From Candidatus Fraserbacteria bacterium (GTDB taxonomy: Bacteria > Bipolaricaulota > Bipolaricaulia > RBG-16-55-9 > DRXL01), in NCBI GenBank assembly GCA_947085185.1, contig CAMTVK010000007.1, positions 32,001 to 96,000 on the forward strand: 64,000 nt of DNA, in the 5' to 3' direction. This document shows, in pieces, positions 1 through 64,000 of the stretch. Under the pieces are notes generated by a model. It ran no database searches. It had not been told where the DNA came from and saw only the letters and a program-made list of their open reading frames with translations. The translations under genes and the position numbers were made by a program. How positions within the stretch are numbered: the first letter of the stretch is position 1; each line of letters begins with the position of its first letter.

Positions 1-891
1 ATCGTGATCATACGCCAAGATGACTCGCGACGCGTAGCGTCGCAGCAGCTGAGCCTGCTGAGCGGTCAGGGCCGTCCCCATGCCCGCGACGACGTGCTCG
101 ATGCCCGCTTGATGGGCGCTGATGACGTCGGTGTAGCCCTCAACGATAATGAGAGTTTCGCAGGCGCGCACGGCCTGGCGCGCGAAGTTCAGCCCATACA
201 GCACAGACCCTTTCTCAAAGAGCGGGGTGTTGGAGATATTCAGATACTTCGGCTCTTCTTCCGCCAGAGCTCGCCCCGCAAAACCGATCATATCTCCTGC
301 TGGCGACCAGATGGGAAAGATCAGACGATCGCGAAAGCGATCGTAGAGTGAGCCGTCTTTGCCGCGCAGGGCCAAGCCGAGCGTCTCGAGGGCTTCTGCA
401 TATTCAGAGAATTTTTTCACCACATCATCCCAGCGGGGCAGGGCATAGCCCAGTCTGAATCTCTCGAGCATATCTTTGGAGAAGCCGCGCTGCTTGAGAT
501 ATTCGCGCGCCTTCTGGCCCGCGGGGCTCACAAGATTCGTCTGAAAATAGAGACAGACGCGCTCATTGAGCTCTATGAGCTTTCGCAGGGGAGAAGCCTG
601 CTCGCGCCGGATTGGCACACCCGTCTGGGCCGCCAGCCGCGCCAGCGCCTCCCCAAAATCAATGCGCTCGATCTTCATCAAAAACTGAAAGAGATCGCCG
701 CCCTCGTTGCAGCCGAAACAGTGAAAGAGTTTTTTATCGGGGCTGACCGTAAAACTTGGCGTCTTATCTTGGTGGAACGGGCATAAGCCAATATAATTCT
801 TCCCGGCCCTCTTGAGCGTGACATAGCGCGACACGATCTCAAGCATATCTGCACGTTCACGAATGAGCTCAATCTCGTCGCGATGGGCCAT
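1..891 (-). CDS. dnaG: DNA primase (N-terminal part; runs off window start)
   Basis: Manual translation from ATG at 891: MAHRDEIELIRERADMLEIVSRYVTLKRAGKNYIGLCPFHQDKTPSF...FHCFGC, the CHC2 zinc finger of DnaG. Missing from the ORF track because there is no stop in the window. Confidence 0.95.
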   Translation of the reverse strand, partial: MAHRDEIELIRERADMLEIVSRYVTLKRAGKNYIGLCPFHQDKTPSFTVSPDKKLFHCFGCNEGGDLFQFLMKIERIDFGEALARLAAQTGVPIRREQASPLRKLIELNERVCLYFQTNLVSPAGQKAREYLKQRGFSKDMLERFRLGYALPRWDDVVKKFSEYAEALETLGLALRGKDGSLYDRFRDRLIFPIWSPAGDMIGFAGRALAEEEPKYLNISNTPLFEKGSVLYGLNFARQAVRACETLIIVEGYTDVISAHQAGIEHVVAGMGTALTAQQAQLLRRYASRVILAYDHD

Positions 892-1499
892 CATATCCCT
901 CCCACAAGACTCTCAAGATCTTGCAAGAACGGGTTGGTCCAGCGCTCGACGGAGAGCTGTGTCACCGGGCCATGCCCAGGGTAGATCGTATAATCCCCAG
1001 GGAGCTCTAAGACCCTCTTGAGCGAGCGGACCATCTGTGATGGGTTGCCCCCGGGGAAATCCGTGCGCCCGATGCTGCCGGCAAAGAGCAAGTCCCCAGT
1101 GAAAAGAATCTTCTCGCTTTCGACCTTGAAGACGACGCTCCCGGGCGAGTGCCCCGGCGTGTGCCAGACCTCAAAGAGCACCCCATTGAGCGCGATGGTC
1201 TGCCCTTCGGTAAGATAGCCGTCGGGCTCAACTCTTTGAGACATAAAATAGTCGAAGATCGGCCGGTCGTCAGGGTGAAAGAGCAGCTTGGCTCCGCAGC
1301 GTTTGCGCAGAAACTCATCGCCCCCGATGTGATCTGGATGGCAGTGCGTGTTGAGAATATAGAGAATCTTCGAATCTCCGAGCAGTTCCAAAAGCTGAGG
1401 GCTCTCCTCGCCGGGATCAATGACTACGCCCACGTCATCGCAGATGACGACGTAGCAATTCGACCGATATTCGCTCAGGACGATGCTGTGAATCTTCAT
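891..1499 (-). CDS. MBL-fold metallo-hydrolase (glyoxalase II-like)
   Basis: THCHPDH, HTPGHSPG, FTGD and PGHG motifs. Confidence 0.9.
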   Translation of the reverse strand: MKIHSIVLSEYRSNCYVVICDDVGVVIDPGEESPQLLELLGDSKILYILNTHCHPDHIGGDEFLRKRCGAKLLFHPDDRPIFDYFMSQRVEPDGYLTEGQTIALNGVLFEVWHTPGHSPGSVVFKVESEKILFTGDLLFAGSIGRTDFPGGNPSQMVRSLKRVLELPGDYTIYPGHGPVTQLSVERWTNPFLQDLESLVGGI

Positions 1500-1510
1500 A
1501 CGCGCTCACG

Positions 1511-2242
1511 CTATGCTAGCGATGACGCCCGCGCGACGGTGAGCCCGTAGACTCTCGCGATCCCACTCTCTTTTAAGATCTGGCCACACTCGGTCAGCGT
1601 CGCGCCGGTGGTGCAGACGTCATCCACTATGAGAATACTAGCGCACGGGACAGATTTTGCAAGTCGGAACGCCCCGCGGATGTTCTCCCGACGCGCCTCA
1701 TGAGGGAGGCTCGCTTGGGGATGAGTCTGTCTCGTTTTTTCTACTGTGCGCACCACGGGGATTCCCCAGAGCTTTCCCAGCTCACGGGCCAAGAGTTCTG
1801 CGTGGTTGAAGCCGCGCCGGCGCTCGTCCTTGGGAGTCATCGGCACAAACGTGATCTGCTCGACCAGCGGGCGCAGCGTCTGCCCCGCCCCATCGAGATA
1901 CGTTGCCAGCAGAGGCGCAAGGGCGCGCTCGCCCCCGTACTTAAAAATCTTTATCAGAGTGCTCAGCACGTGATCGGGGTCCTCGCGCTCCTCGTACCAG
2001 CCAAAAGCGCGTATTTCCTCAAGAATGGGCGCACTCTGGGCACACGAGGGACACAGATCGAGCCCCTCCAGCAAGGGGACGCCGCAGCGACAGACGCGGC
2101 TCTGATCTATACGCTCGATCTTGCTCTCGCAGGCGGTGCATAAAAAAGCTCGCTCGCCCTCGGGGAAGGGCGCGGCGCAGGCCGCACAATGCGGCGGATA
2201 GAAGAGATCAAGTACAGCATACGCCAGGGTTCTCGAGCGCAT
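1511..2242 (-). CDS. comF: ComF family protein (zinc ribbon plus PRTase)
   Basis: CxxC pairs, RRRGFNH, VDDVCTTGAT PRPP loop. Confidence 0.88.
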   Translation of the reverse strand: MRSRTLAYAVLDLFYPPHCAACAAPFPEGERAFLCTACESKIERIDQSRVCRCGVPLLEGLDLCPSCAQSAPILEEIRAFGWYEEREDPDHVLSTLIKIFKYGGERALAPLLATYLDGAGQTLRPLVEQITFVPMTPKDERRRGFNHAELLARELGKLWGIPVVRTVEKTRQTHPQASLPHEARRENIRGAFRLAKSVPCASILIVDDVCTTGATLTECGQILKESGIARVYGLTVARASSLA

Positions 2243-2255
2243 ACCCTGCCTCCTC

Positions 2256-2648
2256 CTAAAAGAGCGAGCCGCGTACCGCGTAGATGCCCAAGAGCACCAA
2301 GAGCAGGCTTATAAGATACGCTAAGAGCTGAACATACTGGCGACGACGGTCGTCGGAGAGCCGTCGCGCCAGGACCACCCCAAGATGGACGCTGAGGGCC
2401 GCCCCCAACATCAGCGCAGGGTGCCAGAGCGTAGGACGGGTCTCAGGCGCTAGCACAAAGAAGATCACCAGCCCCAAGAGAATCTGGAGGTCCATCACCC
2501 CAGCAGAGAGCGCCCCCCACAGACGGTCGAGCTTCGTGTACGATGGTGAGCTCAGCCAGGCCCAGCCCGCTCGTCCAATCCCTAAAGCTATCAAGGCGAG
2601 CACCATCCAGTACACCCCCTCATGCGCTTTGATGAGTATCTCAATCAT
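2256..2648 (-). CDS. hypothetical membrane protein (~4 TM)
   Basis: Hydrophobic helices; start MIEILIKAH overlaps the gap stop (ATGA). Confidence 0.7.
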   Translation of the reverse strand: MIEILIKAHEGVYWMVLALIALGIGRAGWAWLSSPSYTKLDRLWGALSAGVMDLQILLGLVIFFVLAPETRPTLWHPALMLGAALSVHLGVVLARRLSDDRRRQYVQLLAYLISLLLVLLGIYAVRGSLF

Positions 2649-3637
2649 AGATATTTGACGAGATCGACAAGCCGCGCCGAATACCCCCACTCGTTATCGT
2701 AGAACGCCACGATCTTGGCCAAGCTCTTCTCTAGCACTTTGGTCGAGCTCAGGTCAACGATCGCTGAGTGTGGGTCACCGATGCAATCGCTGGAGACCAA
2801 GGGCCACGTCGAGACCGCCAAGATATGCTTCATCGGCCCGTCGGCGTAGCGCGTGAACGTCTCATTGAGCTGCTCAACTGTGACGCTTCTTTCTAATTCG
2901 GCGACTAGATCGGTCACCGAGCCTGTAGCGACGGGCACCCGGAAGGCCATGCCGTCGAGCTTTCCCTTCAGTTCTGGGATCACCAACCCGATGGCGCTGG
3001 CAGCCCCTGTTGTCGTAGGGATGATATTGATCGCGGCGGCGCGGCCCTCGACCATATCTGTGTTGCTGCCGTCTACTAAGTTCTGGCTGGCCGTGTAGGC
3101 GTGCACCGTCGTCATGAACCCCCTCTTGATCCCGAACTCCTTGTGCAGAATATACGCAATGGGAGCGAGACAGTTCGTGGTACACGAGGCCGCCGAAACG
3201 ATCGTGTGCTTGGCTCTATTATAGATGTTTTCGTTGACCCCCCAGACGATCGTGGGGATATCGCCTTTGGCCGGTGCAGAGATTAAGACTCTCTGAGCGC
3301 CCGCTTGCAGATGCTTTCCGGCTTTTTGGGCGTCGCGAAAGACCCCCGTTGCTTCTACAACGACGTCGACTTTCAGCTCGCCCCAGGGGAGCTTGGCGGG
3401 GTCTTCGACCTGCAAGAGTACAATCTTCTCACCGTCTACAGCGATACAATCTTCGCCGAAGGTCACATCGCCCTCGAAGCGCCCGTAGACCGAATCGTAC
3501 TTGCAGAGATACGCAGCTTGCTCAGGGGTTTGCGACCGAACGTTGATCGCGACGACTTCGATCTGAGGGTCTTGGTGCGCGATCCGGAAGAACGTGCGCG
3601 CGGTGCGCCCAAACCCGTTGAGGGCGACACGGATCAT
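2645..3637 (-). CDS. gap: type I glyceraldehyde-3-phosphate dehydrogenase
   Basis: NGFGR, ASCTTNC active site, YDNEWGYS. Confidence 0.95.
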   Translation of the reverse strand: MIRVALNGFGRTARTFFRIAHQDPQIEVVAINVRSQTPEQAAYLCKYDSVYGRFEGDVTFGEDCIAVDGEKIVLLQVEDPAKLPWGELKVDVVVEATGVFRDAQKAGKHLQAGAQRVLISAPAKGDIPTIVWGVNENIYNRAKHTIVSAASCTTNCLAPIAYILHKEFGIKRGFMTTVHAYTASQNLVDGSNTDMVEGRAAAINIIPTTTGAASAIGLVIPELKGKLDGMAFRVPVATGSVTDLVAELERSVTVEQLNETFTRYADGPMKHILAVSTWPLVSSDCIGDPHSAIVDLSSTKVLEKSLAKIVAFYDNEWGYSARLVDLVKYL

Positions 3638-3656
3638 GTGAGCCTCCTTCAGATTT

Positions 3657-4265
3657 TTATATGAGTTTCAGCTCTTTGAGCACGTCGAGCACGCGCGGCA
3701 GGGGCCGCTGCCACAGCCACTCGACCTTCAGCCAAAATCCGGGAATTACTTCGGAGCGATAGATGCCCTGAGCGTCAGGAGAGATCAATTCGTATCTGTG
3801 TTGTTTGTTGAGACGATAGAACTCGGCGTGCTGGCGGTCGGGATCAATGAGCCAATACTCCCGCACGCCGGCGGCCTCGTATTCGTAATACTTTTCGCCG
3901 CGATCGCGCGGGCCGCTCTCCGGCGAGACGATCTCGATCACGACGTCCGCTGGGCCGTCAAGATAAGTCTCTCTCAGTCTGTCTGAATGCTCCTTAGCGA
4001 CGAAGAGCACGTCCGGCTCCCGCCCACGATGCAGCTTGGCCAAGTGCATCTGAAAGGGAGCACTCACGACTTCGCCCACATCATATCGTTCTACATAGTG
4101 ACGCAGAAGAACCAAAAGAAAGTTACCAATACGCTGATGCGGCAATGACGCCGGTGAGACCATAACCACCTCCCCATCCACCCATTCCGCCCATGTATCT
4201 TCGGTGCACCACGCCAAAAACTCCTCGTAGGTCATCTTCTGTGTTGGCGCTTCGATCTGGGCCAT
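3657..4265 (-). CDS. Uma2 family endonuclease
   Basis: EWVDGEV, EPDV, EIVSPES, GVREYWLIDP. Confidence 0.9.
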   Translation of the reverse strand: MAQIEAPTQKMTYEEFLAWCTEDTWAEWVDGEVVMVSPASLPHQRIGNFLLVLLRHYVERYDVGEVVSAPFQMHLAKLHRGREPDVLFVAKEHSDRLRETYLDGPADVVIEIVSPESGPRDRGEKYYEYEAAGVREYWLIDPDRQHAEFYRLNKQHRYELISPDAQGIYRSEVIPGFWLKVEWLWQRPLPRVLDVLKELKLI

Positions 4266-4269
4266 GCGT

Positions 4270-4839
4270 TCACCCCCTCGCCACCATCTCCAGAAAATAT
4301 TTGTGCACTCTGGGATCGCCTGTCAATTCGGGATGGAAGCTGCTTGCCAAAAGATTTCTCTGGCTCACCAGCACGGGAGCGCCATCATGCTCTGCTAAGA
4401 TTTCGACGGCTGATCCCACGCGCACGATCTTGGGAGCCCGAATGAAGATCGCGTGAAACGGCCCAATATGCTTGATCTGAAGATCAGCTTCGAAGCTGTC
4501 GCGCTGTCGTCCATAGGCGTTTCGCTTTACTGAGATGTCCATCAAAGCTAAGCGATTCTCCGGATAGGAATCGTTCAGTTCGCGCGCTAAGAGAATCATT
4601 CCCGCACACGTCCCATAGATGGGGAAGCCCCGCGCGCCGCGCTCGCGTAAGACCGAGAGCATCCCTGTCTTCTCCAACAGATACGCTATCGTCGTGCTCT
4701 CGCCCCCGGGGATGATCAAGCCGTCGATCTCGTCGAGCTGAGAGCGCGTGCGCACATCGAGGGCGTCCACTCCCAGCGAGCGCAAGACGCTCAAGTGTTC
4801 GCGAAAATCCCCTTGCAAGCCGAGCACTCCAATGCGCAT
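4270..4839 (-). CDS. pdxT: PLP synthase glutaminase subunit
   Basis: MRIGVLGLQGDF, PGGESTT, GTCAG, FHPEL; start reassigned to 4839. Confidence 0.95.
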   Translation of the reverse strand: MRIGVLGLQGDFREHLSVLRSLGVDALDVRTRSQLDEIDGLIIPGGESTTIAYLLEKTGMLSVLRERGARGFPIYGTCAGMILLARELNDSYPENRLALMDISVKRNAYGRQRDSFEADLQIKHIGPFHAIFIRAPKIVRVGSAVEILAEHDGAPVLVSQRNLLASSFHPELTGDPRVHKYFLEMVARG

Positions 4840-4843
4840 GGCG

Positions 4844-5731
4844 TCAGTTCCCACGCACTTGCAGAAGCTCCCTCTCGCTGAGCTGAGCCGCGCTGATGCT
4901 GCGCATCGGCTCACCCAAGCCCTCGGAGACTTCTGCCAAGACCTTGGGGTCAGTATAGTACGTCGTGGCTAAGACGATGGCGCGCGCGCGTCTTTCTGGG
5001 TCTTCAGACTTAAAAATCCCTGAGCCGACAAAGATCCCATCGCACCCCAGCTGCATCATCAGGGCAGCATCCGCAGGGGTGGCGATCCCTCCCGCAGCGA
5101 AGTTGACCACCGGGAGCCGTCCCATCTCTTTAATGAGTCTCAAAACCTCGACAGGCGCGCCCCACTCCTTGCCCAATGAGACCAACTCTTCATCGGAGGC
5201 CTGACGCACGAGGCGCATCTGTTTATTCATCAAGCGCATATGGCGAACAGCTTCGATGACATCGCCGGTGCCGGCCTCGCCCTTGGTTCGGATCATCGCG
5301 GCGCCCTCAGCAATGCGCCGACACGCTTCGGGAAGATCGCGCGCCCCGCAGACGAACGGCACTTTGAATCGCCATTTGTCTATATGATTCTCAGGGTCAG
5401 CCGGCGTGAGCACCTCAGATTCATCAATATAGTCCACGCCCAGAGCTTCGAGAATTTGAGCTTCGACGAAGTGTCCGATGCGGCACTTGGCCATGACAGG
5501 GATCGTGACCGCGTCCATAATCTCTTTAATTTTTTTGGGGTCCGCCATGCGAGCTACGCCCCCAGCAGCGCGAATGTCCGCGGGGACGCGCTCCAGCGCC
5601 ATCACGGCCACAGCACCGGCCTTTTCGGCGATCACGGCTTGCTCCGCGTTGACCACGTCCATGATGACGCCACCTTTGAGCATCTCTGCCAGCCCAGACT
5701 TGACCTTAAACGTCCCGGTGAGTCGTTCCAT
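4844..5731 (-). CDS. pdxS: PLP synthase lyase subunit
   Basis: [29 protein letters not shown]. Confidence 0.97.
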
Positions 5732-5949
5732 AAGCCCTCCCTTCAAGAGAGTATCAGCTCCATTATACTGGGGCTATAGGAAGACGCAAGGCTCTTTGAG
5801 CGGGGCGCTTGCGGCAAGACAGCGCGCACGTACCCGGGCGTCGTCCCCATCCCCACGGGACAGGCGTCCTTGGAAGCTCCTCAAACTGCTCACACAATAG
5901 CACCAAGCCATTGTGCTGGCAAGCCATCACACCTGGACGAGGTGAGAGG

Positions 5950-6714
5950 ATGCGTAAGATCGCGATTATCAACCAAAAAGGGGGCACAGCCAAGACGACA
6001 ACGGCCGTCAATCTCGCGGCAGCTCTAGCGCTCCACGACAGAAAAGTCTTGTTGATCGACATGGACCCGCAAGGTAACGTTGCTACCTGGTTCGACGTCG
6101 TCCCGCAGAAATCTCTGTATCATCTCCTGGTCGAGGAAATGACGACACCCCACGAATGTATTCTCCCCGTGCGCGAGAAGATAGATATCCTGCCAAGCAC
6201 CAAGACCGCCGCCCAAGCCGAGCTTATCCTCACGGGGCTGCCGGGGCGTGAGCGCGTCTTAAGCCGCAAGCTCGCGCGTCTTGCTGAGTACGACTTCGTG
6301 CTGCTGGACTGCCCACCGAGTTTGAATCTCTTAAATCAGAATGCGATCGTCTATGCTGATGAAGCGTTCATCCCCGTGAGCATGGACTATCTCGCGCTCG
6401 TCGGCGTCAGGCAGATCTTAGAGAATCTCAAGATGGTTCGGGAGATCTTAGAACATCCCATTGATGTGTCCTTGGTCATCCCGACGTTCTATGATGGGCG
6501 CAACCGCAAGAGCCGCGAAGTCTTCGACAAATTAGAGCTGCACTTCGACGGCAAAGTCACAGAGCCCATCCGCGCCAATGTCAGATTAGCCGAGGCCGCC
6601 AGCCATCATCAGACGATCTTCGAGTACGACCCCGACTCCTACGGAGCCAAAGATTATAGACGCTTAGCTGAGCGTGTGCTCAGCGAGACGAAAGTGCAGG
6701 TGATCCGGCGATGA
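5950..6714 (+). CDS. ParA/Soj family ATPase
   Basis: NQKGGTAKTTT deviant Walker A, DMDPQGN, DCPPSL; ATG 5950 follows GAGAGG. Confidence 0.92.
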   Translation: MRKIAIINQKGGTAKTTTAVNLAAALALHDRKVLLIDMDPQGNVATWFDVVPQKSLYHLLVEEMTTPHECILPVREKIDILPSTKTAAQAELILTGLPGRERVLSRKLARLAEYDFVLLDCPPSLNLLNQNAIVYADEAFIPVSMDYLALVGVRQILENLKMVREILEHPIDVSLVIPTFYDGRNRKSREVFDKLELHFDGKVTEPIRANVRLAEAASHHQTIFEYDPDSYGAKDYRRLAERVLSETKVQVIRR

Positions 6715-6971
6715 AGCCGCGACGTTCTATCGCCCACGACCCGCTCGCCGAAAGCGAGATCATGAAGGATTTTTACAGACCACCATCTCCAAAACACCCT
6801 GAAGGGCCCGCACCGGGACTCGTCAAAGCGACGTTCTATCTGGCCCCGCAGGACATCATTGCTTTAGAAGAGCTCCAGCTTTCCATTCGCAAGCGCACCG
6901 GGCGCAAAGCGAACAAGTCTGAGCTGATGCGCGAGGCCATCGCCCTGCTCGTCAAAGAGTATTCTCTGTGA
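6711..6971 (+). CDS. small putative ribbon-helix-helix partner of ParA
   Basis: ATGA-coupled to parA; C-terminal KATFYL...NKSELMREAI resembles RHH. Confidence 0.65.
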   Translation: MKPRRSIAHDPLAESEIMKDFYRPPSPKHPEGPAPGLVKATFYLAPQDIIALEELQLSIRKRTGRKANKSELMREAIALLVKEYSL

Positions 6972-6995
6972 TATGATAGGCGTGGGAGGCCCAGA

Positions 6996-7985
6996 ATGCT
7001 CGCCCTGCCCGATATCGAGAAGATCACGCTGGAGCTGGTCGCTCAAATCCCTCGGGGGAGAATCTCGACATTTCGTGAGATCGCCATCGCTCTTGGGGAC
7101 CCCATCGCTGCTCGCGCGGTCGGTTCTATCATTGCCCAGCACAGACGAGACTGCCCCAGCCATCGCGTCGTGAGCTTCGACGGCACGGTGACTCCAGAGC
7201 AAGCCCAGCTCCTCCAAGCCGAAGGGATCCCCGTCAAAGACGGCCGCGTGCTCTCTTTCACAACAGTGCTCTTCCGCGAGTTTCGCAGCGACAACCCCCT
7301 GCAAAAACTCCAAGAGATCCAACACGACATCCGCGCGCGCATGCGCTTAGTTCCCGATACGAAGGAGTATCACACAGTCGGCGGGATTGATCTCTCCTAT
7401 GCTGGGGCTTTGGGCGTCGCGGCGTACGTGCGCCTTGAACTGAACTCACTGAGAGTGCTCGATGTGCAGACGCTTGCCCAAGAGGTGCACTTCCCCTATA
7501 TCCCAAGCTATCTGGCGTTCCGTGAGCTGCCGGTGATGCTGGCGCTCCTCCAGAAGCTCAAAGAGCAGAACGCCCTGGCAGATATAACATTTGTGGACGG
7601 CACAGGGACGCTCCACCATCGCCAGGCGGGAATCGCCTCTCAGTTGGGTGTGATGCTCAATATTCCCACTATTGGGATTACGAAATCGCTCTTGCATGGC
7701 CAGCCCGAAAGAGACGTAAAGACTTTAGCGCCTGGGGAGATCTGTTTTATTGAGATCGAAGGGCGGCGGGCCGGCGCAGCAATCCGCCCCACACAAGACG
7801 CCGAGCCGTTCTTCGTCTCCCCGGGGCATCGCGTAGACTTAGAGACCGCGCTCCACTTAGCCCAGTGCACTCTCACGAGCGCCAGTCTCTTGCCGGAGCC
7901 CATCCAACATGCCCATACTGCGAGCCGCCAAAGAGCCCGGGCGTTGCAGCAACACTCTACACAATTGGAGCTGTTCAATCATTAG
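6996..7985 (+). CDS. MGMT/ATL-like domain fused to endonuclease V
   Basis: N-terminal IPRGRISTF..IA..ARAVG..PSHRVV; C-terminal GIDLSY, PYIPSYLAFRE, VDGTGTLH, VSPGH. Confidence 0.88.
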   Translation: MLALPDIEKITLELVAQIPRGRISTFREIAIALGDPIAARAVGSIIAQHRRDCPSHRVVSFDGTVTPEQAQLLQAEGIPVKDGRVLSFTTVLFREFRSDNPLQKLQEIQHDIRARMRLVPDTKEYHTVGGIDLSYAGALGVAAYVRLELNSLRVLDVQTLAQEVHFPYIPSYLAFRELPVMLALLQKLKEQNALADITFVDGTGTLHHRQAGIASQLGVMLNIPTIGITKSLLHGQPERDVKTLAPGEICFIEIEGRRAGAAIRPTQDAEPFFVSPGHRVDLETALHLAQCTLTSASLLPEPIQHAHTASRQRARALQQHSTQLELFNH

Positions 7986-8473
7986 CTCTCCGACGGCCGA
8001 AAGCCAATCCCAAAGTCGTTCCCCGGCTTGTGCTGCCCTCCCAACTCCTTCTGCAACAGCCATTGGGACTGCAAGAATGCTTTGTACACGTTTTGGATAG
8101 CCGTAAAGAGCACGTGCTTGGTGAGGCCATCGGAAAAGATCTCTTGCTGGAGGACCAACTGTCTGAGAACCCCCTGCGGGTGGATCATCCCAAAGCTGAT
8201 GGGAAAGCGATTCAGCTCCATGCTCAAATTTCTGAGCAGGCTCTCGCGCTGGGGTTGGGTGAGCTTGTGAAAGAGCTGTTGCACGTCGTCAGCGATGGTG
8301 ACGCTCACTTCGACTAAGATTCGGTCTGGGCTGATTTTGGGATTGACGATGCTGACGGTCGTGGGCTGGTTCTTGGGGTGATTGGCCAATAAGACCCAAT
8401 TGGCGTTGGGGTGCTCGACATATCGGTTGAACTGTCCTTCTTCAACAAGCCAGCTCTCGATCTTCTCTCTCAT
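7982..8473 (-). CDS. DUF2299-like protein
   Basis: MREKIESWLVEEG...EIFSDGLTKH pattern recalled from the mainly archaeal DUF2299 family; start reassigned. Confidence 0.6.
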   Translation of the reverse strand: MREKIESWLVEEGQFNRYVEHPNANWVLLANHPKNQPTTVSIVNPKISPDRILVEVSVTIADDVQQLFHKLTQPQRESLLRNLSMELNRFPISFGMIHPQGVLRQLVLQQEIFSDGLTKHVLFTAIQNVYKAFLQSQWLLQKELGGQHKPGNDFGIGFRPSES

Positions 8474-8480
8474 AGCTTGA

Positions 8481-9437
8481 TTATAGATCAGATCGGGGAC
8501 GATTGCACAGAGCAAGCACCAGATCGAAGAGGGACTCCTCCGGGGTGCGCTCGCCTGTCTTGATAGCAATATCTTCTTCGTGCAGCCGGTGGAGCAGCGC
8601 GATGAGCTCAGCCTCCGAGAAGTTGTGCGCCATCTTGCGTTGCTTGCCCACAAGCCAGGCGAACCGCCCCAGCTCTGCGGCGATCTCTTCGCTCGATCTC
8701 TTCTGAGCGACAAGGGATTTCACGGCTAACAATCCACGAACGTGCGACGCGAGCATGAAGAAGATTTTATGAGGATCTTCGCCGGACCGCAGCAACTGGC
8801 GCAAATATTTTACGCTCTGAGGGGTGCGTTCCCCAACGATATCGAGAAATTTGAGGACGCTCTCGCTCTGATCGCTGAAGAGCAACTCGCGCAGCTCCGC
8901 GACGTCCAGCTCTTTGGTGGTGCTGTAGCACGCAAGCTTCTCGATCTCTTTGGCGATACGAGCCGGCTCCGGCTCGACCGCTCCTAGAAGATATGTGATC
9001 GCTGAGGGCGTTAATCTCACAGAGTGCTCGGCGAGCAGCTCGCGCACGAGCTTGGGGAGGCTGCGCCGGTCGGGCTTGGGGAACTCCTCGACGACCCCGT
9101 GTGTGCTGAGGGTTTTATAGAGCTTGGAGCGTTTATCGAGCTTCTCAGCGTCAAGGATGAGCACGAGCGATGCTGCAAGCCCCGCGGCAATCCGCGCGGC
9201 GATCCGGTCAGGCTCGGGCATCTCATCGGCCCGTCGCACGTAGAGAATTTTCGCCTCATCGAAGAGCGATGCCCCACTGAAGTGCTCGTGAGATTCCGTG
9301 AGCTCGCGCCCCTCGAGAGAGATCAGAGCGCGTTTGCGCCCGTGCTGGAGCTGGGCGATGAGCTTCCTCGCCGCGCGCTCCCGTAGGTACCCATCGCCTA
9401 AGAACGCAAAGACGTTCTGCTCTCTTTTCTGCTTCAT
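8481..9437 (-). CDS. holA: DNA polymerase III delta subunit
   Basis: SLF, KLDKRSKLYK, EIEKLACY, DIAIKTG. Confidence 0.85.
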   Translation of the reverse strand: MKQKREQNVFAFLGDGYLRERAARKLIAQLQHGRKRALISLEGRELTESHEHFSGASLFDEAKILYVRRADEMPEPDRIAARIAAGLAASLVLILDAEKLDKRSKLYKTLSTHGVVEEFPKPDRRSLPKLVRELLAEHSVRLTPSAITYLLGAVEPEPARIAKEIEKLACYSTTKELDVAELRELLFSDQSESVLKFLDIVGERTPQSVKYLRQLLRSGEDPHKIFFMLASHVRGLLAVKSLVAQKRSSEEIAAELGRFAWLVGKQRKMAHNFSEAELIALLHRLHEEDIAIKTGERTPEESLFDLVLALCNRPRSDL

Positions 9438-11002
9438 CAGAAGACCATCCCGACGCCGATCACCCAGCCTCGGCGATTGTGCACCCCCACACTCAAGATA
9501 AGATTCTCTGAGCGCAGGCTGAGCCCGATCAGCCCCGTCAGATAGACTTTTTCGGTCTGATACCCATTGGGCTTCACGACGACATCGAGCGTGCCCAGCC
9601 CCGATGACACCAAAGGCAACGCGATGTGGGCTTCTCTCTGAACGGCCAGCCCGCCGGCAACGTCAATCCCAAGCCCCCCTAGGAGCGCCAGCGAGAATCT
9701 CCCGTAAAACTCAGTTTCCGGCCCCTCACGATAAGTTTGCGCCGGCCCTATATCTATGGGAATTCCAATATTCTCGTACTCTGGGACGTCTTCACCGGTC
9801 ATCAAGAACGAGACGCCAAGCCCAACGAGATTCGCCCGGGTCGAAATCACAAAACCAAAGTCGAACCCTACGCTGGGGATCTGGGCGGTGTTCAAGCCCC
9901 CGTTGAGCCCCAACGCCAGAGTTGGCTTGAGCCGTGCTGGTGGTGATATGGGCGTCGGAGGAGTCGGGGGTATGGGCGGTGTTGGCAGCACTGGTAGGGA
10001 CGGTGGTACGAGCAACGGCTTCAGCGTCGCTTCGAGGGTGATCTCCGAGTCACCCTTGAGCTCGATCGTCTGATTCCAGGTCTCATAGGTGGCTTTGGCG
10101 ACGACGATGCGATAGCGTCCTGGGGCAATCTCGAGACTGAGGGGGGTCCTGCCCGCGAAAGCATTATTGATAAAGACGTCTGCGTCGTCGGGGTCGGAGA
10201 CGATGCGCAGCCGCGCAGTGCGCCCTAAGGGGCGGAAGAACGGGCTTGCCATAAGCTGGGCTTCGAGCTGCAAAACCGCGCCTGGCGCTATGTCGAGGGT
10301 TCGGGACCATTCTTCGTAGCCGAAGCGCGAGAGCACGATGCGATAGCGTCCGGGGGCGAGCACAACTTCGAGCGGTGTCTGTCCCAGTGCTATCCCGTTG
10401 AGAGAGACGAGCGCGCCCGGTGGATCGGAGACGACGCGCAAGCGCCCCTCAGGTGCCATAATCTGAAAGCACGTCCAGGCCGCAGCCCACCCCGTGGCGC
10501 TCACCGCTCCCAAGAGCAGCTCTTGCATCTTCGACTTAAATTCTTGAGGCTTCTGGCTCAGCAGCGGAAACGGATTCTGTACAGAGAATTGCCCTTGGGG
10601 GATCAGCTGCTCTAACGGGAGCGGCGCGGCCAAAGCTAAGACTTGGATGCACTCCACCCCCGTGGGCGGGGAGATGACGAGACTGTATCGCTGATTTGGG
10701 ATCGTGTGCGTTCCCGCTGATAAGAAATTGACAGGCTGATACGCATTGGGAAACAAGAGATTCACTCGACGGTCAGGCGTGATATTATAAATATAGACGT
10801 ACGAGCTCTGATTGAGAGCGATGGTCAAGCGCAGCTTATCGCCGGGTCTGTACGAAGTTTTCTCCAAGCCGAGCTGAATAGCTAAGGGAGTCTGAGCCGG
10901 CTGGATGATGATCCCTTCGGGGACTGGTTGCTGTTGGGCTACTCCTAACAGGCTGAAGCATACGAGTCCTACCAAGACACAGAGTCGGCGCATAGATATC
11001 AC
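9437..11002 (-). CDS. secreted DUF4384 plus 2x PEGA domain protein
   Basis: Signal peptide; YVYIYNITPD..VNLLFPN; two SDPxxAxVxxNxxxxGxTPL repeats; Pro-rich linker. Confidence 0.8.
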   Translation of the reverse strand: MISMRRLCVLVGLVCFSLLGVAQQQPVPEGIIIQPAQTPLAIQLGLEKTSYRPGDKLRLTIALNQSSYVYIYNITPDRRVNLLFPNAYQPVNFLSAGTHTIPNQRYSLVISPPTGVECIQVLALAAPLPLEQLIPQGQFSVQNPFPLLSQKPQEFKSKMQELLLGAVSATGWAAAWTCFQIMAPEGRLRVVSDPPGALVSLNGIALGQTPLEVVLAPGRYRIVLSRFGYEEWSRTLDIAPGAVLQLEAQLMASPFFRPLGRTARLRIVSDPDDADVFINNAFAGRTPLSLEIAPGRYRIVVAKATYETWNQTIELKGDSEITLEATLKPLLVPPSLPVLPTPPIPPTPPTPISPPARLKPTLALGLNGGLNTAQIPSVGFDFGFVISTRANLVGLGVSFLMTGEDVPEYENIGIPIDIGPAQTYREGPETEFYGRFSLALLGGLGIDVAGGLAVQREAHIALPLVSSGLGTLDVVVKPNGYQTEKVYLTGLIGLSLRSENLILSVGVHNRRGWVIGVGMVF

Positions 11003-11078
11003 CCCGGCTTAAGTATAAACGAAGGGAGGGCGGTTTGAAAAATAGTTGATGCGCTCTAGACTTATAGTCGGACTCAAG

Positions 11079-11975
11079 ATGAAAACTTCAGCGCTGGCTT
11101 CCGCGCGGACGGTTGAACTACTTCTTGTGATCGTTGTTCTTATTTGGGGTACAAACTTCATCGTGATCAAATGGGCTTTTCGCGAGTTTCCTCCGTTCGC
11201 ATTTAACGCGATACGCATGACGTTAGCAGCCGTGATCCTGGGGGCCATCTGGGTGGCGCGCGAGAAGGACAGAGCCATGCCCTGGCGCGATTGGGTGAAG
11301 TTCTTGGGGGTAGGGCTGGTGGGCAACACGCTGTATCAGATCTTCTTTGCCGCGGGATTGGACTTGACGACCTCAGCGATCTCCTCGCTGTTGATCGGGA
11401 CGATCCCCATCTGGACGGCACTCCTTGCGATGGCGCTCGGTTGGGAGAAGATCACTCAAAAGACATGGCGTGGAATCGTGATGGCGTTTGTGGGGGTAGC
11501 GCTTGTGGCGCTGGGGAGCTCGTGGGGGAATTCCTCGGCGAAAGATCCCCTGATAGGGAACGGGCTTACGCTCTTGGCAGCGATCTGTTGGGCGGCGTAT
11601 ACGGTGCTCTCCAAGGAGCTCTTGGAGAGATACTCCGCGCTGCGCGTCTCTGCCGTTGGGCTTGTAGTGGGGGTTCCGTGGTTGTGGCTCTTCGCTGTGC
11701 CTGAGCTGCTCTCACTCACGTGGCACTCGATATCGCCGCTTCTGTGGGGAAGCTTCGTATATACGAGCGGCTTTCCTATTGTTTTGGCATACCTCATCTG
11801 GTCTTACAGCATCCAAAAGCTTGGGGCAGCGCGCACCGCCGTCTTTAATAACTTAGTCCCGGTGGTGACCTTCGCGCTCGCCTATATCGTCTTGCGCGAG
11901 CCGATCACATGGGCACAGATCATCGGGGGAGCGCTCGTCTTGATCGGCGTCTTTCAGACGACGAAAAAGACGTAG
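11079..11975 (+). CDS. EamA/DMT family transporter
   Basis: IWGTNF, two EamA repeats, ~10 TM; start uncertain (11046-11079). Confidence 0.9.
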   Translation: MKTSALASARTVELLLVIVVLIWGTNFIVIKWAFREFPPFAFNAIRMTLAAVILGAIWVAREKDRAMPWRDWVKFLGVGLVGNTLYQIFFAAGLDLTTSAISSLLIGTIPIWTALLAMALGWEKITQKTWRGIVMAFVGVALVALGSSWGNSSAKDPLIGNGLTLLAAICWAAYTVLSKELLERYSALRVSAVGLVVGVPWLWLFAVPELLSLTWHSISPLLWGSFVYTSGFPIVLAYLIWSYSIQKLGAARTAVFNNLVPVVTFALAYIVLREPITWAQIIGGALVLIGVFQTTKKT

Positions 11976-12000
11976 GGGCACGCCAAGCGTGCCCCTTACG
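11971..12000. repeat. GTAG-family REP-like palindrome, possibly also a terminator between convergent genes
   Basis: cGTAGGGGCACGC-caa-GCGTGCCCCT-TACg. Confidence 0.7.
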
Positions 12001-12010
12001 TCGAATAGTC

Positions 12011-13288
12011 TTATGCGTACAGTCCGCGAGCGCGCGCGGCCTCCGCAACACGTGATACCGCCGTCATGAACGCCGCAGTGCGCATGTCAACTTTCTCCTT
12101 GAGATGCATAGCGAGCACTCGCTTGAACGCCTCCGTCATGAAGAGCTTGAGACGCTCATCTACTCTCTCAGCGTCCCAGAAATACCGATAGCGATCTTGC
12201 ACCCACTCAAAGTACGAGACGGTCACCCCGCCGGAGTTCGCCAAGATATCGGGGATCACGAAAATCCCGCGCTCGTGCAAGATCGCATCGGCCTCTTGGG
12301 TCGTGGGGCCGTTGGCCAGCTCGCAGATGACCTTCGCTTTGATCTTTGGAGCATTGTGCTCATGGAGCTGGTCTTCTAATGCCGCTGGCGCTAAGATATC
12401 ACACGGGAGCTCCAACAGCTCTGCGTTGGTGATCTGGTCTGCCCCTTTGAAACCGACGACCGTGCCCGTCTCCTTCTTGAAGGCGAGCACAGCTTTGTAG
12501 TCCAAGCCCTTGCTGTTGTAGATGCCGCCCGTGGAGTCGCTGACGGCGATGATCTTGGCCCCGGCATCCTGCATGAATTGAGCATAGTACGAGCCGGCAT
12601 TGCCAAAGCCCTGAATCGCGACGGCGGCGCCCTCCAACTTCATCTTGAGGTGATCGAGTGCTTCGAGGGTACAGAAGAAGCCGCCGCGGGCTGTCGCCGT
12701 CTCGCGTCCCACTGAGCCCCCTAACAACAACGGCTTGCCCGTCACCAGACCCGGCATGAATTCCCCATGATGGTGCATGCTAATTGTATCAACGATCCAG
12801 GCCATCTCCCGCGAGCCTGTATAGACGTCGGGTGCGGGGATGTCCATATCCGGCCCGATGATCACAGAGATCTCGGATGCATAGCGTCGCGTGAGCCGCT
12901 CGATCTCCCCAATGGACATCTCCTTGGGGTTGCACCGGACGCCCCCCTTGGCCCCGCTGAAGGGCAGCCCCGCGACCGCGCACTTCCAGTTCATCAGGAT
13001 CGCGAGCGCCTCGACTTCTTCTAACGTCGTGTTGGGGTGATAGCGAATGCCGCCCTTGCCCGGCCCCAATACGGGATGACACTGCACCCGATAGCCCTCA
13101 AAATTGATCGTCCGGCCATCGTCCATGCGCACCGGAAAGTTGACGATCAGCTTGCGCTTGGGATACCGCAACAGCTCGACTAAGCTGTCTTCCAGCTTGA
13201 GCTTTCGCGCAGCCACGTCGAAGAAGTACCGCGCGGTCTTGAGCATCTTCAGCTCGCCTTCCCGTTTGACATCTGCTGTGGTGGCCAT
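12011..13288 (-). CDS. gdhA: Glu/Leu/Phe/Val dehydrogenase (glutamate dehydrogenase)
   Basis: GPGKGGIRYHP, GAKGG, DIPAPDV, QGFGNAG, NSGGVTVSYFEW. Confidence 0.93.
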   Translation of the reverse strand: MATTADVKREGELKMLKTARYFFDVAARKLKLEDSLVELLRYPKRKLIVNFPVRMDDGRTINFEGYRVQCHPVLGPGKGGIRYHPNTTLEEVEALAILMNWKCAVAGLPFSGAKGGVRCNPKEMSIGEIERLTRRYASEISVIIGPDMDIPAPDVYTGSREMAWIVDTISMHHHGEFMPGLVTGKPLLLGGSVGRETATARGGFFCTLEALDHLKMKLEGAAVAIQGFGNAGSYYAQFMQDAGAKIIAVSDSTGGIYNSKGLDYKAVLAFKKETGTVVGFKGADQITNAELLELPCDILAPAALEDQLHEHNAPKIKAKVICELANGPTTQEADAILHERGIFVIPDILANSGGVTVSYFEWVQDRYRYFWDAERVDERLKLFMTEAFKRVLAMHLKEKVDMRTAAFMTAVSRVAEAARARGLYA

Positions 13289-13291
13289 AGA

Positions 13292-13837
13292 TCAGACCTC
13301 CTTTGTCTGAGTCTTCTGAACCAACTGACGACCGATCTCCAAAGCGCGCAGGTTCTGCTCACGGAACTTGGCGGGAGTGCGCCTCTCTACAGCCTTGTGC
13401 AAACTCTCCCAAGAGACGAGCTCCGCCAAGGCGTTCAGCGCTCCCAGAGCTACAACATTGGCTACCACCTTATTGCCCACATGCTCAACTGCCATGCGCA
13501 CCAACGGAAGCTTATGAATCGCCGTAAGAGATGGGGCCTGCACTTGTGCGGAGTCTACGACAATCAGACCGTGATCGTTCATGGCGGGGAAGTATCTGTC
13601 GAACGCATCTTGCGAGAGACAGAGCAAGATATCGGGTTTGGTCACTTGGGGATAGGCGATCTTCTCAGAAGAGATAATCACTTCGGCTTTGCTGGCTCCC
13701 AGGCGCGCCTCGGGGCCGTAGCTCTGCGCCACCGCGACGTTCTTGCCGTCGCGCATCGCCGCTTCGGCCAAGATAATCCCAGCTAAGACCAGCCCCTGCC
13801 CCCCAGACCCACTCAATTGAATCTGCTTAGTCGCCAT
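13292..13837 (-). CDS. korC: 2-oxoacid:ferredoxin oxidoreductase gamma subunit (Kor-type)
   Basis: SGSGGQG, QSYGPEARLGAS. Confidence 0.88.
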   Translation of the reverse strand: MATKQIQLSGSGGQGLVLAGIILAEAAMRDGKNVAVAQSYGPEARLGASKAEVIISSEKIAYPQVTKPDILLCLSQDAFDRYFPAMNDHGLIVVDSAQVQAPSLTAIHKLPLVRMAVEHVGNKVVANVVALGALNALAELVSWESLHKAVERRTPAKFREQNLRALEIGRQLVQKTQTKEV

Positions 13838-14663
13838 CCATCTTCACCCGCTGGCCCTGCATCTGTGCTATCAGCCCGTAATAGCTCTCCACAAACTCCG
13901 GACGCTCCTGTCGATGCAGTTCCCCAATGACTATCTTCTCAGCGCGCTCCTCCTCACTGAGCTGCTCCCACTCTTCGATGGGCACAGTTTGCTCTTTGAT
14001 ATTGTGCAGCATCTCATAGGGATCGCGCAAGTCGTTCAGCCGCCCATAATATGTCGGGCAGTGCGTGAGCACCTCGATCACGGAGAAGCCCTTATGGGCG
14101 ATCCCGCGCTTGATCAAGTGCACCATATCACGGAAGTCGAAGCTGGTGGTGCGCGCGACGTAGGTCGCTCCGGCGGCGATGGCGAGCCGAGCGATATCGA
14201 AGGGGTGTTCGAGATTTCCATAGGGGCTGGTCATGCTCTTCTTCTGACGGGGAGTCGTGGGCGCGACCTGCCCGCCCGTCTGGCCGTAAATCGAATTGTT
14301 ATAGATAATCGCTGTTAAATCTAAATTCCGCCGGCACGCGTGAATGAAGTGATTCCCCCCAATGCCCACGGCGTCGCCGTCGCCGAGGGCGAGCACGACT
14401 GTTAAGTCTGGGCGCACCAGCTTGAGCCCCGTGGCAAAGACGAGCGCCCGCCCGTGCGTCGTGTGCATCGCGTCGGTATTGAAGAGAAAAGCTGTGCGCC
14501 CCGAGCACCCGATCCCACCGACGACCGCCGTTTGGTTGGGATCGAGCTTGAGCTCGGCCATGGCGCACGCCAACGCGTGCGTGATCATGCCGTGCCCACA
14601 CCCGGGACACCAGACATGGGGCAACTTCTCTACTCTCAAATATTCTAGAAACTCATGCGCCAT
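13827..14663 (-). CDS. korB: 2-oxoacid:ferredoxin oxidoreductase beta subunit (Kor-type)
   Basis: WCPGCG, GIGCS, GDGD TPP motif, CPTYYGR. Confidence 0.9.
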   Translation of the reverse strand: MAHEFLEYLRVEKLPHVWCPGCGHGMITHALACAMAELKLDPNQTAVVGGIGCSGRTAFLFNTDAMHTTHGRALVFATGLKLVRPDLTVVLALGDGDAVGIGGNHFIHACRRNLDLTAIIYNNSIYGQTGGQVAPTTPRQKKSMTSPYGNLEHPFDIARLAIAAGATYVARTTSFDFRDMVHLIKRGIAHKGFSVIEVLTHCPTYYGRLNDLRDPYEMLHNIKEQTVPIEEWEQLSEEERAEKIVIGELHRQERPEFVESYYGLIAQMQGQRVKMDGD

Positions 14664-15792
14664 AGCGTCCCCCCTTGCTACAGTGTATGCGATCGGACAC
14701 GCGCTGACATATCTGTTCTGGAGTGATCAAGTATCCGTCAACGCGCCCCAGGTGTTCCACGGGGGCTTGGCCGCCCACGGCGCGCTCGACCTCTCGCACG
14801 AGTTGCCCTAAATTGAGCTCCGGGACCAGCACATACCGAGCACGCTCTGTACACGAACGCACGATCTTGTCTGGAAAGGGCCACAGCGTCTTCAGATCGA
14901 GCCAGCCGACGGCCACCCCTTCGGCTCGCAGAGCACGCACAGCTTCTTCTACCGCTCGGCTGGTGATGCCATAGCTGACGATCACGACCTCCGCGTCGTC
15001 CACATAATAAGCGTGATAGAGCGCGAGTTCTTCGGCGCGGCTCTCGATCTTCGTTAAAATCCTCTGAAGCTGTTCGGCAGCTTTCTTCCCCTGCGCGGGA
15101 AACCCGAGCTCATCGTGAGCCATCCCCGTGACCATAAGGCGCCCGCCCTCGCCAAAAGCGCAGAACGTCTCATCGGAGAACGGCTTGAAATCTTCAAGGC
15201 GCTCAGGGCGCTGTCGCGAGATGACCTCGAGTTCTCCGGGCTCAGGGAGAATAACATTCTCGCGCAGGTGCGCCAAGACTTCGTCGAGGAGCAGGATGAC
15301 CGGCACGCGATATCTTTCCGCGAGATTAAAAGCTCGGACGGTCATCTCGAAGACCTCGCGCACCCAGGAAGCCGTCAGCACGATGACAGGGTGATCGCCG
15401 TGGGTGCCCCAGCGGGCTTGCATGACATCGCCTTGGGAGACCTTGGTGGGCTGGCCGGTGCTCGGCCCGCCACGCTGCGCATCTACGATGACGCACGGAG
15501 TCTCTGTAATCGCGGCGTACCCAATAGACTCCTGCATGAGCGAAAATCCGGGCCCGCTCGTCGCCGTCATCGCTTTCACACCGCCCCACGACGCCCCGAT
15601 GACCGCCGAAATAGATGCGATCTCGTCTTCCATCTGAATACAGACGCCGCCGACCTTGGGCAGCTCGCGCGCTAAGTATTCCATGATCTCGCTGCTGGGC
15701 GTGATGGGGTACCCCGCAAAGAACCGACAGCCCGCGTAGATCGCCCCGCGCGCACACGCCTCGTTCCCCTGGACAAGCTCTAGCTCTCTCAT
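14653..15792 (-). CDS. korA: 2-oxoacid:ferredoxin oxidoreductase alpha subunit (Kor-type)
   Basis: FAGYPITPSSE, QMEDEI, TATSGPG, QRGGPSTG. Confidence 0.9.
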   Translation of the reverse strand: MRELELVQGNEACARGAIYAGCRFFAGYPITPSSEIMEYLARELPKVGGVCIQMEDEIASISAVIGASWGGVKAMTATSGPGFSLMQESIGYAAITETPCVIVDAQRGGPSTGQPTKVSQGDVMQARWGTHGDHPVIVLTASWVREVFEMTVRAFNLAERYRVPVILLLDEVLAHLRENVILPEPGELEVISRQRPERLEDFKPFSDETFCAFGEGGRLMVTGMAHDELGFPAQGKKAAEQLQRILTKIESRAEELALYHAYYVDDAEVVIVSYGITSRAVEEAVRALRAEGVAVGWLDLKTLWPFPDKIVRSCTERARYVLVPELNLGQLVREVERAVGGQAPVEHLGRVDGYLITPEQICQRVSDRIHCSKGGRYGA

Positions 15793-16022
15793 ACAAGCGC
15801 CGGCTGAGAGACCCTGTTCTTATGGACCGAGATAGCAAAATCAGGACACCGCTGCTCGCAGATGCCGCAGAAGACACAGCGAGCGATCTCCTTGGCCTCG
15901 ACCTTCCCCTCGCCGTTGAGCACCAATACGCCCATGGGACAGCTCTGAACACACACTTCGCATCCCTTGCACCGACGCGGCTCGATGACTAAGAAAAAGC
16001 CCCCTTGCTCGTAACGTATCAT
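15789..16022 (-). CDS. korD: 2x[4Fe-4S] delta subunit (Kor-type)
   Basis: CKGCEVCVQSCP and CVFCGICEQRCPD; start MIRYEQ coupled to the porB stop. Confidence 0.88.
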   Translation of the reverse strand: MIRYEQGGFFLVIEPRRCKGCEVCVQSCPMGVLVLNGEGKVEAKEIARCVFCGICEQRCPDFAISVHKNRVSQPALV

Positions 16023-16960
16023 AGAGATCTGCTCCTCTGCAGCAATCTCTCCCAGTCTTCGTCCACTTGCTGTTGGATCTGCATCACGAGCGCCTCGTTT
16101 CCTGGCGCCAGCAGATGGGCAAAGCGCTTCTGCGGGCGCAGCCACTCCGTGATGGGGAGCTTCTCCTCGGGAATAGAGTTTATGTGCCAGCGCCCGTCCA
16201 TGATCTCATAGAGGGGCCAGTAGCACGTCTCCACGGCTAGACGAGCGATCTTGACGCTCGCCTCGGGCGGGTGGCCCCAGCCGCGTGGGCAGGTCGAGAG
16301 CACATTGAGAAACGCTGGGCCATCTACAGAAGCAGCCTTGCGCGCCTTCAGCGCGAGATCGTACCAATCGCTGATGGACGCTTGCGCCACATACGGGATG
16401 TGGTGCGCCGCGACAATCTCTGTTAAGTCTTTGCGGCGCTGGGGCTTGCCAAAGCTCTTCTCGCCCACCGGGACGGTGCTCGTGTGCGCGGCAAACGGCG
16501 TCGCCCCGGAACGCTGATTGCCTGTGTTCATATACGCTTCGTTGTCGTAGCAGACGTATATGAATCTATGGCCACGCTCGAGCGCTCCAGAGAGCGCCTG
16601 CAGCCCGATATCGTAGGTGCCGCCGTCGCCCCCAAACGCCACAAACCGAATCTCTTTGGTGAGCTGGCCTCGCCGTCGTAAGACCCTATAGGCCGTCTCA
16701 ACCCCGCTGGCGACGGCCGCGGCGTTCTCGAACGCCACATGGATCCACGGGACGTTCCAGGCTGTCGTGGGATAGCGCGTCGTGGCCACCTCAAGACAGC
16801 CCGTCGCGTTTATAACCACGACGGGCTCTTCAATGGCGTTGAGGATCGTGCGTACGCAGATGGGGACCCCACAGCCGGCACAGAGGGCATGAGCCCCGGT
16901 GAAGCGTTTGTGGAGCTCCTCGCGTTGTGCGAGTTCTTTCGTATTGGGCATAGAGATCAC
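16019..16960 (-). CDS. porB: pyruvate/2-oxoacid:ferredoxin oxidoreductase beta subunit
   Basis: CAGCG, TGCLEV, GGDGGTYDIG, YMNTG, CPRGW. Confidence 0.92.
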   Translation of the reverse strand: MISMPNTKELAQREELHKRFTGAHALCAGCGVPICVRTILNAIEEPVVVINATGCLEVATTRYPTTAWNVPWIHVAFENAAAVASGVETAYRVLRRRGQLTKEIRFVAFGGDGGTYDIGLQALSGALERGHRFIYVCYDNEAYMNTGNQRSGATPFAAHTSTVPVGEKSFGKPQRRKDLTEIVAAHHIPYVAQASISDWYDLALKARKAASVDGPAFLNVLSTCPRGWGHPPEASVKIARLAVETCYWPLYEIMDGRWHINSIPEEKLPITEWLRPQKRFAHLLAPGNEALVMQIQQQVDEDWERLLQRSRSL

Positions 16961-18150
16961 TCCCGCAGGCCAAGATAGCGCAACACCGTCGGGTCGAGGT
17001 CGTTCTGCAAGTCCGTCACGACGGACGTTAAGAGCTCTGGGGGCGTGTCGCGCCCGCCCAGCCCATAGATATAGTTATAGAGCGCGGGTCTTTTGTGGAG
17101 ATAGCGTCCGAGCGCCGCAGCGATTTCTAAATAGAGCGGCCCCCAACTGCCCAGTGAGATCGCGCGATCTAAGACGGCCACGGCGCGCTTGCCCGCAAGC
17201 GCCTGCGCGATCTCGCGGGCGGGGAAGGGGCGAAAGACCCAAGGCTTCAACAGCCCGACTTTGATCCCCTTGCGCCGCAGCCGATCTATGGCGACTTTGG
17301 CCGTGCCCGCCGTCGAACTCAAGATCACGAGCGCGTACTCCGCATCGCTGAGCTTATACTCTTCAAAGAAGCCCTCATAACGACGGCCTGAAATCTCCGC
17401 AAACCCTCTCTGAAGCTCAAGCCAGACAGTCCGTGCTGCTTCAAGGGCATCAACTTGTTGGCGCTTGAGCTCAAAATAATAGTCGGGCAGGGCAAACGGC
17501 CCTTGGGTCGTGGGATGCTCTACGTCCAAGAGAGGATAGAGCGGTTTGTATTCGCCCACGAATGCTTTGACGGCTTCATCGGGAAGAAGAGCTACGGGCT
17601 CGGCCGAGTGCGTGATCGTGAATCCATCTTGCATCACCATCACCGGGGCTAAGACCCTACGGTCCTCCGCGAGCCGCTGGGCGACGATCATGAAGTCATA
17701 GGCTTCTTGGGCGTTTTCGGCAAAGAGCTGCACACACCCGGCATCGCGGGCCATCATGCTGTCGGAGTGATCGCAATGAATATTAATGGGGCCGGAGAGC
17801 GCCCGGCTCCCTACGGCAATGACGATGGGGCAGCGCATGGACGCTGCGATATAGACGATCTCGAGCATCAGCGCCAACCCTTGGGAGCTCGTAGCGGTCA
17901 TCACGCGCGCCCCAGCGCACGACGCGCCCACAGCCGCGCTCATGGCGCTATGCTCGCTCTCCACGTTGATGATCTCTGTATCGCACTGGCCGTCGGCGAC
18001 GAACTGTGCGAATGTCTCGATAATAGGGGTCTGGGGCGTGATGGGATAGACGGGCACGACATCGGGATGGATCTGGCGCATCGCGTGTGCCGCAGCTTCC
18101 GCTCCTGTCAAGAGAAGCAGTTCTGTTGCTGATGTCATGGCCGCGCCCAT
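16957..18150 (-). CDS. porA: pyruvate/2-oxoacid:ferredoxin oxidoreductase alpha subunit
   Basis: YPITPQT, ESEHSAMS, TATSSQGL, GLGGRD. Confidence 0.92.
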   Translation of the reverse strand: MGAAMTSATELLLLTGAEAAAHAMRQIHPDVVPVYPITPQTPIIETFAQFVADGQCDTEIINVESEHSAMSAAVGASCAGARVMTATSSQGLALMLEIVYIAASMRCPIVIAVGSRALSGPINIHCDHSDSMMARDAGCVQLFAENAQEAYDFMIVAQRLAEDRRVLAPVMVMQDGFTITHSAEPVALLPDEAVKAFVGEYKPLYPLLDVEHPTTQGPFALPDYYFELKRQQVDALEAARTVWLELQRGFAEISGRRYEGFFEEYKLSDAEYALVILSSTAGTAKVAIDRLRRKGIKVGLLKPWVFRPFPAREIAQALAGKRAVAVLDRAISLGSWGPLYLEIAAALGRYLHKRPALYNYIYGLGGRDTPPELLTSVVTDLQNDLDPTVLRYLGLRE

Positions 18151-18156
18151 ACTTCT

Positions 18157-18438
18157 TCACCCGGCTTCTTCTTCGATCATCGTGATCGCTCCGGTGGGAC
18201 AGACTTGCGAGCAGATCCCGCACCCCTTACAGTGATCGTAGCTGATCCCACGCATCTGCAGGCGCTCGACCAAGATCGTGGCTTCCGGGCAGTGGACCCA
18301 GCAGAGCAGACAATTGACGCAGAGCCTCTCGGTGAAGATGGGCTTTTTGCCGGCTCGCCACCCTCCGGTCTGTACGAGCTGAGGCGTCGCACCGCCAGGG
18401 ATGACCCCGCCAATGGGGAGCTCTTGATAGCGCCTCAT
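18157..18438 (-). CDS. porD: Por delta subunit (2x[4Fe-4S])
   Basis: TGGWR, CVNCLLCWVHCP, CKGCGICSQVCP. Confidence 0.92.
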   Translation of the reverse strand: MRRYQELPIGGVIPGGATPQLVQTGGWRAGKKPIFTERLCVNCLLCWVHCPEATILVERLQMRGISYDHCKGCGICSQVCPTGAITMIEEEAG

Positions 18439-18998
18439 AGCGATGCCTCACTGTCGTCAAGCGCAGCAAAGCCTGCGCGCAGCGCCGCGATGTTGGTCGC
18501 CAGCGCCTTCTCGCCGAACATGTGAGCAAGCTCTCTCTCTAAATCTTCAAGGACGAGATCGCCGAGCACGCGCACCAGCGCCCCCACCATCACCACGTTG
18601 GAGAAGCGCACGCCCACCGAACGCGCGAGCGCGTCCGCATCGAGCGTGATGATCTTCCCTGAAAACCCCGTGAGCGCCCGGATCTCTTGTGGGGTCTTTG
18701 GGCTGTTCACCAAGAGAACCCCGTGGCGCTTGAGCCCTTCGGTGACCCGGGCTTCTTTTGCTGTCAGCAATGTCGGGTCGAGCACCACGACGATGTCTGG
18801 TTCGTAGACGCTGCAGTGCAAGCGGATCTCTTTGGTATCGAGGCGATTGAACGCTTTGACGGGTGCGCCGCTGCGCTCTGGGCCGTATTCAGGGAAAGCC
18901 TGGACGAAGCGCCCGCGGCGCAGCGCCGCTCCAGCTAAGAGCTGGGAGACGGTCTTAGCTCCTTGGCCGCCGCGCCCGTGCCAGCGAATCTCTATCAC
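18435..18998 (-). CDS. porC: Por gamma subunit
   Basis: EIRWHGRGGQG, FPEYGPERSGAP. Confidence 0.92.
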   Translation of the reverse strand: MIEIRWHGRGGQGAKTVSQLLAGAALRRGRFVQAFPEYGPERSGAPVKAFNRLDTKEIRLHCSVYEPDIVVVLDPTLLTAKEARVTEGLKRHGVLLVNSPKTPQEIRALTGFSGKIITLDADALARSVGVRFSNVVMVGALVRVLGDLVLEDLERELAHMFGEKALATNIAALRAGFAALDDSEASL

Positions 18999-19004
18999 CG
19001 CGCG

Positions 19005-20345
19005 TCACCCCTTGGTGAGAAACTTCGCGATCCCTTGCGCCGCGAGCTTCCCGTCTCTCACGGCTTCGACGACGGTAGCGCCGCCGTTGATGCAATCGCC
19101 GCCGGCAAAGTATTTCTCTCGGTTCGTCTGAAAATTCTCGTGCACTTTCACAAGGCCGCCCTCGGTCTCCAGGCCCAACGCGTTAAAGAGCTCGACCCGC
19201 TTCTCTTGCCCGATCGCTTTGATAACCGTGTCGACTTCTAAAGTGAACTCGGTGCCGGGGACGGGCTGCGGGGCTGGGCGACCGGACTTGTCTGGCGTTC
19301 CCAACTTCATATGAATACATTCGATCTGTCTGACCTTGCCGTCGCCAAGGAGGCGCACAGGGGCCGTCAAGAAGTAGAAGTGGACGCCCTCCTTGCGCGC
19401 CGCTTTGACTTCATACTTGAACGCAGGCATCTCACGCTCGGTGCGCCGATAGAGCACCATCACGTCGGTCGCGCCCAGGCGCACCGCCTCGCGCGCCACG
19501 TCAATCGCCGTGTTGCCCCCTCCGATGACCGCGACCGTCGGGCCGATCTTAGGAGGATGCCCCTCCTTGATGCGCTCAATAAACTCAAGCGCATCCCAGA
19601 CCCCCAAGAGCTCTTCCCCTGGGATGCGCGCCTTCGCGTCCGCTCCCAAGCCGACCCCAAGAAAGATCGCATGGTGGCGACGCTCCAACTCCTCACGAGA
19701 GATGTCTTTGCCAACAGTCACGCCGTAGTGGAGCTTAACCCCCAAGCGTTCGATCATAGCGACTTCAGCGGGCAGTGGGTCTTTCATCTGTTTGTAGGGA
19801 GCGATGGCAGACGTGACCAAGCCCCCAGGTTCATGCCGACTCTCGTAGACCACGACTTCATAGCCGAGTTTGGCCAGCTCTGCCGCGCAGGCCAACCCCG
19901 CCGGCCCCGCCCCAACGACCCCGATGCTCCAGGGCTTCCACGACGGGCGCGCAAAGAAATTGAGCTGCCGCGAGAGCGCCACGTCCGTCGCATAGCGCTG
20001 CAGACGCCCGATGGAGACAGCGCGTCGTCCTTCTTTGGTGAGTACGCAGGCACCCTCACAGAGCTCCTCGACAGGACAGACGCGCGCGCAGCTGCCTCCT
20101 AAGATATTGGCCTCAAAGATAAGCCGAGCGGCCTCCTCAGGACGCCCCTCGCGGATCGCTCGGATGAACTGGGGGACGGGGACGCGCGCTGGACAAGCCG
20201 CAACGCACGGAGCAGGCGCATACGGACCTCCACACTCCAAACAACGATCAGATTCGATCTGAGCGGTGGCGTCATCGAGAGGCGGATGGATCTCTTGATA
20301 GATCGGAGGTAGTGGCCCTTGTCGTGAGCCCAATAAGACGCTCAT
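19005..20345 (-). CDS. GltD/PreT-like FAD and Fe-S NAD(P)-dependent oxidoreductase
   Basis: CLEC..PCVAACP, CARVCP, GAGPAG, GGGNTAID, YRR, AGGD. Confidence 0.88.
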   Translation of the reverse strand: MSVLLGSRQGPLPPIYQEIHPPLDDATAQIESDRCLECGGPYAPAPCVAACPARVPVPQFIRAIREGRPEEAARLIFEANILGGSCARVCPVEELCEGACVLTKEGRRAVSIGRLQRYATDVALSRQLNFFARPSWKPWSIGVVGAGPAGLACAAELAKLGYEVVVYESRHEPGGLVTSAIAPYKQMKDPLPAEVAMIERLGVKLHYGVTVGKDISREELERRHHAIFLGVGLGADAKARIPGEELLGVWDALEFIERIKEGHPPKIGPTVAVIGGGNTAIDVAREAVRLGATDVMVLYRRTEREMPAFKYEVKAARKEGVHFYFLTAPVRLLGDGKVRQIECIHMKLGTPDKSGRPAPQPVPGTEFTLEVDTVIKAIGQEKRVELFNALGLETEGGLVKVHENFQTNREKYFAGGDCINGGATVVEAVRDGKLAAQGIAKFLTKG

Positions 20346-20403
20346 GCAGCCCCCTTTCGTTCCAGCTCTGAAGCTATCTTAGGGGGCTTGGGCGACTTAA
20401 GCC

Positions 20404-20439
20404 ATGATGTCGGTCATCACTATTATTGATCAAAATCAA
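20404..20439. promoter_or_regulatory. candidate tandem Fnr/Crp-family sites upstream of the gltD-por-kor-gdh operon
   Basis: TTGAT-caaa-ATCAA (20426-20439, exact FNR consensus) and ATGAT-gtcg-GTCAT (20404-20417); -10 TAAGAT at 20376-20381 (minus). Confidence 0.55.
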
Positions 20440-20465
20440 ACGGGACGGCCTGGGGGGCCGTCCCG
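20431..20465 (-). terminator. intrinsic terminator
   Basis: 10-bp perfect stem cgggacggcc/ggccgtcccg followed on minus by TTTGATTTT. Confidence 0.75.
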
Positions 20466-20559
20466 CGGGAAAGGGGGTTCCGACCTGATAGGAATCCCTA
20501 TCAGGTCGCTTCCAGGGATGAGGTAGGGATAATGACGCTCACGCTCCCTGGATCAATCT

Positions 20560-20748
20560 TTACAGCGCCTTGCTTTTGCGAATCCACTCGTACCCAACCC
20601 AACCGCCAATGACAAAAGCCAGAAGCACCAAGATGAAGACCATCTCTGGCCCGCTGGGCTGGAAAGAATTCGTTTGCTGGGCCATGCCGATACGATCCAC
20701 GGTGAGGCCGACCAAGCTCCCACCGAGTATGCGCACTGCCTTGCTCAT
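20560..20748 (-). CDS. small membrane protein (62 aa)
   Basis: RBS AAGGGGG, own consensus promoter, C-terminal TM helix and basic tail. Confidence 0.65.
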   Translation of the reverse strand: MSKAVRILGGSLVGLTVDRIGMAQQTNSFQPSGPEMVFILVLLAFVIGGWVGYEWIRKSKAL

Positions 20749-20780
20749 GAGACCCCCTTGTCAAACTTTATGAGCTCATT

Positions 20781-20810
20781 ATTATAGCCTGTTGGGGAAG
20801 CTAAAGTCAA
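20781..20810 (-). promoter_or_regulatory. sigma70-type promoter of the 62-aa ORF
   Basis: TTGACT-N18-TATAAT. Confidence 0.7.
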
Positions 20811-20849
20811 GTTTGGAATAATTCAGATCCCTTGCGAGAAATTTTTATT

Positions 20850-22157
20850 TTACCGCCACAGATTCTGCTCTTCTCCAGGGCCCACAGAGATCATCGAGAT
20901 GGGGATGCCGAGCTCATCTTCGATGAGCTGCACGTAGTGTTGGGCTGCTTTGGGGAGCTCGGAGAACTCTCGGCAATCCGAGAGCGGTTCCTCCCAGCCA
21001 GGCACTCGTTCGTAGATGGGCTCGCACTCTTGGAGGATCTCACAGACGGTGGGGAAGTCGTGCAGGACGCTCCCGTGATAGCGATAGCGGGTCGCTATAG
21101 GGATCTCAGCGAAGCCGCTGAGCACGTCGAGCTTGGTGAGGGCCAGCTCCGTGAAGCCGTTGACCATAGTAGCATAGCGCAGGGCGACGAGATCGAGCCA
21201 GCCGCAGCGGCGCGGCCGCCCTGTGGTCGTGCCGAACTCATGCCCTTGGACGCGCAAGCGCTCCCCAGCGCCGTCAAGCGCCTCCGTGGGAAACGGCCCA
21301 TAGCCCACTCGGGTCGTATACGCCTTGGCCACTCCAATCACCCGACCGACTCGCTGCGGCGGCACCCCAGCCCCAGTCCCAATCCCGCCAATAGTCGGCG
21401 TCGAAGACGTCACATACGGATACGTCCCCAGGTCGAGATCGAGTAAAGTCGCTTGAGCCCCTTCAAAGATTATATATTTATTCTGATCCAGAGCGTCGTT
21501 GAGCAAGCGCACGGTGTCTACAATGCGATCCCGAAAGCTCTCGGAGAGCCGCAGCACGTCTTCGGCGAGCGCATCGGCGCGCAGGCGCACAAGCTCAGGC
21601 TGATCGGGCCAAAGTCTCTGATAGCGCTCCAAGACAGCCGCGAGTCTTTCCGCAAATCTCTGGGGGAAGAGCAAGTCCGACATTCTCAGTCCGATGCGGG
21701 CAGCCTTATCACGATAAGCTGGGCCGATTCCCTTGGCGGTCGTATCGAGGGCCGTCTGGGAGCCCTCGAGTCTCTCAACAATGGGATGATAGGGCAGAAG
21801 GAGATGCGCGTTGGAGCTGATAGAGATCTGGGGCTCGCTGCCGCGCAGCTCACGGAGCGCATTGAGCTCTTGGACGAGCGCGTAAGGGTCAATGACCATG
21901 CCGTGGGCCAAGACCCCAGCACAGCCCTCATGGAGCGCTCCGGAGGGGATCAAATGAAACTTAAACTCTTGCGCTGTCTGGTCGCTTTCTGCTCCTGCTC
22001 CGACCGTCAGGGGGACGCGGCTGGCAACCACACGATGTCCGGCATTGGTACCCCCGTTGAAACGCACACAATAGTCGGCGCCTCTGCAAAGCACATGGAC
22101 GATCTTGCCCTTGCCCTCATCGCCCCATTGAGCGCCCAAGACAGCTACAGCTGGCAT
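20850..22157 (-). CDS. purA: adenylosuccinate synthetase
   Basis: GAQWGDEGKGK, GIGPAY, EFGTTTGRPRRCGW, TKLDVL. Confidence 0.97.
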   Translation of the reverse strand: MPAVAVLGAQWGDEGKGKIVHVLCRGADYCVRFNGGTNAGHRVVASRVPLTVGAGAESDQTAQEFKFHLIPSGALHEGCAGVLAHGMVIDPYALVQELNALRELRGSEPQISISSNAHLLLPYHPIVERLEGSQTALDTTAKGIGPAYRDKAARIGLRMSDLLFPQRFAERLAAVLERYQRLWPDQPELVRLRADALAEDVLRLSESFRDRIVDTVRLLNDALDQNKYIIFEGAQATLLDLDLGTYPYVTSSTPTIGGIGTGAGVPPQRVGRVIGVAKAYTTRVGYGPFPTEALDGAGERLRVQGHEFGTTTGRPRRCGWLDLVALRYATMVNGFTELALTKLDVLSGFAEIPIATRYRYHGSVLHDFPTVCEILQECEPIYERVPGWEEPLSDCREFSELPKAAQHYVQLIEDELGIPISMISVGPGEEQNLWR

Positions 22158-22912
22158 AGCATCACGTCCTCACTGGCGAGCTCGCGCACGCCCTCTGGAG
22201 TGCGCACGACCAGTGTACCCGATCGCCCTAGCCCAAGCACCTTGGCTTCTATCTTGCTCTTTGTGTCCGTCAGGATCGCGATGCGCTTGGGAAGCACCGA
22301 GAGCTCTTGCCAATATGTACGGACAAAATCGAATCCCTCTGAGAGAAATCGCTCGTAGCTCTGCGCCATGGCCCATAAAGCTATCTCAAAGAACTCCCCG
22401 AGAGAGACGGGCTTGCCCAACTCACGAGCCAGGGATGTCGCTGGGATGCGCGTCTCTTTGGGCAGCTCGTTATTGACGTTGACGCCAATCCCGGCGATGA
22501 GCCACTCAATCGTGTGGGCACGGCTGCTCAGCTCGAGCAAAATTCCCCCAAGCTTGTGATACTTCACCCCGGCCCCGCCAAGGGAGAGGGAATGGGGGTG
22601 AGGTACATACAGATCGTTGGGCCACTTGACGCCCACGCCCAGCCCCCAGCGCTCTCTCAGCGCTTGCGCCAGCGAGACCGCGATGAGCATCGCGATACAA
22701 CTGGCTTGCTCAACTGGGATCGGCGGCCTCAAGAGGATCGAGAACCATGCGCCACCCCACGATGACGTCCAGCTGCGCCCCCAGCGGCCCTTCCCGGCTG
22801 TCTGCTCGCGCGCGATGATCACCGTCCCTTCGGGAGCTCCAGAGCATGCCAGCTCTCTCAGATATTCATTGGTCGAGCCCAGCTTGGGAAATATCTCAAT
22901 CTGATAGGTCAT
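22145..22912 (-). CDS. birA: biotin-protein ligase (no HTH)
   Basis: STN, QTAGKGRWGRSW, KWPND, KLGGIL, GIGVN. Confidence 0.93.
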   Translation of the reverse strand: MTYQIEIFPKLGSTNEYLRELACSGAPEGTVIIAREQTAGKGRWGRSWTSSWGGAWFSILLRPPIPVEQASCIAMLIAVSLAQALRERWGLGVGVKWPNDLYVPHPHSLSLGGAGVKYHKLGGILLELSSRAHTIEWLIAGIGVNVNNELPKETRIPATSLARELGKPVSLGEFFEIALWAMAQSYERFLSEGFDFVRTYWQELSVLPKRIAILTDTKSKIEAKVLGLGRSGTLVVRTPEGVRELASEDVMLCQL

Positions 22913-25900
22913 CGTGTGCGCACCAGGCCGATCTTGGCGGGATGGCCATTGACATCGAGTTCCTTAGTGAACTCGACCCTCTCAAAAGAGCTGTTGCGCT
23001 GCAGCGTGACTGCCAGGGTCTCTTCTTGAATGGCCTTCGCAGACCGCTCGATCGCTGCCTGAAGTTCTTGGTCAGCCTCGTAGTAGAGCTCAATGCGATC
23101 GGAGACTTCAAAGCCCGCTTCTTTTCGGCTCTCTTGCACAAGTCTGATGAACTCCCGCATCAAGCCCTCTTGGCGCAGCTCATCGTCAATCTGGGTGTTG
23201 ATCAAGACCTTCACGTCGCCCTCAGCGCCTTCAGCAAAGCCCTCGCGCGGAACAAGCACGACGCGCACATGCGTACCCTCGACAAGCTCGATCTCCTGGC
23301 CTTCTACGGCCAGGCGCAGCCTCTTTTGGGCTTTCAGCTCCCCTGCAAGCTGCACACGCTTGTCATGATCAGCCCCGTTCAGCTCCTCTAGGACAGCCAG
23401 AGCTTTAGGGGCTAAACCGCGAAGATCCTTCCCCAGCGCAGACTTCTCGTATGCAAACTTGGGAGTATAGAACGCATACAGCTTCTCTTCGGTGATCCAT
23501 TCGAGCTTCTTCACGTTCAACTCCCGCTTAATTAAATCCAGATAGGCTTGTTCAAGTGGCGGTCTTCTCTCAAGCACGATAGCGCCAGACAGCGGCTGTC
23601 GGACCTTGATCTGCACTCTATTGCGCGCTTGCAGGCCTGCCGTGACGATCTGCCGCGCCCGCTCCATCTGCCTTTCAAGTTCCGTATCGCGCAGGGACTC
23701 GTTCACCGACGGCCACTCGCACAGATGGACGCTCTCGGGCATCTCTTCTGTCTTTAAATTCTGATAGATCGCCTCGGCCAAGAAGGGCACAAACGGCGCA
23801 AGCAGCTTGGCAAAATCTACCAAGATTTCGTAGAGCGTCATGTACGCGGAAGTCTTATCAGCGTTCCACCCACTGCCCCAAAAGCGTGCCCGAGAATTCC
23901 GCACGTACCAATTGCTGAGGTCGTCCACGAACGTCTTGATTGCTCCTGTAGCCGCGACAGGGTCGTACTCGTCCAGCGCTTTTGTAGTCACGCTCACCGT
24001 GTGAGAAAAGCGCGAAAGAATCCAGCGATCAAGCAAAGCGCGCTCTGACAGACTCTGTCGCGCGGGATCAAAATCATCTATCTTCGCGTAGAGCGCGAAG
24101 AAGTTATAGACATTGCGCACGGTCTCCAAGACCCCGCGCGCTTCGACGACTTCCTTGGGATCAAGCCGCCGGTCACGCCACGGCGCGCTCCCCGCATAGA
24201 AGAACCAGCGCACGGCATCCGCGCCGTAGACGTTCACCACATCCCAAGGGTCGAGCACGTTGCCCAAGCTCTTGGACATCTTCTTGCCCGATTCGTCCAA
24301 GCCCATCCCCGTCACCACCACGTGCTTATACGGATGGGGATAGGGATGCTCTTCGTAAAGCAGCGTGCTTGTGACTAAGAGCGAGTAGAACCAGCCGCGC
24401 GTCTGGTCAATCCCTTCGGCAATGAAATCTGCAGGGAACTGCTCTGCAAAGAGCTCTTGGTTTTCGAAGGGGTAATGCCATTGGGCAGTGTGCATCATCC
24501 CCGAATCGAACCAACAGTCAATGACATAGGGGACGCGGCGCATCGTGCCGCCACACGAACACTTCAAGAGCACATCGTCAATCCAAGGACGATGAAACTC
24601 GACGGAGCGCGCGCGCTCCCCCTCGACAGCTAAGTCCACAAGCTCTTGGCGGCTCCCAATACAATGCTCTCTGCGACACTGCTCGCACACCCATAAGGGC
24701 AAGGGCGTCCCCCAGTAGCGGTCGCGCGAGAGCGCCCAGTCTTTCATAGTCTCTAAGAAATTACCAAAGCGCCCATCGCGAAAGTGCTCCGGATGCCAGC
24801 GAATCTGTTTGTTGTTCTCGATGATCTGCTTCTGTTTGGCGGTCGTCTTGATGAAGTACGAATCCAAAGCATAGTAGAGCAGCGGGGTCTTGCAGCGCCA
24901 ACAGAACGGATAATCGTGCTCGTACCTCCCAGACTTATAGAGCACCCCACGTTGCTTGAGATCTTGGATGATGAGGGCGTCGGCGTCTTTGACAAACTTC
25001 CCTGCAGCCAATGGGAATTCTTCGGTGAACTTCCCTTCTAAGTCCACAGGGTTGACGAAGGGCAGCCCTTCAGCCTGTCCAAGTTGATAGTCCTCCTCGC
25101 CGAACGCCGGCGCAATATGCACAATGCCCGTGCCTTCTTTGAGTGAGACAAAATCTGCCGCGACGACGCGATAAGCTCTAGGGTCGTTGCTCAGTCTATA
25201 AGCGGGTTCGTAGCGCCAGCCCACAAGCTCTGCCCCGCGCATCGTGCCGACGATCTGAGGAGTGTGCTTCCCCAAGATGGGCTCGACAAGTTCTTGGGCG
25301 AGAATGAAGATCTCTTCGCCGACTTTGGCCAGAGCATACGTATAGTCGGGGCCGACAGCCAGCGCGACGTTGCTGGGCACCGTCCAGGGGGTCGTCGTCC
25401 AGACAAGAAACCAGACTTCGTCTGGACTATTCGCCGTGCCGCCTTCGGCGGCACGATGTACAGTCCAGGCGAAGCCTGGCCAGCCTCTGGCCGGCGAAGA
25501 TGAATGGTCTAGGCGGAGCCTAGCCTGGAGTTTGAGGAAGATGGACGGGTCTTTGACGGTCTCGTAGCCTTGAGCAACTTCGTGGGAGCTGAGAGGCGTG
25601 CCGCAGCGTGGGCAGTAGGGCAGAACTTTATGCCCTTTATACAGCAAGCCCTTCTCCCAGATCCTCTTGAGCGCCCACCATACCGACTCAATATAGTCGT
25701 TGGTGTACGTGATATATGCGTTCTCTTGGTCGTACCAGAAGCCCATTCTGGGGTCGAAGGCGATCCAGTCGTTCTTATACTTCCAGACGTTTTCCTTGCA
25801 TTTTCTCACGAAGTTTTCGACCCCAAACGCCTCGATCTCGCGCTTGCTGTTGAGCCCGAGCTCTTTCTCCACTTTGAGCTCGACGGGCAGGCCGTGGGTA

Positions 25901-26163
25901 TCCCAGCCCCCCTTCTTGATGACATGATACCCTTGCATCAGCTTGTATCTGGGGAAGAGATCTTTATAGACGCGCGGGATGAGATGCCCGAAGTGGGGCT
26001 TATCGTTGGCGGTGGGCGGGCCCTCGTAGAAGACGAAGCGCTTCTTTTCTCTGTGTGGTTCGTTGCGACTCAGGCTCTTTTGGGGAATGATGGCCTGCTC
26101 CCAAAACTGCAGCACGGCTTCTTCGAGCGCCAGGGGGTCTTTGAGCTTCTCGTATTTGGGCAT
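22909..26163 (-). CDS. ileS: isoleucine-tRNA ligase (type 2)
   Basis: EGPPTAN..HFGH, GWDTHGLP, WTTTPWT, DQTRGWF, KMSKS. Confidence 0.96.
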   Translation of the reverse strand: MPKYEKLKDPLALEEAVLQFWEQAIIPQKSLSRNEPHREKKRFVFYEGPPTANDKPHFGHLIPRVYKDLFPRYKLMQGYHVIKKGGWDTHGLPVELKVEKELGLNSKREIEAFGVENFVRKCKENVWKYKNDWIAFDPRMGFWYDQENAYITYTNDYIESVWWALKRIWEKGLLYKGHKVLPYCPRCGTPLSSHEVAQGYETVKDPSIFLKLQARLRLDHSSSPARGWPGFAWTVHRAAEGGTANSPDEVWFLVWTTTPWTVPSNVALAVGPDYTYALAKVGEEIFILAQELVEPILGKHTPQIVGTMRGAELVGWRYEPAYRLSNDPRAYRVVAADFVSLKEGTGIVHIAPAFGEEDYQLGQAEGLPFVNPVDLEGKFTEEFPLAAGKFVKDADALIIQDLKQRGVLYKSGRYEHDYPFCWRCKTPLLYYALDSYFIKTTAKQKQIIENNKQIRWHPEHFRDGRFGNFLETMKDWALSRDRYWGTPLPLWVCEQCRREHCIGSRQELVDLAVEGERARSVEFHRPWIDDVLLKCSCGGTMRRVPYVIDCWFDSGMMHTAQWHYPFENQELFAEQFPADFIAEGIDQTRGWFYSLLVTSTLLYEEHPYPHPYKHVVVTGMGLDESGKKMSKSLGNVLDPWDVVNVYGADAVRWFFYAGSAPWRDRRLDPKEVVEARGVLETVRNVYNFFALYAKIDDFDPARQSLSERALLDRWILSRFSHTVSVTTKALDEYDPVAATGAIKTFVDDLSNWYVRNSRARFWGSGWNADKTSAYMTLYEILVDFAKLLAPFVPFLAEAIYQNLKTEEMPESVHLCEWPSVNESLRDTELERQMERARQIVTAGLQARNRVQIKVRQPLSGAIVLERRPPLEQAYLDLIKRELNVKKLEWITEEKLYAFYTPKFAYEKSALGKDLRGLAPKALAVLEELNGADHDKRVQLAGELKAQKRLRLAVEGQEIELVEGTHVRVVLVPREGFAEGAEGDVKVLINTQIDDELRQEGLMREFIRLVQESRKEAGFEVSDRIELYYEADQELQAAIERSAKAIQEETLAVTLQRNSSFERVEFTKELDVNGHPAKIGLVRTR

Positions 26164-26230
26164 AGCGCAGGCCACCTCCAGTTGACAGTTCTGAGTGAGT
26201 CAGTTTCACACTGACGAACTGACCAAGGGA

Positions 26231-26259
26231 ATGATACTGCACTCTCTGCGGGGCGTCAA
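26231..26259 (-). promoter_or_regulatory. ileS promoter
   Basis: TTGACG-N17-TATCAT. Confidence 0.6.
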
Positions 26260-26260
26260 G

Positions 26261-27046
26261 CTACTCCACAAAGTGCCACGCTATGGCCAGCAGCCCTAGC
26301 ACAAGACAGTATACAGCAAACGGCGTCAAGCGGCGCTCGCGCAGGAACTGCATAAAGAAGCGAATCGCGACGATTCCTGAGAGAAACGCCACGATCGTCC
26401 CGATCACATAGCTGCTCCACAGGGCGCTGTGCGCAGAAGGGTTTGAGAGGGCTTGGGTCAGTTTGAGCAGTGTCGCTCCCAAGATCGCGGGGATGAACAA
26501 CAAGAACGAGAACTCCGCAGCGTCGGTGCGGCGCAACCCGCACAGCAGCCCCAGAGCAATGGTGCTCCCGCTGCGCGAAATCCCCGGAAGCACCGCGACC
26601 CCTTGGGCAAGACCGATCCAGAGCGCCTCACGCCACGTGAGCTGCTCTAGGGATTTAGTGACGTCTCGAAGACGCTCAGCCATAATGAGCACGGCTGCCG
26701 TGACGAGCAGCCCCAGCCCCACCGCCCAACTGCGCACAAACGCCGCCTCGGCCACAGAGTCTAACGCAAGCCCCAAAATGCCCGTGGGAAGAGACCCCAC
26801 GACGAGCAACCCCAACAGCCTCAGATCTGCTCCACCGCGCACGGGCGCCCACACCAACCGAAGTATCCTCTGACGAAAGACCCACAACACCGAGAGCACC
26901 GTGCCAAAGTGCACAAAGATATTGAAGACGATCCCAGGCTTGCGCACCCCAAAGAGCTGTTCAGCGAGTGCCAAGTGCCCCGAACTGCTGATGGGCAGAA
27001 ATTCCGTCAGCCCCTGCAACAGCCCTAAGAGTATAAACGTCAGCAT
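26261..27046 (-). CDS. uppP: undecaprenyl-diphosphate phosphatase
   Basis: QGLTEFLPISSSGHL, PGISRSGST. Confidence 0.95.
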   Translation of the reverse strand: MLTFILLGLLQGLTEFLPISSSGHLALAEQLFGVRKPGIVFNIFVHFGTVLSVLWVFRQRILRLVWAPVRGGADLRLLGLLVVGSLPTGILGLALDSVAEAAFVRSWAVGLGLLVTAAVLIMAERLRDVTKSLEQLTWREALWIGLAQGVAVLPGISRSGSTIALGLLCGLRRTDAAEFSFLLFIPAILGATLLKLTQALSNPSAHSALWSSYVIGTIVAFLSGIVAIRFFMQFLRERRLTPFAVYCLVLGLLAIAWHFVE

Positions 27047-27136
27047 TGCTTATCTTAGCCGACGACTAGCGTGCGCTCAAGGGGCGTGCTATAATGTCAG
27101 ACAAGAATGCTCCGGCTTACCGCCGAGTGAATCTCT

Positions 27137-28306
27137 ATGAGCACATATCTTTTTACTTCTGAATCTGTAGCCGAGGGCCATCCCGATAAGATGTGCGATC
27201 AGATCTCCGACGCGATCTTAGACGCTGTCTTAGCCCAAGACCCCTCCGCCCGCGTCGCGTGCGAGACGTTCGCCACGAACGGACTTGTCCTGATCGCCGG
27301 GGAGATCACCACGACAGCCCGTGTAGACTACGCCGCGATCGCCCGCGAGACCATCCGAAGGATCGGCTATGATAAGCCCGAGTACGGCTTCGACGCCGAT
27401 CACTGTGGAGTGCTCGTCTCCATTCACGAACAATCGCGGGACATCGCACAAGCTGTTATAAAAGAATCTTCAGAGGACCCCTATGACGCCATAGGCGCAG
27501 GGGATCAAGGGATCATGTACGGCTATGCGTGTAAAGAAACTCCCGAGCTGATGCCACTTCCTATCATGCTTGCGCATCAATTAGTACGGAAGCTCGCGGA
27601 GCTGCGGCGCACCAAGAAGCTTCCCTATCTGCGCCCCGACGGGAAATCCCAAGTGACGATCGAATACGACGAGAAGGGCCACCCGGTGCGCGCGCACACC
27701 GTCGTGCTCTCCGCCCAACATACCCCAGACACTTCGCAAGAGCAGATCCGGCGCGATTTGACTGAGTATGTCATTCGGCCCGTCCTGGGAAAGTGGCTCG
27801 ATGCGAAGACAGTTATTCTCATCAATCCATCAGGGCGATTTGAGGTGGGCGGCCCATGCGGCGACACCGGCATGACCGGGCGCAAGATCGAAGTCGACAC
27901 CTATGGGGGCTACGGCAGCCACGGCGGTGGAGCATTTTCTGGGAAAGACCCAACGAAAGTAGACCGTTCAGCCAGTTACTATGCGCGGTACGTCGCGAAG
28001 AATATCGTCGCCGCGGGATTGGCTACAGAATGCGAAGTCCAAGTCGCTTATGCGATCGGGCAAGCCCGCCCCTTGGCGATTACCGTTGACACTTTTGGAA
28101 GCGGAAAACTCCCCAACGGCGAGCTGACACAGATTATCTACGAGCACTTTGACTTCCGTCCCGCCGCGATCATCGAGCACTTCAAGCTACGTCGGCCCAT
28201 CTACACACCACTGGCTGCATATGGGCACTTTGGACGCACCGATCTCGATGTGCCGTGGGAGCGCACTGATAAGACCGAAGCCCTGCGTAAAGCTGCCGGC
28301 TGCTGA
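27137..28306 (+). CDS. metK: S-adenosylmethionine synthetase
   Basis: [26 protein letters not shown]. Confidence 0.98.
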
Positions 28307-28388
28307 CGCCCACGTGATGTCCGTTACATTGTTGGCCTTGTCCGATATGCTATAATGCCCTTAGAGCGTATCTCATGAAGGAGGATAT

Positions 28389-30650
28389 ATGGATCGGAAA
28401 ACTATCAAGATTCTTCTCTTGAGTTTGGGAGTCTTCAGTCTCTTGGTGAGTGCCCCTCAAGCTCAGACCGAAAATGTCAAATTCCAGATCGTCATTATCT
28501 TAGACGGCTCAGGCAGCATCTCTAACCAAGACTTCAAGACGATGGTCGAAGGGATCGCCAAGAACCTCGAAGAACCTGGGGTCGTCCCGCGCAACGGCAC
28601 GGTCGAGTTCGGATTAGTGCAGTTCTCCAGCAACTTGCGAGATCAGCGCTTCGATGTCGTCGGCGCTGCCGTAGAGGTCCCCATGACGGTGATCACCGAG
28701 ACGAGCGTGACTACTGTTATTCAGCGAGTGCGCGCCACAATCCAAGCTGGGGGATTTACCCCGCTGGTATCGGGAATTCAATTGGCTACGAAGATGGTCA
28801 CTCAAGACGCCCGTGCCGCAGCAAGCCAGATCTTCAATATCATTACTGATGGGAACCCCAATCTGCCCGGAGGGCGTGAACAAGCCAAGCAAGCCGCTCT
28901 CCAAGCCCGCGATGAGGCGGTCGCCGCGGGCGTCGATCAAGTGGACGCGGAGGGCATCGGTGATGCTCTCGCCGAGCAAGACTTCGTCAATTTCTTGCTT
29001 CAGCTCGTCTGGCCCCAACCGGGAGTGCTTGTGCAAAATGGACAATTCCCTCCCAAAGGAAAGAATGGGTTCGTGATCATGGCTCGGACATTCGCCGATC
29101 TGGAGCGAGCTCTCCGGCAGAAACTCATATTTATCTTGAACCAGTCCCCTGTGGCCGACCCCGGCCCAATCCCAGACGGCAAGCCCGACAAAGACCCCTA
29201 CACATGCACCACTGGGGAGACGATCACCCTCGACGGCTCAGGCTCGTTCGACCCCGATGGCCCCATCGCAAAATATGAGTGGGACTTCGACGGCGACGGC
29301 AAACCCGACGCCACCGGACCCAAAGTCAGCTTCACCTGCCCCGCTACCCCAGGGAGCGTCACTATAACCCTCACAGTCACCGACAGCGCCGGAACGACAG
29401 CGACCGCCCAGCAGACTATTACCGTGAGCCAAGCTCCACCATCTAACCAACCTCCGACAGCCAACTGTGGTACCGTCCCCGCAGAAGTCCTCGTGGGCCA
29501 GACTGTACAGTTAGATGGCTCAGGCTCTTCTGATCCTGAAGGAAAGACCTTGACCTATCAATGGGCGTTCGTGAGCAAGCCCACCGACAGCCAAGCCGTC
29601 ATCGAGAACCCCACCAGCGCGACGGCGTCGTTCAAGGCCGACAAAGAGGGCCCTTACACGGTGAAGCTGTCTGTCACCGACCCTGAGGGCGCAAGCGCCT
29701 CGTGCACAGTTTCCGTCACCGCGAAGAAGCTCGCCCCAGGAGGTCGCGAGGAGCTGGGCGCCATGAAACGCGATATTATCGAGCATGGGCGCACACTCAG
29801 GCTCTCTAAGCCCCTGGAAGATCTGCGATTGGCGCTCAACTTGGTGAAGAGCTTCGGTGCTCTGTCGTCAGCGCGCCAACTCATCAGCCAGACCCAAGAG
29901 ACCGTCAACGAGCTGCTCGTCTCACTCGCCGATACACGGCTGCTGATGGAATCCCTGGCACAGCGAGCTGAAGGAGTGCGCTTCCAAGTCGACGCCTTCG
30001 TCGAAACCAATACGATCAGCACCGAGCGCGCCAATCGTATCTATAAGAGTATAGATGCGCTGATCGCGCTCACCGATGGCGCTGGCGATTCTCTTGACGA
30101 GATCGAAACGCTCATCAATGATGCGCTTGATCTCTTAGCTGAAGCCAGTGACGCTCTAGGAGCGTCGGGAGCGCTGGCCGTCGAGCCCGCCCCCATCGCA
30201 GCGATGTCACCGTCAGAACTGATCCAGAGCGCTCGCGATAAGCTCGTGATGGCCTTTGCCCAATGGCGCGCCCTGCTCAATGGGGCCATCGCGCGCATTG
30301 ATAAAATCTCTTCACAGATGCGCGCAGCACTCAAGCTCGCGGAGCGGCGCAACCGCTTCCGGCTCGTCAAGCCCCAAGAGTTTATCACCCTGAACGCCCT
30401 CGGACAGACGGTACGCTTTGTGCCGAGCGCGCTGCGCTGGAGCGCACACAATTGTCAAGGGTGCTCTCTGAAAGTCACCGTGTACGGGTTAGATGGGCGG
30501 CGTCTCGTCGAGCAAGAGAGCGCCGGACCGACACTCACCCTACACTGGAGGCGCACCCCCGCTAACGGGCTCTACTGGTACGTGCTCACCATCACCAGAC
30601 CCGATGGGCAGCAGACCCAGCTCGTGAGCAAGTTCGTGCTGCTGCGTTGA
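28389..30650 (+). CDS. secreted vWA plus 2x PKD plus helical region protein with a C-terminal sorting-like domain
   Basis: Signal peptide; MIDAS DGSGS..T..TDG; PKD repeats LDGSGSxDPxG..YxW; tail VYGLDGR..NGLYWY..KFVLLR. Confidence 0.8.
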   Translation: MDRKTIKILLLSLGVFSLLVSAPQAQTENVKFQIVIILDGSGSISNQDFKTMVEGIAKNLEEPGVVPRNGTVEFGLVQFSSNLRDQRFDVVGAAVEVPMTVITETSVTTVIQRVRATIQAGGFTPLVSGIQLATKMVTQDARAAASQIFNIITDGNPNLPGGREQAKQAALQARDEAVAAGVDQVDAEGIGDALAEQDFVNFLLQLVWPQPGVLVQNGQFPPKGKNGFVIMARTFADLERALRQKLIFILNQSPVADPGPIPDGKPDKDPYTCTTGETITLDGSGSFDPDGPIAKYEWDFDGDGKPDATGPKVSFTCPATPGSVTITLTVTDSAGTTATAQQTITVSQAPPSNQPPTANCGTVPAEVLVGQTVQLDGSGSSDPEGKTLTYQWAFVSKPTDSQAVIENPTSATASFKADKEGPYTVKLSVTDPEGASASCTVSVTAKKLAPGGREELGAMKRDIIEHGRTLRLSKPLEDLRLALNLVKSFGALSSARQLISQTQETVNELLVSLADTRLLMESLAQRAEGVRFQVDAFVETNTISTERANRIYKSIDALIALTDGAGDSLDEIETLINDALDLLAEASDALGASGALAVEPAPIAAMSPSELIQSARDKLVMAFAQWRALLNGAIARIDKISSQMRAALKLAERRNRFRLVKPQEFITLNALGQTVRFVPSALRWSAHNCQGCSLKVTVYGLDGRRLVEQESAGPTLTLHWRRTPANGLYWYVLTITRPDGQQTQLVSKFVLLR

Positions 30651-30677
30651 TACATCTTAAGCTGAGCTTATGAGCGA

Positions 30678-30711
30678 GAAGACCCCCGCTTAGGCGGGGG
30701 TCTTCCATTTT
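30678..30711 (+). terminator. intrinsic terminator
   Basis: 12-bp stem gaagacccccgc/gcgggggtcttc then cATTTT. Confidence 0.75.
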
Positions 30712-30855
30712 CACGAGATTTTCACGTGACGAGCACAGATTCGGCACCCGCGTCGCGCTATACTGAGCCCGGTACGATGCCCAAGGAGGAACACGAGATG
30801 AAGACGCTCTCACGCGCGCGACAGATAGGGCTCGCCGGCTCGGCGCTCTTCACTT

Positions 30856-32781
30856 TTACAGCTCCAAGGATCGCGTGGCGATCTTCTCTTGGATCCTCGC
30901 GATGACCCCAACCAGGGGCTGCGGCCCAAGATCCTGCCCCGTCCGCAATCTCACGGCCACGTGATCACACGAGGCTTCGCGCTCCCCAACCACCAAGAGA
31001 TACGGGACTTTCTGCGACTGATGGTGCCGGATACGATAGTTGAGCGTGTGGCTGCTGCTGTCGAGCTCGGCACGAATGTTCGCGGCTTTCAGCCTCTGTA
31101 AGACCCTCTGCGCGTATTCGTGCTGGCGATCGGTGATGGGCAGGACGACCGCTTGCACTGGAGAGAGCCACACCGGGAACGCCCCTGCATAGTGCTCAAT
31201 CAAGAAGCCAATCAATCGTTCATGGGTGCTCAGCGGCGCCCGATGTATACAGATAGGAGTCTCGTCTTGCCCTTGGGCGTTCTTGTAGACCAACCCGAAG
31301 CGCCTGGGCACAGCAAAGTCTACTTGGTTGGTCGCCAAAGTAAACTCTTTGCCGATAGCGCTCCAGACCTGCACGTCAATCTTTGGCCCGTAGAACGCCG
31401 CTTCGCCGGGAACTTCAACATAATTGATCCCCCCGTGCTGAAGCGCCCGACGGACCAGCTCTTCGGTCTGCTTCCAAAGCTCGGGCTCATTGACGTATTT
31501 CTTGCCGAGTTCTTTGGGGTCGTGCGTGCTAAAGCGCATCAGATACCTCTCGATCCCAAAGAGCTTGAAGTACTCCAAATACATGCGGCAGACCGCAAGA
31601 AACTCTTCTTCGAATTGCTCGAGCGTACAATAGATATGGGCGTCGTTCATCTGCATGCTGCGCACGCGCATCAGTCCGAAGAGCTCGCCTGATTTCTCGT
31701 AGCGATAGCATGTGCCGTACTCAGCCAAGCGCAACGGCAGATCGCGATAGCTTCGCGGGAGCGCTGCGAAGATCTTATGATGGTGCGGGCAGTTCATGGG
31801 CTTTAAGTAATATTTGACGCCCTCAAGCTCCATGGGTGGATACATCGAGTCTTGATAATACGGGAGATGCCCACTCTTCAGATACATAGACTCTTTACAG
31901 ATGTGCGGCGTGCGCACCCGCAGATACCCTGCCCGCGCTTCGGTCTCCTTGGCTAATCTCTCGAGCTCTTCGATGATGACCGCGCCTTTGGGCAACCAGA
32001 GGGGCAACCCCGGGCCAACTTCCTCATCGAAGAAGAAGATTTCTAGCTCCTTGCCAAGCTTTCTGTGGTCGCGCCTTTTGGCCTCCTCAAGCATCTGCAA
32101 GTGCTTCTCGAGAGCTTCTTTGGTAGCGAACGCCGTGCCGTAGATGCGCTGGAGCATCTTTTTGGTCTCATCGCCGCGCCAATAGGCCCCAGCCACGCTC
32201 AAGAGCTTAAAGTGTCGTATCTGCCCTGTGCTCAGCATATGCGGGCCACGACAGAGATCGAGAAAATCCCCGTCGCGATAGAACGAAACTCGCTCGTCGG
32301 GGATCTCGTCGAGGAGCTCAAGCTTGTACGGCTCATCTTTGACGAGGTGCCGCGCTTCGTCTTTGGAGACTTCTATTCTCTCGAACTTATAGTCCTCTTT
32401 GACGATCTTTCTCATTTCAGCCTCGATCTTCTCTAAGTCTTCAGGGGTGAAGGGGCGCTCGACGTCGAAGTCATAGTAGAACCCGTCTTCGATGGCCGGG
32501 CCGATAGCAAGCTTCACCCCAGGGAAGAGCCGCCGCACCGCTTGAGCTAAGATATGCGCATAGCTGTGCCGATAGATCGCTGCCCCCTCAGGGGAATCTA
32601 CGGGGATCAACTCCACAACAGCTTCAGCGGGCAGCACTCTATGAAAGTCAATGATCTCACCGTCAAGCTTGGCGCCGACGGTGGTCCAGAGCAGCTCCTT
32701 GGCCGTCGTGGCGAGCACATCCTTCAAAGTCGCAGGGCCGTTGTGCTCGAGAGTCCGTCCGTCGGGCAGCTTGACGATCAT
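30856..32781 (-). CDS. thrS: threonine-tRNA ligase
   Basis: TGS domain, DLCRGPH, RDHRKLG, KPMNCP, FYGPKID. Confidence 0.98.
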   Translation of the reverse strand: MIVKLPDGRTLEHNGPATLKDVLATTAKELLWTTVGAKLDGEIIDFHRVLPAEAVVELIPVDSPEGAAIYRHSYAHILAQAVRRLFPGVKLAIGPAIEDGFYYDFDVERPFTPEDLEKIEAEMRKIVKEDYKFERIEVSKDEARHLVKDEPYKLELLDEIPDERVSFYRDGDFLDLCRGPHMLSTGQIRHFKLLSVAGAYWRGDETKKMLQRIYGTAFATKEALEKHLQMLEEAKRRDHRKLGKELEIFFFDEEVGPGLPLWLPKGAVIIEELERLAKETEARAGYLRVRTPHICKESMYLKSGHLPYYQDSMYPPMELEGVKYYLKPMNCPHHHKIFAALPRSYRDLPLRLAEYGTCYRYEKSGELFGLMRVRSMQMNDAHIYCTLEQFEEEFLAVCRMYLEYFKLFGIERYLMRFSTHDPKELGKKYVNEPELWKQTEELVRRALQHGGINYVEVPGEAAFYGPKIDVQVWSAIGKEFTLATNQVDFAVPRRFGLVYKNAQGQDETPICIHRAPLSTHERLIGFLIEHYAGAFPVWLSPVQAVVLPITDRQHEYAQRVLQRLKAANIRAELDSSSHTLNYRIRHHQSQKVPYLLVVGEREASCDHVAVRLRTGQDLGPQPLVGVIARIQEKIATRSLEL

Positions 32782-32850
32782 AGTTCTCGACCTCCTTGTG
32801 TGAAATGGGAGATATACAGCGGGTATTGTACAAGATCGAAGCCAGCGTTG

Positions 32851-33288
32851 CTACTTAGACCGAGAGCGCTCTCCCTCAATAGCTGAGAAGAGAGCGAGCA
32901 CCTTCTCCTCGATCATATCGCGCACCGTTCGATAAAATTCCAAGCCCCGCCCGATGGGGTCGGGAATCCCCCAATCCTCACTGACACCATAAAAGTCCGC
33001 GGGGCAGATATCGTAGCCTAAGCACCCCATCGCGATCACGTAGTCGAAATCACGCAGATCAAACGCAGCTACGCTCTTGGAGCGCTGGTGCGAAATATCT
33101 AGGCCCTTCTCGCGCATGACCGCGATCGCGTCGGCGTGCACATAGCCCGCTGGCTGCGTCCCTGCACTGTGAATCTCCAGATCAAGCTGGCGCTCGTGCG
33201 CGTAATGCTTCGCAAATCCTTCGGCCATCTGGCTGCGACACGAGTTGCCCACACAGACAAAGATGATCTTTTTGCGCGAAGCGTCCAT
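32851..33288 (-). CDS. arsC: arsenate reductase (thioredoxin-coupled, LMW-PTP fold)
   Basis: CVGNSCRSQMAEG P-loop plus two distal Cys (MGC..ICP) and WGIPDP. Confidence 0.85.
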   Translation of the reverse strand: MDASRKKIIFVCVGNSCRSQMAEGFAKHYAHERQLDLEIHSAGTQPAGYVHADAIAVMREKGLDISHQRSKSVAAFDLRDFDYVIAMGCLGYDICPADFYGVSEDWGIPDPIGRGLEFYRTVRDMIEEKVLALFSAIEGERSRSK

Positions 33289-33291
33289 AGC

Positions 33292-33987
33292 TTATGGAAT
33301 GTCTCTCTGTTTCTTACGCTCTTTGCGCCCGGTCACCATATACAGAGTGCGTTCGGCGATGTTGACGGCGTGATCGCCCACGCGCTCCAGATCACGAATG
33401 GACCACAAGACGGGAATGACATCGTCCACGAACTCTTTCGCTTCGGCAGGAGAGTGCGCTTCACGAGCCAGTTCGAGGAGCTTGGCCAACACCCTGCGAC
33501 GCAATTGCCAACACCGTTCGTCCATCTGCGCGTCGCGCTGAATGATCTCCTGAGCGCGTGGGGTGTCTTTGGCCACGAAAGCGCTCACGGAATCGCGCAG
33601 CATCTCGCGGGCAAACTCCCCCAGAGCCGTCAGCTCTTCTTTTGGGACGAGCACGAAGACCCCTACGTCCATCCCATATTGGCCGACGTTCACCGCAAGA
33701 TCTGCGGCGCGCTCCAAGTCCGTGATGATCTTAAAGACGCTCGTGATCACGCGCAGATCTATAGCGACGGGCTGTTGCAGCGCCAAGAGATCCATACACT
33801 CCTTCTCGATGGCGAGATTGAGCTCATCCACTTGGTCATCCCAAGCGTCGAGGCTTTCGGCCAAGGCGCGGTCGTGCTCGCGCAGGGCTTTCAAGCCCAG
33901 ATCGAGCCCTTCTAAGACTTTCTCGCCCATCTCGCGCACCGACTGCGTCAGACGCTCCAACTGCTGCTTATAGCTTTCGCGAACCAT
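33292..33987 (-). CDS. phoU: phosphate signalling protein PhoU
   Basis: QQPVAIDLR, DLERAAD, LERVGDHAVNIAE; start reassigned to MVRESY. Confidence 0.95.
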   Translation of the reverse strand: MVRESYKQQLERLTQSVREMGEKVLEGLDLGLKALREHDRALAESLDAWDDQVDELNLAIEKECMDLLALQQPVAIDLRVITSVFKIITDLERAADLAVNVGQYGMDVGVFVLVPKEELTALGEFAREMLRDSVSAFVAKDTPRAQEIIQRDAQMDERCWQLRRRVLAKLLELAREAHSPAEAKEFVDDVIPVLWSIRDLERVGDHAVNIAERTLYMVTGRKERKKQRDIP

Positions 33988-33997
33988 GAGCTCTATT

Positions 33998-34813
33998 TTA
34001 CCCAAATTTGCCCGTGATGTAATCTTCGGTCTCTTTTTTGTCTGGGGTCTCAAAGATTTTTTTCGTGGGCCCGTACTCGATCAGGCGCCCCAGATACAGA
34101 AACGCTGTAAAATCCGAGACGCGCGCGGCCTGCTGCATATTATGGGTCACGATCACGACGGTGTAGCGCTCTTTGAGCTCGAGCATCAAGTCTTCGATCT
34201 TCGCCGTAGCGATGGGATCAAGAGCCGAGCAGGGCTCGTCCATTAAGATCACTTCGGGCTCGATAGCCAACGTGCGCGCGATGCACAAGCGCTGCTGTTG
34301 CCCTCCCGACAGATCATACCCGCTCTTTTTGTGTAAATAATCTTTGACTTCGTCCCACAGGGCTGCAGCGCGCAGCGCGCGCTCGACGTGCTCGTCTAAG
34401 TTCCCCGTAAAGCCGTTAATGCGCAGCCCAAATGCGACGTTCTCGTAGATAGACTTGGGGAAGGGGTTGGGCTTCTGAAAGACCATCCCGATTCTCCTGC
34501 GGACCTCGACGGGGTCCACATCAGGGTCATAGATGTTCTTGCCGTGATAGAGCACTTCCCCACTGAGGCGCACGCCGGGGACGAGATCGTTCATGCGATT
34601 AAAACACCGGATGAGCGAGCTCTTGCCGCATCCTGACGGCCCGATGATCGCGGTGATCTTGTTCTTGGGGATGTCAAGGGTGATCGAATCGAGCGCTTGC
34701 TGTTTGCCGTACCAGAGGCTGAGCTGGCGCACCTGCAGAATAGGCTCCCCAGCGAAGTCGTTGGGGGAGATGCGAGCCTGCGGGCGCGACTGAGAGACTA
34801 TCGTCCTCTCCAT
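33998..34813 (-). CDS. pstB: phosphate ABC transporter ATPase
   Basis: [34 protein letters not shown]. Confidence 0.97.
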
Positions 34814-34817
34814 CGAG

Positions 34818-36233
34818 CTACCACCTCCTCTGAAATCGTATTCGTAAGAAGATCGCCAGGCCGTTCATCGCCAAGAGAATACTTAAGAGTACTAAAATCG
34901 CCGCGGCGGCGATGGTGGCAAAGCCGTCTTTCGCTTCGCCGATCCACGTGAAGATCTGAATGGGGATGACCGTGAAGTAGTCGCGCAGCCCGGGGATGAA
35001 CGTCAAATACTGAAAAGCTCCAAGCAAGATGAGCAGGGCCGCCTCGCCCATAGCCCGCGAGAGCGCGATAATCAAGCCCGTCAAAATCCCAGGCAAGGCG
35101 TAAGGCAACACGTGAGCGCGCACGACCTGCCAGCGCGTCGCTCCCACCGCATAGGCAGCATGACGGATCGAATCGGGGATGGTGCGCAGTGCCTCGCGAG
35201 CCGCAATGATCACCATCGGCAAGATCAAGAGCGTCATAGTCAGCGCACCGGTGATGAGCACGCGATCCATCTGGAGCGCGCGCGCTAAGATCTCCAGCCC
35301 GATGATCCCGTAGACGACCGAGGGCACGCCTGCAAGATTGACAATCAACAGCTGAATGAGATCGGTCAGCCAATTCTTGGGAGCGTACTCTTCCAGATAG
35401 AGGGCTGCGCCCACTCCCAACGGCAGGGCAAAGAGCGCCGTCAGCCCCACTAAATAGAACGACCCCACGATGGCGCTGGCCAGCCCTGCTTTTTCGGGGG
35501 AGTTGGAGTCGAAGCTCGTGAGAAACTCCCAGATAGCGCGAGCCCAACTGCGCGTGATGGGGATCTGGGCGGTCTGCTCGGCGTCGAGCATAAGTGTCAC
35601 AAGTTCTCCATCGCGCTCAACTTGCACGGTCAACGGAGCTGGCCGGGGCTTCTTCTGGGCCGCGACGATGAGCGCCTCCCAGGCTTGACGTGATCCGGTC
35701 ACGGCAATATCTTCGATCCGGACTAAAAGATCGCCGGGACGCAATCCCGCACGCCATCCCACGCTCTCTTCTGGCAAATAATCTATAGCGATGCGCATGG
35801 CGCCCGTCTGTGGGTCCATCTGGGGCACAAGATCCCCAAAGATCTGTGAGGGATCGCCGGAGATCCAGCCGACCGGGAGAGTATTATGAGGCCAGCGCGC
35901 CATGACATCCCAGACATGCGCTGAGCGAAAGACCGTCTCTGAACCGATATGGATGACCGCGTCGAATTCACTTATCCCTGAGCGGGCCGCTGCGCTCTCC
36001 GGGAGAAAATCCGTCACGATGACGTAGGGGAGATTTTGGGCATCCCATTGGATGACCATGGTGGAGAGCACAAGGCCCGCCCGCGAGGCCGCGCGCATCG
36101 CCATGAGCGGGCGCGCATTGACCAGAATATAGACGATCAGGGCGAGCAGCGCGGCGAAGCTCACGAGAAGTGTGCTGAAGGTGAGCGCGCCAAAGAGCGT
36201 GCTTTTGGTCTTGCGCCACACAAGTGAGCTCAT
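34818..36233 (-). CDS. pstA: phosphate ABC permease PstA with extracytoplasmic tandem PDZ-like insertion
   Basis: [23 protein letters not shown]; ~170-aa insertion after TM1. Confidence 0.9.
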
Positions 36234-37153
36234 TCGTATCGCTCCCGGAAGCGACGCACGATCCCATAGCTCAAGATATTCAAAAAGAGCGTCATCACAA
36301 AGAGCAGCGCGCCGATGGCGAAGATCGTGGCCCAGATGAACGCGCCGGCTTCGGCATCCCCCGTGGCAACGTTGACGATGTGCACGGTCAGGGTCTCCAA
36401 GGGCTTCAGCAGATCCGGGGGCCAGGTGGGCACCCGCCCCGCAGCAATCGCCACGATCATCGTCTCGCCGATGGCTCTGGACATCGCTAAGATAGTCGCT
36501 GCGGCGATCCCTGAGAGCGCCGCAGGCAGCACGACGGAACGAATCGTCTCGTATTTGGTCGCGCCAAGAGCATACGCGCCCTCACGGAGCTCCCGCGGCA
36601 CCGCATAGATAATATCTTCGCTCAGCGACGAGACCAACGGGATGATCGCGATCCCCAGCACGATCCCCGCGCTCAGGGCGTTCCAAAACTGAATCTCCGG
36701 GAGGATCGAGCGCAGAGCCGGCGTCACAAAGAGCAAGGCAAAATATCCATAGACGACCGTGGGGATGCCCGCTAAGATCTCCAAGAGGGGTTTGGCGATC
36801 TTCCGGACGCGCTCTGAAGCGAATTCGCTCAGATAGATGGCGCCAAGCAGCCCGATGGGGAGAGCCACAAGCAACGCGATCCCTGTAATAATCAGCGTGC
36901 CAGCGATCAACGGCAGGGCGCCGTAGGACGGGGTCGAGATATCAGTAGGGGCCCAACGCGTGCCCCATAAGAATTCCCCTAGAGAGACTTTGGCAAAGAA
37001 GATCCCAGAGCCAGAGAGCAGAAGCCAGATGGTGACTCCCGTGACGACCACAGCGAAGAACGCACAAGCGAAGAGCACCCCCTGGATGAGCCGCTCTTTG
37101 AGATACCGTCCTGGGGGCGCGTGCAGCGCGGGCCGGGTCGTTGTCAGCTTCAT
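36230..37153 (-). CDS. pstC: phosphate ABC permease PstC
   Basis: LEILAGIPTVVYG, SRAIGETM. Confidence 0.95.
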   Translation of the reverse strand: MKLTTTRPALHAPPGRYLKERLIQGVLFACAFFAVVVTGVTIWLLLSGSGIFFAKVSLGEFLWGTRWAPTDISTPSYGALPLIAGTLIITGIALLVALPIGLLGAIYLSEFASERVRKIAKPLLEILAGIPTVVYGYFALLFVTPALRSILPEIQFWNALSAGIVLGIAIIPLVSSLSEDIIYAVPRELREGAYALGATKYETIRSVVLPAALSGIAAATILAMSRAIGETMIVAIAAGRVPTWPPDLLKPLETLTVHIVNVATGDAEAGAFIWATIFAIGALLFVMTLFLNILSYGIVRRFRERYE

Positions 37154-37167
37154 GGGTGTTCTCGCTT

Positions 37168-37218
37168 CTATATAGTTTTCCCTTAAAAATTATAGCACTG
37201 GGGCTTGGGCACAGTCAA
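37168..37218 (-). promoter_or_regulatory. internal pstC promoter with CTATATAG site
   Basis: TTGACT-N18-TATAAT (37218 to 37189), extended -10 TG; CTATATAG at 37168-37175. Confidence 0.7.
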
Positions 37219-37232
37219 ATTCAGAGAAGGGG

Positions 37233-37268
37233 CTGAGCCCCCCAGCGGGGTCCTTCTGGGGGGCTCAG
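37233..37268 (-). terminator. hairpin after pstS (terminator or mRNA stabiliser)
   Basis: 13-bp perfect stem ctgagccccccag/ctggggggctcag. Confidence 0.6.
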
Positions 37269-37282
37269 GGGGTTGGAGCAGC

Positions 37283-38431
37283 TCACTTGCAGTGTTCGCC
37301 GTATTTCTTGCGGATCTCTGGGAGAGACAAGCCGGAGTAGTTGCCGCCGAAGGCCGTGCCGGCAATGCGCTTCTTCCAGCAGGTGCGGGCCTCCTCGCGC
37401 ACCTCGCGTGGGACGGGAAGATATCCGGCTTTGTTGAGCATAAACTGCTGATTGCCCAAACGAGCCTCATCAAGATAGAAGTTAATGAAGTCGTCCACGG
37501 CGGGGCGCTCCCCGCTCTTCTTATTGACATAGATGAAGAGCGGGCGACTCAGCGGCTGGTAGCTGAACGCCAAGATCGTATCTACCGTGGGCAGGACGCC
37601 CTTGCACTGGCCGCCCTTGTTTTCGAGAGGCTTTTTGCCGTTCTTGGCGCGCCGAGCATTGAGCTCTTTGAGGACGTCTTCCGGGGCGCTGATCAGATCG
37701 CGGCGCGGGTCGAGCGCTACAGCTTGCACAAACTGGGTATTGTGCACGAAGAAGTTATACCCAAAGTACGTGAGGGCATAGGGGTTGTTGCCGGTCTGTT
37801 GAGCCAAGAGCTGGTCTTCTTCGGTGCCGAAGTAATCTTGTCTGGTGTCGCCCTCTCTCCCGTTGATCGCCGACGTGAAGAAGTCAAAAGTTCCGGAGGT
37901 TTCGGCGGCGCCGGAGAGCGTGATCTCCGCGTTGGGGAAGGTGCTGCGCACCTGGTTCCATTTGGTGATGAATTTTTCTGATTCTTTGGCCCACAGCAGC
38001 TCCAGCTCCCCCACGGTCATGCAGACGGGAGCGGTGCCGAAGATCTTTGTATCTTTGCTGACGGCCACGGTCAGGCCGTCCAGAGCAATCAGAAGCTCAA
38101 TATACTCGATAGCGTTCTTCGCTGCCGTCTCGATCTCAGATGCTTTGATAGCACGCGAGGCGTTGCTGATGTCGGTCTCGCCGACGACGAAGCGCCGAAA
38201 GCCTCCCGACGTCCCACTGACGGCTACAGTGACGTTGATATCGGGTCGGACTTTTTTGAACGCCTCGGCCATGGCCTTGGTGATTGAGGCGGCGGTGCTC
38301 GAGCCATCGGAGAGTATACTCTTTGAATCTTTGGGGGCCCCAGGCTGCCCCACCACCGACAAGACGACCGAGCCGACGACCAACCACGCGACGAATGCCA
38401 CGCGTCTCACTAGAGATGCGCTAAATTTCAT
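37283..38431 (-). CDS. pstS: phosphate-binding protein PstS
   Basis: DGSST, SGTSGGF, DISNASR, SGTFDFF, YQPLSRPLFIYVN. Confidence 0.93.
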   Translation of the reverse strand: MKFSASLVRRVAFVAWLVVGSVVLSVVGQPGAPKDSKSILSDGSSTAASITKAMAEAFKKVRPDINVTVAVSGTSGGFRRFVVGETDISNASRAIKASEIETAAKNAIEYIELLIALDGLTVAVSKDTKIFGTAPVCMTVGELELLWAKESEKFITKWNQVRSTFPNAEITLSGAAETSGTFDFFTSAINGREGDTRQDYFGTEEDQLLAQQTGNNPYALTYFGYNFFVHNTQFVQAVALDPRRDLISAPEDVLKELNARRAKNGKKPLENKGGQCKGVLPTVDTILAFSYQPLSRPLFIYVNKKSGERPAVDDFINFYLDEARLGNQQFMLNKAGYLPVPREVREEARTCWKKRIAGTAFGGNYSGLSLPEIRKKYGEHCK

Positions 38432-38445
38432 ACTTTTCCTCCTTT

Positions 38446-38513
38446 TAGTATAGTTTACTTACGATCTATATAGATCGCACCATAAGTATACACGAGGGGG
38501 AGAGGCGTGTCAA
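38446..38513 (-). promoter_or_regulatory. pstS promoter with palindromic operator
   Basis: TTGACA-N17-TATACT (38513 to 38485); perfect palindrome CGATCTATATAGATCG at 38462-38477. Confidence 0.75.
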
Positions 38514-38533
38514 GTCGGGGGAGGCAATAAAAT

Positions 38534-39277
38534 TTACTCGATCAGTTGGACAAGTTCGCGCAGGTCCGCCACGCGCGCGCACGGGTGCTCTTCAGGAGGC
38601 ACCCCCTCAGGAACCCCCAGCCCCAACCGCCCAGGGAAGAAGCGGTCCTTCAGATTGGGCCGCTCGATCCATACCGCATGCAGGCCCGCCCGCCGCGCCC
38701 CACGCACGTCCGTCTCAAAGTCATCTCCCACATGCAGCGCGTCGTGAGGCGCTACACCCGCTCGCTCCAAGAGCACCGCCCAAAAAGCCCGATCCGTCTT
38801 GCCGTGCGCGATCCCCGTAGAATCAGGACTGGCCCGCCAGCGAAAGAATTTTTTGAGCCCATGCTTCTCTAAAGAGCGCTCGATCCCCACGATCGGCCGA
38901 TGCGACACAATCCCTAACTCTATCCCGCGCCGACGCAGCATCTCTAATGCCCCACGCACATCAGGGAAAACCTCATCCACCGGGGCCTCCCAGTATCGTT
39001 GTATCTCTTGGGCGACTGGGGTGAGATCGCCGTCGAGCCCAAGCTCCCCCAAGATCAGTGCGTTCCATGCAACAAACGACTCCGTGCTGAACCCCAAGCG
39101 CGGGCGGACCTCGCGCTGCCATCGCTCTTGCGCCCGATGATACGCCCGAGCAAGCTGATCCCGATCGAGCGCCACCCCCAACTCTGTGAGCTTCTCATAG
39201 AACCAGTCGGCCTGACCGCTGCCAGGCACCCAGACGAGCGTCCCGTCCATGTCGAAAAAGATAGCCCTCACGTGCAT
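38534..39277 (-). CDS. HAD family hydrolase
   Basis: FFDMDGTL, IVS, K, HVGDD..TD. Confidence 0.88.
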   Translation of the reverse strand: MHVRAIFFDMDGTLVWVPGSGQADWFYEKLTELGVALDRDQLARAYHRAQERWQREVRPRLGFSTESFVAWNALILGELGLDGDLTPVAQEIQRYWEAPVDEVFPDVRGALEMLRRRGIELGIVSHRPIVGIERSLEKHGLKKFFRWRASPDSTGIAHGKTDRAFWAVLLERAGVAPHDALHVGDDFETDVRGARRAGLHAVWIERPNLKDRFFPGRLGLGVPEGVPPEEHPCARVADLRELVQLIE

Positions 39278-39283
39278 ACGTGC

Positions 39284-40855
39284 TCACCCTTCGATGAGTC
39301 TCTTGCGGATGCGCGCGCTCAGAAAATCAATAGCCATCACGGTGGGGATGATCACGACCAGACAGATCCCCACAATGTTCCATGCCCGGTACGATTGCGC
39401 TTCGTTGATGAGCGACCCGATCCCTCCGGCCCCTACGATGCCCAGCACCGACGCGGCCCGAACGTTGATCTCAAATCTATAGAGAAAGAGTGCCAAGAAT
39501 TCGGGAAGCACCTGGGGCAAGACCGCATAGCGAAAGACCTGCACCCGAGATGCTCCCACCGACTGAAGCGCTTCTACGGGCTCTTTGCGAATCTTTTCGA
39601 CGATCTCGGCATTAAATTTCCCCAGCATCCCGATGGAGTGAATGGCGATGGCCAAGACCCCCGGCAGCGGCCCTGGCCCAAACGTCGCAATGAAGAAGAT
39701 CGCCAGGATCAATTCGGGAAAAGCCCGAATGATATTAGGGATCTGCTTCATCCCCATCGCGATGGACTGAGGCACCCCCACATGGCGCCGCGACGCCAAA
39801 AACCCCAAGGGCAACGACAAGAGAAAACTGATCGTCGTGCCCACCAGCGCGATCTGTAAGGACTGCACCATGCGCTGCACAGCTAATTCAAAAAACTCGG
39901 TGGCCGGATCGGTCACGATCGCCCACAGAAGATTTCGAAAATATTCGATCCCGAGAACCAGCCGAGCGAAGTCCACCTCCAGTGACACAAAGGACCACAC
40001 GATCACAGCACCAGCGACACTCGAGCCAAGAAGGCGCAGCGGGCGCGGCAAGACGATCCCATGTACGAACGCATCGCGCATGCGGTTGGCTATGAGGTCA
40101 ATCACGATAACCAGCGCGAAGATCAGCAGCGCGATCGTCAAGACTTGGGGATAGTTGCGCCACTCCATAGCCGTCGTCAGCTGCATCCCCATGCCCCCCG
40201 CCCCAACATACCCCATCACTGCCGAGACGCGCACATTGAGCTCAAAGACATAGATGACATGATCGACAAACGCGGGGATGAGTTGGGGCAGCACGGCATA
40301 GCGAATGACGTGGAGCCTGCCCGCGCCCACGGCTTCGACCGCTTCGATGGGCTTGGGATTGATATTGTCCGCAGATTCGGAAGTGAGCTTGGCGATGATC
40401 GCACAGGCGAAGAACGAGAGCGCCCCAACCCCGGCCGCCGGCCCAAACCCCATAGCCGCCACAAACAAGACCGCATAGAGCAAATCAGGGATGGTGCGCA
40501 GGACGTTCATAATCGTGCGCACCGGCCAATAGATCAGAGCGCTGCGCACGACCAGTTGTGACCCAAAGACGACCAACGGCAAGGCCAGGAGCGCCCCAAA
40601 GAACGTCCCCAAGGTCGCCATCTGGAGCGTCTGCAGCAGCGGACGCACTAACTGCGGGAGCGCTGAAAAATCCGGGGGATACATGCGCCCCAGCAGCTCA
40701 AAGAACCTCCCGCCGTACTTCACTACAGAGAAGAGATCGAACTCGACGCCTTGGAGCGCCCACCCATAGAGGGCAATGAGCAGCGCTATCCCAGCCCATG
40801 CCCCCAGGCGCCTCAACCCAACCGCCCGCCTAGCCCCCTCCGTCCACTGTACCAT
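39284..40855 (-). CDS. phnE: phosphonate/phosphite ABC permease, fused double PhnE
   Basis: Two permease repeats (RTIPDL/RAFPEL; ELNVR..G.VGAGG twice); start uncertain. Confidence 0.88.
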   Translation of the reverse strand: MVQWTEGARRAVGLRRLGAWAGIALLIALYGWALQGVEFDLFSVVKYGGRFFELLGRMYPPDFSALPQLVRPLLQTLQMATLGTFFGALLALPLVVFGSQLVVRSALIYWPVRTIMNVLRTIPDLLYAVLFVAAMGFGPAAGVGALSFFACAIIAKLTSESADNINPKPIEAVEAVGAGRLHVIRYAVLPQLIPAFVDHVIYVFELNVRVSAVMGYVGAGGMGMQLTTAMEWRNYPQVLTIALLIFALVIVIDLIANRMRDAFVHGIVLPRPLRLLGSSVAGAVIVWSFVSLEVDFARLVLGIEYFRNLLWAIVTDPATEFFELAVQRMVQSLQIALVGTTISFLLSLPLGFLASRRHVGVPQSIAMGMKQIPNIIRAFPELILAIFFIATFGPGPLPGVLAIAIHSIGMLGKFNAEIVEKIRKEPVEALQSVGASRVQVFRYAVLPQVLPEFLALFLYRFEINVRAASVLGIVGAGGIGSLINEAQSYRAWNIVGICLVVIIPTVMAIDFLSARIRKRLIEG

Positions 40856-41615
40856 AGATGTCTTCTTCAAAGGTCTCGCGGTTGATCTCGGTGATGGGCT
40901 TGTCGTAGATGACCCGCCCGCCCTTGAGCCCGATGATCCGTCGGCCGTATTTGAACGTCAAGACCGGATCGTGCAAATTCACAATCGTCGTGATGCCCTC
41001 GTCTTCGTTGATCTTCTTAAAAATGCTCATGACGACGTTGGCCGTGATGGGGTCAAGTGAGGCGACGGGCTCATCAGCGAGGATGAGCTTAGGTCTTTGC
41101 AGCAGGGCGCGGGCGATCCCCACGCGCTGTTTCTGGCCGCCCGACAGCCGCGCCGCACGATCGAGATGGCGCAGTTGTGGAATCCCCACGCGCACCAGGG
41201 CGTGGTGCGCTCGCTCGATCTGATCCGCTGGGAACCTCCCCAGCAGAGCGCGCCAAAACCCCACTTGCGTGAGCGACCCCACAAGAGCGTTGGTCAACAC
41301 CGGCAGCCGCTCCACGACGTTATACTCTTGAAAGATGAAGCCGATGCGCGAGCGGATCTCGCGGAGTCTGCGAGAAGAGACACGCAGCACATCGGTGCCC
41401 TCGAAGTAGATCTCGCCCTCGACACGCGCATGATCGTTCTCCGTCAGACGATTGATCGCGCGCAAGAGCGTGGATTTCCCTGAACCTGAGACCCCAGCGA
41501 CGACCACAAACTCTCCTGGATAGATCTCTATATTGACGTTGTCGAGGGCTTGGACGGGGCGCACCCCTGGGTAGATCACGGTGAGGTTGCGTATGCGCAA
41601 GATAGGCGCAGCCAT
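40830..41615 (-). CDS. phnC: phosphonate ABC ATPase
   Basis: GVSGSGKSTLLRAINRL, LSGGQKQRVGIARAL, ADEPVASLDP, NLH. Confidence 0.9.
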   Translation of the reverse strand: MAAPILRIRNLTVIYPGVRPVQALDNVNIEIYPGEFVVVAGVSGSGKSTLLRAINRLTENDHARVEGEIYFEGTDVLRVSSRRLREIRSRIGFIFQEYNVVERLPVLTNALVGSLTQVGFWRALLGRFPADQIERAHHALVRVGIPQLRHLDRAARLSGGQKQRVGIARALLQRPKLILADEPVASLDPITANVVMSIFKKINEDEGITTIVNLHDPVLTFKYGRRIIGLKGGRVIYDKPITEINRETFEEDIYGTVDGGG

Positions 41616-41692
41616 GTCTCTATTCTAGAGAATCGTGGGAGAAGGAGCACAAAAGAGGGGATAGGGCAGACTCCCCATCCCCTCAGTCGCAT

Positions 41693-42718
41693 TTACTGAT
41701 TCTCGCACTTGGCCAGGTTCGGCTGGATCTCTTTCGCGACGACGCGCACCGCTTCGAGAGCTTTGAGCATATCATAGCCCTCGGGGACGGGGACAAAATC
41801 GGTCGCGTCGAGCGCGTCCTTGGCGTATTTCTTGCCCTCTTCGGTCTTCATGATCTCGACGAACGCCCGTTTGATCGCCTCGCGCAGCTTGGCATCAAGG
41901 GCTTTGATGGCCACGACGCCATCGTTGGGGATGTCATCGCTATAGCCGATGACACGGACCTTGGTGCTGGGCTCGGGATCACCGGGTTTCCAGCCGAGCT
42001 CTTTTTTGGTCTGCTCGGTGTTGAGGCTCTCGCGCACATCCTCGAAGCCCGCGCCGACGTCCACATCTCTCTTATAGACAGCAATTGCTGAAGCCAAGTG
42101 ATTGGCCGCGCGGATCGTCTTGAAATTCTTGTAATCCCCCGGCAGAATCCCCAAGTCTTTGAGAGTCTTACACGGGAAGAGAAATCCTGATGTCGACGTA
42201 GAGCTGCCGCCGTAGCTGAACCGCACGGGAGCTCCAGACCTCACCAGACTCACTAAATCATCCTTGGGGTCCTGGTTGTCATCCTTGAGGGCTTTGAGGG
42301 GGCTATCTACGTGCACCATGAACTGGGAGCGGAACGTGAGCTTATCGCCGCGCTTGGTGACGCCAATGGGGATCGCTCCGTAGCTATCGATCACCTGAAC
42401 GATCTGAAACGGCCCCAACAACCCAATATGAATCTTTTCTGCACCGATGGCTTCGATGGTCGCGGTGTAGGACTCGGGGATGACGGCGCGCACGCGCTTC
42501 ACTTGCGAGAACCCGTTCTTCTGGACATAGTCGAGGACAAGCTTGGCCAACCCTTCGACTGGGGGCTGCAAGATCGTGGCCGCTCGCGACGGCACCATGC
42601 CCACGACGAGCTCTTCAGGGATCAGCCCCTGCTGCGACGCCCCAGGGAAGCTCACCCCAAAGCTCCCTACCAACACCCCGACCACCACCACCCCCGCCAG
42701 ACCGACAAGACGACGCAT
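41693..42718 (-). CDS. phnD: phosphate/phosphite/phosphonate-binding protein
   Basis: Signal peptide, STSTSGFLFP, IPNDG. Confidence 0.85.
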   Translation of the reverse strand: MRRLVGLAGVVVVGVLVGSFGVSFPGASQQGLIPEELVVGMVPSRAATILQPPVEGLAKLVLDYVQKNGFSQVKRVRAVIPESYTATIEAIGAEKIHIGLLGPFQIVQVIDSYGAIPIGVTKRGDKLTFRSQFMVHVDSPLKALKDDNQDPKDDLVSLVRSGAPVRFSYGGSSTSTSGFLFPCKTLKDLGILPGDYKNFKTIRAANHLASAIAVYKRDVDVGAGFEDVRESLNTEQTKKELGWKPGDPEPSTKVRVIGYSDDIPNDGVVAIKALDAKLREAIKRAFVEIMKTEEGKKYAKDALDATDFVPVPEGYDMLKALEAVRVVAKEIQPNLAKCENQ

Positions 42719-42743
42719 ACTCCCTACCTCCTCACGAAAGGAT

Positions 42744-42820
42744 ATTTATAGTTATGCGCTTTTCTATATATCAAGCGCATTTTCACTATAATTATACCCG
42801 AGAGGGCGCGCTCCTGTCAA
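42744..42820 (-). promoter_or_regulatory. phnD promoter with CTATATA site
   Basis: TTGACA-N18-TATAAT (42820 to 42791); CTATATAT at 42764-42771 inside inverted repeat atgcgctt/aagcgcat. Confidence 0.7.
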
Positions 42821-42932
42821 ATTGGGGGGGAAACGCCAAAATATCGCATAGAATCGGCGTTATTAGCTCGTATCTCTGCCATTGTAATGCCTATCATAGT
42901 CAGCGCCCTGGGGAGCTGATATACTCTGGCCC

Positions 42933-43589
42933 ATGAGGGCATCGACCGCAAAAACGCTCGTCTGTGTGCTCACCGCAATCTGTGTGCTTGGGTGGGGCCA
43001 GGCCGCCCAGAGCCAACCCAAGCGCTTTTTAGTCGTGATTGACGCTGGGCATGGCGGTTGGGACCCCGGCGCCGTGGGCTACTACGGCACCCAAGAGAAA
43101 GAGATCAATCTCAATATCGCTCGATTCATTCGGCTCTTGGGACTCTACGACGACGAGATCTCTATCGTTCTGACGCGCTCCGAAGATATTTATATTCCCC
43201 ATCGGGAGCGCACCGGGCTGGCCAACCGTCTGCGGGCCGATCTCTTTGTGAGTATTCATGCCAACGCCCACCCCACAAGCCCTGCCGCCAACGGCATCGA
43301 AGTCTTAGTCCACGACGATACGACTCTCCCCACCTACCCCCAGAGCCGTTCTCTCGCGTTGTTGTTCCAGCAGCGCCTCACGCGCGCTCTGGGCGTCACC
43401 GACCGAGGGATCAAACACCAACGGCTCTTTATCCGGTGGGCGCAGATGCCCGCCGTACTCATCGAGACGGGCTTTCTCACCAACCCCCAAGAAGAGCTCA
43501 AACTGCGCAGTCTTCTCTATCAGTGGACCGTCGCCCAAGTGATCTTCAACACGATTAAAGAGTATCTACGCACCACGAAGGCGCGCTAA
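42933..43589 (+). CDS. N-acetylmuramoyl-L-alanine amidase (Amidase_3)
   Basis: IDAGHGG, EK, SIHANA, LIETGF. Confidence 0.92.
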   Translation: MRASTAKTLVCVLTAICVLGWGQAAQSQPKRFLVVIDAGHGGWDPGAVGYYGTQEKEINLNIARFIRLLGLYDDEISIVLTRSEDIYIPHRERTGLANRLRADLFVSIHANAHPTSPAANGIEVLVHDDTTLPTYPQSRSLALLFQQRLTRALGVTDRGIKHQRLFIRWAQMPAVLIETGFLTNPQEELKLRSLLYQWTVAQVIFNTIKEYLRTTKAR

Positions 43590-44384
43590 GACTATACGCG
43601 CTATATTTGCTGCCACAAAGATCCCTAAAGCCACCAAGACGATCGTCGGCCCGGGCTGTGTGTCCAGATAGTATGAACTGACCAGCCCCCCATAGACGGA
43701 GAGCAGGCCACATCCAATCGCTGTGAAAAACGCTTGACGGAAGCTGCGCGCAACCTGCAACGCCGCCGCCACCGGCAAGACCAACAACGCTGAGATCAAC
43801 AACAGCCCAACGATCTGAATGGCCGAGACGACCGTGAGCGCCGCCAACACGACCAATAAAATATTATAAACCCCCACGCGAATCCCCGACGCACGCGCTG
43901 TCTCTTCATCAAACGTGATAAAGAAGAGCTCACGACGCACCAAGAAGAGCATCAGCAAGACCACGGCTGCAATCACGGCGATCTGCATCACATCGTTGAC
44001 CCGAAGGGTGATCACGCTGCCGAAGAGATAGCTCCATAATTGATCCGTAGAACGCCGCGCCACCCGAGCCAAGACCAATCCCAGCGCCAACCCCGACGAG
44101 AGAAAGATCGCGATGGCGACATCGCCACCCAAGCGCCCTTTCGCCCGCAATCGCTCCATCCCCAACGCAGCTACCACCGAACACCCCAACGCCATGAGCA
44201 TGGGGTCGGCCCTCACAAGCTGCCCAAACGCCACCCCGCCAAACGCGATGTGCCCCAAGCCGTCGCCGATCAGGCCGTAGCGCCGCAAGACCAAAAAGAG
44301 CCCGATCGTCGGGGCAAGCACCCCCATGATCGTCCCACCGATAAACGCCAGCCGCATGAACTCAAACGCAAAAATATCCAACAT
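43566..44384 (-). CDS. znuB: Zn ABC permease
   Basis: GDGLGHIAFGG, YLFGS, FDEETA, VGLLLISALL. Confidence 0.9.
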   Translation of the reverse strand: MLDIFAFEFMRLAFIGGTIMGVLAPTIGLFLVLRRYGLIGDGLGHIAFGGVAFGQLVRADPMLMALGCSVVAALGMERLRAKGRLGGDVAIAIFLSSGLALGLVLARVARRSTDQLWSYLFGSVITLRVNDVMQIAVIAAVVLLMLFLVRRELFFITFDEETARASGIRVGVYNILLVVLAALTVVSAIQIVGLLLISALLVLPVAAALQVARSFRQAFFTAIGCGLLSVYGGLVSSYYLDTQPGPTIVLVALGIFVAANIARIVLARLRGA

Positions 44385-44404
44385 CGTCCTCCCGGCTCGC
44401 TTGA

Positions 44405-44492
44405 GAATCACGGAAGGCACGGAATGGCCACGGAGTACACGGAAGAAGGTTTTCAGTGACTTCCGTGGGATCTCCAGTGCCTTCCGTGATTC
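44405..44492. repeat. palindromic intergenic element with CACGGA repeats
   Basis: 16-bp inverted repeat gaatcacggaaggcac/gtgccttccgtgattc; CACGGA at 44409, 44418, 44429, 44438. Confidence 0.75.
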
Positions 44493-44496
44493 AAAC

Positions 44497-45231
44497 TCAT
44501 CCCCACGGATGCCGATGCCGCACGAGCTTGCGTCCCGTATAGACTCTCTCTAAAAGATCGCTCGCTAAGCACTCTTGCAGCGTCCCGCAAAAGAGCAGCC
44601 TTCTATTCAGACACGCGATCTTCGTCACCTCGGTGACGACCGCTTCAATGTCATGCGAGACCAAGACGATCGTCAAGCCCTGCTCCCGACTGAGCCTTCC
44701 CAAGAGCGCATAGAACTCCGCTTCGGCGTTGGGGTCCACAGAAGCTGTGGGCTCATCCAACAGCACGAGCTCTGGCTCTTGGGCCAGAACGCGAGCAAGA
44801 AAGACGCGCTGTTGCTGCCCCCCCGACAGCTCGCTGATGGGGCGAGCCCGCAGGTCTTCAAGGTGCACAGCGCGCAGGGCCCGCTCCACCGCAGCGCTGT
44901 CGGAGGCGCTCCATCGTCCCCAGCGCAAGCGCGGCACCCGCCCCATGCGCACGATCTCTTCTACTGATGCTGGGAAATTGCGCTCAAAGTCCCAGCTGCG
45001 CTGGCGCATGTAGCCGACCGAAGAGCGCTCGCACAAGACCCAAACCCTCCCACGCTGAGGCTCAAGCACCCCGGCGATGAGCTTGAGCAGCGTGGTCTTG
45101 CCTGAGCCGTTGGGCCCGATCACCCCGAGAATATCTCCCCGCTGGACGGTGAGGGAGACGTCCTCGAGCACCGGCTCTGCGCCATAGCTGAACCAGAGAT
45201 GTTCAATCGAGAGAATGGGCTTCATGAGCAC
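44497..45231 (-). CDS. znuC: Zn ABC ATPase
   Basis: [29 protein letters not shown]. Confidence 0.9.
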
Positions 45232-46121
45232 TCCAGCCCGATCCGCAGATTTTTCAGATTCTCCTCCATGAGCGTCAGATAGTTCTTCCCGGCGCGCTCT
45301 TCTTCGTCGGTCAGGCCCTCGATAGGGTCGAGAGTCAAGATCTGCGCGCCGAGCTCTCGTGCCAAGACTTCCAGCGCTTTAGGTCTTTCGAGCTTCTCGG
45401 CAAAGAGATACTTGATCCCCAGACGCCTGCCCAATTCGATCAGTTCTCTGAGTCGTTGGGGCGTGGGCTCGCCCGGCTCCAGCCCCGACAGCGCGTGAGC
45501 CGTCAGACGATAGCGCGCGGCAAAGTACTCCAAAAACCGATGCGAGATGATCAGATCACGCAGCCGGCAGTTCGCCAACCCTTGCTCGATCTTTGCGTCG
45601 AGCGCGTCCAGTTTCTCTTGATAGCTTCGGGCGTTCGCCTCATAGACAGATCGACCGGCGCCATCGGCTTGGATGAGCCCATTCTTGATGTTCGTCACCA
45701 TCCCTTTGGCTAAGATGGGATCGAGCCAGACGTGCGGATCGAACGTAAATTCTTCTTCGTCTTCGGGGGCTTTCCGCAGCGGCAGCCCCTGCGTCGCTTC
45801 AATGACGACCAACTTGTCGCGATTTCTGACGGCTCCCAGAATCTCTTGGGCCAACTTGGTGTCCATATCGGCTCCGTTGTAGACGAAGACCTGGGCGGCT
45901 TCGACGGCTCGGATGTCCGCAGGCGTGGGCTCATAATCGTGCGAGTCCGCCCCGGGCGGCACCAAGACCTTCACCGAGACTCGATCGCCCCCGACTTGCG
46001 CAGTGAACTCATAGGGGATATAGAAGCTCGCGACCACATTGACCTTCTGCTGCGCAGCGAACCCCCAGGCTGCAATCGCGGTGAGCAGCCCCATCAACAG
46101 TACAGACTTTTTGAACGACAT
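45222..46121 (-). CDS. znuA: Zn ABC substrate-binding protein
   Basis: HDYEPTP, DPHVWLDP, SH, LDPIE. Confidence 0.9.
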   Translation of the reverse strand: MSFKKSVLLMGLLTAIAAWGFAAQQKVNVVASFYIPYEFTAQVGGDRVSVKVLVPPGADSHDYEPTPADIRAVEAAQVFVYNGADMDTKLAQEILGAVRNRDKLVVIEATQGLPLRKAPEDEEEFTFDPHVWLDPILAKGMVTNIKNGLIQADGAGRSVYEANARSYQEKLDALDAKIEQGLANCRLRDLIISHRFLEYFAARYRLTAHALSGLEPGEPTPQRLRELIELGRRLGIKYLFAEKLERPKALEVLARELGAQILTLDPIEGLTDEEERAGKNYLTLMEENLKNLRIGLECS

Positions 46122-46133
46122 CTGCGTACCTCC

Positions 46134-46152
46134 TTATTGAAAATTGTTTTCA
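46134..46152. promoter_or_regulatory. Zur box upstream of znuA
   Basis: ttatTGAAAA-ttg-TTTTCA. Confidence 0.7.
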
Positions 46153-46176
46153 TTTGGTGCGATATAAAAAATGCGC

Positions 46177-46599
46177 TCATCTCTTCTTGCAATCAGGGCA
46201 TAACCCCATCACCTCCACCCGATGTTGGCTGATTTGGAAGCCGGTCTCTGCAGAGATCTCTTGCAGGGGCAACGCGCAGTCAGCCAACTCTTCTACTCGT
46301 CCGCAGTCTTGACAGATCACCTGATGATGGTGGCCTTCACCGTTGGTCGAGTCCGTGCGGGCGAAACTATGACACCCGTCGTTCAGATGAACGCGCTGCA
46401 CCAGTCCAAGCTCGTGCAGGAGCGCCAGCGTCCGGTAGACCGTGACCAGCCCGATCTTTCTATAGCGTCGCCGCGCGCGACGGTAGAGCTCCTCTGGGGT
46501 CAGGTGGGCCCGGCTCGATGCTAACGCTTCCAACACGGCGCGACGGGGCTGGGTCACCCTGTAGCCCTTCGCCTGGAGCTGAGTTATGAGATCATCCAT
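46177..46599 (-). CDS. zur: Fur-family regulator, probably Zur
   Basis: RVTQPR, TVYRTL, HHHQVICQDCG, CPDC; adjacent to znuACB; start MDDLIT. Confidence 0.85.
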   Translation of the reverse strand: MDDLITQLQAKGYRVTQPRRAVLEALASSRAHLTPEELYRRARRRYRKIGLVTVYRTLALLHELGLVQRVHLNDGCHSFARTDSTNGEGHHHQVICQDCGRVEELADCALPLQEISAETGFQISQHRVEVMGLCPDCKKR

Positions 46600-46612
46600 A
46601 AGCTCTCCCTTC

Positions 46613-46665
46613 TTATTGAAAAGTATTTTCAGTTTCATTATACCCACCCCCATCCCCCTTGTCAA
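46613..46665 (-). promoter_or_regulatory. zur promoter plus Zur box
   Basis: TTGACA-N17-TATAAT (46665 to 46637); ttatTGAAAA-gta-TTTTCA at 46613-46631. Confidence 0.75.
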
Positions 46666-46670
46666 GGCAC

Positions 46671-46700
46671 TTGACGATCTATATAGCTATATATTACAAT
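46671..46700 (+). promoter_or_regulatory. promoter of the AbrB-PhoU regulator with tandem CTATATAK in its spacer
   Basis: TTGACG-N18-TACAAT; CTATATAG-CTATATAT at 46679-46694. Confidence 0.7.
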
Positions 46701-46728
46701 GCAGCAATCACGATAGATGGGAGAAGCT

Positions 46729-47718
46729 ATGGAGACCCGAAGAGTGCAGATCACCGGCGGCGCAACGTTCATGATCACGCTGCCTAAAGAGTGGGCAGAA
46801 GCGCAAAAACTCCATGCGGGCGCGGAGATCGAGCTCCACCCCCACGACCCCGATCTCTTGATCTTACGCCCGCATCGTGACTCCAAACCCACACGGGGGG
46901 TCTTGGCCCTCGACGCCAAGACGGGCGATGCCCTCATGCGCGCGTTCATCTCGATGTACGTCGCAGGCTTCGATATCATCGAGGTGCGCGGCGAGCGCAT
47001 CACCCCAGAACAACGCCAGACCATCAGAAAAGTCACACAAGCCCTCATCGGTCCGGAGATCATGGAAGAATCCCGAGATTCGATCATCATTCACAATCTG
47101 CTCAACCTCGCTGAGCTCTCTGCCCCCAAGACGCTCGAGCGCATCTTCCTGATGGTGCACGACATGTTCGCCGACGCGGTGCGCGCCGCGGCAGAGCACG
47201 ACGCCGAGCTGGCCCACGACATCGTGGCCCGCGATGAGGACGTGGACCGGCTCTATCTCATGCTCTATAGACAGTTTCGCATCGTCCTGCGCGATCTGTT
47301 GGCTGAGGAAGCCGCGGGGGTCAGTCGCCTCAAGCTCTTTGATATCCACACCGTGGCGCGCCAGCTCGAGCGTGTGGCCGATCATGCGGTCAAGATCGCC
47401 CATGTGACGACGTCTCTGGAGGAGGCGCCTCCCCTCAAAGTCGCCGAGGCCTTGCGCAAGGGCGGCGACCAGGTCAACACACTCTTGCGAGAGTCTGTAG
47501 AGGCGTTCCGCACGGCCACCCCCACCCTCGCCAGTCAAGTCATCGACACCGCTTTAGGGATGGAAGAACGCCTGAGAAAGGCCGTCAAACTCCTGTGGAA
47601 CTTGGACCCTCACGAAGCTCAGCTCATCGGGATCGCCTTCGACAGCATCGGGCGCGTCAAAGACTATTCGATCAACATAGCCGAAACGGCCCTCAACACA
47701 TCAGTCCCCATGCCCTAG
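46729..47718 (+). CDS. archaeal-type phosphate regulator (AbrB/MazE DNA-binding domain plus PhoU repeats)
   Basis: METRRVQITGGATFMITLPKEW (AbrB-like), YVAGFDII, RDEDVDRLY, LERVADHA, RVKDYSINIAE. Confidence 0.88.
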   Translation: METRRVQITGGATFMITLPKEWAEAQKLHAGAEIELHPHDPDLLILRPHRDSKPTRGVLALDAKTGDALMRAFISMYVAGFDIIEVRGERITPEQRQTIRKVTQALIGPEIMEESRDSIIIHNLLNLAELSAPKTLERIFLMVHDMFADAVRAAAEHDAELAHDIVARDEDVDRLYLMLYRQFRIVLRDLLAEEAAGVSRLKLFDIHTVARQLERVADHAVKIAHVTTSLEEAPPLKVAEALRKGGDQVNTLLRESVEAFRTATPTLASQVIDTALGMEERLRKAVKLLWNLDPHEAQLIGIAFDSIGRVKDYSINIAETALNTSVPMP

Positions 47719-48758
47719 AACGACTCCCACTCGATAGGCCCACTGAAGTCCGGCAGACTGTCAGCCGTCACAGGCACCGAAGCCCGATAGATCGTAGGAA
47801 TGGGCACCTCCGTCCCAACGCGATAGATATAGACCCGCGCTTGGTCATCGATCGTGTGTCGGAAGTACTCGACGATCAGTTTGAACTTCTGGAGGAGCAA
47901 GGGCTTGCGGCGCTGGCTGCGCGTGATCGCTTCGTTGATATAGAGCTGACTGTCGGCGATATACGCCGAATACGTCACGGCAAAGTCTTCGTATTGATTG
48001 GTCATGGCGTAGAGCGACCGATCGATGGGGTCGCGCGCGAAGTTATCGGGATCTCGTCCGGACTCTTGGAAGAGTTTCTCCCAGCGCTCTCCTTGATCTG
48101 TGGTCGAGCGGGTGAAGTGCACCAGGTGCCCAAGCTCATGAAACGCCACGAGGGTGAAGGTACGGCCGGCGCGCAGGCCGGGAAGCTCAATGAGACCAGG
48201 TGGGAAATACTGCCCATAGAGATAGATATTGGGTTCGCGGGCGCGGATCTCGCGCAGGCGCCTGAGATGGTCGCCAGGGAGCGAGCGCAAGACGCCATAG
48301 AGCTGCTGACAGTGCAGATCTTCGAGCTCCGTGCCGATCTCGTAGCTCACTTTCACTCTATACTGAGCAGAGATCTCTTTACAGAAGCGTCGAGGGTAAG
48401 TGAGCTCGAGGCGTCCTTCCACGGTTTGTTGGCCGAGATTCGTTACGATCAAGCGCCAGGGCCGGCCCACATCAGCTTCGGTGACTTGGGTCTTGGCGGT
48501 AGCTGAGCCCGTTTGGTCTACGACGGCTTTGTTGTCTAAAAAGAGCTGCACTCGGATGGTCATGGAATAGGGGTGCAGGGAGAGCTTCAGAGTAATCTCG
48601 CCCGTCGTAGTTGGGAGAAAATCGTACTCGAACTTCTCTTGGGATCTGAGGGAGAGCTCGCTGGAGCGCGCGGTGATCGTAGCGCTTGTGGGCAGGAGCG
48701 CGCCCCAGATCAAGAGCATAGCAAGCAAGAGCGTGGGAGCAAGTCGAGTCCGTGTCAT
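47715..48758 (-). CDS. secreted putative zincin metallopeptidase
   Basis: Signal peptide; HELGH plus downstream YAMTN.YEDFA. Confidence 0.65.
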   Translation of the reverse strand: MTRTRLAPTLLLAMLLIWGALLPTSATITARSSELSLRSQEKFEYDFLPTTTGEITLKLSLHPYSMTIRVQLFLDNKAVVDQTGSATAKTQVTEADVGRPWRLIVTNLGQQTVEGRLELTYPRRFCKEISAQYRVKVSYEIGTELEDLHCQQLYGVLRSLPGDHLRRLREIRAREPNIYLYGQYFPPGLIELPGLRAGRTFTLVAFHELGHLVHFTRSTTDQGERWEKLFQESGRDPDNFARDPIDRSLYAMTNQYEDFAVTYSAYIADSQLYINEAITRSQRRKPLLLQKFKLIVEYFRHTIDDQARVYIYRVGTEVPIPTIYRASVPVTADSLPDFSGPIEWESF

Positions 48759-48896
48759 AAGAGCCATCTCCTTTCTCGTGAGGTTAGAGTTATCTTAGCA
48801 CAGAGTCTTCGGGAGTGCACGGGGAGAGGGTTCTCAGGGGAGCATGTTTGTGTTATAATGACGCAAGACGAGAAACAGACAAAGGAGCAACACACA

Positions 48897-51800
48897 GTGA
48901 CCCAGAAACTTCAAGCGAACCACATCATTGAATCGGATTTTTGGCCAGAACCGGTCCGGGTGCTGACGATAGAGCCCTTGGGCGATCGCATGAAAGTGGA
49001 GGCCGTGGGCACAAGGACCCAGCGGTTCTATTCGCGCCTCCTCAGTCAGACCGACCTCGCTCTTGTTCGCATTGTCTCAGACACGCAGCGCGATTTCTTA
49101 GGAGATGCTGAGGGCTTTTTTCTCGCCATAGAGGCGCACCGCATCCGCTTCGCCCACCAGTTCGATCCGCTCCTGGCCGTCAACATCTCCCAAGTGGATC
49201 CCTTGCCCCACCAGATCGAGGCAGTTTATCACTACATTCTCCGCACTCCGCAGATCCGGTTTCTGCTGGCGGATGACCCCGGTGCTGGCAAAACCATCAT
49301 GACTGGCCTTGTCCTCAAAGAGCTCAAGTATCGGGGACTCGTGCAGCGGACGCTTATCGTCGTCCCGGGGCATCTCAAGGACCAATGGCTCCGCGAAATG
49401 AAGGAGCGCTTTGGCGAGAGCTTCACGGTGATTGATCGTAGCACCATCCACGCTACTTGGGGACGCAATGTTTGGCAGGAGCATCCCCAAGTGATCACCT
49501 CTATGGACTTTGCCAAACAAGAAGATGTGCTGGCTACTTTGGCCGAGGTCCACTGGGACCTGGCGGTCGCGGACGAAGCCCACAAGATGGCAGCCTATCG
49601 ATACGGAGACAAGACCAGCAAGACCGAACGCTATCGACTCGGCGAATTGCTTTCCCGCACCAGCCAGTTTCTGCTCTTCCTTACGGCGACACCGCACCGC
49701 GGCGACCCAGAAAATTTCCGCCTCTTTCTGGAGCTGCTTGAGCCAGGGATGTTCGCCAATACAGAGCTGTTGCTCGAATCTGTGCAAAACCGGGAGAACC
49801 CTCTGTTCCTACGTCGGCTCAAGGAGGATTTGCGGGACTTTGAAAACCGCCCGCTCTTTCCGCCACGCAGGGTCTTCACCAAGCCCTATCGGCTGAGTGA
49901 TACCGAGAAGCGGCTCTACAATGCCGTCACGGAGTACGTGGAGACGTCCTATAACAAGGCCCTGGCGACCGGAAAGCGCAATGTGGCGTTCGCGCTGCTC
50001 ATCCTGCAGCGGCGCATGGCTTCCAGCGTGCGGGCAGTGCGCCGATCGCTCGAACGGCGCAAGGAGCGCCTCGAAAAGCTCCTCAAGCTCGGGCAGTGGC
50101 TGGCCCAAGGCGAGCGGATTGACGAGGACGAACTCGAAGATGCCCCCGAATCCGAGCGCCTCCGCCAAGAAGAAGAGCTCATCGAGCGTCTCACCTCCGC
50201 CGAAACGCGCGAGGAGCTTCAAGAAGAGATCCGCACGCTAGAGGAGCTGGTCCGCCTGGCCAACGAGGCCGAACGCCAGGAAGTGGAAACCAAGCTCACG
50301 GAGCTTCGCCGCGTCATGGAAGACGAGAAGATTCGTGCCACGGGAGAAAAACTTCTGATCTTCACCGAGTCGCGCGAGACGCTGGAGTACCTGTGCGAGA
50401 AACTCAGCGCCTGGGGCTATTCGGTCGTCCCCCTCCACGGCGGCATGAACCTGGATGCCCGCATTCGCGCCGAGCATGAGTTTCGTGAGAAAGCCCAAGT
50501 CATGGTCTCCACCGAAGCCGGTGGCGAGGGCATCAATCTCCAGTTCTGCGCCCTCATGGTGAACTACGACATTCCCTGGAACCCAAACCGCCTGGAGCAG
50601 CGCATGGGGCGCATCCATCGCTACGGTCAACACAAAGAAGTGCACATCTATAACCTGGTCGCTAGCGACACGCGCGAGGGAAGGGTACTGCATGAGCTCT
50701 TCCAAAAACTCCAAGAGATTCAAGCTGCCATGGGGTCCGACCGCGTCTTCGATGTGATCGGCGAGCTCGTGCCGGAACGCAGCCTGAAAGACCTCATCGT
50801 GGAAGCCATTGCCCATCGGCGGACATTGGACGAGATCGTCGCGGAGATCGCAGCCATCCCTAACGAAGAAGCCCTGCGCAAGGTGCGCGCCGCAGCACTC
50901 GAAGCCCTGGCCACCCGGCACATCGAGTTGCACCGGATTCTCGGGGAAGACCGGAAGGCGCGCGAGCAGCGCCTGGTGCCAGAGTATATTGAGCGCTTCT
51001 TTGAGCGAAGCTGCGCCTTCTTGAACATTCGTCTGGAGCGGCGCCGCGATGGCTTCTGGCGGGTGCCCCAGGTGCCGCTTGAGGTGCGCCATGTCTCCCG
51101 GGAGTTCAAGCACTGCTTTGGGGAACCGTTTCGGGAATACAACAAGCTCGCGTTCGACAAAGAAAAAGCCCGCCGCGGGGATGCTGTCTTTGTAGCCCCT
51201 GGACATCCCTTGTTAGAAGCGATCCTTGAGCGGGTGCTGGCGCAAGGCATCCCCGATGCAAGGCGCGGTGCCATCTTTGCCGACCCCGACGGAAAGCTCG
51301 ACGGCTGGCTGTGGTTCTTGGAGGGCGAGCTGCGCGACGGCACCAACCAGATCGCAGGAAGACGACTCTTCGTCCTCTTGCAACCGCGCCAGGGAGGCCT
51401 GCTCCGGCTGGTCAATAGCTCCATCCTCTGGGACCTCAAACCCTCGATCCCCTCTCAGAGCATAGAACCGTGCCCCCCCGAGGGCGAGATCATCGCTTAT
51501 GCAGCCGAGCATGTGTTGGAAGCTTATCGCCAGGAGCTCCTCGAGGAACGCCAGCGCCAGAACGAGATCAAGAGAAAATACGGTCTGCGCTCGCTGGAGC
51601 AGATGATCCTCGAGTCGGATGCTAAGCTGATCGAATACGAGACGCGCCGTGCCAAGGGCGAGCCGATCCCCGATGCGGAAATCCACAACGAGCAGCGCCG
51701 CAACGAGGAGCTCCGCGCTCGGAAGCACACACTGGAAGAAGAGATCCGCCGGTCCAGCAGCCTCTTACCCTCCGTCCCCAGGGTGCTTGGAGTCGCCCGT

Positions 51801-52211
51801 GTGCTCCCCATGATGTCCCCAGACCCGTCCATGCGCCCCGATGCCGACATCGAAGCCATCGGCATGGAGATTGCCATGAACTACGAACGCTCTCAAGGAC
51901 GCGAGCCCGAAGACGTCTCGCTGCAGAACCTCGGCTATGATATTCGCTCTTACGCGCCCGATGGCACACTTCGCTCTATTGAGGTCAAAGCCCGTGCGAC
52001 CACCGGTGCGATCGTGCTCACGCCCAACGAATGGGTCATGGCACAGCGTCTGGGCGACGAATACTGGCTCTACATCGTGGAGAACGCCGCCACAAAGCCC
52101 AGGCTCCATCGGATCCAGAACCCGGCGGCTCGGCTCCAGCCCGAAATGGAAGTGTCCATCGTCCGCTACATCATTACAGACTGGCAGAAGGGAGTGTCCT
52201 ATGAAGCCTGA
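48897..52211 (+). CDS. SNF2-family helicase with C-terminal DUF3883 nuclease-like domain
   Basis: PLPHQ, LADDPGAGKT, DEAH, TATPH, EAGGEGINLQ, QRMGRIHRYGQ; GYDIRS..IEVKA; GTG start after AAGGAG and TGTTATAAT. Confidence 0.92.
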   Translation: MTQKLQANHIIESDFWPEPVRVLTIEPLGDRMKVEAVGTRTQRFYSRLLSQTDLALVRIVSDTQRDFLGDAEGFFLAIEAHRIRFAHQFDPLLAVNISQVDPLPHQIEAVYHYILRTPQIRFLLADDPGAGKTIMTGLVLKELKYRGLVQRTLIVVPGHLKDQWLREMKERFGESFTVIDRSTIHATWGRNVWQEHPQVITSMDFAKQEDVLATLAEVHWDLAVADEAHKMAAYRYGDKTSKTERYRLGELLSRTSQFLLFLTATPHRGDPENFRLFLELLEPGMFANTELLLESVQNRENPLFLRRLKEDLRDFENRPLFPPRRVFTKPYRLSDTEKRLYNAVTEYVETSYNKALATGKRNVAFALLILQRRMASSVRAVRRSLERRKERLEKLLKLGQWLAQGERIDEDELEDAPESERLRQEEELIERLTSAETREELQEEIRTLEELVRLANEAERQEVETKLTELRRVMEDEKIRATGEKLLIFTESRETLEYLCEKLSAWGYSVVPLHGGMNLDARIRAEHEFREKAQVMVSTEAGGEGINLQFCALMVNYDIPWNPNRLEQRMGRIHRYGQHKEVHIYNLVASDTREGRVLHELFQKLQEIQAAMGSDRVFDVIGELVPERSLKDLIVEAIAHRRTLDEIVAEIAAIPNEEALRKVRAAALEALATRHIELHRILGEDRKAREQRLVPEYIERFFERSCAFLNIRLERRRDGFWRVPQVPLEVRHVSREFKHCFGEPFREYNKLAFDKEKARRGDAVFVAPGHPLLEAILERVLAQGIPDARRGAIFADPDGKLDGWLWFLEGELRDGTNQIAGRRLFVLLQPRQGGLLRLVNSSILWDLKPSIPSQSIEPCPPEGEIIAYAAEHVLEAYRQELLEERQRQNEIKRKYGLRSLEQMILESDAKLIEYETRRAKGEPIPDAEIHNEQRRNEELRARKHTLEEEIRRSSSLLPSVPRVLGVARVLPMMSPDPSMRPDADIEAIGMEIAMNYERSQGREPEDVSLQNLGYDIRSYAPDGTLRSIEVKARATTGAIVLTPNEWVMAQRLGDEYWLYIVENAATKPRLHRIQNPAARLQPEMEVSIVRYIITDWQKGVSYEA

Positions 52212-52281
52212 GCGCTATACGCTTACGAAGCACGGCAACTGTTATCAGTGCCGCAAGAGTAAAATCCATGCGGGAACGTGA
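52201..52281 (+). pseudogene. 26-aa gene remnant or coupling peptide
   Basis: RBS AAGGGAG; MKPERYTLTKHGNCYQCRKSKIHAGT overlaps both neighbours. Confidence 0.35.
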
Positions 52282-52687
52282 AGTCATCAGGACCGTCGCC
52301 GAGCGATTGCGCGCGGAAGGACTGATGGACCTGAAGGTGCGCTACGGGAGCGAACCCGGCCCGGACATCGAGGGGACGCTGCCCCGCTCGCGGCGGCACC
52401 TGTTCGTCGAGGCGAAAGGGGAACGGGCTCGCACCTCGCCGCGCATCACCGTGGGAGAGGCGCTCCTCCAGATTCTCTCCCGCTGGGACAGCGATGTGGT
52501 CTGCGCTCTTGCGGTGCCCTATAACAAGGAATTCGAGGAGGTCCTTCGAACCATCCTGCCCGGCCTGCGCTGCCTGGAACTGCATGTCCTGTTGGCGAAA
52601 GATGGTGAAGTGTGGTATCTTAGCCCTAACAAGGCCGGTTTTCTGGTGGAAAAGCCCCTGTCCATCATTGAGGTGCTCGAAAGATGA
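52268..52687 (+). CDS. small PD-(D/E)XK nuclease-fold protein
   Basis: E..V, GPDIEG, FVEAKG, LLQI. Confidence 0.65.
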   Translation: MREREVIRTVAERLRAEGLMDLKVRYGSEPGPDIEGTLPRSRRHLFVEAKGERARTSPRITVGEALLQILSRWDSDVVCALAVPYNKEFEEVLRTILPGLRCLELHVLLAKDGEVWYLSPNKAGFLVEKPLSIIEVLER

Positions 52688-54288
52688 GCAAAGCACAAAA
52701 AGCTATGACCCGCGTGATCGAAACCGACTTTCCCCTGCGCGCGGTCTCCGAGGAGTCCGTGCGCGAGAAGAACATCCGCCACGGCCACATCTCCACCCTG
52801 CACATCTGGTGGGCGCGCCGACCGCTGGCGGCCTCGCGGGCCACCGCATTGGCCGCACTGTTGCCCGATGACCCCAAGCGGCGCAACCAGTTCCTTGAAC
52901 TCGTCCGAGGCATCGCCCCGTGGGAGGCCGTCTCCGCCAACAGGGCCGATTCAACCCACCTGCTGGAAAATGCCCGCGCCCTCATCCGCGAGGCCTTTGA
53001 CGGCCGCGCCCCGCGGGTGCTCGACCCCTTCGCCGGCGGCGGGAGCATCCCCCTGGAGGCGCTGCGCCTGGGCTGCGAGACCTATGCGCTGGACTATAAC
53101 CCGGTGGCCGTGCTGCTCAACAAGTGCGTGCTGGAATACCCGCAAAAGTTCGGCCAACCCGGTTCGGTGGCGCAGGTCCCTTTGCCGCCCTGTGCGAAGA
53201 AGGACGAGGCGGATCTTTTTGGAGCCCACAGGGATGTTCAGGAGAATCCGCCGGGGCGCAGCGGCGCTGCGCCCCTCCTGGTGGCCGTGCGCGCCTGGGG
53301 CGACTGGGTGCTGGAGGAAGCACGCAAGGAACTGGCGCGTTTCTACCCGCCGGACGCGGATGGTTCCGTGCCCGTTGGTTATATCTGGGCGCGCACGCTG
53401 CCCTGCCAGAACCCGGCCTGCGGCGCCGAAATCCCCCTCATGCGCCAGACCTGGCTGGCCAGAAAGGACAACAAGAAGGTCGCCCTGAAGCTACTGCCGA
53501 ACCGCGCCGCCCGGCGGGTGGACGCGGCGATTGTGGAGGGCGCGGCCATTGACTTCGACCCGGAGGAGGGCACGACGGCCCGCGCCCACGTGCGCTGCCC
53601 GGCCTGCGGCGGGACGATAGACGATAAGACCACGCGCCGGCTCTTCCGCGAGGGCAAGGCCGGACAGCGCCTGATGGCGGTGGTGCTGCACAGGCCCGGC
53701 CGCAGCGGCAAGACCTACCGCCTGGCCACCGAGGCGGACCTGGTGGCCTACCGCGCCGCCGAGCAGGCGCTCGTAGGGGCAAGGCAGCGCCTTGCCCAGG
53801 ACTGGGGCCTGGACCCCGTGCCGGATGAGCCAACGCCTCTGGGTGGTGGCCCCGGCGCTGAAAGAGCCTTCTCTGTGCACAAGTATGGCCTGACCCGCTG
53901 GGGCGACCTCTTCAACCCCCGGCAGAAACTGGCGCTCATCACCTTTGCCGAGAAGGTGCGCCGCGCCCACGCCGAGATGCTCGCCCAGGGCGCCGACCCG
54001 GAATTCGCCCGGGCAGTGACGACTTATTTGGCGCTGGGGGTGGACATGATGGCGGCTTTCTGCAACTCTTTGGCGCGTTGGGAGAATACGTCGGAAGCGA
54101 TAAAACAGCTATTCTCTCGGCAGGCGTTGCCCATGCTTTGGGATTACATAGAACTAAATCCATTCAGTGGCTCAACTGGAAGTTGGGAGGCCGGTTGGGA
54201 GTACTATTTGGAGACGCTCGCCCACCTCATCCAAATCCCGCCGGTATCGGCGGGCGGGTGCGAGGCAGGCACGGAGGGTTTGCCATGA
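52684..54288 (+). CDS. DUF1156 adenine DNA methyltransferase, N-terminal half
   Basis: LHIWWARRPLA, DPFAGGGSIPLEA (motif I), Zn ribbon CxxxxC/CPAC, LFNPRQ. Confidence 0.9.
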   Translation: MSKAQKAMTRVIETDFPLRAVSEESVREKNIRHGHISTLHIWWARRPLAASRATALAALLPDDPKRRNQFLELVRGIAPWEAVSANRADSTHLLENARALIREAFDGRAPRVLDPFAGGGSIPLEALRLGCETYALDYNPVAVLLNKCVLEYPQKFGQPGSVAQVPLPPCAKKDEADLFGAHRDVQENPPGRSGAAPLLVAVRAWGDWVLEEARKELARFYPPDADGSVPVGYIWARTLPCQNPACGAEIPLMRQTWLARKDNKKVALKLLPNRAARRVDAAIVEGAAIDFDPEEGTTARAHVRCPACGGTIDDKTTRRLFREGKAGQRLMAVVLHRPGRSGKTYRLATEADLVAYRAAEQALVGARQRLAQDWGLDPVPDEPTPLGGGPGAERAFSVHKYGLTRWGDLFNPRQKLALITFAEKVRRAHAEMLAQGADPEFARAVTTYLALGVDMMAAFCNSLARWENTSEAIKQLFSRQALPMLWDYIELNPFSGSTGSWEAGWEYYLETLAHLIQIPPVSAGGCEAGTEGLP

Positions 54289-54593
54289 CCAAGCGCGTAC
54301 CAAAGCGGTTGGAGGAAATCCTGGAGACGCTCCGCCAACACAAGACGGAACTGGCGGAGCGCTACGGGGTGCGGGAGATGGCCGTCTTCGGCTCCTATGC
54401 CCGCGGCGAGGCCGGGCCCGAGAGCGACCTGGACATTCTCGTGGAGTTCACCGACCCGCCGGGGCTCATTGGCTTCATCCGGCTGGAGAACGAGCTCAGC
54501 GAACTCCTGGGCGTGCGGGTAGAACTGGTAACACGACAGGCGCTCAAGCGCCATATCGGCGAGCGAATTTTAGACGAGGCGGTGCCAGCATGA
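54285..54593 (+). CDS. MNT (minimal nucleotidyltransferase) antitoxin
   Basis: VFGSYARGE..SDLDILVEF. Confidence 0.92.
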   Translation: MTKRVPKRLEEILETLRQHKTELAERYGVREMAVFGSYARGEAGPESDLDILVEFTDPPGLIGFIRLENELSELLGVRVELVTRQALKRHIGERILDEAVPA

Positions 54594-54934
54594 AGCGTGC
54601 GCTGAGGGATTATCTGGAAGATATGCTTTGCTCCGCTCGGGAAGCGCTGGAGTTCACCGAAGGGATGGACTTTGCCATGTTCTGCCATGACCGGAAGACG
54701 TTCAATGCGGTGTTGCGTTCTTTGGAAGTGCTCGGCGAAGCGGCAAAGAAAATCCCGAAGCCGGTGCGCGCCAAATACCCCGACCTGCCCTGGCAGGAAA
54801 TGGCGGGGATGCGCGATAAACTCATCCATGAGTATCACGGCGTGGATGAGCGAATCGTCTGGAAAACGGTTCGCGAGGACATTCCACCGTTGATACCTCT
54901 CTTGGAAAGAATCCTTCGGGAGGAGAGCCAATGA
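54590..54934 (+). CDS. HEPN/DUF86 RNase toxin
   Basis: YLEDML, LEVLGEA, PWQEMAGMRDKLIHEY (Rx4HxY). Confidence 0.92.
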   Translation: MKRALRDYLEDMLCSAREALEFTEGMDFAMFCHDRKTFNAVLRSLEVLGEAAKKIPKPVRAKYPDLPWQEMAGMRDKLIHEYHGVDERIVWKTVREDIPPLIPLLERILREESQ

Positions 54935-55024
54935 GCACTGGAAGTAGATTTGCTCACCCCCGGCTCATTTCGCCGCAAACCTCGCTTATGGGACCAGGTG
55001 AAGGAGGATTTGACCTATGTCTAA
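54931..55024 (+). pseudogene. second MNT remnant
   Basis: ATG at 54931, then out-of-frame LEVDLLTPGSFRRKPRLWDQVKEDLTYV* (54938-55024), resembling an MNT C-terminus. Confidence 0.6.
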
Positions 55025-55202
55025 GCGCGATTGGACGTTCTTCCTTCAGGATATGCTGGAAAGCGTACAAGTGGGCTTGCGAAACCGTCTTGCCCATGCT
55101 TCCTTCGCTATCGACGACGAAATCGTCTGGGATATCGTGACTAACGAACTGCCCCTACTGAAAGAAAGATTGGAACGTATTCTCCGCGAGGTGCATGGAT
55201 GA
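55017..55202 (+). pseudogene. second HEPN/DUF86, internally deleted
   Basis: MSKRDWTFFLQDMLES joined almost directly to GLRNRLAH..IDDEIVWDIV; 61 aa versus 114 aa for the neighbouring intact copy. Confidence 0.75.
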
Positions 55203-56473
55203 AGACCCTGCTGCTGCCACAGGTTACCCACGGCACCGCCACCGACCTGCCCTGGCCCGATAACTTCTTCGACGCCGTGCTCACCGACCCGCCCTACTAC
55301 GATAACGTCCCCTACGCCGACCTTTCCGACTTTTTCTACGTCTGGCTCAAGCGCACCGTGGGCGACCTGTACCCCGACCTCTTCGCTACCCCGCTCACGC
55401 CGAAATCACAAGAGATGGTCGCCGACGCCAGCAAGGCGGGCGGTATGGATCAGGCCAAGCGCCGCTTTGAGGAGATGCTCACCCAGTCCTTCCGCGAGAT
55501 CCACCGCGTGCTCAAGCCCGACGGGATCGCCGTGATCGTCTTTGCCCACAAGACGACCGCGGCCTGGGAGACGGTCATTCAAGCGCTCTTGGAGGCCGGC
55601 CTCTACATGACCGCCTCCTGGCCCATCCACACCGAGATGCAGGCGCGCTTGCGGGCGCAGGAGTCGGCGGCGCTGGCTTCTTCCATCTACATGGTCTGCC
55701 GCAAGCGCACTGTAGGGGCGGACGGCCGTCCGCCCATCGGCGAATTTGCCAAAGTGCGGCGGGAGATCGAAGAGCGGGTGCAGCGCAAACTCGCCCAGTT
55801 CTGGGACGAGGGCATCCGCGGGGCGGACTTCTTCATGAGCGCCATAGGCCCGGCGGTGGAAGCCTTCGGCCGCTACGCCCGCGTGGAAAAACTCTCCGGC
55901 GAGCCGGTCACGGTGACAGAACTGTTGGAGTACGTGCGCAAGGTGGTAAGCGAGTTTGCCTTGAGGCGCATCTTGAAAGAGGCGTACCGGGGCGGGGTGG
56001 ATGCGCTCACGCAGTTGTATCTGCTGTGGCGCTGGACGTATAATCACGCGCGGGTGCCCTTTGATGAAGCCCGCAAACTCGCGGCCGGCGTCGGCGTGGA
56101 GCTCTCCCAACAGTGGGGTCCTGGAGGAATCGTGAGCAAACAGAAAGAGTACATCGTGATGCGCACCCCCCAAGACCGCGCCCAAGACGAGCGCTTCGCC
56201 CAGCACACGGAATTCCGCACCATGATCGATGCGCTCCATCGGGCTGTGGCCCTGTGGGAACGCAATCGGCAACGCGAGCTCCAGGAGCACCTAGCGCAAA
56301 CCTATGGGACCAATGAGGCGTTCTGGCAAGTGGCGCAAGCGATCAGCGAGGTGCTCCCCGACGGCGATAAAGAAAAACAAACGCTTCAGGGGCTTCTCTA
56401 TAGGCACAGGTCCTATACCATACCCACCCCTGGCGAAACTCCACTCCCCTTTGAGAAAGGAGAGGCACCATGA
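55199..56473 (+). CDS. DUF1156-type adenine DNA methyltransferase, C-terminal half
   Basis: TDPPYYDNVPYADLSDFFYVW (motif IV), FAHK..AWET, WPIHTE, ALASSI. Confidence 0.9.
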   Translation: MKTLLLPQVTHGTATDLPWPDNFFDAVLTDPPYYDNVPYADLSDFFYVWLKRTVGDLYPDLFATPLTPKSQEMVADASKAGGMDQAKRRFEEMLTQSFREIHRVLKPDGIAVIVFAHKTTAAWETVIQALLEAGLYMTASWPIHTEMQARLRAQESAALASSIYMVCRKRTVGADGRPPIGEFAKVRREIEERVQRKLAQFWDEGIRGADFFMSAIGPAVEAFGRYARVEKLSGEPVTVTELLEYVRKVVSEFALRRILKEAYRGGVDALTQLYLLWRWTYNHARVPFDEARKLAAGVGVELSQQWGPGGIVSKQKEYIVMRTPQDRAQDERFAQHTEFRTMIDALHRAVALWERNRQRELQEHLAQTYGTNEAFWQVAQAISEVLPDGDKEKQTLQGLLYRHRSYTIPTPGETPLPFEKGEAP

Positions 56474-59091
56474 AGCCATGGTATCACACGATCACCCCCC
56501 ATCGGGACATCCGCGAGGGAAAGTTTGACGAATCGGTCTTCGCCGCCGATCTCTCGGACGTCATGGCCGGTCGAGCATCGGTGGAGTATCGCGATCCGGT
56601 CACGTTCTTTCGCAAGACCTACCCGACGCACGGCTTGAGGAACTTGCTTGCCGCGGTGCTGAAGCGGCTCTCCGGCTCAGGCCACGGGGAGAGCGTCATC
56701 CAAATCCAGACCCCCTTCGGCGGTGGCAAGACCCACAGCTTGATCGCGCTCTATCACGTGTTCAAGCACGCCCAAGAGCTTGAGGGTGTGGAGACCGTGG
56801 CGGAGATCCTCAAGGAAGCCCATACAGAAACAATCCCGCAGACACGGGTGGTGAGCTTTGTCGGGACCGCCCTTGATGCGCTTGGGGGCCGGACGCCCTG
56901 GGGCGAACTGGCGCATCAGTTGGAAGAGTACGAACAGCTCAAGGAGCATGATCGGCGGCGCCGCACCCCAGGGAAGGATCTCTTGCACAAGCTCTTGCAC
57001 GGCGAGCCAACCCTGATCCTCATGGATGAGCTCGCTGAATATGCCGTGAAAGCCAAGGACTTCCGCGACCAGGTGGTGGCGTTCATGCAGGAGCTCACCG
57101 AGACCGTGAAGGTGCTGCCCCGCTGCGCACTGGTGGTGACGCTGCCCTCCAGTGCCCCCTACGGTGAAGAAGGCGAACGTGCGCTCCACGAACTGCAGCA
57201 GATCTTCAAGCGCGTGGAGACCATCAAAACCCCGGTGGAAGGGGAGGAGATCTACGAAGTCATCCGCAGGCGACTCTTTGAAGATCACGGGGATGAAAGA
57301 GAGATCAGGCGCGTCGCCGAAGCCTACTGGGAGCTGTACCAACGCTTAGGGGACGATGTGCCCCGCGAGGTGCGCGAGCTGGCATATCGGGAACGGATGC
57401 GCAAGGCCTATCCGTTTCATCCCGAACTGATCGACGTGCTGTTTGAGCGCTGGAGCACCTTTCCCGATTTTCAGCGCACGCGCGGCGTGTTGCGCCTGCT
57501 GGCCCAGATCGTGGCCGAGCTGTACCGGCAGCAGCATCCCGCGCCGCTCATCCAACCCTGCCACATCAACCTGACCGATCCGGCCATACGCGCCGAGTTC
57601 TTGCGACACATCGGCAACGAGTACCAGGGCGTGATCGCCTCGGACATCGGCGGCCCCAACGCCAAGGCTGAGAAGATCGATCGGGAGATGGGCTCGGAAT
57701 ACGCACGGTTCCGCATTGCCAGCGGGGTGGCACGAGCGATCTTCTTTGCTTCCTTCAGCGGCTCAGAGAAGAAAGGCGTCGGGATTCAGCGGCTGCGGCT
57801 TGCGGTACTCACCCCCGAAATACCCCCAGCGATCGTCAGCGATGCCCTGCGCCGCCTGGAAGATGAGCTATGGTATCTGCATACGGAAGGGGGGCTCTAT
57901 TCGTTCTCCAGCCAGCCCAATCTCAACCGGGTGATCATCGAACGAGAGGAAGCGATCAAACCGGAGCAGATAGAAGAAGAGATCGAGAGACGCCTGGAGC
58001 ACCTGGCGGGCAGGGACATAGAGGTACGGCTCTTCCCCCACGATACGCACGATGTGCCCGATACCAAAGAGCTGAAGCTTGCTGTCCTTCCGCTGGACTA
58101 TCCTCGCCAAGCCAGCCAAACGGAAGAATTCGCAAAGAACCTGCTCACCAAGTGTGGACAGACCTTCCGGGTCTATCGGAACACCTTGGTGCTGCTTGGT
58201 GCCGATGACAGAGAGCTCGCTTCCCTGCGCGAGAATGCCAAACGCTGGCTCGCGCTGCAGACTATTGCCGACGACAAGGAGCTGATGCGGCGGCTTTCGG
58301 ATGAGAACAAGAGATGGCTGGAGACCAAGCGCAAGGATGCCGAAGGCAAGACGGGGTTTCAGCTCCTCAGTGCCTTCAGGCATCTTGCGAAAGCCGGTGT
58401 GGAGAGCACAGGCAGCGTGGAGTGGCACGATCTGGGCATTCCCACAGCAGGAGAAAAGACATCCCTGGCGTCTCGGGTGCGTGAGTACCTGCACACCCAG
58501 GAGCTCTTGCTGGAGAAGCTGTCTCCAAGGCGTCTTGTAGAAAAAGCCTGGCCCCCCGAAGACCAAGAAACACCGATCGAAGAGATCATCGAGGCGTTTC
58601 GCAAGTATCCGAACCTCCCCATGATCAGTGGGGCCCATGCCGTTTTGGATGCCATCGTCCAGGGGGTGCAAGAGGGTATATGGGGCGTGCGGGTTGGCGA
58701 GAAGATATACTTCCGTGAGGCCGTTCCCCGCTCGGCACTGGAAGGGGACGCGGTCTTGGTGCGGGCGGGGCATATCCCCGTATCGCCGCCAGCACCGCAA
58801 GAAATCGAATCTTCTACGACCCTACAGCCAACACCCGCCCCGCCGCCCCCTGCACCTCGCCAAGGGATCCAAACCTACTCTTTGCGGGCCAAAGTGCCAT
58901 GGGACAAGCTCTCGGATTTTGTGCGCGGGGTCGTGACCCCCCTGCGGCAGGACGGCGCAGAGCTGGAGATTGAAGTCTCCCTCCAAGCCCACACCCAATC
59001 CCAGGGGATCAAGAATCAGACGCTCGAACAGAAAGTGCGCGAGACACTCAAGCAGATCGGCGCCGAACTCCTAGATGAGTCGCAAGGGTGA
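56470..59091 (+). CDS. DUF499 AAA+ ATPase
   Basis: FAADL, QTPFGGGKTH, LMDEL, YPFHPEL, FQRTRGVLR. Confidence 0.92.
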   Translation: MKPWYHTITPHRDIREGKFDESVFAADLSDVMAGRASVEYRDPVTFFRKTYPTHGLRNLLAAVLKRLSGSGHGESVIQIQTPFGGGKTHSLIALYHVFKHAQELEGVETVAEILKEAHTETIPQTRVVSFVGTALDALGGRTPWGELAHQLEEYEQLKEHDRRRRTPGKDLLHKLLHGEPTLILMDELAEYAVKAKDFRDQVVAFMQELTETVKVLPRCALVVTLPSSAPYGEEGERALHELQQIFKRVETIKTPVEGEEIYEVIRRRLFEDHGDEREIRRVAEAYWELYQRLGDDVPREVRELAYRERMRKAYPFHPELIDVLFERWSTFPDFQRTRGVLRLLAQIVAELYRQQHPAPLIQPCHINLTDPAIRAEFLRHIGNEYQGVIASDIGGPNAKAEKIDREMGSEYARFRIASGVARAIFFASFSGSEKKGVGIQRLRLAVLTPEIPPAIVSDALRRLEDELWYLHTEGGLYSFSSQPNLNRVIIEREEAIKPEQIEEEIERRLEHLAGRDIEVRLFPHDTHDVPDTKELKLAVLPLDYPRQASQTEEFAKNLLTKCGQTFRVYRNTLVLLGADDRELASLRENAKRWLALQTIADDKELMRRLSDENKRWLETKRKDAEGKTGFQLLSAFRHLAKAGVESTGSVEWHDLGIPTAGEKTSLASRVREYLHTQELLLEKLSPRRLVEKAWPPEDQETPIEEIIEAFRKYPNLPMISGAHAVLDAIVQGVQEGIWGVRVGEKIYFREAVPRSALEGDAVLVRAGHIPVSPPAPQEIESSTTLQPTPAPPPPAPRQGIQTYSLRAKVPWDKLSDFVRGVVTPLRQDGAELEIEVSLQAHTQSQGIKNQTLEQKVRETLKQIGAELLDESQG

Positions 59092-59104
59092 TCGAAACCT
59101 CGTG

Positions 59105-59347
59105 CTACACACTCTCCGTCAGGGCACGACGCAGTCTCTCAACGTCCACCCGATGCCGACAGAGCTCTCCCCCCTCCAGCACCACCACGGGAATATCATA
59201 CCGATAGCGCTCCAACAGCTCCGCGCTCTGAGTAATATCTTGCAACACCAACTCGAAGGGGATCTCCCTCTGAAGCTCGCGCAGCACCCGCTCGGCCTCA
59301 TGACAGAGATGACAGTCGGGCTTCGTGTAGAGCGTGAGAGTCTTCAT
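59105..59347 (-). CDS. glutaredoxin-like protein (DUF836)
   Basis: YTKPDCHLC, YRYDIPV. Confidence 0.85.
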   Translation of the reverse strand: MKTLTLYTKPDCHLCHEAERVLRELQREIPFELVLQDITQSAELLERYRYDIPVVVLEGGELCRHRVDVERLRRALTESV

Positions 59348-60312
59348 ACACCCTCCCTCAAAATAATGCGAAAGCGATGGGGCTCGACTTGACTCACTTT
59401 TCCGGCACGCTCAAGCTCCTCTAAATGAGCATAGACCTCTCCGGCTCCCAAGAGCACGTGATAGTCCTTGAGTCGGCCAAAGAGCTTCTGAGCGAGCTCA
59501 AACGCCGTGCGCGCCTGACCGTCGCTCAAGATCTTTACGATGCGCTCGGACCGCTCACGATGATGCTGAAGGATCCTCTCGATGCGCGGGCGGGGGTCGG
59601 TCCACGGGCGCCCATGGCCCGGCCAGATCTCCAGGCTACGGGCACCCGGCAACGCGAGAATCTTCTCCAATGAGCTCAAAAATTTCCCCAACTGCCCCCC
59701 CGACGTGACGTCCGTCCCACCCACGTTCGACGTATACGTCGGCAACAGATGGTCCCCGGTGAAGAGCTTTTCTCCAAGGAGAAAGCACACCGAGCCTTGG
59801 GTGTGGCCGGGAGTGTGCAGGACGTGTAATTCCAGATCGCCAAAGCGCAACAGTTGGCCGTCGCTCATCGTTTGTGCCCCAGGGACGGAGCGGGCAAGCC
59901 CCGCAAGGTGCGCACGAAAGCCCGCGATCTGCCCAATGATCTCGTCGGGAATTCCCCAGCGCCGCATCGCCTCAAGATAGAGCTGGGAGACGAGCTCCTG
60001 GCGCTCCGCAAAGCACGCCACGTCGGCCCAATCGTCGCGGTGCACATAGACGGCGGCTCCGGACTCATCTTGAATGGCGCGGGCGAGCCCGCAGTGATCG
60101 ATATGTTTATGGGTCAGCAAGATCGCCCCAATATCTTTGAGGGAGCAGCCGTGCTGGGCCAGCTCGCGACGCAATAAGTCCAAAGACTCTGCAGTGCCGA
60201 TGCCCGTGTCTATGAGCACCGCGGGGCTGTGCGGGCTGCGAATCAAAAAGACGTTGGACGGATCCTCAAAATACGGGTTGGGAATGGCAATCTGATGGAG
60301 AGCTACGCTCAT
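59344..60312 (-). CDS. MBL-fold metallo-hydrolase with C-terminal wHTH
   Basis: THKHIDH, HTPGHT, GDHLL, PGHG. Confidence 0.88.
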   Translation of the reverse strand: MSVALHQIAIPNPYFEDPSNVFLIRSPHSPAVLIDTGIGTAESLDLLRRELAQHGCSLKDIGAILLTHKHIDHCGLARAIQDESGAAVYVHRDDWADVACFAERQELVSQLYLEAMRRWGIPDEIIGQIAGFRAHLAGLARSVPGAQTMSDGQLLRFGDLELHVLHTPGHTQGSVCFLLGEKLFTGDHLLPTYTSNVGGTDVTSGGQLGKFLSSLEKILALPGARSLEIWPGHGRPWTDPRPRIERILQHHRERSERIVKILSDGQARTAFELAQKLFGRLKDYHVLLGAGEVYAHLEELERAGKVSQVEPHRFRIILREGV

Positions 60313-60434
60313 AGCACGTCTATCTTAGCAAGGACCAGAGAAAATCACAACATCCGGGTGGCAGCTTCCCACAAAACTCGATAGAATTTTTATGAATCTG
60401 CCAGAATGAACGAGATCGATGGAGAGGAGCCCTC

Positions 60435-60842
60435 ATGGAACGCGCGTTCGTCATGCTCAAACCCGATGCTGTCCGACGCCGACTGATCGGCGAAATTATT
60501 AAGCGCATCGAAGCGAAAAATCTCACCATCACGGCGATGAAGATGATACGTATAGACAGAGCACTTGCGGAAACCCACTACGGCGAACATCGGGAAAAAC
60601 CGTTCTTCAAAGAGCTTGTAGACTTTGTGACCAGCGGGCCTGCCGTCGCCATGATCGTCGAAGGCCCCCATGCGATCAGCGTGATGCGCACCCTGATGGG
60701 GGCGACCAACCCGTTCACGGCTGCGCCTGGGACGATTCGCGGGGATTTTGGGCTCGATCTGACGCAAAATCTCATCCATGGCTCCGACTCCCCCCAGTCG
60801 GCCCAGCGCGAGCTCGCCCTGTTCTTCCCGGAAGAGACCTAA
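60435..60842 (+). CDS. ndk: nucleoside-diphosphate kinase
   Basis: KPDAV, PGTIRGDF, NLIHGSDS. Confidence 0.97.
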   Translation: MERAFVMLKPDAVRRRLIGEIIKRIEAKNLTITAMKMIRIDRALAETHYGEHREKPFFKELVDFVTSGPAVAMIVEGPHAISVMRTLMGATNPFTAAPGTIRGDFGLDLTQNLIHGSDSPQSAQRELALFFPEET

Positions 60843-60861
60843 TCACCAGAGCAAGCGCCAT

Positions 60862-60890
60862 TTGCACGGTCCTGGACTTTCTGCTATACT
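60862..60890 (+). promoter_or_regulatory. promoter upstream of the zinc-ribbon gene and rpoC
   Basis: TTGCAC-N17-TATACT with extended -10 TG. Confidence 0.6.
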
Positions 60891-60979
60891 TGTCGGACCG
60901 ATGGCGGTTTGTGGGTTGGACTCCGTGAGAACTCTCTCTCTTCCAGAACTTTGTGCATGAACTCCATGGGGGGATGCGT

Positions 60980-61213
60980 ATGCCGTTGTATCGCTATCTC
61001 TGTGAGACGTGCGGACATAGCTTTAGCGTGCTCGACTCATTCGAGAGCCCCGACCAGCGCGATTGCGAGGAGTGCGGCGCCTCACGAGCCCGCCGTCTCC
61101 CCTCGCGCGTCGGCATCCAATACAAGGGCACAGGGTTTTACACGACCACCTATAGACGGAAAGGCTCGGAATCCAAAGACGCAGCCCAAACGGCCAACCG
61201 AACAGACACCTAG
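60980..61213 (+). CDS. FmdB-family zinc ribbon protein
   Basis: MPLYRYLCETCGH..CEECG..YKGTGFYTT. Confidence 0.88.
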   Translation: MPLYRYLCETCGHSFSVLDSFESPDQRDCEECGASRARRLPSRVGIQYKGTGFYTTTYRRKGSESKDAAQTANRTDT

Positions 61214-61234
61214 CAGCGCGAAGGGGGAGCAGAC

Positions 61235-64000
61235 GTGATCAGCGGGGACGACATCGCCAAACTGCGTATTGGTTTGGCCTCACCTGAGGAGATCAAGAGC
61301 TGGTCTCGCGGGGAGGTCACCGAATCCGAGACGATCAATTACAGGACGCATAAGGCCGAGCGCGGCGGCCTCTTCGCCGAGGAGATCTTCGGCCCGGAGA
61401 ACGACTACGAGTGCGCCTGCGGAAAGTACCGTGGGCGCAAGCACGAAGGGATCACATGCGAAAAGTGCGGGGTGCTCGTCACAAGCTCCGACGTGCGCCG
61501 CTCCAATATGGCCCACGTGGAGCTCGCCAGCCCCGTCGTCCATTTTTGGTATCTGAAGGGGATCTCCTCGCCCTTGAGCACCTTGCTGGGCATCAAGCGC
61601 GCGACCCTCAAAAAGATCGCGTATTACGAAACAACCCCCATCGAAGAAGAGATGTACATCGTCACCCAGTCGGGCTCTGGGGATTTCTCCAAGGGCGACA
61701 TCGTCTACGGGACGCAGTTGCATATCTTGGGGGAGAAGAAGAAATTCACGGCAGAGCGCCTGTACGCCCTCGAGAGCGACTTTACGATCTCCGCTGAGGG
61801 CGACGGGAAGGTCTCGTTTGAGAAGATCAAGCTCGAAAACGGCGAGGAGCTGAAGCTCATCAAGCTCGCCAATGCCACGAAAGCCTTCCCTGTGCCGCTC
61901 AACGCGGAGATGCTTGTGCAGTCCGGCGAGAAAGCCCAGGTCGGCCAGCCCCTGGCACGCCTGCTCAAAGAAGAGTATCTCAGCGAGACGACTTTTAACT
62001 TCCTCAAGAGCGTCTACCCCGACCTCAAGGGCAAAAAAGTCATAGAAACCGTGGACAGCTTGATCTACCTCGTCACGAGCGTCAAGAGCCCCCACGTGCC
62101 TCTCAAAGTTGGGGATCGCCTCTGGGAGCTCGAAAAGAGCGCTTATGAGAAGCTCTACCCGGGGCAGTTTGAAGCCGAGACTGGGGCTGCAGGGATCAAG
62201 GGCGTCTTAGCGAACTTAGACTTAGCTGCTCTGGAAGCTGAACTCCATGCGATGATCGCGCAAGAGCCCACCGAGGGCAAGCGCAAACGCCTCCTCAAGC
62301 GCCTCGAGATCGTCCAGCAAGTGCGCCGCAGCGGCAACCACCCCCAAAATATGGTGCTCAGTGTTATCCCAATCTTGCCCCCGGAGCTGCGCCCCATCGT
62401 CCAATTAGAGGGCGGCAAGTTCGCCACCACCGATCTCAACGACCTCTACCGACGGATCATCAACAGAAATAACAGGCTGAAAAAGCTCTTAGAGATGGGC
62501 GCTCCCGAAGTGATCTTGCGCAACGAGCGCAGAATGCTCCAAGAGGCCGTGGACGCACTCATCCACAACGAGAAGAAAGACAACCCCATCTTAGGACGAG
62601 ACAATCGCCCCTTAAAATCTTTGAGCGAACGCATCCAGGGCAAGCACGGGCGACTGCGAAGAAATCTCCTTGGCAAGAGAGTTGACTACTCTGGCCGCGC
62701 GGTCATCGTCGTCAACCCCAAGCTCAAACTTCATCAGTGTGGCCTGCCCAAGAAGATGGCCTTAGAGCTTTTTAAGCCCTTTATCCTCTCACGCCTGGGC
62801 GTGACGGCCATCTCAAACTTTGACGACGTCAAGAACAAAGCGCTCTCCGGAGAGATGCCCGAGGTCTGGGATATCCTCGAGCAGCTCGTCAAAGAGCACC
62901 CGGTCCTGCTCAATCGCGCTCCCACCCTGCACCGCCTGGGCATCCAAGGGTTCGAGCCGGTCTTGGTCGACGGGGAGTCCATTCAGATTCACCCGTTTGT
63001 CTGCCGCCCCTACAACGCTGACTTCGACGGCGACATGATGGCCGTGCATCTGCCCCTCAGCAAAGAAGCGATCCAAGAGACGCGCGAGATCATGCTCTCG
63101 TCCAAGAATATCCTCTCCCCGGCCAACGGCAAGCCCCTCAGCATCCCCACCCAGGACGCGATCTTCGCCTATTACTATCTGTCCATACTCGATCCAAACG
63201 GCTTGGGCAAGGGCAAGTATTTTGCCAATCTTGCCGAAGCCCAGCGCGCCTACGAAGAGAAACTCATCTCGCTCCATGCCCCCATCAAAATTCGCATAGA
63301 CGGCAAGCTCATAGACACAACCCTTGGACGCGCCCTGCTCAATACGGCCTTCCCCCCGGATCTGCGCGACTACGGAAAAACTTTCGATTCCGATGCCATC
63401 AATGCGCTCATCATGGAATGCTATTTCAAGCACGGCTTAGAGCGCACCGTGCAGCTCCTCGATGACCTCAAAGACTTAGGGTTCTCGTTTGCGACCAGAT
63501 CGGGATTGACCATCTCTGTGCGCGACTGCTTAATTCCCCCTGAAAAAGAAGCGATTCTCGCCGAAGCGCGGCAGCGCGTCGCCAAGATCAACGAGCGCTA
63601 CGAGCGCGGTCTCGTCACCGACGAAGAGCGCAAGACCAAGATCATAGAAGTCTGGATGGAAACCGTGGACAAGATCGCCGACGCCACCATGAAGAACCTC
63701 GCCCAGCACCCATTCAACCCGATCTATATGATCGTGGAGTCTGGGGCGCGCGGCAGCGCCACCCAAGTGAAGCAGCTCTCCGGGATGCGCGGCCCCATGA
63801 GCGACCCCTCCGGACGCATCATCGAGATGCCGGTCATCTCCAACTTCCGTGAAGGGCTGAACGTCATCGAGTACTTCATCAGCACGCACGGCGGACGCAA
63901 GGGCACCGCCGACACGGCCTTGAAGACTGCCGACTCAGGATATCTGACCCGACGCTTAGTGGACGCCACAGAAGAGCTGATCGTGAAGGCTGAAGATTGT
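61235..64000 (+). CDS. rpoC: RNA polymerase beta' subunit (partial; runs off window end)
   Basis: Manual translation from GTG 61235: IGLASPEEI..ETINYRT..CACGKY..CEKCG, LLGKRVDYSGR, NADFDGD at 63014, GRKGTADTALKTADSGYLTRRL. Confidence 0.98.
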   Translation, partial: MISGDDIAKLRIGLASPEEIKSWSRGEVTESETINYRTHKAERGGLFAEEIFGPENDYECACGKYRGRKHEGITCEKCGVLVTSSDVRRSNMAHVELASPVVHFWYLKGISSPLSTLLGIKRATLKKIAYYETTPIEEEMYIVTQSGSGDFSKGDIVYGTQLHILGEKKKFTAERLYALESDFTISAEGDGKVSFEKIKLENGEELKLIKLANATKAFPVPLNAEMLVQSGEKAQVGQPLARLLKEEYLSETTFNFLKSVYPDLKGKKVIETVDSLIYLVTSVKSPHVPLKVGDRLWELEKSAYEKLYPGQFEAETGAAGIKGVLANLDLAALEAELHAMIAQEPTEGKRKRLLKRLEIVQQVRRSGNHPQNMVLSVIPILPPELRPIVQLEGGKFATTDLNDLYRRIINRNNRLKKLLEMGAPEVILRNERRMLQEAVDALIHNEKKDNPILGRDNRPLKSLSERIQGKHGRLRRNLLGKRVDYSGRAVIVVNPKLKLHQCGLPKKMALELFKPFILSRLGVTAISNFDDVKNKALSGEMPEVWDILEQLVKEHPVLLNRAPTLHRLGIQGFEPVLVDGESIQIHPFVCRPYNADFDGDMMAVHLPLSKEAIQETREIMLSSKNILSPANGKPLSIPTQDAIFAYYYLSILDPNGLGKGKYFANLAEAQRAYEEKLISLHAPIKIRIDGKLIDTTLGRALLNTAFPPDLRDYGKTFDSDAINALIMECYFKHGLERTVQLLDDLKDLGFSFATRSGLTISVRDCLIPPEKEAILAEARQRVAKINERYERGLVTDEERKTKIIEVWMETVDKIADATMKNLAQHPFNPIYMIVESGARGSATQVKQLSGMRGPMSDPSGRIIEMPVISNFREGLNVIEYFISTHGGRKGTADTALKTADSGYLTRRLVDATEELIVKAEDC

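Follow-up and report, generated by a model that had tools for sequence, protein, structure and literature searches.

The window, that is the entire stretch of 64,000 nucleotides that was analysed, contains genes predicted to specify PstSCAB, which serves bacteria as their main phosphate importer of high affinity, together with a gene for PhoU. The genes are arranged in the order pstS-pstC-pstA-pstB-phoU (Table 1), and the stop codon of pstC and the start codon of pstA share an ATGA overlap. The same gene order is known from the PstSCAB system of E. coli (structures 9k3s, 9k3x and 9k3y; PMC12976172). PstS, PstC and PstA all score above the respective NCBIfam family cut-offs. PstS reached 211 bits with TIGR02136, and for PstA 222.1 bits were obtained with TIGR00974 at a cut-off of 193.45, the match being confined to aa 234-468 of the protein (272-position model). 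In a Foldseek search, the core of PstA was matched to E. coli PstA (9k3x_A) with an E-value of 2e-11 and a TM-score of 0.69 (target-normalised) over 227 columns. By family score, its place within the operon and core fold, PstA is assigned as the permease of a phosphate ABC transporter, transport itself being a prediction. It is the single PstA above the TIGR00974 cut-off in the host genome (1.72 Mb, 96.8% complete) and forms part of the sole Pst system of this genome. Downstream of the operon, a gene for a low-molecular-weight phosphatase is located. In the upstream region, a HAD hydrolase is encoded along with a phosphonate ABC transporter that comprises a PhnD-like binding protein as well as an ATPase and a fused double permease.

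Table 1 Features of the pst locus, with positions in the window and residue numbers of the encoded proteins
Feature	Position	Strand	Description
pstS	37283..38431	-	382 aa, long-type phosphate-binding protein with signal peptide; Pfam PBP_like_2 111.9 bits
PstS clade-specific insertion	37601..37708	-	about aa 242-277, ends at Cys276; outgroup alignment, 4jwo
pstC	36230..37153	-	307 aa, ordinary length; TIGR02138 271.9 bits, above cut-off
pstA	34818..36233	-	471 aa, whole gene
PstA TM1	36120..36194	-	about aa 14-38; hydropathy peak aa 11-46; AlphaFold2 helix aa 2-38
PDZ1 (predicted)	35856..36077	-	about aa 53-126; AlphaFold2 elements, VIA-align; Pfam cut-offs passed in orthologues
PDZ2 (predicted)	35559..35843	-	about aa 131-225; Pfam PDZ_6, VIA-align; long helix bears TG(S/T)RQAWEA
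Helix and P1-loop tip	35481..35546	-	aa 230-251; near-invariant P246 and E247; homologous to E. coli PstA P1 tip
PstA core, TM2-TM6	34821..35480	-	aa 252-471; Pfam BPD_transp_1 aa 270-454; Foldseek 9k3x_A
pstB	33998..34813	-	ATPase; Pfam ABC_tran 104.3 bits
phoU	33292..34053	-	Pfam PhoU 146.3 bits, two stretches

An initial annotation of the region had pointed out that PstA, with 471 aa, is much longer than the adjoining PstC with 307 aa, and had placed two PDZ-like domains at 35574-36086, which corresponds to aa 50-220 of PstA. The lengths of the open reading frames agree with this description, and both repeats quoted there were recovered from the translated protein, the first at aa 71-101 and the second at aa 148-178 and 201-210. 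Between TM1 and TM2, PstA contains about 190-200 additional residues. The protein shares a homologous core with E. coli PstA, including the conserved tip of the P1 loop, but E. coli PstA comprises only 296 aa with a short P1 loop, whereas two predicted PDZ domains follow TM1 in the protein analysed here. The second of these, PDZ2, passed the Pfam cut-off of 27 for PDZ_6 with 30.2 bits at aa 155-189. PDZ_2 was detected in the insert with 25.5 bits, under its cut-off of 27, and for PDZ1 the only match was to PF00595 at aa 68-101 (E-value 0.02; 15.7 bits, under the cut-off of 23.2). In orthologues, however, PDZ1 did pass the cut-offs, with 50.2 bits for PDZ_2 at 85-123 of P0060 and 63.2 bits for PDZ_6 at 42-81 of P0063, and the orthologues L025 and L028 showed two PDZ stretches apiece.

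Structure prediction led to the same assignment. The AlphaFold2 model of the whole PstA, built on an alignment of 20 sequences with 41-86% identity, had a pLDDT of 80.7, with values of 88-94 for the blocks of the insert. For the insert alone, modelled with 19 sequences, a pLDDT of 92.6 and a pTM of 0.87 were obtained. In the whole-protein model, PDZ1 is composed of strands at aa 55-63, 66-75, 92-96 and 118-124 and helices at aa 81-84 and 104-113. Foldseek searches with the insert revealed the tandem PDZ domains of DegQ as the best match (E-value 3e-9), and PDZ1-PDZ2 pairs of DegQ and DegP as well as the PDZ tandems of RseP were found at the top. When the insert was compared to 48,161 chains by VIA-align, PDZ proteins accounted for all 50 matches listed. 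PDZ2 reached Z-scores of up to 11.9 to PDZ1 of DegQ (rmsd 2.6 Å, 89 aligned residues); the values for PDZ1 were middling (Z 7.0-7.7, 68-84 aligned, model residues 8-97), and HtrA of C. jejuni covered both domains with a Z-score of 10.5. RseP tandem structures were among the fold matches of both programs, 7w6x and 3wkl in Foldseek and 7w70, 7cqc and 9j83 in VIA-align. The insert is thus modelled as a tandem PDZ fold in which both repeats are genuine PDZ domains, as initially proposed; Pfam for PDZ2, Pfam applied to orthologues for PDZ1, AlphaFold2, Foldseek and VIA-align agree on this point.

The tandem PDZ domains of HtrA proteases (DegP/DegQ) and of RseP are the best matches of the insert in fold and in sequence. 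RseP, a site-2 protease, is also comparable in topology, since it is a polytopic membrane protein whose bacterial-type PDZ tandem likewise belongs to an extracytoplasmic loop. In contrast to RseP and HtrA, the PstA protein has no protease domain and the host of the PDZ pair is a transporter; its two PDZ domains are also oriented differently to each other (rmsd 8.8-15 Å over both). In the Pfam search of PstA, Peptidase_M50 (PF02163) was not matched, and the insert is flanked by TM1 of PstA and the BPD_transp_1 core. DUF3333 (PF11812) is a known N-terminal extension of some PstA proteins that, like the insert, precedes the BPD_transp_1 core, but it gave no match in the PstA protein at E<=1. The insert therefore does not correspond to this described family, an assignment that would have spoken against a new architecture. 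In L035, a sub-threshold DUF3333 match of 16.7 bits was detected at aa 16-79, outside the PDZ region.

Within the insert, the highest conservation is found in TG(S/T)RQAWEA on the long helix of PDZ2 (profile of 31 sequences). The loop glycines ahead of the first strand of each PDZ domain are also conserved (A52-G53; G133 with L135). That G53 and G133 are conserved, together with the long PDZ2 helix, suggests a ligand of the peptide type. In one relative, P0066, a weak parvulin-like match occupies the place expected for PDZ1, beside PDZ2, which points towards chaperone-like roles.

Hydropathy analysis assigned approximately aa 11-46 to TM1 of PstA and aa 249-280 to the membrane segment that follows. 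Since these segments lie on either side, the insert is located in the first extracytoplasmic loop, in line with the initial annotation. By hhalign, aa 236-464 of the protein were aligned with residues 63-290 of E. coli PstA with a probability of 99.75. In this alignment, aa 236-251 pair with residues 63-79 of the E. coli protein including the PPP tip of the P1 loop, and therefore PDZ2 ends about 20 residues ahead of the P1 tip. In P0108, an ordinary PstA from a sister group, TM1 and the equivalent helix are joined by a short loop only. In the E. coli transporter, according to the 2026 cryo-EM study, the N-lobe of PstS rests on PstA, the P1 and P3 loops enter the PstS cleft, and residues Pro71 and Pro73 of P1 contact PstS (PMC12976172). 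By this alignment, the PDZ pair is thus attached to the P1 loop and ends about 20 residues ahead of the point at which PstS is contacted in E. coli.

To define the distribution of the insert, several sequence collections were searched. A word-based search revealed 57 proteins with 66-100% identity, and their names pointed to Bipolaricaulota. A HMMER search against 1.84 billion representatives yielded just 40 proteins at E<=1e-3. Six were PstA-PDZ fusions, four were fragments of such fusions, and the remaining 30 included ten RseP-type and three HtrA-type proteins, other multi-PDZ proteins, and P0067, for which only a weak phage-capsid match was recorded. In a survey of 184 Bipolaricaulota genomes, the insert was matched in 47 and at least 190 of its 201 residues were covered in 36. 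In genome G086 the insert is split across two contigs, and the weak match in G092 was confirmed by Pfam on the corresponding locus L035. A PDZ-type PstA is present in about 38 of the 184 genomes. A PstA at E<=1e-30 was found in 107, so that the PDZ type makes up roughly 38 of these 107 and ordinary PstA the remainder. With a query built on a 10-sequence alignment, which finds only proteins with GTRQAWEA and cannot show absence elsewhere, 16 loci were obtained from 185,579 species genomes, by title nine from Bipolaricaulota, two each from Acetothermia and Fraserbacteria, and three from automatically labelled metagenome-assembled genomes. One of these last three is on the same contig as G090, a member of Bipolaricaulota.

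When the PstA core was analysed by maximum likelihood (50 rows), all 19 PDZ-type rows grouped in one clade with a support of 96/95. P0117, which seemed to be an ordinary PstA within this clade, turned out to be a fragment beginning inside PDZ2. The sister groups consist of ordinary PstA proteins of about 290 aa, some of them named Ardenticatena, and the ordinary PstA proteins of the same phylum are separated from the PDZ clade by a long, fully supported branch. By this phylogeny, the PDZ insert arose once, as a single event in one operon lineage. For 21 pairs within the genus, dN/dS ranged from 0.07 to 0.18 in the insert compared to 0.04-0.08 in the core, values that indicate purifying selection on the insert.

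PDZ domains in PstA are apparently not restricted to this lineage. A cluster in the ESM Atlas with Bacillota as the commonest phylum contains PstA proteins of 374 aa, and PF00595 is annotated on 40% of its 58 members. These proteins have one PDZ domain, in contrast to the two described here. Because the single-PDZ PstA of Bacillota was not among the 40 HMMER matches of the insert, the insertion in Bacillota is likely independent. The PDZ-tandem architecture can be seen in precomputed Pfam annotations, and also in protein names such as 'PDZ domain-containing protein, partial'. The initial annotation knew of no such architecture among characterised Pst systems, and no description of a PstA with PDZ domains was found in the literature searched, a collection that does not cover most subscription journals. 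The PDZ-tandem PstA is a variant of a known phosphate transporter.

In each of the 15 PDZ-type loci retrieved from Bipolaricaulota (L021-L035), the operon consists only of pstSCAB-phoU, and PstS is 42-69% identical to PstS of the window. In loci with ordinary PstA from the same phylum, an adjacent pstS was found in eight of 14, with open reading frames of only 275-302 aa and an identity of 23-30% to PstS of the window. A reciprocal picture emerged from a metagenome scan with the long PstS. It detected 31 loci, and wherever the contig extends into the 5' part of pstA, in 22 loci, the PDZ insert was present; the other nine contigs end earlier. Among the loci examined, PDZ-type PstA always neighbours a distinct, long PstS.

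Comparison with seven PstS proteins of other phyla (38-54% identical) revealed two insertions in the long PstS, one of 28 aa at about aa 245-272 and one of 4 aa at about aa 133-137. The former is missing from five of the seven outgroup proteins, reduced to a few residues in P0210 and present in P0202. In 4jwo, the closest relative of solved structure, profile positions 245-272 are unmatched. The 28-aa insertion is contained in every PstS found beside a PDZ-type PstA. It also distinguishes PstS of the window from E. coli PstS, which belongs to another subfamily than TIGR02136. A C-terminal helix and tail of about 40 aa was considered as a further operon-specific element, but it is common to PstS proteins of about 330 aa from Thermomicrobium, Acidobacteria, Proteobacteria and others.

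Cysteines 137, 276, 351 and 381 of PstS covary. All four are present in 12 out of 31 sequences and none in 18, and L035 contains the first pair only. From this pattern, disulfides 137-276 and 351-381 are predicted. Covariation of Cys137 and Cys276 would make the two clade-specific insertions spatial neighbours, and covariation of Cys381 and Cys351 predicts that the tail is pinned by a disulfide in the type of PstS present in the window. Residues Y198, Q201 and N202 of E. coli PstS, which touch the P1 and P3 loops of PstA, were aligned to F227-N231, about 11 residues before the insertion, at an alignment probability of 1.6% and an E-value of 0.032. A position of the insertion near the docking face is therefore a hint only.

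The only hydrophobic segment of PstS was detected at aa 5-32, and since its first cysteine is residue 137, a lipobox is lacking, as stated in the initial annotation. Many ordinary PstS proteins of the phylum are likewise devoid of cysteine in the signal region. The missing lipobox had served as an argument for a tether of PstS to the PDZ pair. The host genome encodes Lgt and LspA as well as a BamA-like protein, the latter with an E-value of 1.7e-34 and below the family cut-off, as is also the case for the Thermus and Thermotoga controls. For Bipolaricaulota, an outer membrane is described that is toga-like, as in Thermotoga, and has long polar extensions (PMC6092417; bioRxiv 10.1101/2025.11.21.689855; bioRxiv 10.1101/2021.05.31.446380). 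A monoderm cell that needs a tether for PstS was rejected on account of Lgt, LspA and the BamA-like protein. With an outer membrane, a soluble periplasmic PstS would be normal, and therefore the missing lipobox is a weak argument for a tether. A link between the PDZ pair and PstS as such is plausible nevertheless, from the position at P1 and the constant co-occurrence with a distinct PstS. The PDZ pair may also gate transport, as suggested in the initial annotation.

The tentatively favoured explanation, to which slightly less than an even chance is given, is that the PDZ pair provides an additional docking platform by which the long PstS of the same operon is captured or held. Several observations are in favour of docking: the insert adjoins the P1 tip contacting PstS, tandem PDZ domains are protein-binding modules, PDZ-type PstA always co-occurs with a long PstS bearing a clade-specific insertion, the insert is under constraint and confined to a single clade, and the MalF P2 loop gives a precedent. 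In the ABC importer MalFGK2, a periplasmic loop of the permease MalF forms a folded domain of about 185 residues, P2, and in this respect resembles the PDZ pair. P2 is reported to bind the N-lobe of MalE with a Kd of 7-22 µM and to stay bound throughout the cycle (PMC6906923). The two elements are different in fold and position, since MalF P2 is Ig-like and located between TM3 and TM4 and the PstA insert is of the PDZ type and located between TM1 and TM2. They are not related in sequence, and binding, which is established for MalF, would be extended to PstA by analogy.

If the PDZ pair acts by docking, it would touch PstS probably at or near the 28-aa insertion, and not via the C-terminus of PstS. 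For E. coli, binding of PstS to the transporter is described as weak and transient, and the nucleotide-free PstSCAB complex, also transient, was obtained by cross-linking (PMC12976172). Contact between the PDZ domains and PstS would raise the occupancy of the transporter with PstS, a possible advantage where the toga-like periplasm is large. Several considerations weaken this explanation. Co-occurrence of PDZ-type PstA and long PstS may reflect shared descent instead of co-adaptation, because the architecture has a single origin. Moreover, the conserved features of the PDZ domains suggest a peptide-type ligand, which the C-terminus of PstS does not obviously supply. The proximity of the PstS insertion to the docking face depends on the alignment with a probability of 1.6%, the C-terminal helix and tail of PstS are not specific to the clade, and the parvulin-like match of P0066 would fit a chaperone-like role.

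A more far-reaching version of docking is possible, although on the unlikely side. The PDZ pair and the PstS insertion could constitute a hard-wired capture device by which PstS is held permanently, a 'phosphate bindosome' suited to a very large toga-like periplasm. In that case, P1 of PstA would represent an evolutionary socket used repeatedly for capture modules, two PDZ domains here and one in Bacillota.

Two other functions of the PDZ tandem are each given a rather low probability. It could cover the periplasmic face of PstCA as a lid or filter, controlling which proteins or which state of PstS reach the translocation path, or stabilise PstC-PstA without specific PstS binding. The model for such a filter is RseP, in which the PDZ tandem, likewise part of a periplasmic loop of a membrane protein, is treated as a size-exclusion element in the sources consulted (PMC7728848; bioRxiv 10.1101/2022.01.31.478169); RseP tandems are among the fold matches of the insert and RseP-type proteins account for ten of its 40 HMMER matches. 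However, PstS must dock on PstA and PstC for transport, as seen in E. coli (PMC12976172), so that every cycle would require movement of a lid placed at P1, and the clade-specific insertion of PstS would be left unexplained.

To a similarly low degree, it is conceivable that another envelope protein, for instance of the outer membrane or the periplasm, is bound in the PDZ grooves by its C-terminus or an internal strand, or that unfolded proteins are bound there. The importer would thereby be scaffolded to another structure, or phosphate uptake would be coupled to the state of the envelope in the manner of the DegS PDZ domain. The loop glycines and the RQAWEA helix of PDZ2 as the most conserved parts of the insert, the origin of the nearest PDZ folds from HtrA-family proteases, which bind C-terminal peptides, and the weak parvulin-like match beside PDZ2 in P0066 are consistent with such a ligand. 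Conservation of the grooves is deduced from sequence comparison, however, and in the 15 operons, which contain pstSCAB-phoU and nothing else, a candidate gene for the ligand was not found. Finally, the mechanism of the initial annotation, in which a PDZ groove would grip the C-terminal tail of PstS, is very unlikely, for although PstS has no lipid anchor and ends in 14 out of 31 long PstS proteins with L or F, residues often accepted by PDZ domains, the last residue is K in the window and variable within the clade (K, S, Q, F, R, E, L), the all-or-none covariation of Cys381 and Cys351 predicts a pinned tail, and the outer membrane makes a tether dispensable for retention of PstS.

The PDZ variant of PstA marks one operon lineage, which represents the sole Pst system in many Bipolaricaulota, and the abundance of these bacteria has been linked to low phosphate (PMC6092417). 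If the PDZ pair does serve as a docking platform for PstS, the system would be a test case for how capture of a binding protein tunes the efficiency of an ABC importer, and it may open a way to structural studies of a stable PstS-PstCAB complex.

Proteins related to the PDZ-type PstA, the phosphate permease with two PDZ domains in the loop between TM1 and TM2, were found in several forms. P0133, P0137, P0151 and similar proteins are about 600 to 660 aa in length and PstA-like in their C-terminal half, which shares about 48-52% identity with the core of the window PstA. Some of them are named PstC/PstA fusions, and one is from a Thermoplasmatales archaeon. In the PstA tree, these proteins are sister to the bacterial group that holds the clade of PDZ-type PstA. 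In family f9 of the phylum, represented in genome G071 by the ORF at 4474-5751 of locus L064, the PstA ORFs specify about 425 aa and their match to the PstA model is contiguous. A Pfam domain search of the extra N-terminal residues, about 160, detected no domain; the surplus may be another PstA extension, or the ORFs may have been called over-long.

A further relative of PDZ-type PstA and of locus L026 is P0066, a metagenome PstA of 602 aa. Weak matches to PPIC-type rotamases (parvulins), with an E value of 0.0035 and below the cut-off, were obtained for aa 103-209, on the N-terminal side of PDZ2. These matches raise the possibility that P0066 is a variant whose loop between TM1 and TM2, the site of the PDZ-type insert, houses a chaperone-like domain.

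Selected genes of the window
Product	Size	Position	Strand	Features
Long-type PstS	382 aa	37283-38431	-	
Fused double PhnE-like permease	528 aa	39284-40870	-	two BPD_transp_1 stretches
Phosphonate-binding protein		41693-42718		
PhoU domain protein	333 aa	46717-47718	+	AbrB/MazE-type DNA-binding domain and PhoU domain
von Willebrand A protein	753 aa	28389-30650	+	von Willebrand A domain, then PKD/Ig-like repeats

The double permease gene lies immediately upstream of the pst operon and adjoins genes for an ABC ATPase and the phosphonate-binding protein. Elsewhere in the phylum, several pst loci (L023, L025, L035, L055, and L057) have PhoU-like ORFs of about 350 aa nearby on the opposite strand. 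The von Willebrand A protein probably belongs to the cell surface or the envelope.

Comparison of 31 long-type PstS, the binding proteins encoded beside PDZ-type PstA, revealed four covarying cysteines, at aa 137, 276, 351, and 381 of the window protein. All four are present in 12 sequences, 18 have none, and only the first pair is found in the remaining one. From this pattern, two disulfides are predicted in PstS, 137-276 and 351-381, both of which would have been lost jointly by entire sublineages.

Follow-up and report, generated by a model that had tools for sequence, protein, structure and literature searches.

A candidate AbrB-PhoU phosphate regulon with an archaeal-type operator word at sigma70 promoters of Bipolaricaulota

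Introduction

Phosphate control in bacteria is taught as activation by PhoBR, in which PhoU serves as an adaptor of poorly understood biochemistry. The locus described here lies in a 64,000-nucleotide stretch of DNA (the window) from a Bipolaricaulota genome, and raises the question of what controls its pst and phn promoters, at which one short word recurs that is also present at the promoter of a gene encoding an AbrB-PhoU fusion. An earlier note on this DNA had proposed an autoregulated AbrB-PhoU repressor of archaeal type. Our analyses support this interpretation, in that the word is both uncommon at unrelated promoters and conserved at orthologous ones, the protein is of archaeal type, and the same word marks haloarchaeal pstS and regulator genes. 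The box is thus probably the operator of AbrB-PhoU, which would block RNA polymerase at high phosphate and release it at low phosphate, replacing PhoBR.

Box sites and promoters in the window

Both forms of the box were found exactly where the earlier note had placed them (window coordinates throughout), and the near-consensus sigma70 promoters that it had claimed at four genes were recovered as -35/-10 pairs, each with TTGAC in its -35. The internal promoter of pstC (TTGACT-18-TATAAT; 37189..37218, minus strand, -35 at 37213-18 and -10 at 37189-94) has CTATATAG (37168..37175) 13 nt 3' of the -10, at about +7 of a putative start site, and is followed by the operon pstC-pstA-pstB-phoU-arsC(LMWPc) (32851..37153, minus strand). 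The pstS promoter (TTGACA-17-TATACT; 38485..38513, minus strand, -35 at 38508-13 and -10 at 38485-90) has CTATATAG (38466..38473) 11 nt 3' of the -10, at about +5 of its putative start site, and precedes a pstS gene (37283..38431, minus strand) scoring above the TIGR02136 cut-off. At the phnD promoter (TTGACA-18-TATAAT; 42791..42820, minus strand, -35 at 42815-20 and -10 at 42791-96), CTATATAT (42764..42771) lies 19 nt 3' of the -10, at about +13 of the putative start site. The phn operon, all on the minus strand, comprises genes for a PhnD-like phosphate/phosphite/phosphonate-binding protein (41693..42718; TIGR01098 passed, PhnD equivalog cut-off missed), phnC (40830-41615, above the TIGR02315 cut-off), a double-domain phnE (from 39284, phnC and phnE together spanning 39284..41615; above the TIGR01097 cut-off) and, as its last member, a HAD-family hydrolase (38534..39277). 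At the promoter of the AbrB-PhoU gene itself (TTGACG-18-TACAAT; 46671..46700, plus strand, -35 at 46671-76 and -10 at 46695-700), CTATATAG (46679..46686) lies within the -35/-10 spacer and is followed by a second, weaker tandem copy, CTATATAT (46687..46694).

We found three exact matches to CTATATAG in the window against 0.17 expected, a number reached in 1 of 100 shuffles. Genome-wide, the word is not rare (22 copies in 1.72 Mb; 42 including a T variant), and its 7-mer was present in 14 of 840 upstream regions of the host genome against 6.1 in shuffles. The 8-mer itself being not rare, its specificity comes from promoter context. The box was present in four of 97 strict and four of 286 loose sigma70-like promoters, exactly those of pstS, pstC, phnD and the AbrB-PhoU gene, and in 6 of 1282 with a still looser pattern, showing that the motif is not equally common at unrelated promoters. 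Other intergenic 7-mers of this genome precede genes without an evident phosphate link, and a spacer site (C1:84697) considered as an extra regulon member was rejected, being absent in an 88%-identical orthologue. Since PhnJ, PiT, alkaline phosphatase and the Na/Pi cotransporter were not found in this genome (96.8% complete), it offers no further phosphate genes for testing the box; PPK1 gave a sub-threshold match only.

Conservation of the box

Read as counts from related genomes, which are not independent samples (this holds for all counts from relatives given here), the family orthologues kept the box at each promoter, so that the motif is conserved in orthologous positions. Both the regulator promoter and its box were conserved in 12 of 12 orthologues, the box being invariant, starting always 22 nt before the end of the -10 and remaining unchanged while the adjoining spacer varied. 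TATATAG was invariant at phnD (12/12), the 7-mer core was kept at pstS (12/12), and the pstC box was invariant in all 13 loci of family f1, each with an internal -10, and the box was also present in genome G024, but absent in the 11 other loci. In 14 genomes of the same genus, all 32 promoter-plus-box matches (30 verified by script, 2 by coordinates) were at pstS, pstC or phnD, and a reversed-pattern control gave 0. Across the phylum, 35 of 40 such matches were at pst/phn promoters and five preceded unrelated genes (Clp ATPase, MetRS, DeoR, PadR and one without a Pfam match).

The box was present before 11 of 20 other PstS genes (the remaining nine promoters lacked the exact 7-mer) and before none of 10 genes from the same Pfam search that a sequence motif marks as probably TupA-like. 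It occurs at the same offset before a pstS of a different type in genome G014, and in family f9. Its presence at this unrelated type and absence at TupA-like genes suggest that the box tracks function, not descent. Upstream of the regulator, for which 42 of 48 loci were parsed, the exact 7-mer was found in 28 of 42 cases and in 37 when variants were included; the exact form was lacking in 14, and family f10 regulators have a variant. In many distant genomes the core, itself similar to a -10 hexamer, coincides in part with the -10, which could inflate the counts there. As a separate observation, and as a possible further member of the regulon, a DUF4384 gene without a known phosphate link has a conserved CTATATA overlapping its likely -10.

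Repeats and hairpins around the box

Several further elements described in the earlier note stood only in part. The partial copies 20 bp downstream of the box at pstS (38446..38453, minus strand, adjoining the ribosome-binding site) and phnD (42744..42751, minus strand) are separate elements, kept in 11 of 20 and 11 of 12 orthologous promoters, respectively, but the copy at pstC (37188-95) is the -10 hexamer itself and was rejected as separate evidence. Both tandem copies are present at the regulator, although the second has degenerated in some orthologues and is missing from 1 of 12. The 13 bases common to pstS and the regulator are real (38461-73 and 46674-86), but they take in the end of the regulator -35 and are lost in orthologues, and were not retained as separate evidence. 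The perfect 16-bp palindrome at pstS likewise exists (38462..38477, minus strand), but its arms behave as an mRNA hairpin: four of eight pairs had changed on both sides, which 0 of 500 shuffles matched, and the 5' hairpin had a z of -2.5. The arms are likely a hairpin of the mRNA 5' end rather than part of the recognised word.

Such features would be expected if the box were a piece of promoter or RNA anatomy, either an AT-rich word like a -10 that eases melting or the tip of a hairpin at the mRNA 5' end. In both pstS and phnD the leader folds into a hairpin that encloses the box, compensatory changes being seen at pstS, and CTATATA resembles TATAAT and TATACT, overlaps the -10 in distant relatives and at the DUF4384 gene, and has as its pstC "copy" a -10. 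We nevertheless give this explanation very little credence, because 93 of 97 equally good promoters are without the box, the pstC leader does not fold (z +0.67), the regulator box lies in an untranscribed spacer and haloarchaeal boxes upstream of TATA, and the word is common to two transcription machineries only at phosphate genes.

The AbrB-PhoU protein

The candidate one-component regulator (46729..47718, plus strand) is an AbrB(MazE)-PhoU fusion of 329 aa, with MazE_antitoxin (residues 8-52) and PhoU (137-225) domains above the Pfam cut-offs, and 103 of 121 genomes of the phylum had a single full-length copy. Its structure model (pLDDT 88.5) contained the PhoU helical bundle. A Foldseek search with the model and a profile search against solved structures gave significant matches to stand-alone PhoU proteins only, and neither found a full-length AbrB-PhoU fusion among solved structures. 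A complex predicted for the regulator and the stand-alone PhoU scored 0.00, which gives no answer either way on binding. Residues R4, T9, G10, G11, T13, P19 and K20 of the N-terminal hairpin are common to the bacterial and haloarchaeal proteins. The acidic metal-binding pairs of PhoU, presumably of the form E/D-x3-D, are kept in the first PhoU repeat (D169/D173 and E214/D218) and partly in the second.

The regulator shares its swapped-hairpin DNA-binding family with the repressors MazE of E. coli and VapB2 of R. felis, AbrB-fold proteins that, according to PMC4333400, bind at several sites to ATATAT, a palindrome of A and T alone, and act as repressors of their own promoter. It differs from them in that a middle alpha/beta domain and a PhoU bundle take the place of the toxin-binding tail, in its predicted control of separate operons, and in the core register of its word, TATATA with C/G flanks.

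Other candidate regulators

The targets found here, pstSCAB, phoU and a phnCDE-type transporter, are those of PhoBR/PhoPR in E. coli and B. subtilis, and the signal is presumably the same. Those systems, however, combine a kinase with a response regulator, 11-bp direct repeats and weak, activated promoters, whereas here we found one candidate regulator, a palindrome and consensus -35 sequences with predicted repression. Scanning for four consensus words of the 11-bp direct-repeat Pho box revealed none at pstS, pstC or phnD, and one weak match upstream of the regulator. On the absence of phoBR, which the earlier note had put forward as a check, none of 41 genomes scored over the TIGR02154 cut-off for PhoB; this was a weak test, since just 2 of 14 control genomes exceeded that cut-off, and a PhoP-like protein of divergent sequence may be present. 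No PhoB/PhoR pair linked to pst was found among the candidates, nor any PhoR scoring above its cut-off. The genome of the window has three full OmpR-family response regulators, none adjoining pst; its best PhoR-like match is a GAF-3xPAS hybrid kinase, and the other PAS kinase is without an OmpR-family neighbour. A different type of repressor, PhnF of the GntR family, represses phn genes at phosphonate-transport promoters, but its fold and operator are unrelated to AbrB-PhoU and it acts locally at phn, on top of a two-component system.

Because box and protein are paired by co-occurrence, the box might be the operator of another factor, such as the Fur-family protein whose gene is transcribed divergently from the regulator, one of the three OmpR-family proteins or an unlinked regulator. 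This seems very unlikely. The Fur-family gene is associated with a different inverted repeat, located before the znu genes, control archaea lack a Trans_reg_C match yet haloarchaea have the box, and in three distant lineages the AbrB-PhoU gene has the box at its own promoter; in addition, a palindromic box fits an AbrB dimer, not PhoB-type direct repeats. We judged both the Fur-family and the OmpR-family proteins to be unlikely readers of the box.

Relation to haloarchaea and Patescibacteria

The CTATATAG word preceded 45 of 47 pstS genes of haloarchaea and 44 of 57 of their regulator genes, but only 7 of 559 other genes. These boxes lie upstream of TATA, by 18-19 nt for most regulator genes, and the companion at haloarchaeal pstS is a +11 half-site. 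From its position and gene set, we infer that the word is the published haloarchaeal pho-box, which PMC6560208 describes as a binding motif of PhoU regulators and, summarising Furtwangler 2010, as essential for upregulation. A literature search found no published account of the box reported here, and the main text of PMC13170248 makes no mention of AbrB, MazE, SpoVT or archaea.

The regulator is 40-45% identical to haloarchaeal proteins over 329 aa, and its nearest Atlas clusters are 88-100% archaeal, with the same MazE/AbrB and PhoU pair. The earlier note's description of AbrB-PhoU as typical of archaea agrees with the nearest clusters, but the fusion is also found throughout Bipolaricaulota and in a Patescibacteria-named clade. 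The regulators of Halobacterium salinarum pst1/pst2 (PMC6560208) and PhoU2 of Haloferax volcanii (HVO_2374; PMC6267482) have the same architecture as the protein described here. Haloarchaeal systems also share with the present one the word before both pstS and the regulator, a regulator often beside pst, and a stand-alone PhoU, the bacterial one being 37-47% identical to its haloarchaeal counterparts. They differ in that the bacterial host uses sigma70 promoters with boxes between -35 and -10, on the -10 or past the start instead of upstream of the core promoter, and in that the bacterial companion unit is ~20 bp away. The word recurs at ~20-bp spacing before pstS and the regulator in a sister clade, the named members of which are Patescibacteria; at these loci, all 21 regulator upstream regions contained TATATA (91 copies, compared with 18.5 in shuffles; modal spacing 20 bp), as opposed to 8 of 51 other intergenic regions.

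The regulator trees are midpoint-rooted, and their Patescibacteria-named branch is long. We see a somewhat better than even chance that Bipolaricaulota and part of Patescibacteria have a one-component AbrB-PhoU phosphate regulon that crossed between the domains together with its DNA word, the operator having shifted from activating upstream of TATA to repressing on sigma70 promoters, and PhoU acting directly on DNA; one protein-DNA pair would then serve two unrelated transcription machineries in opposite geometries.

Proposed mechanism

The word in phosphate and regulator promoters, and in haloarchaea, suggests that these bacteria likely use a single archaeal-type repressor, not PhoBR; that it represses is suggested by bacterial sites that overlap or follow the promoter. 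Swapped-hairpin AbrB dimers would read the AT palindrome, possibly two or three of them on one helix face, and, bound within the spacer, over the -10 or immediately past the start site, would exclude sigma70 polymerase; the regulator gene would also repress itself. Least certain is how the PhoU half might sense phosphate status, whether directly at the acidic metal site or via the Pst transporter and stand-alone PhoU.

The haloarchaeal boxes, upstream of TATA and reported in PMC6560208 as essential for upregulation, raise a problem of sign: if the protein bound DNA at low phosphate, plain occlusion in bacteria would have the wrong sign. AbrB-PhoU might instead read the box without being a simple phosphate-dependent repressor, by staying bound and switching state, acting as a dual regulator or responding to another signal (metal, arsenate or transporter flux), which would suit haloarchaeal sites needed for induction, a second PhoU repeat without part of the acidic motif and the arsC gene within the operon. 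We consider this unlikely, since every bacterial site inspected falls downstream of the -35 and ahead of the start codon, a region in which bound proteins normally repress sigma70 promoters, promoters with a consensus -35 need no activator, and family f1 is without a conserved site upstream of the -35.

Taken as an AbrB-PhoU operator system, the locus suggests that phosphate can be controlled without a kinase, by coupling a PhoU domain directly to one that binds DNA; this would apply to the whole phylum and probably to Patescibacteria too. It also provides a clean example of archaea and bacteria having a regulator and its operator in common, with a change in geometry. Because its promoters are consensus sigma70, the system can be rebuilt in E. 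coli, where one could test which protein recognises the archaeal pho-box and what signal the PhoU domain senses.

A hairpin downstream of pstS

No RNA holder was listed for 37100-39300. A GC-rich hairpin 3' of pstS (37233..37268, minus strand) has a folding energy of -29.7 kcal/mol, and 0 of 200 shuffles folded as well. It is likely a terminator or 3' stabiliser, which would explain why pstC has a separate promoter. Similar hairpins were also found in relatives.

Box specificity in the genome and conservation in the phylum

A conserved palindromic word, phased at roughly 20 bp, specifically marks the promoters of the phosphate-uptake genes and of the AbrB-PhoU regulator gene, and this box is a real, conserved regulatory element. 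Every box site named in the earlier note was located in the window. The word, CTATATAG, has 22 copies in the 1.72-Mb genome (completeness, 96.8%) and proves little by itself. Among 97 strict sigma70-like promoters of this genome, only the four of the earlier note bear the box, namely pstS (38485..38513), pstC (37189..37218) and phnD (42791..42820), all on the minus strand, and the regulator (46671..46700); the same set accounts for the 4 found among 286 loose promoters, and a still looser pattern gave 6 in 1282. The box is thus confined to these four in the strict and loose sets, and specificity comes from promoter context, not from the word alone.

In family f1, which includes this genome, orthologous promoters retain the core throughout (pstS, 12/12; pstC, 13/13; phnD, 12/12; regulator, 12/12), in keeping with the conservation expected earlier, and at a nearly fixed offset from -10, whereas in the transporter promoters the sequence between -35 and -10 is variable. 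A blind search for a promoter with a downstream box hit 32 sites across 14 genomes of the genus, every one at pstS, pstC or phnD (30 checked by script and 2 by coordinates); the reversed pattern, used as a control, had no match in the same genomes. Extended to 121 genomes of the phylum, it yielded 40 hits spread over 22 of them, with 35 at pst/phn genes and 5 elsewhere, with 11 of the 16 beyond the genus at pst/phn genes. The box appears to track function, not gene descent. An unrelated type of pstS in genome G014 carries it 11 nt after -10, the same as the window pstS, and in the best 30 PBP_like_2 loci of the phylum the 7-mer core precedes 11 of 20 PstS genes and none of 10 genes that we take, from a sequence motif, to be TupA-like. 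At pstC, family f1 has the box at an internal promoter that lies behind a strong hairpin; G024 has it too, and 11 other loci compared do not.

The fusion regulator gene is present in 103 of the 121 genomes. Its promoters, of which 42 of 48 tried could be parsed, contain the exact 7-mer in 28 and, with variants counted, some form of it in 37, and those of family f10 have a different-looking version just after -10. The variant CTATAT(C/T)GATATA replaces CTATATAG right after -10 at the regulator promoters of loci L102, L107, L108, L112, L114 and L118, and occupies the same position in L120, L123, L132, L133 and L147.

Some details of the earlier note had to be revised. The partial copy 20 bp from the box is conserved at pstS (11/20) and phnD (11/12, with a third unit at -20 in 10/12), but that at pstC is the -10 hexamer itself. 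The 13 bp shared by pstS and the regulator do match, but take in part of the regulator -35 and are not retained in orthologues. The pstS palindrome is present, but its arms are likely a 5' mRNA hairpin overlaid on the box, since they differ among relatives yet remain complementary and the leader folds; both-sided changes occur in 4 of 8 pairs, reached by 0 of 500 shuffles (12 related sequences, so that this is not a probability). The phnD leader also folds and the pstC leader does not.

In the same genome, CTATATA overlaps the likely -10 of a gene for a secreted 475-aa DUF4384 protein (contig C2, 223082-224590; 85-94% identity in the genus), as it does in 5/5 relatives, and the leader has, 3' of CTATATA, a conserved stem enclosing a GGAGGTGA-like word. 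This gene is possibly a fifth target, or CTATATA only a -10 look-alike, and the leader may be a structured RNA element.

Probable absence of PhoBR

Three full response regulators of the OmpR family are encoded in the genome, as is a protein having the DNA-binding domain alone; none passes a PhoB cut-off or adjoins pst. The top PhoR-like match is a GAF-3xPAS hybrid kinase of 1094 aa, and another PAS kinase is without an OmpR-family neighbour. The proposed lack of phoBR is supported to this extent, but the cut-off (TIGR02154), passed by 0 of 41 genomes, is a weak test, as only 2 of 14 control genomes pass. Promoter anatomy is the stronger argument against PhoBR: the -35 boxes of the transporter promoters (pstS, pstC and phnD) match the consensus, and 11-bp repeats were not found there. 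The box system is not a PhoBR regulon.

Box and regulator outside Bipolaricaulota

The nearest relatives of the regulator are Bipolaricaulota/Acetothermia proteins. Its nearest named homologues outside Bipolaricaulota in the genome collection are haloarchaeal (40-45% identity, counting as Bipolaricaulota the records titled Thermotogae that group inside that clade), the remaining labelled homologues are from Methanolobus, Methanocella and Thermoplasmata, and Atlas clusters closest to it are 88-100% archaeal, so that it is likely of archaeal origin. Among 57 haloarchaeal loci, 44 regulator genes out of 57 are preceded by the word or a near variant of it, mostly 18-19 nt upstream of a TATA-like TTTA, and such a word also stands before 45/47 pstS genes vs only 7/559 other genes. 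Some haloarchaeal loci have a second, divergent AbrB-PhoU paralogue (L136, 3080-4084; L131, 1251-2273; L159, 3969-4925), that of L159 with a box upstream.

A second bacterial clade, with members named Parcubacteria, Buchananbacteria, Levybacteria and Kaiserbacteria, forms the sister group of the Bipolaricaulota proteins (support 97/93, on a long branch in a tree of 48 selected rows). From 80 metagenome loci we retained 21 as Patescibacteria-like (at least 38% identity and enough upstream DNA, excluding one duplicate and one short locus), an assignment that rests on protein similarity. In these 21, pstS-pstC-pstB often runs divergently from the regulator gene, and TATATA is found upstream of the latter in 21/21 loci vs 8/51 other intergenic regions, the latter being less AT-rich, with 91 copies vs 18.5 in dinucleotide shuffles and a commonest spacing of 20 bp (15/47 pairs). 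Many regulator genes of the clade (metagenome loci L314-L368) begin a few bases after TATATA without a Shine-Dalgarno sequence, which suggests leaderless mRNAs. Several divergent intergenic regions of the same loci contain TTATCCACA, which we take to be DnaA-box-like.

Proposed mechanism

All three distant lineages with the box also carry the AbrB-PhoU fusion. The box would be bound by AbrB-type dimers, given that an ATATAT palindrome is the target of the related proteins MazE and VapB2, with MazE repressing its own promoter (PMC4333400), and that bacterial and haloarchaeal regulators have N-terminal hairpin residues in common. The spacing of the units by two helical turns suggests that neighbouring dimers sit on one helix face. 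The bacterial sites inspected lie in the spacer, on -10 or no more than about 30 nt past the inferred start, where a bound protein would exclude sigma70 polymerase, making repression the likely sign of regulation. The first PhoU repeat of the regulator retains acidic motifs, and the structure model matches solved PhoU structures. Phosphate might be read at this domain or relayed from Pst via the stand-alone PhoU, sensing being the least certain step. An autoregulated AbrB-PhoU repressor that replaces PhoBR probably has this box as its operator.

Publications already describe pho-boxes in haloarchaea, and PhoU regulators that contain a DNA-binding domain (PMC6560208, PMC6267482). The bacterial system would work alike, with a regulator of the same protein family, but its boxes are without the haloarchaeal position upstream of TATA. 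That position, and the report that haloarchaeal boxes are essential for upregulation (PMC6560208), are in tension with bacterial repression; the allosteric sign may differ between Bacteria and Archaea, the protein may remain bound and change state, or the archaeal case may not be simple activation. A PhoU homologue of M. maripaludis is up under phosphate limitation (PMC2723118), and phoU deletion affects growth of H. salinarum (PMC5605881). The terms AbrB, MazE, SpoVT and archaea are absent from the main text of a survey of PhoU-type regulators in bacteria from 2026 (PMC13170248), and a full-text literature search that covered few subscription papers found no publication on an AbrB-PhoU regulon in bacteria.

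Gene content of the locus

The minus strand carries phnD-like, phnC, phnE and HAD hydrolase genes, then pstS, then pstC-pstA-pstB-phoU-arsC; next come an amidase gene and a Fur-family/znu block. The regulator (46729..47718, plus strand; 329 aa) has a MazE/AbrB domain at 8-52 and a PhoU domain at 137-225. PstC, PstA, PstB and the stand-alone PhoU (33292-37153) share 44-64% identity with haloarchaeal proteins in best local matches, so that transporter module and regulator may have a common history. PstA (34818-36233; 471 aa) has PDZ-like insertions preceding the permease domain. The arsC/LMWPc gene (32851-33288) is directly 3' of phoU and is therefore likely co-transcribed from the boxed pstC promoter; in L096, an ars cluster separates pstS from the regulator.

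PiT, Na/Pi cotransporter, alkaline phosphatase and C-P lyase PhnJ were looked for in the genome and not found, so that phosphorus appears to enter mainly through Pst and the Phn-type transporter (38534-42718) and the regulon appears small. Since the Phn-type transporter is accompanied by a HAD hydrolase and PhnJ was not found, it may take up phosphite, phosphate or a phosphate ester instead of a phosphonate. A convergent gene (47715-48767), overlapping the regulator stop codon by 4 bases, encodes a secreted protein with a weak match to Peptidase_Mx1, a zinc metallopeptidase. The inverted repeat TGAAAA-n3-TTTTCA (46617-46631) is conserved in relatives and lies past the -10 (46637-42) of the promoter for the Fur-family/znu genes; it is likely a Zur-type operator.

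Follow-up and report, generated by a model that had tools for sequence, protein, structure and literature searches.

A split hmaB gene, probably encoding a two-chain adenine methyltransferase, with toxin-antitoxin passengers between its halves

In the window (the whole 64,000-nucleotide stretch that was analysed), hmaB takes the form of two genes, both intact, with an intact MntA-HepT pair and the decayed remains of a second pair lying between them. The split gene probably encodes a working adenine methyltransferase made of two chains that are predicted to interlock, and the gap is probably a protected slot for passengers, mostly MNT-HEPN pairs. The operon is of the Hma (Type-1 BREX-related) type, known to act against phages, with PADLOC matches in the window to the hmaA, hmaB and hmaC profiles. 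In this genome (96.8% complete), the split hmaB was the sole hmaB found, and hmaA and hmaC were unbroken. The ORFs and motif positions given in the preliminary description for the hmaB halves and the MNT/HEPN genes between them were confirmed by the ORF list, Pfam and PADLOC (Table 1).

Table 1. Features of the split hmaB locus and its neighbours, in window coordinates.
Feature	Position	Strand	Basis
hmaA: SNF2 helicase with C-terminal NOV_C/DUF3883 nuclease domain	48861..52211	+	Pfam SNF2, Helicase_C, NOV_C; PADLOC HmaA E 1.8e-214
139-aa embedded gene	52268..52687	+	Stop overlaps hmaB N-half start
hmaB N-half, 534 aa	52684..54288	+	PADLOC HmaB positions 5-550 of 973
MntA-type antitoxin (minimal nucleotidyltransferase)	54285..54593	+	PF01909 E 4.6e-19; also matches PADLOC PDC-S09
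HepT-type HEPN RNase	54590..54934	+	PF01934 E 7.4e-29
Second MNT gene, 3' remnant, ~29 codons, no start	54935..55024	+	Aligns to 3' end of intact MNT genes of loci L050 and L121
Second HepT, 61-aa remnant	55017..55202	+	PF01934 positions 84-120; DNA alignment to L050 and L121
hmaB C-half, 424 aa	55199..56473	+	PADLOC HmaB positions 571-920
hmaC: DUF499 AAA+ ATPase	56470..59091	+	PF04465; PADLOC HmaC E 6.7e-165

All HmaB elements (DUF1156, motif I, the TRD insert after strand 2, DPPY) were present, spread over two ORFs 910 bases apart, the usual Hma form being a single polypeptide. The N-half contained the DUF1156 helical domain, motif I (DPFAGGG; residue 114, base 53023), Rossmann strands 1-2, the entire target-recognition insert and a 14-aa new tail. 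The C-half contained the motif III strand, motif IV (DPPY; residue 30, base 55286), the remaining core and a C-terminal helical region, and possessed its own ATG 29 codons upstream of DPPY. The first pair fits the class I HepT/MntA definition, as its PF01909 gene with an intact GSX10DXD motif (GSYARGEAGPESDLD) lies upstream of a PF01934 gene with an intact RX4HXY motif (RDKLIHEY). Both genes of the second pair were incomplete: the MNT gene is missing its 5' two thirds, while the HepT gene underwent an in-frame internal deletion of ~162 nt (~54 codons), retaining its start, SD and stop as well as RX4H (RNRLAHAS) but not the Tyr. The hmaA start codon is uncertain, with an open frame from 48573. 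The 139-aa gene had no match in Pfam or PADLOC; its ESM Atlas look-alikes at 0.94, with one cluster containing Mrr_cat in 22% of members, give a lead towards a likely small PD-(D/E)XK/Mrr-like nuclease.

ATGA was located at 52684, 54285, 54590, 54931, 55199 and 56470, and ATGTCTAA at 55017. An earlier claim that every junction is a start/stop overlap stands as to these sites, but the coupling chain is interrupted inside the second-pair remnant: the 69-aa frame that starts with the ATG at 54931 (stop at 55140) has no Pfam match and is not in phase with the MNT tail, and the frame closed by the TAA at 55022 lacks a start. The remnant HepT and the hmaB C-half each have an SD-like run of their own (AAGGAGG; GAGGTG). 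Promoter and terminator scans gave counts matching those of shuffles (2 vs 2.0 and 9 vs 9.4) and so provide no evidence of such signals. Among the runs listed as carrying the locus, none was of RNA. A single operon transcript, together with the start/stop overlaps, would keep both halves co-expressed.

The cut is located in a loop within the catalytic Rossmann fold, immediately before the motif III strand, and not in the inter-domain linker first proposed. Modelling both halves together gave a score of 0.93 vs 0.01 for the best control, with ~300 contacts, of which runs shared at least 92%, and a partner pLDDT of at least 80. In the benchmark, 116 of the 157 solved complexes attained the pass mark, as did 2 of 215 mismatched pairs; since most rows of the model alignments (60 of 70) came from cutting fused proteins, the pass partly reflects intramolecular contacts of these proteins. 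The heterodimer of the preliminary description is thus supported as a prediction, in which the halves interlock into one catalytic fold and N-half strands 1-2 would be sandwiched between the motif III and DPPY strands of the C-half. With strands interleaved between chains in this manner, a half on its own would not be an enzyme. No solved relative was found by phmmer at E < 0.001, and Foldseek returned only weak generic methyltransferases (E 0.02 or above), none of them a close relative.

The split recurs among relatives. Among 189 loci, 31 distinct loci were split at the identical position and 115 were fused; 29 loci were uninformative, their junction not being covered, and loci with frameshifts elsewhere (L029, L045), with the C part in another context (L089, L161) or with IS4 (L058), as well as four duplicate rows, were dropped before the split count. 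Named records belonged to Planctomycetota, Chloroflexota, Atribacterota and Bipolaricaulota. Roughly half of the closest relatives have HmaB in two pieces; among the best 120 N-half protein matches, 59 end at the cut and 55 are fused, and among the best 120 C-half matches, 66 start within 40 aa of DPPY. Split loci possessed new start signals, with an ATG lying 24-35 codons ahead of DPPY in 24 of 31 (vs 11 of the 115 fused loci) and an SD-like run ahead of the C-half in 25 of 31. The HepT/C-half junction, common to the window and L050 at 71% DNA identity (181/254 bases), appears to be old on this alignment. This survey bears out the earlier idea of a tolerated cargo slot, the site being reused across phyla with changing passengers.

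Cargo in the slot turns over. MNT and/or HEPN genes occurred in 25 of 31 slots, compared with MNT/HepT matches flanking 6 of 115 fused loci (at a search depth different from that of the slot survey). This enrichment, together with both motifs retained in the window's first pair, favours a guard module, for which PrrC, the guard of EcoprrI, serves as comparison model: the pair would be wired to the split methylase, whose inhibition or loss would unleash the HepT RNase in abortive infection. HEPN backup effectors proposed for BR systems in the available text of PMC12839542 point the same way. However, 10 of the 31 slots carried no HEPN gene (four with a lone MNT, one with no recognisable gene and five with antisense coiled-coil arrays), showing that the partner is not fixed. 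The cargo also mixes class I (PF01934) and class II (PF05168) pairs, variable in order and number, with these unrelated arrays; pairs were truncated or deleted in several loci, and thermophiles in general have expanded, mobile sets of MNT-HEPN pairs (PMC3710099, accessible part). The specific link proposed in the preliminary description is thus unsupported and a guard function unlikely, while the intact pair at this locus may have an addiction or backup role. Copying of the cargo from elsewhere in the genome was rejected, as no DNA match was found outside the locus. The genome contains one further HepT-like gene, on contig C17, unrelated to the cargo.

Both halves were intact and under selection, and in the window they showed no decay, relaxed selection having been named earlier as a sign of simple pseudogenisation. 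Where at least 90% of fused relatives agree, the window N-half deviated at 0 of 128 columns (fused median 4) and the C-half at 1 of 121 (fused median 3), with an end branch of 0.19 vs a median of 0.22, while the cargo between them underwent two deletions. Within a five-member all-split clade, C-half dN/dS pointed to purifying selection, at 0.03-0.14 (10 pairs, dS 0.14-0.30; a split ancestor is presumed), compared to 0.04-0.30 in the 9 measurable of 10 fused sister pairs; for the window's own branch, the dN/dS comparison was with distant relatives only (dS about 0.8-1.6). Four C-halves of this clade possessed only GTG/TTG starts, without SD. Of 23 TRD-end alleles, 15 occurred in the split state and 12 in both states; a single split tail was joined to 13 different TRD-end alleles.

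These data bear on repeated knock-outs, in which loop insertion would inactivate hmaB and the loci would be recent pseudogenes or a recombination-reversible OFF state. Consistent with knock-outs, the split state is scattered over the C-half tree (111 rows; 10 atypical-length rows, duplicates and distant rows below the score cut-off omitted) with at least 14 changes. A single inherited split origin on this tree was rejected (p-AU 1e-36), recombination making the tree a poor record of events. Also consistent are the split and fused alleles L066 and L119, whose sequences directly upstream of the gap are 98% identical, and locus L058, with an IS4 transposase in the same loop and a C-half without ATG. 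In addition, a few split loci are decaying, with breaks elsewhere in the operon concentrated in L134 and L043; rough counts, leaving out two frameshifted fused-type loci, gave a broken hmaA in 2/12 split vs 2/61 fused loci, a broken hmaC in 2/18 vs 2/83 and a broken C-half in 2/30 vs 0/114. Against this, the dedicated starts and SD runs of the C-halves, the low dN/dS inside the all-split clade, the old and shared junction, the TRDs shuffled on split tails and the halves that stay clean while cargo decays make knock-outs an improbable explanation.

Rejoining of the halves into a single chain, through RNA splicing, DNA excision of the insert, ribosomal bypass or protein trans-splicing, is highly improbable. 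A split-type tail in 13 of 115 fused alleles indicates that cargo was lost from DNA over evolutionary time; an intron, intein or excisable element was nevertheless rejected, since Rfam gave no match within 52000-57000 at E up to 1 and there was no terminal direct or inverted repeat at the insert ends and no recombinase, intein or other splicing domain in the insert and half ends. The contigs of four runs, which can drop rare forms, listed no joint skipping just the insert. A scaffolding or assembly chimera, raised in the preliminary description, was rejected because contigs of two runs, possibly from the source sample and hence not independent, bridge both junctions with 0 differences each (X1, 52892-54878; X2, 54405-55269).

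With hmaB read as a two-chain methyltransferase, a passenger could hardly be removed from the slot without harm to the methylase, and the operon may itself gain stability from an intact TA pair. Recombination between the conserved blocks flanking the gap would exchange cargo and sometimes re-fuse or re-split the gene. By analogy with MANTIS, the split methylase would mark self DNA for HmaA/HmaC; an intact hmaA is no proof that the methylase is needed, because HmaA alone defended without HmaB in Halomonas (available text of PMC11232893). More tentatively, the methylase gene might be a reversible gene-capture site in this Hma branch, its gap acting as a small cassette array in which TA and other genes are acquired, reordered and lost through recombination between conserved flanks. 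Cargo on the operon transcript would then be a swappable second defence line, with the specificity domain shuffled independently next door.

If the two-chain reading is true, a core defence enzyme cut within its catalytic fold still works as two chains, the cut being a landing site, and the known between-gene Hma hotspots are extended to a within-gene one. Many short DUF1156 or 'hypothetical' methylase entries would be subunits rather than fragments, and some systems counted as broken may not be so. Split and fused alleles that occur in nature and share the specificity region (e.g. L066 and L119) render the idea directly testable, and the engineering of targeted methylation could profit from a split point found naturally in an adenine methyltransferase of a thermophile.

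The operon shares its gene order (helicase-nuclease, DUF1156 N6-methyltransferase, DUF499 ATPase) with the Hma system, a Type-1 DUF499-centred BREX-related system (PMC12839542; PMC11232893), in which HmaB is described as one polypeptide, whereas it is two here. No description of a split HmaB was found in the literature searched, which covered the main text of PMC12839542, where the word 'split' is absent. According to the accessible part of PMC11232893, insertions occur in about 66.5% of hma operons. HEC-01 to HEC-09 are likewise accessory defence or toxin genes nested in the hma operon, including the HEPN protein HEC-08 (bioRxiv 10.1101/2024.01.29.577857); in the available text, such embedded genes are insertions between hma genes, whereas here the cargo lies inside hmaB and divides it, and that text was found to contain none of the words 'split', 'disrupt' and 'hmaB'.

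The first pair has the gene order and both motifs of class I HepT/MntA type VII TA systems, as given in the accessible part of PMC7641770. In contrast to those systems, this putative TA pair is lodged within another gene and lacks an intergenic space. For the methylase, MtsC of MANTIS (Type-2 BR) is likewise of group alpha with FAGGG, a central TRD and DPPY, and its methylation needs the DUF499 ATPase (bioRxiv 10.64898/2026.09.23.753747, available portion); by the same account MtsC is a single-chain monomer and belongs to a four-gene system that includes a PLD nuclease, whereas HmaB here is in two pieces. In M.AquI and M.EcoHK31I, two polypeptides share the catalytic motifs and are jointly active (PMC3404938, accessible text), which the window HmaB resembles by prediction. 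Those are C5-cytosine enzymes, while HmaB is an adenine enzyme of group-alpha type, with its cut ahead of motif III; unlike them, as far as that text describes them, HmaB has whole genes between its halves, and split and fused states coexist in its family.

In the window, the methyltransferase gene hmaB of an Hma operon is carried on two ORFs, which cover a single PADLOC HmaB profile in consecutive parts. The 910 bases inserted between these halves hold an MNT antitoxin gene with the GSX10DXD motif, a HepT toxin gene with RX4HXY (motifs as defined in the accessible text of PMC7641770), a start-less MNT tail and a second HepT with an in-frame deletion of ~162 nt. All start/stop overlaps claimed in the preliminary description are present in the sequence, but the continuous coupling read from them is broken: an off-frame 69-aa ORF runs from the ATG at 54931 and stops at 55140, and both the remnant HepT and the C-half therefore need SD-like start sites of their own. 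Contigs from two runs, which may be the source sample, span both insert junctions with 0 differences, contrary to an assembly chimera. No further hmaB was found in the genome, nor was any DNA copy of the cargo elsewhere in it.

Features of the Hma operon in the window
Feature	Position	PADLOC HmaB profile positions
hmaA	48861-52211	
Small embedded ORF between hmaA and hmaB	52268-52687	
hmaB N-half ORF	52684-54288	5-550
hmaB C-half ORF	55199-56473	571-920
hmaC	56470-59091	

The small ORF (139 aa) carries a PD...EAK-like motif, and its look-alikes found in the ESM Atlas are Mrr-like; it is likely an extra embedded nuclease. GC3 is 0.67 at the end of the target-recognition region (TRD; 54000-54288) compared to 0.85 in the remaining N-half, as would be expected for a swapped specificity segment.

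Splits at the same site, with varied cargo, were found in 31 distinct loci. Among 189 relative loci fetched, 120 were fused, 40 were not, and 29 lacked junction coverage; five of the 40 were left out because they reflect other events, namely a frameshift in two, a different context in two and an IS4 in one, and 31 split and 115 fused loci remained after duplicate removal. The N-half end was visible in 23 of the 31, the others comprising cargo and the C-half start. Named split records belonged to Planctomycetota, Chloroflexota, Atribacterota and Bipolaricaulota, with one titled Thermotogaceae. Among the best 120 N-half protein matches, 59 stop at the split point, while 55 are fused and the other 6 belong to neither type, fused forms >935 aa falling outside the length window; 66 of the best 120 C-half matches begin no more than 40 aa from DPPY, although three of them look truncated. 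Being weighted to near relatives, the survey gives no whole-family frequency. In another locus (L058:5755-6954), an IS4-family transposase occupies the same hmaB loop; as its C-half has no ATG, this hmaB may simply be knocked out.

The cut was mapped on L032, a fused relative modelled with AlphaFold (pLDDT 88.4, pTM 0.86). Rather than in an inter-domain linker, as first proposed, it falls in a nine-residue coil between the last post-TRD helix (495-510) and strand 520-523, the one ahead of the DPPY strand. The window has lost no conserved sequence there, the fused linker being replaced by a new N-half tail and a new C-half head. Modelled jointly, the halves are predicted to form the heterodimer that had been suggested, with a score of 0.93 (best control 0.01), ~300 contacts, at least 92% contact agreement across runs and partner pLDDT of at least 80; solved complexes reached the complex-score mark in 116 of 157 cases, mismatched pairs in 2 of 215. 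As the best-defined contacts join N-half 110-114 with C-half 23-29 and N-half 134-136 with C-half 9, two N-half strands would be sandwiched by two C-half strands in one sheet. The methyltransferase fold has the sheet order 3-2-1-4, which the predicted arrangement fits. No close solved relative of the halves was found, hence none for the model to remember; because the alignments were mostly cut from fused proteins, the score indicates compatibility of the halves, not binding.

Concerning the cargo, 25 of the 31 slots held MNT and/or HEPN genes, arranged in varying order in one or several pairs of class I (PF01934) or class II (PF05168), four of them with a lone MNT; five slots held antisense coiled-coil gene arrays and one no recognisable gene. 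The pair had been proposed as a guard of the split methylase (PrrC is described as an embedded guard in the available part of PMC12707154), but ten of the 31 slots lack a HEPN gene. This speaks against an obligate guard, and a specific one is unlikely. The simplest reading is that the cargo are passengers in a hard-to-delete, already transcribed site, stabilisation or backup defence being possible side benefits; in thermophiles, MNT-HEPN pairs are expanded and mobile, according to the accessible text of PMC3710099.

The lone MNT genes (L066, L094, L163, L185) could reflect toxin loss or a stand-alone function, and the window MNT (54285-54593) matches the PADLOC single-gene candidate PDC-S09 (E 5e-30). 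The tandem arrays (L188:2615-4940, also L170, L172, L176, L182) comprise genes of 120-180 aa in 2-5 copies, with a C-terminus that is hydrophobic, one of two tested having a weak CCDC90-like match. A TATAAT box 10 bases ahead of the conserved C-half GTG in array loci (TTGTCA-17-TATAAT in L170 and L172) suggests that the C-half gained a putative promoter of its own. MNT-HepT pairs also lie just downstream of fused hmaB (L004:2297-2919, L030:1657-2134, L032:8474-9009), and two split-type N-half proteins (P0183, P0216) have a class II HEPN match (PF05168), apparently in an N-terminal extension.

Five lines of sequence evidence indicate that the split form is alive. The C-half possesses an ATG 24-35 codons ahead of DPPY in 24/31 split compared to 11/115 fused loci, with an SD-like run at its start in 25/31 split loci. 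Conserved-column deviations in the window amounted to 0/128 in the N-half and 1/121 in the C-half (fused medians 4 and 3), with no difference between split and fused sets (p about 0.5). The window's end branch on the C-half tree is ordinary, while the cargo between the halves has taken two deletions. Relaxed selection was not borne out, with C-half dN/dS of 0.03-0.14 (dS 0.14-0.30) in a five-member all-split clade and 0.04-0.30 in fused sister pairs. L050 has the same HepT/C-half junction at 71% DNA identity, which marks the arrangement as old. Of the 23 TRD-end alleles among 111 near relatives, 15 were found split, 12 were found both split and fused, and a single split tail was joined to 13 alleles. 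Breaks in neighbouring genes are somewhat commoner in split loci and count against a live form (rough counts: hmaA, 2/12 split vs 2/61 fused; hmaC, 2/18 vs 2/83; C-half itself, 2/30 vs 0/114). Repeated inactivation of hmaB seems quite improbable. Rejoining of the halves is highly improbable, and no joint omitting just the insert occurred among the contigs checked, part of which may come from the source sample. With good confidence, the two-chain form of HmaB is thus read as genuine, recurrent and probably functional, its gap serving as an intragenic cargo slot.

Split rows were scattered on the C-half tree, with at least 14 changes on this quick tree (11 forced by starred branches); a single split clade was rejected (p-AU 1e-36), and the tree being unrooted, the direction of change is not readable. 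A shared tail motif ends 19/23 split N-halves and occurs in only 13/115 fused linkers, kin not being independent. The split L066 and the fused L119 are identical at 278/283 bases upstream of the gap and at ~94% just past it, but only ~70% farther out. We infer a few split origins, after which the tail-cargo-head tract would have recombined and the gene occasionally re-fused. C-half heads such as MKTL (55199-55216 in the window, and several split starts) resemble the first residues of cargo MNT genes, from which the start may have been borrowed.

A second insertion site breaks the match just past DPPY, ~47 residues into the C-half (L050, L051, L057, L061, L088); related proteins (P0033, P0049, P0112) have a DUF559 or a LAGLIDADG domain, which suggests that the inserts are inteins or endonucleases lying in frame.

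The literature searched, with subscription papers lying outside its coverage, yielded no account of an HmaB divided in two around other genes. In the accessible parts of the sources, Hma is the Type-1 BREX-related system (PMC12839542) and insertions between hma genes are already known (PMC11232893; bioRxiv 10.1101/2024.01.29.577857). The relative MtsC is there a single-chain group-alpha enzyme dependent on its ATPase (bioRxiv 10.64898/2026.09.23.753747), unlike the two ORFs found here. Among C5 enzymes, methyltransferases made of two chains are known (PMC3404938).
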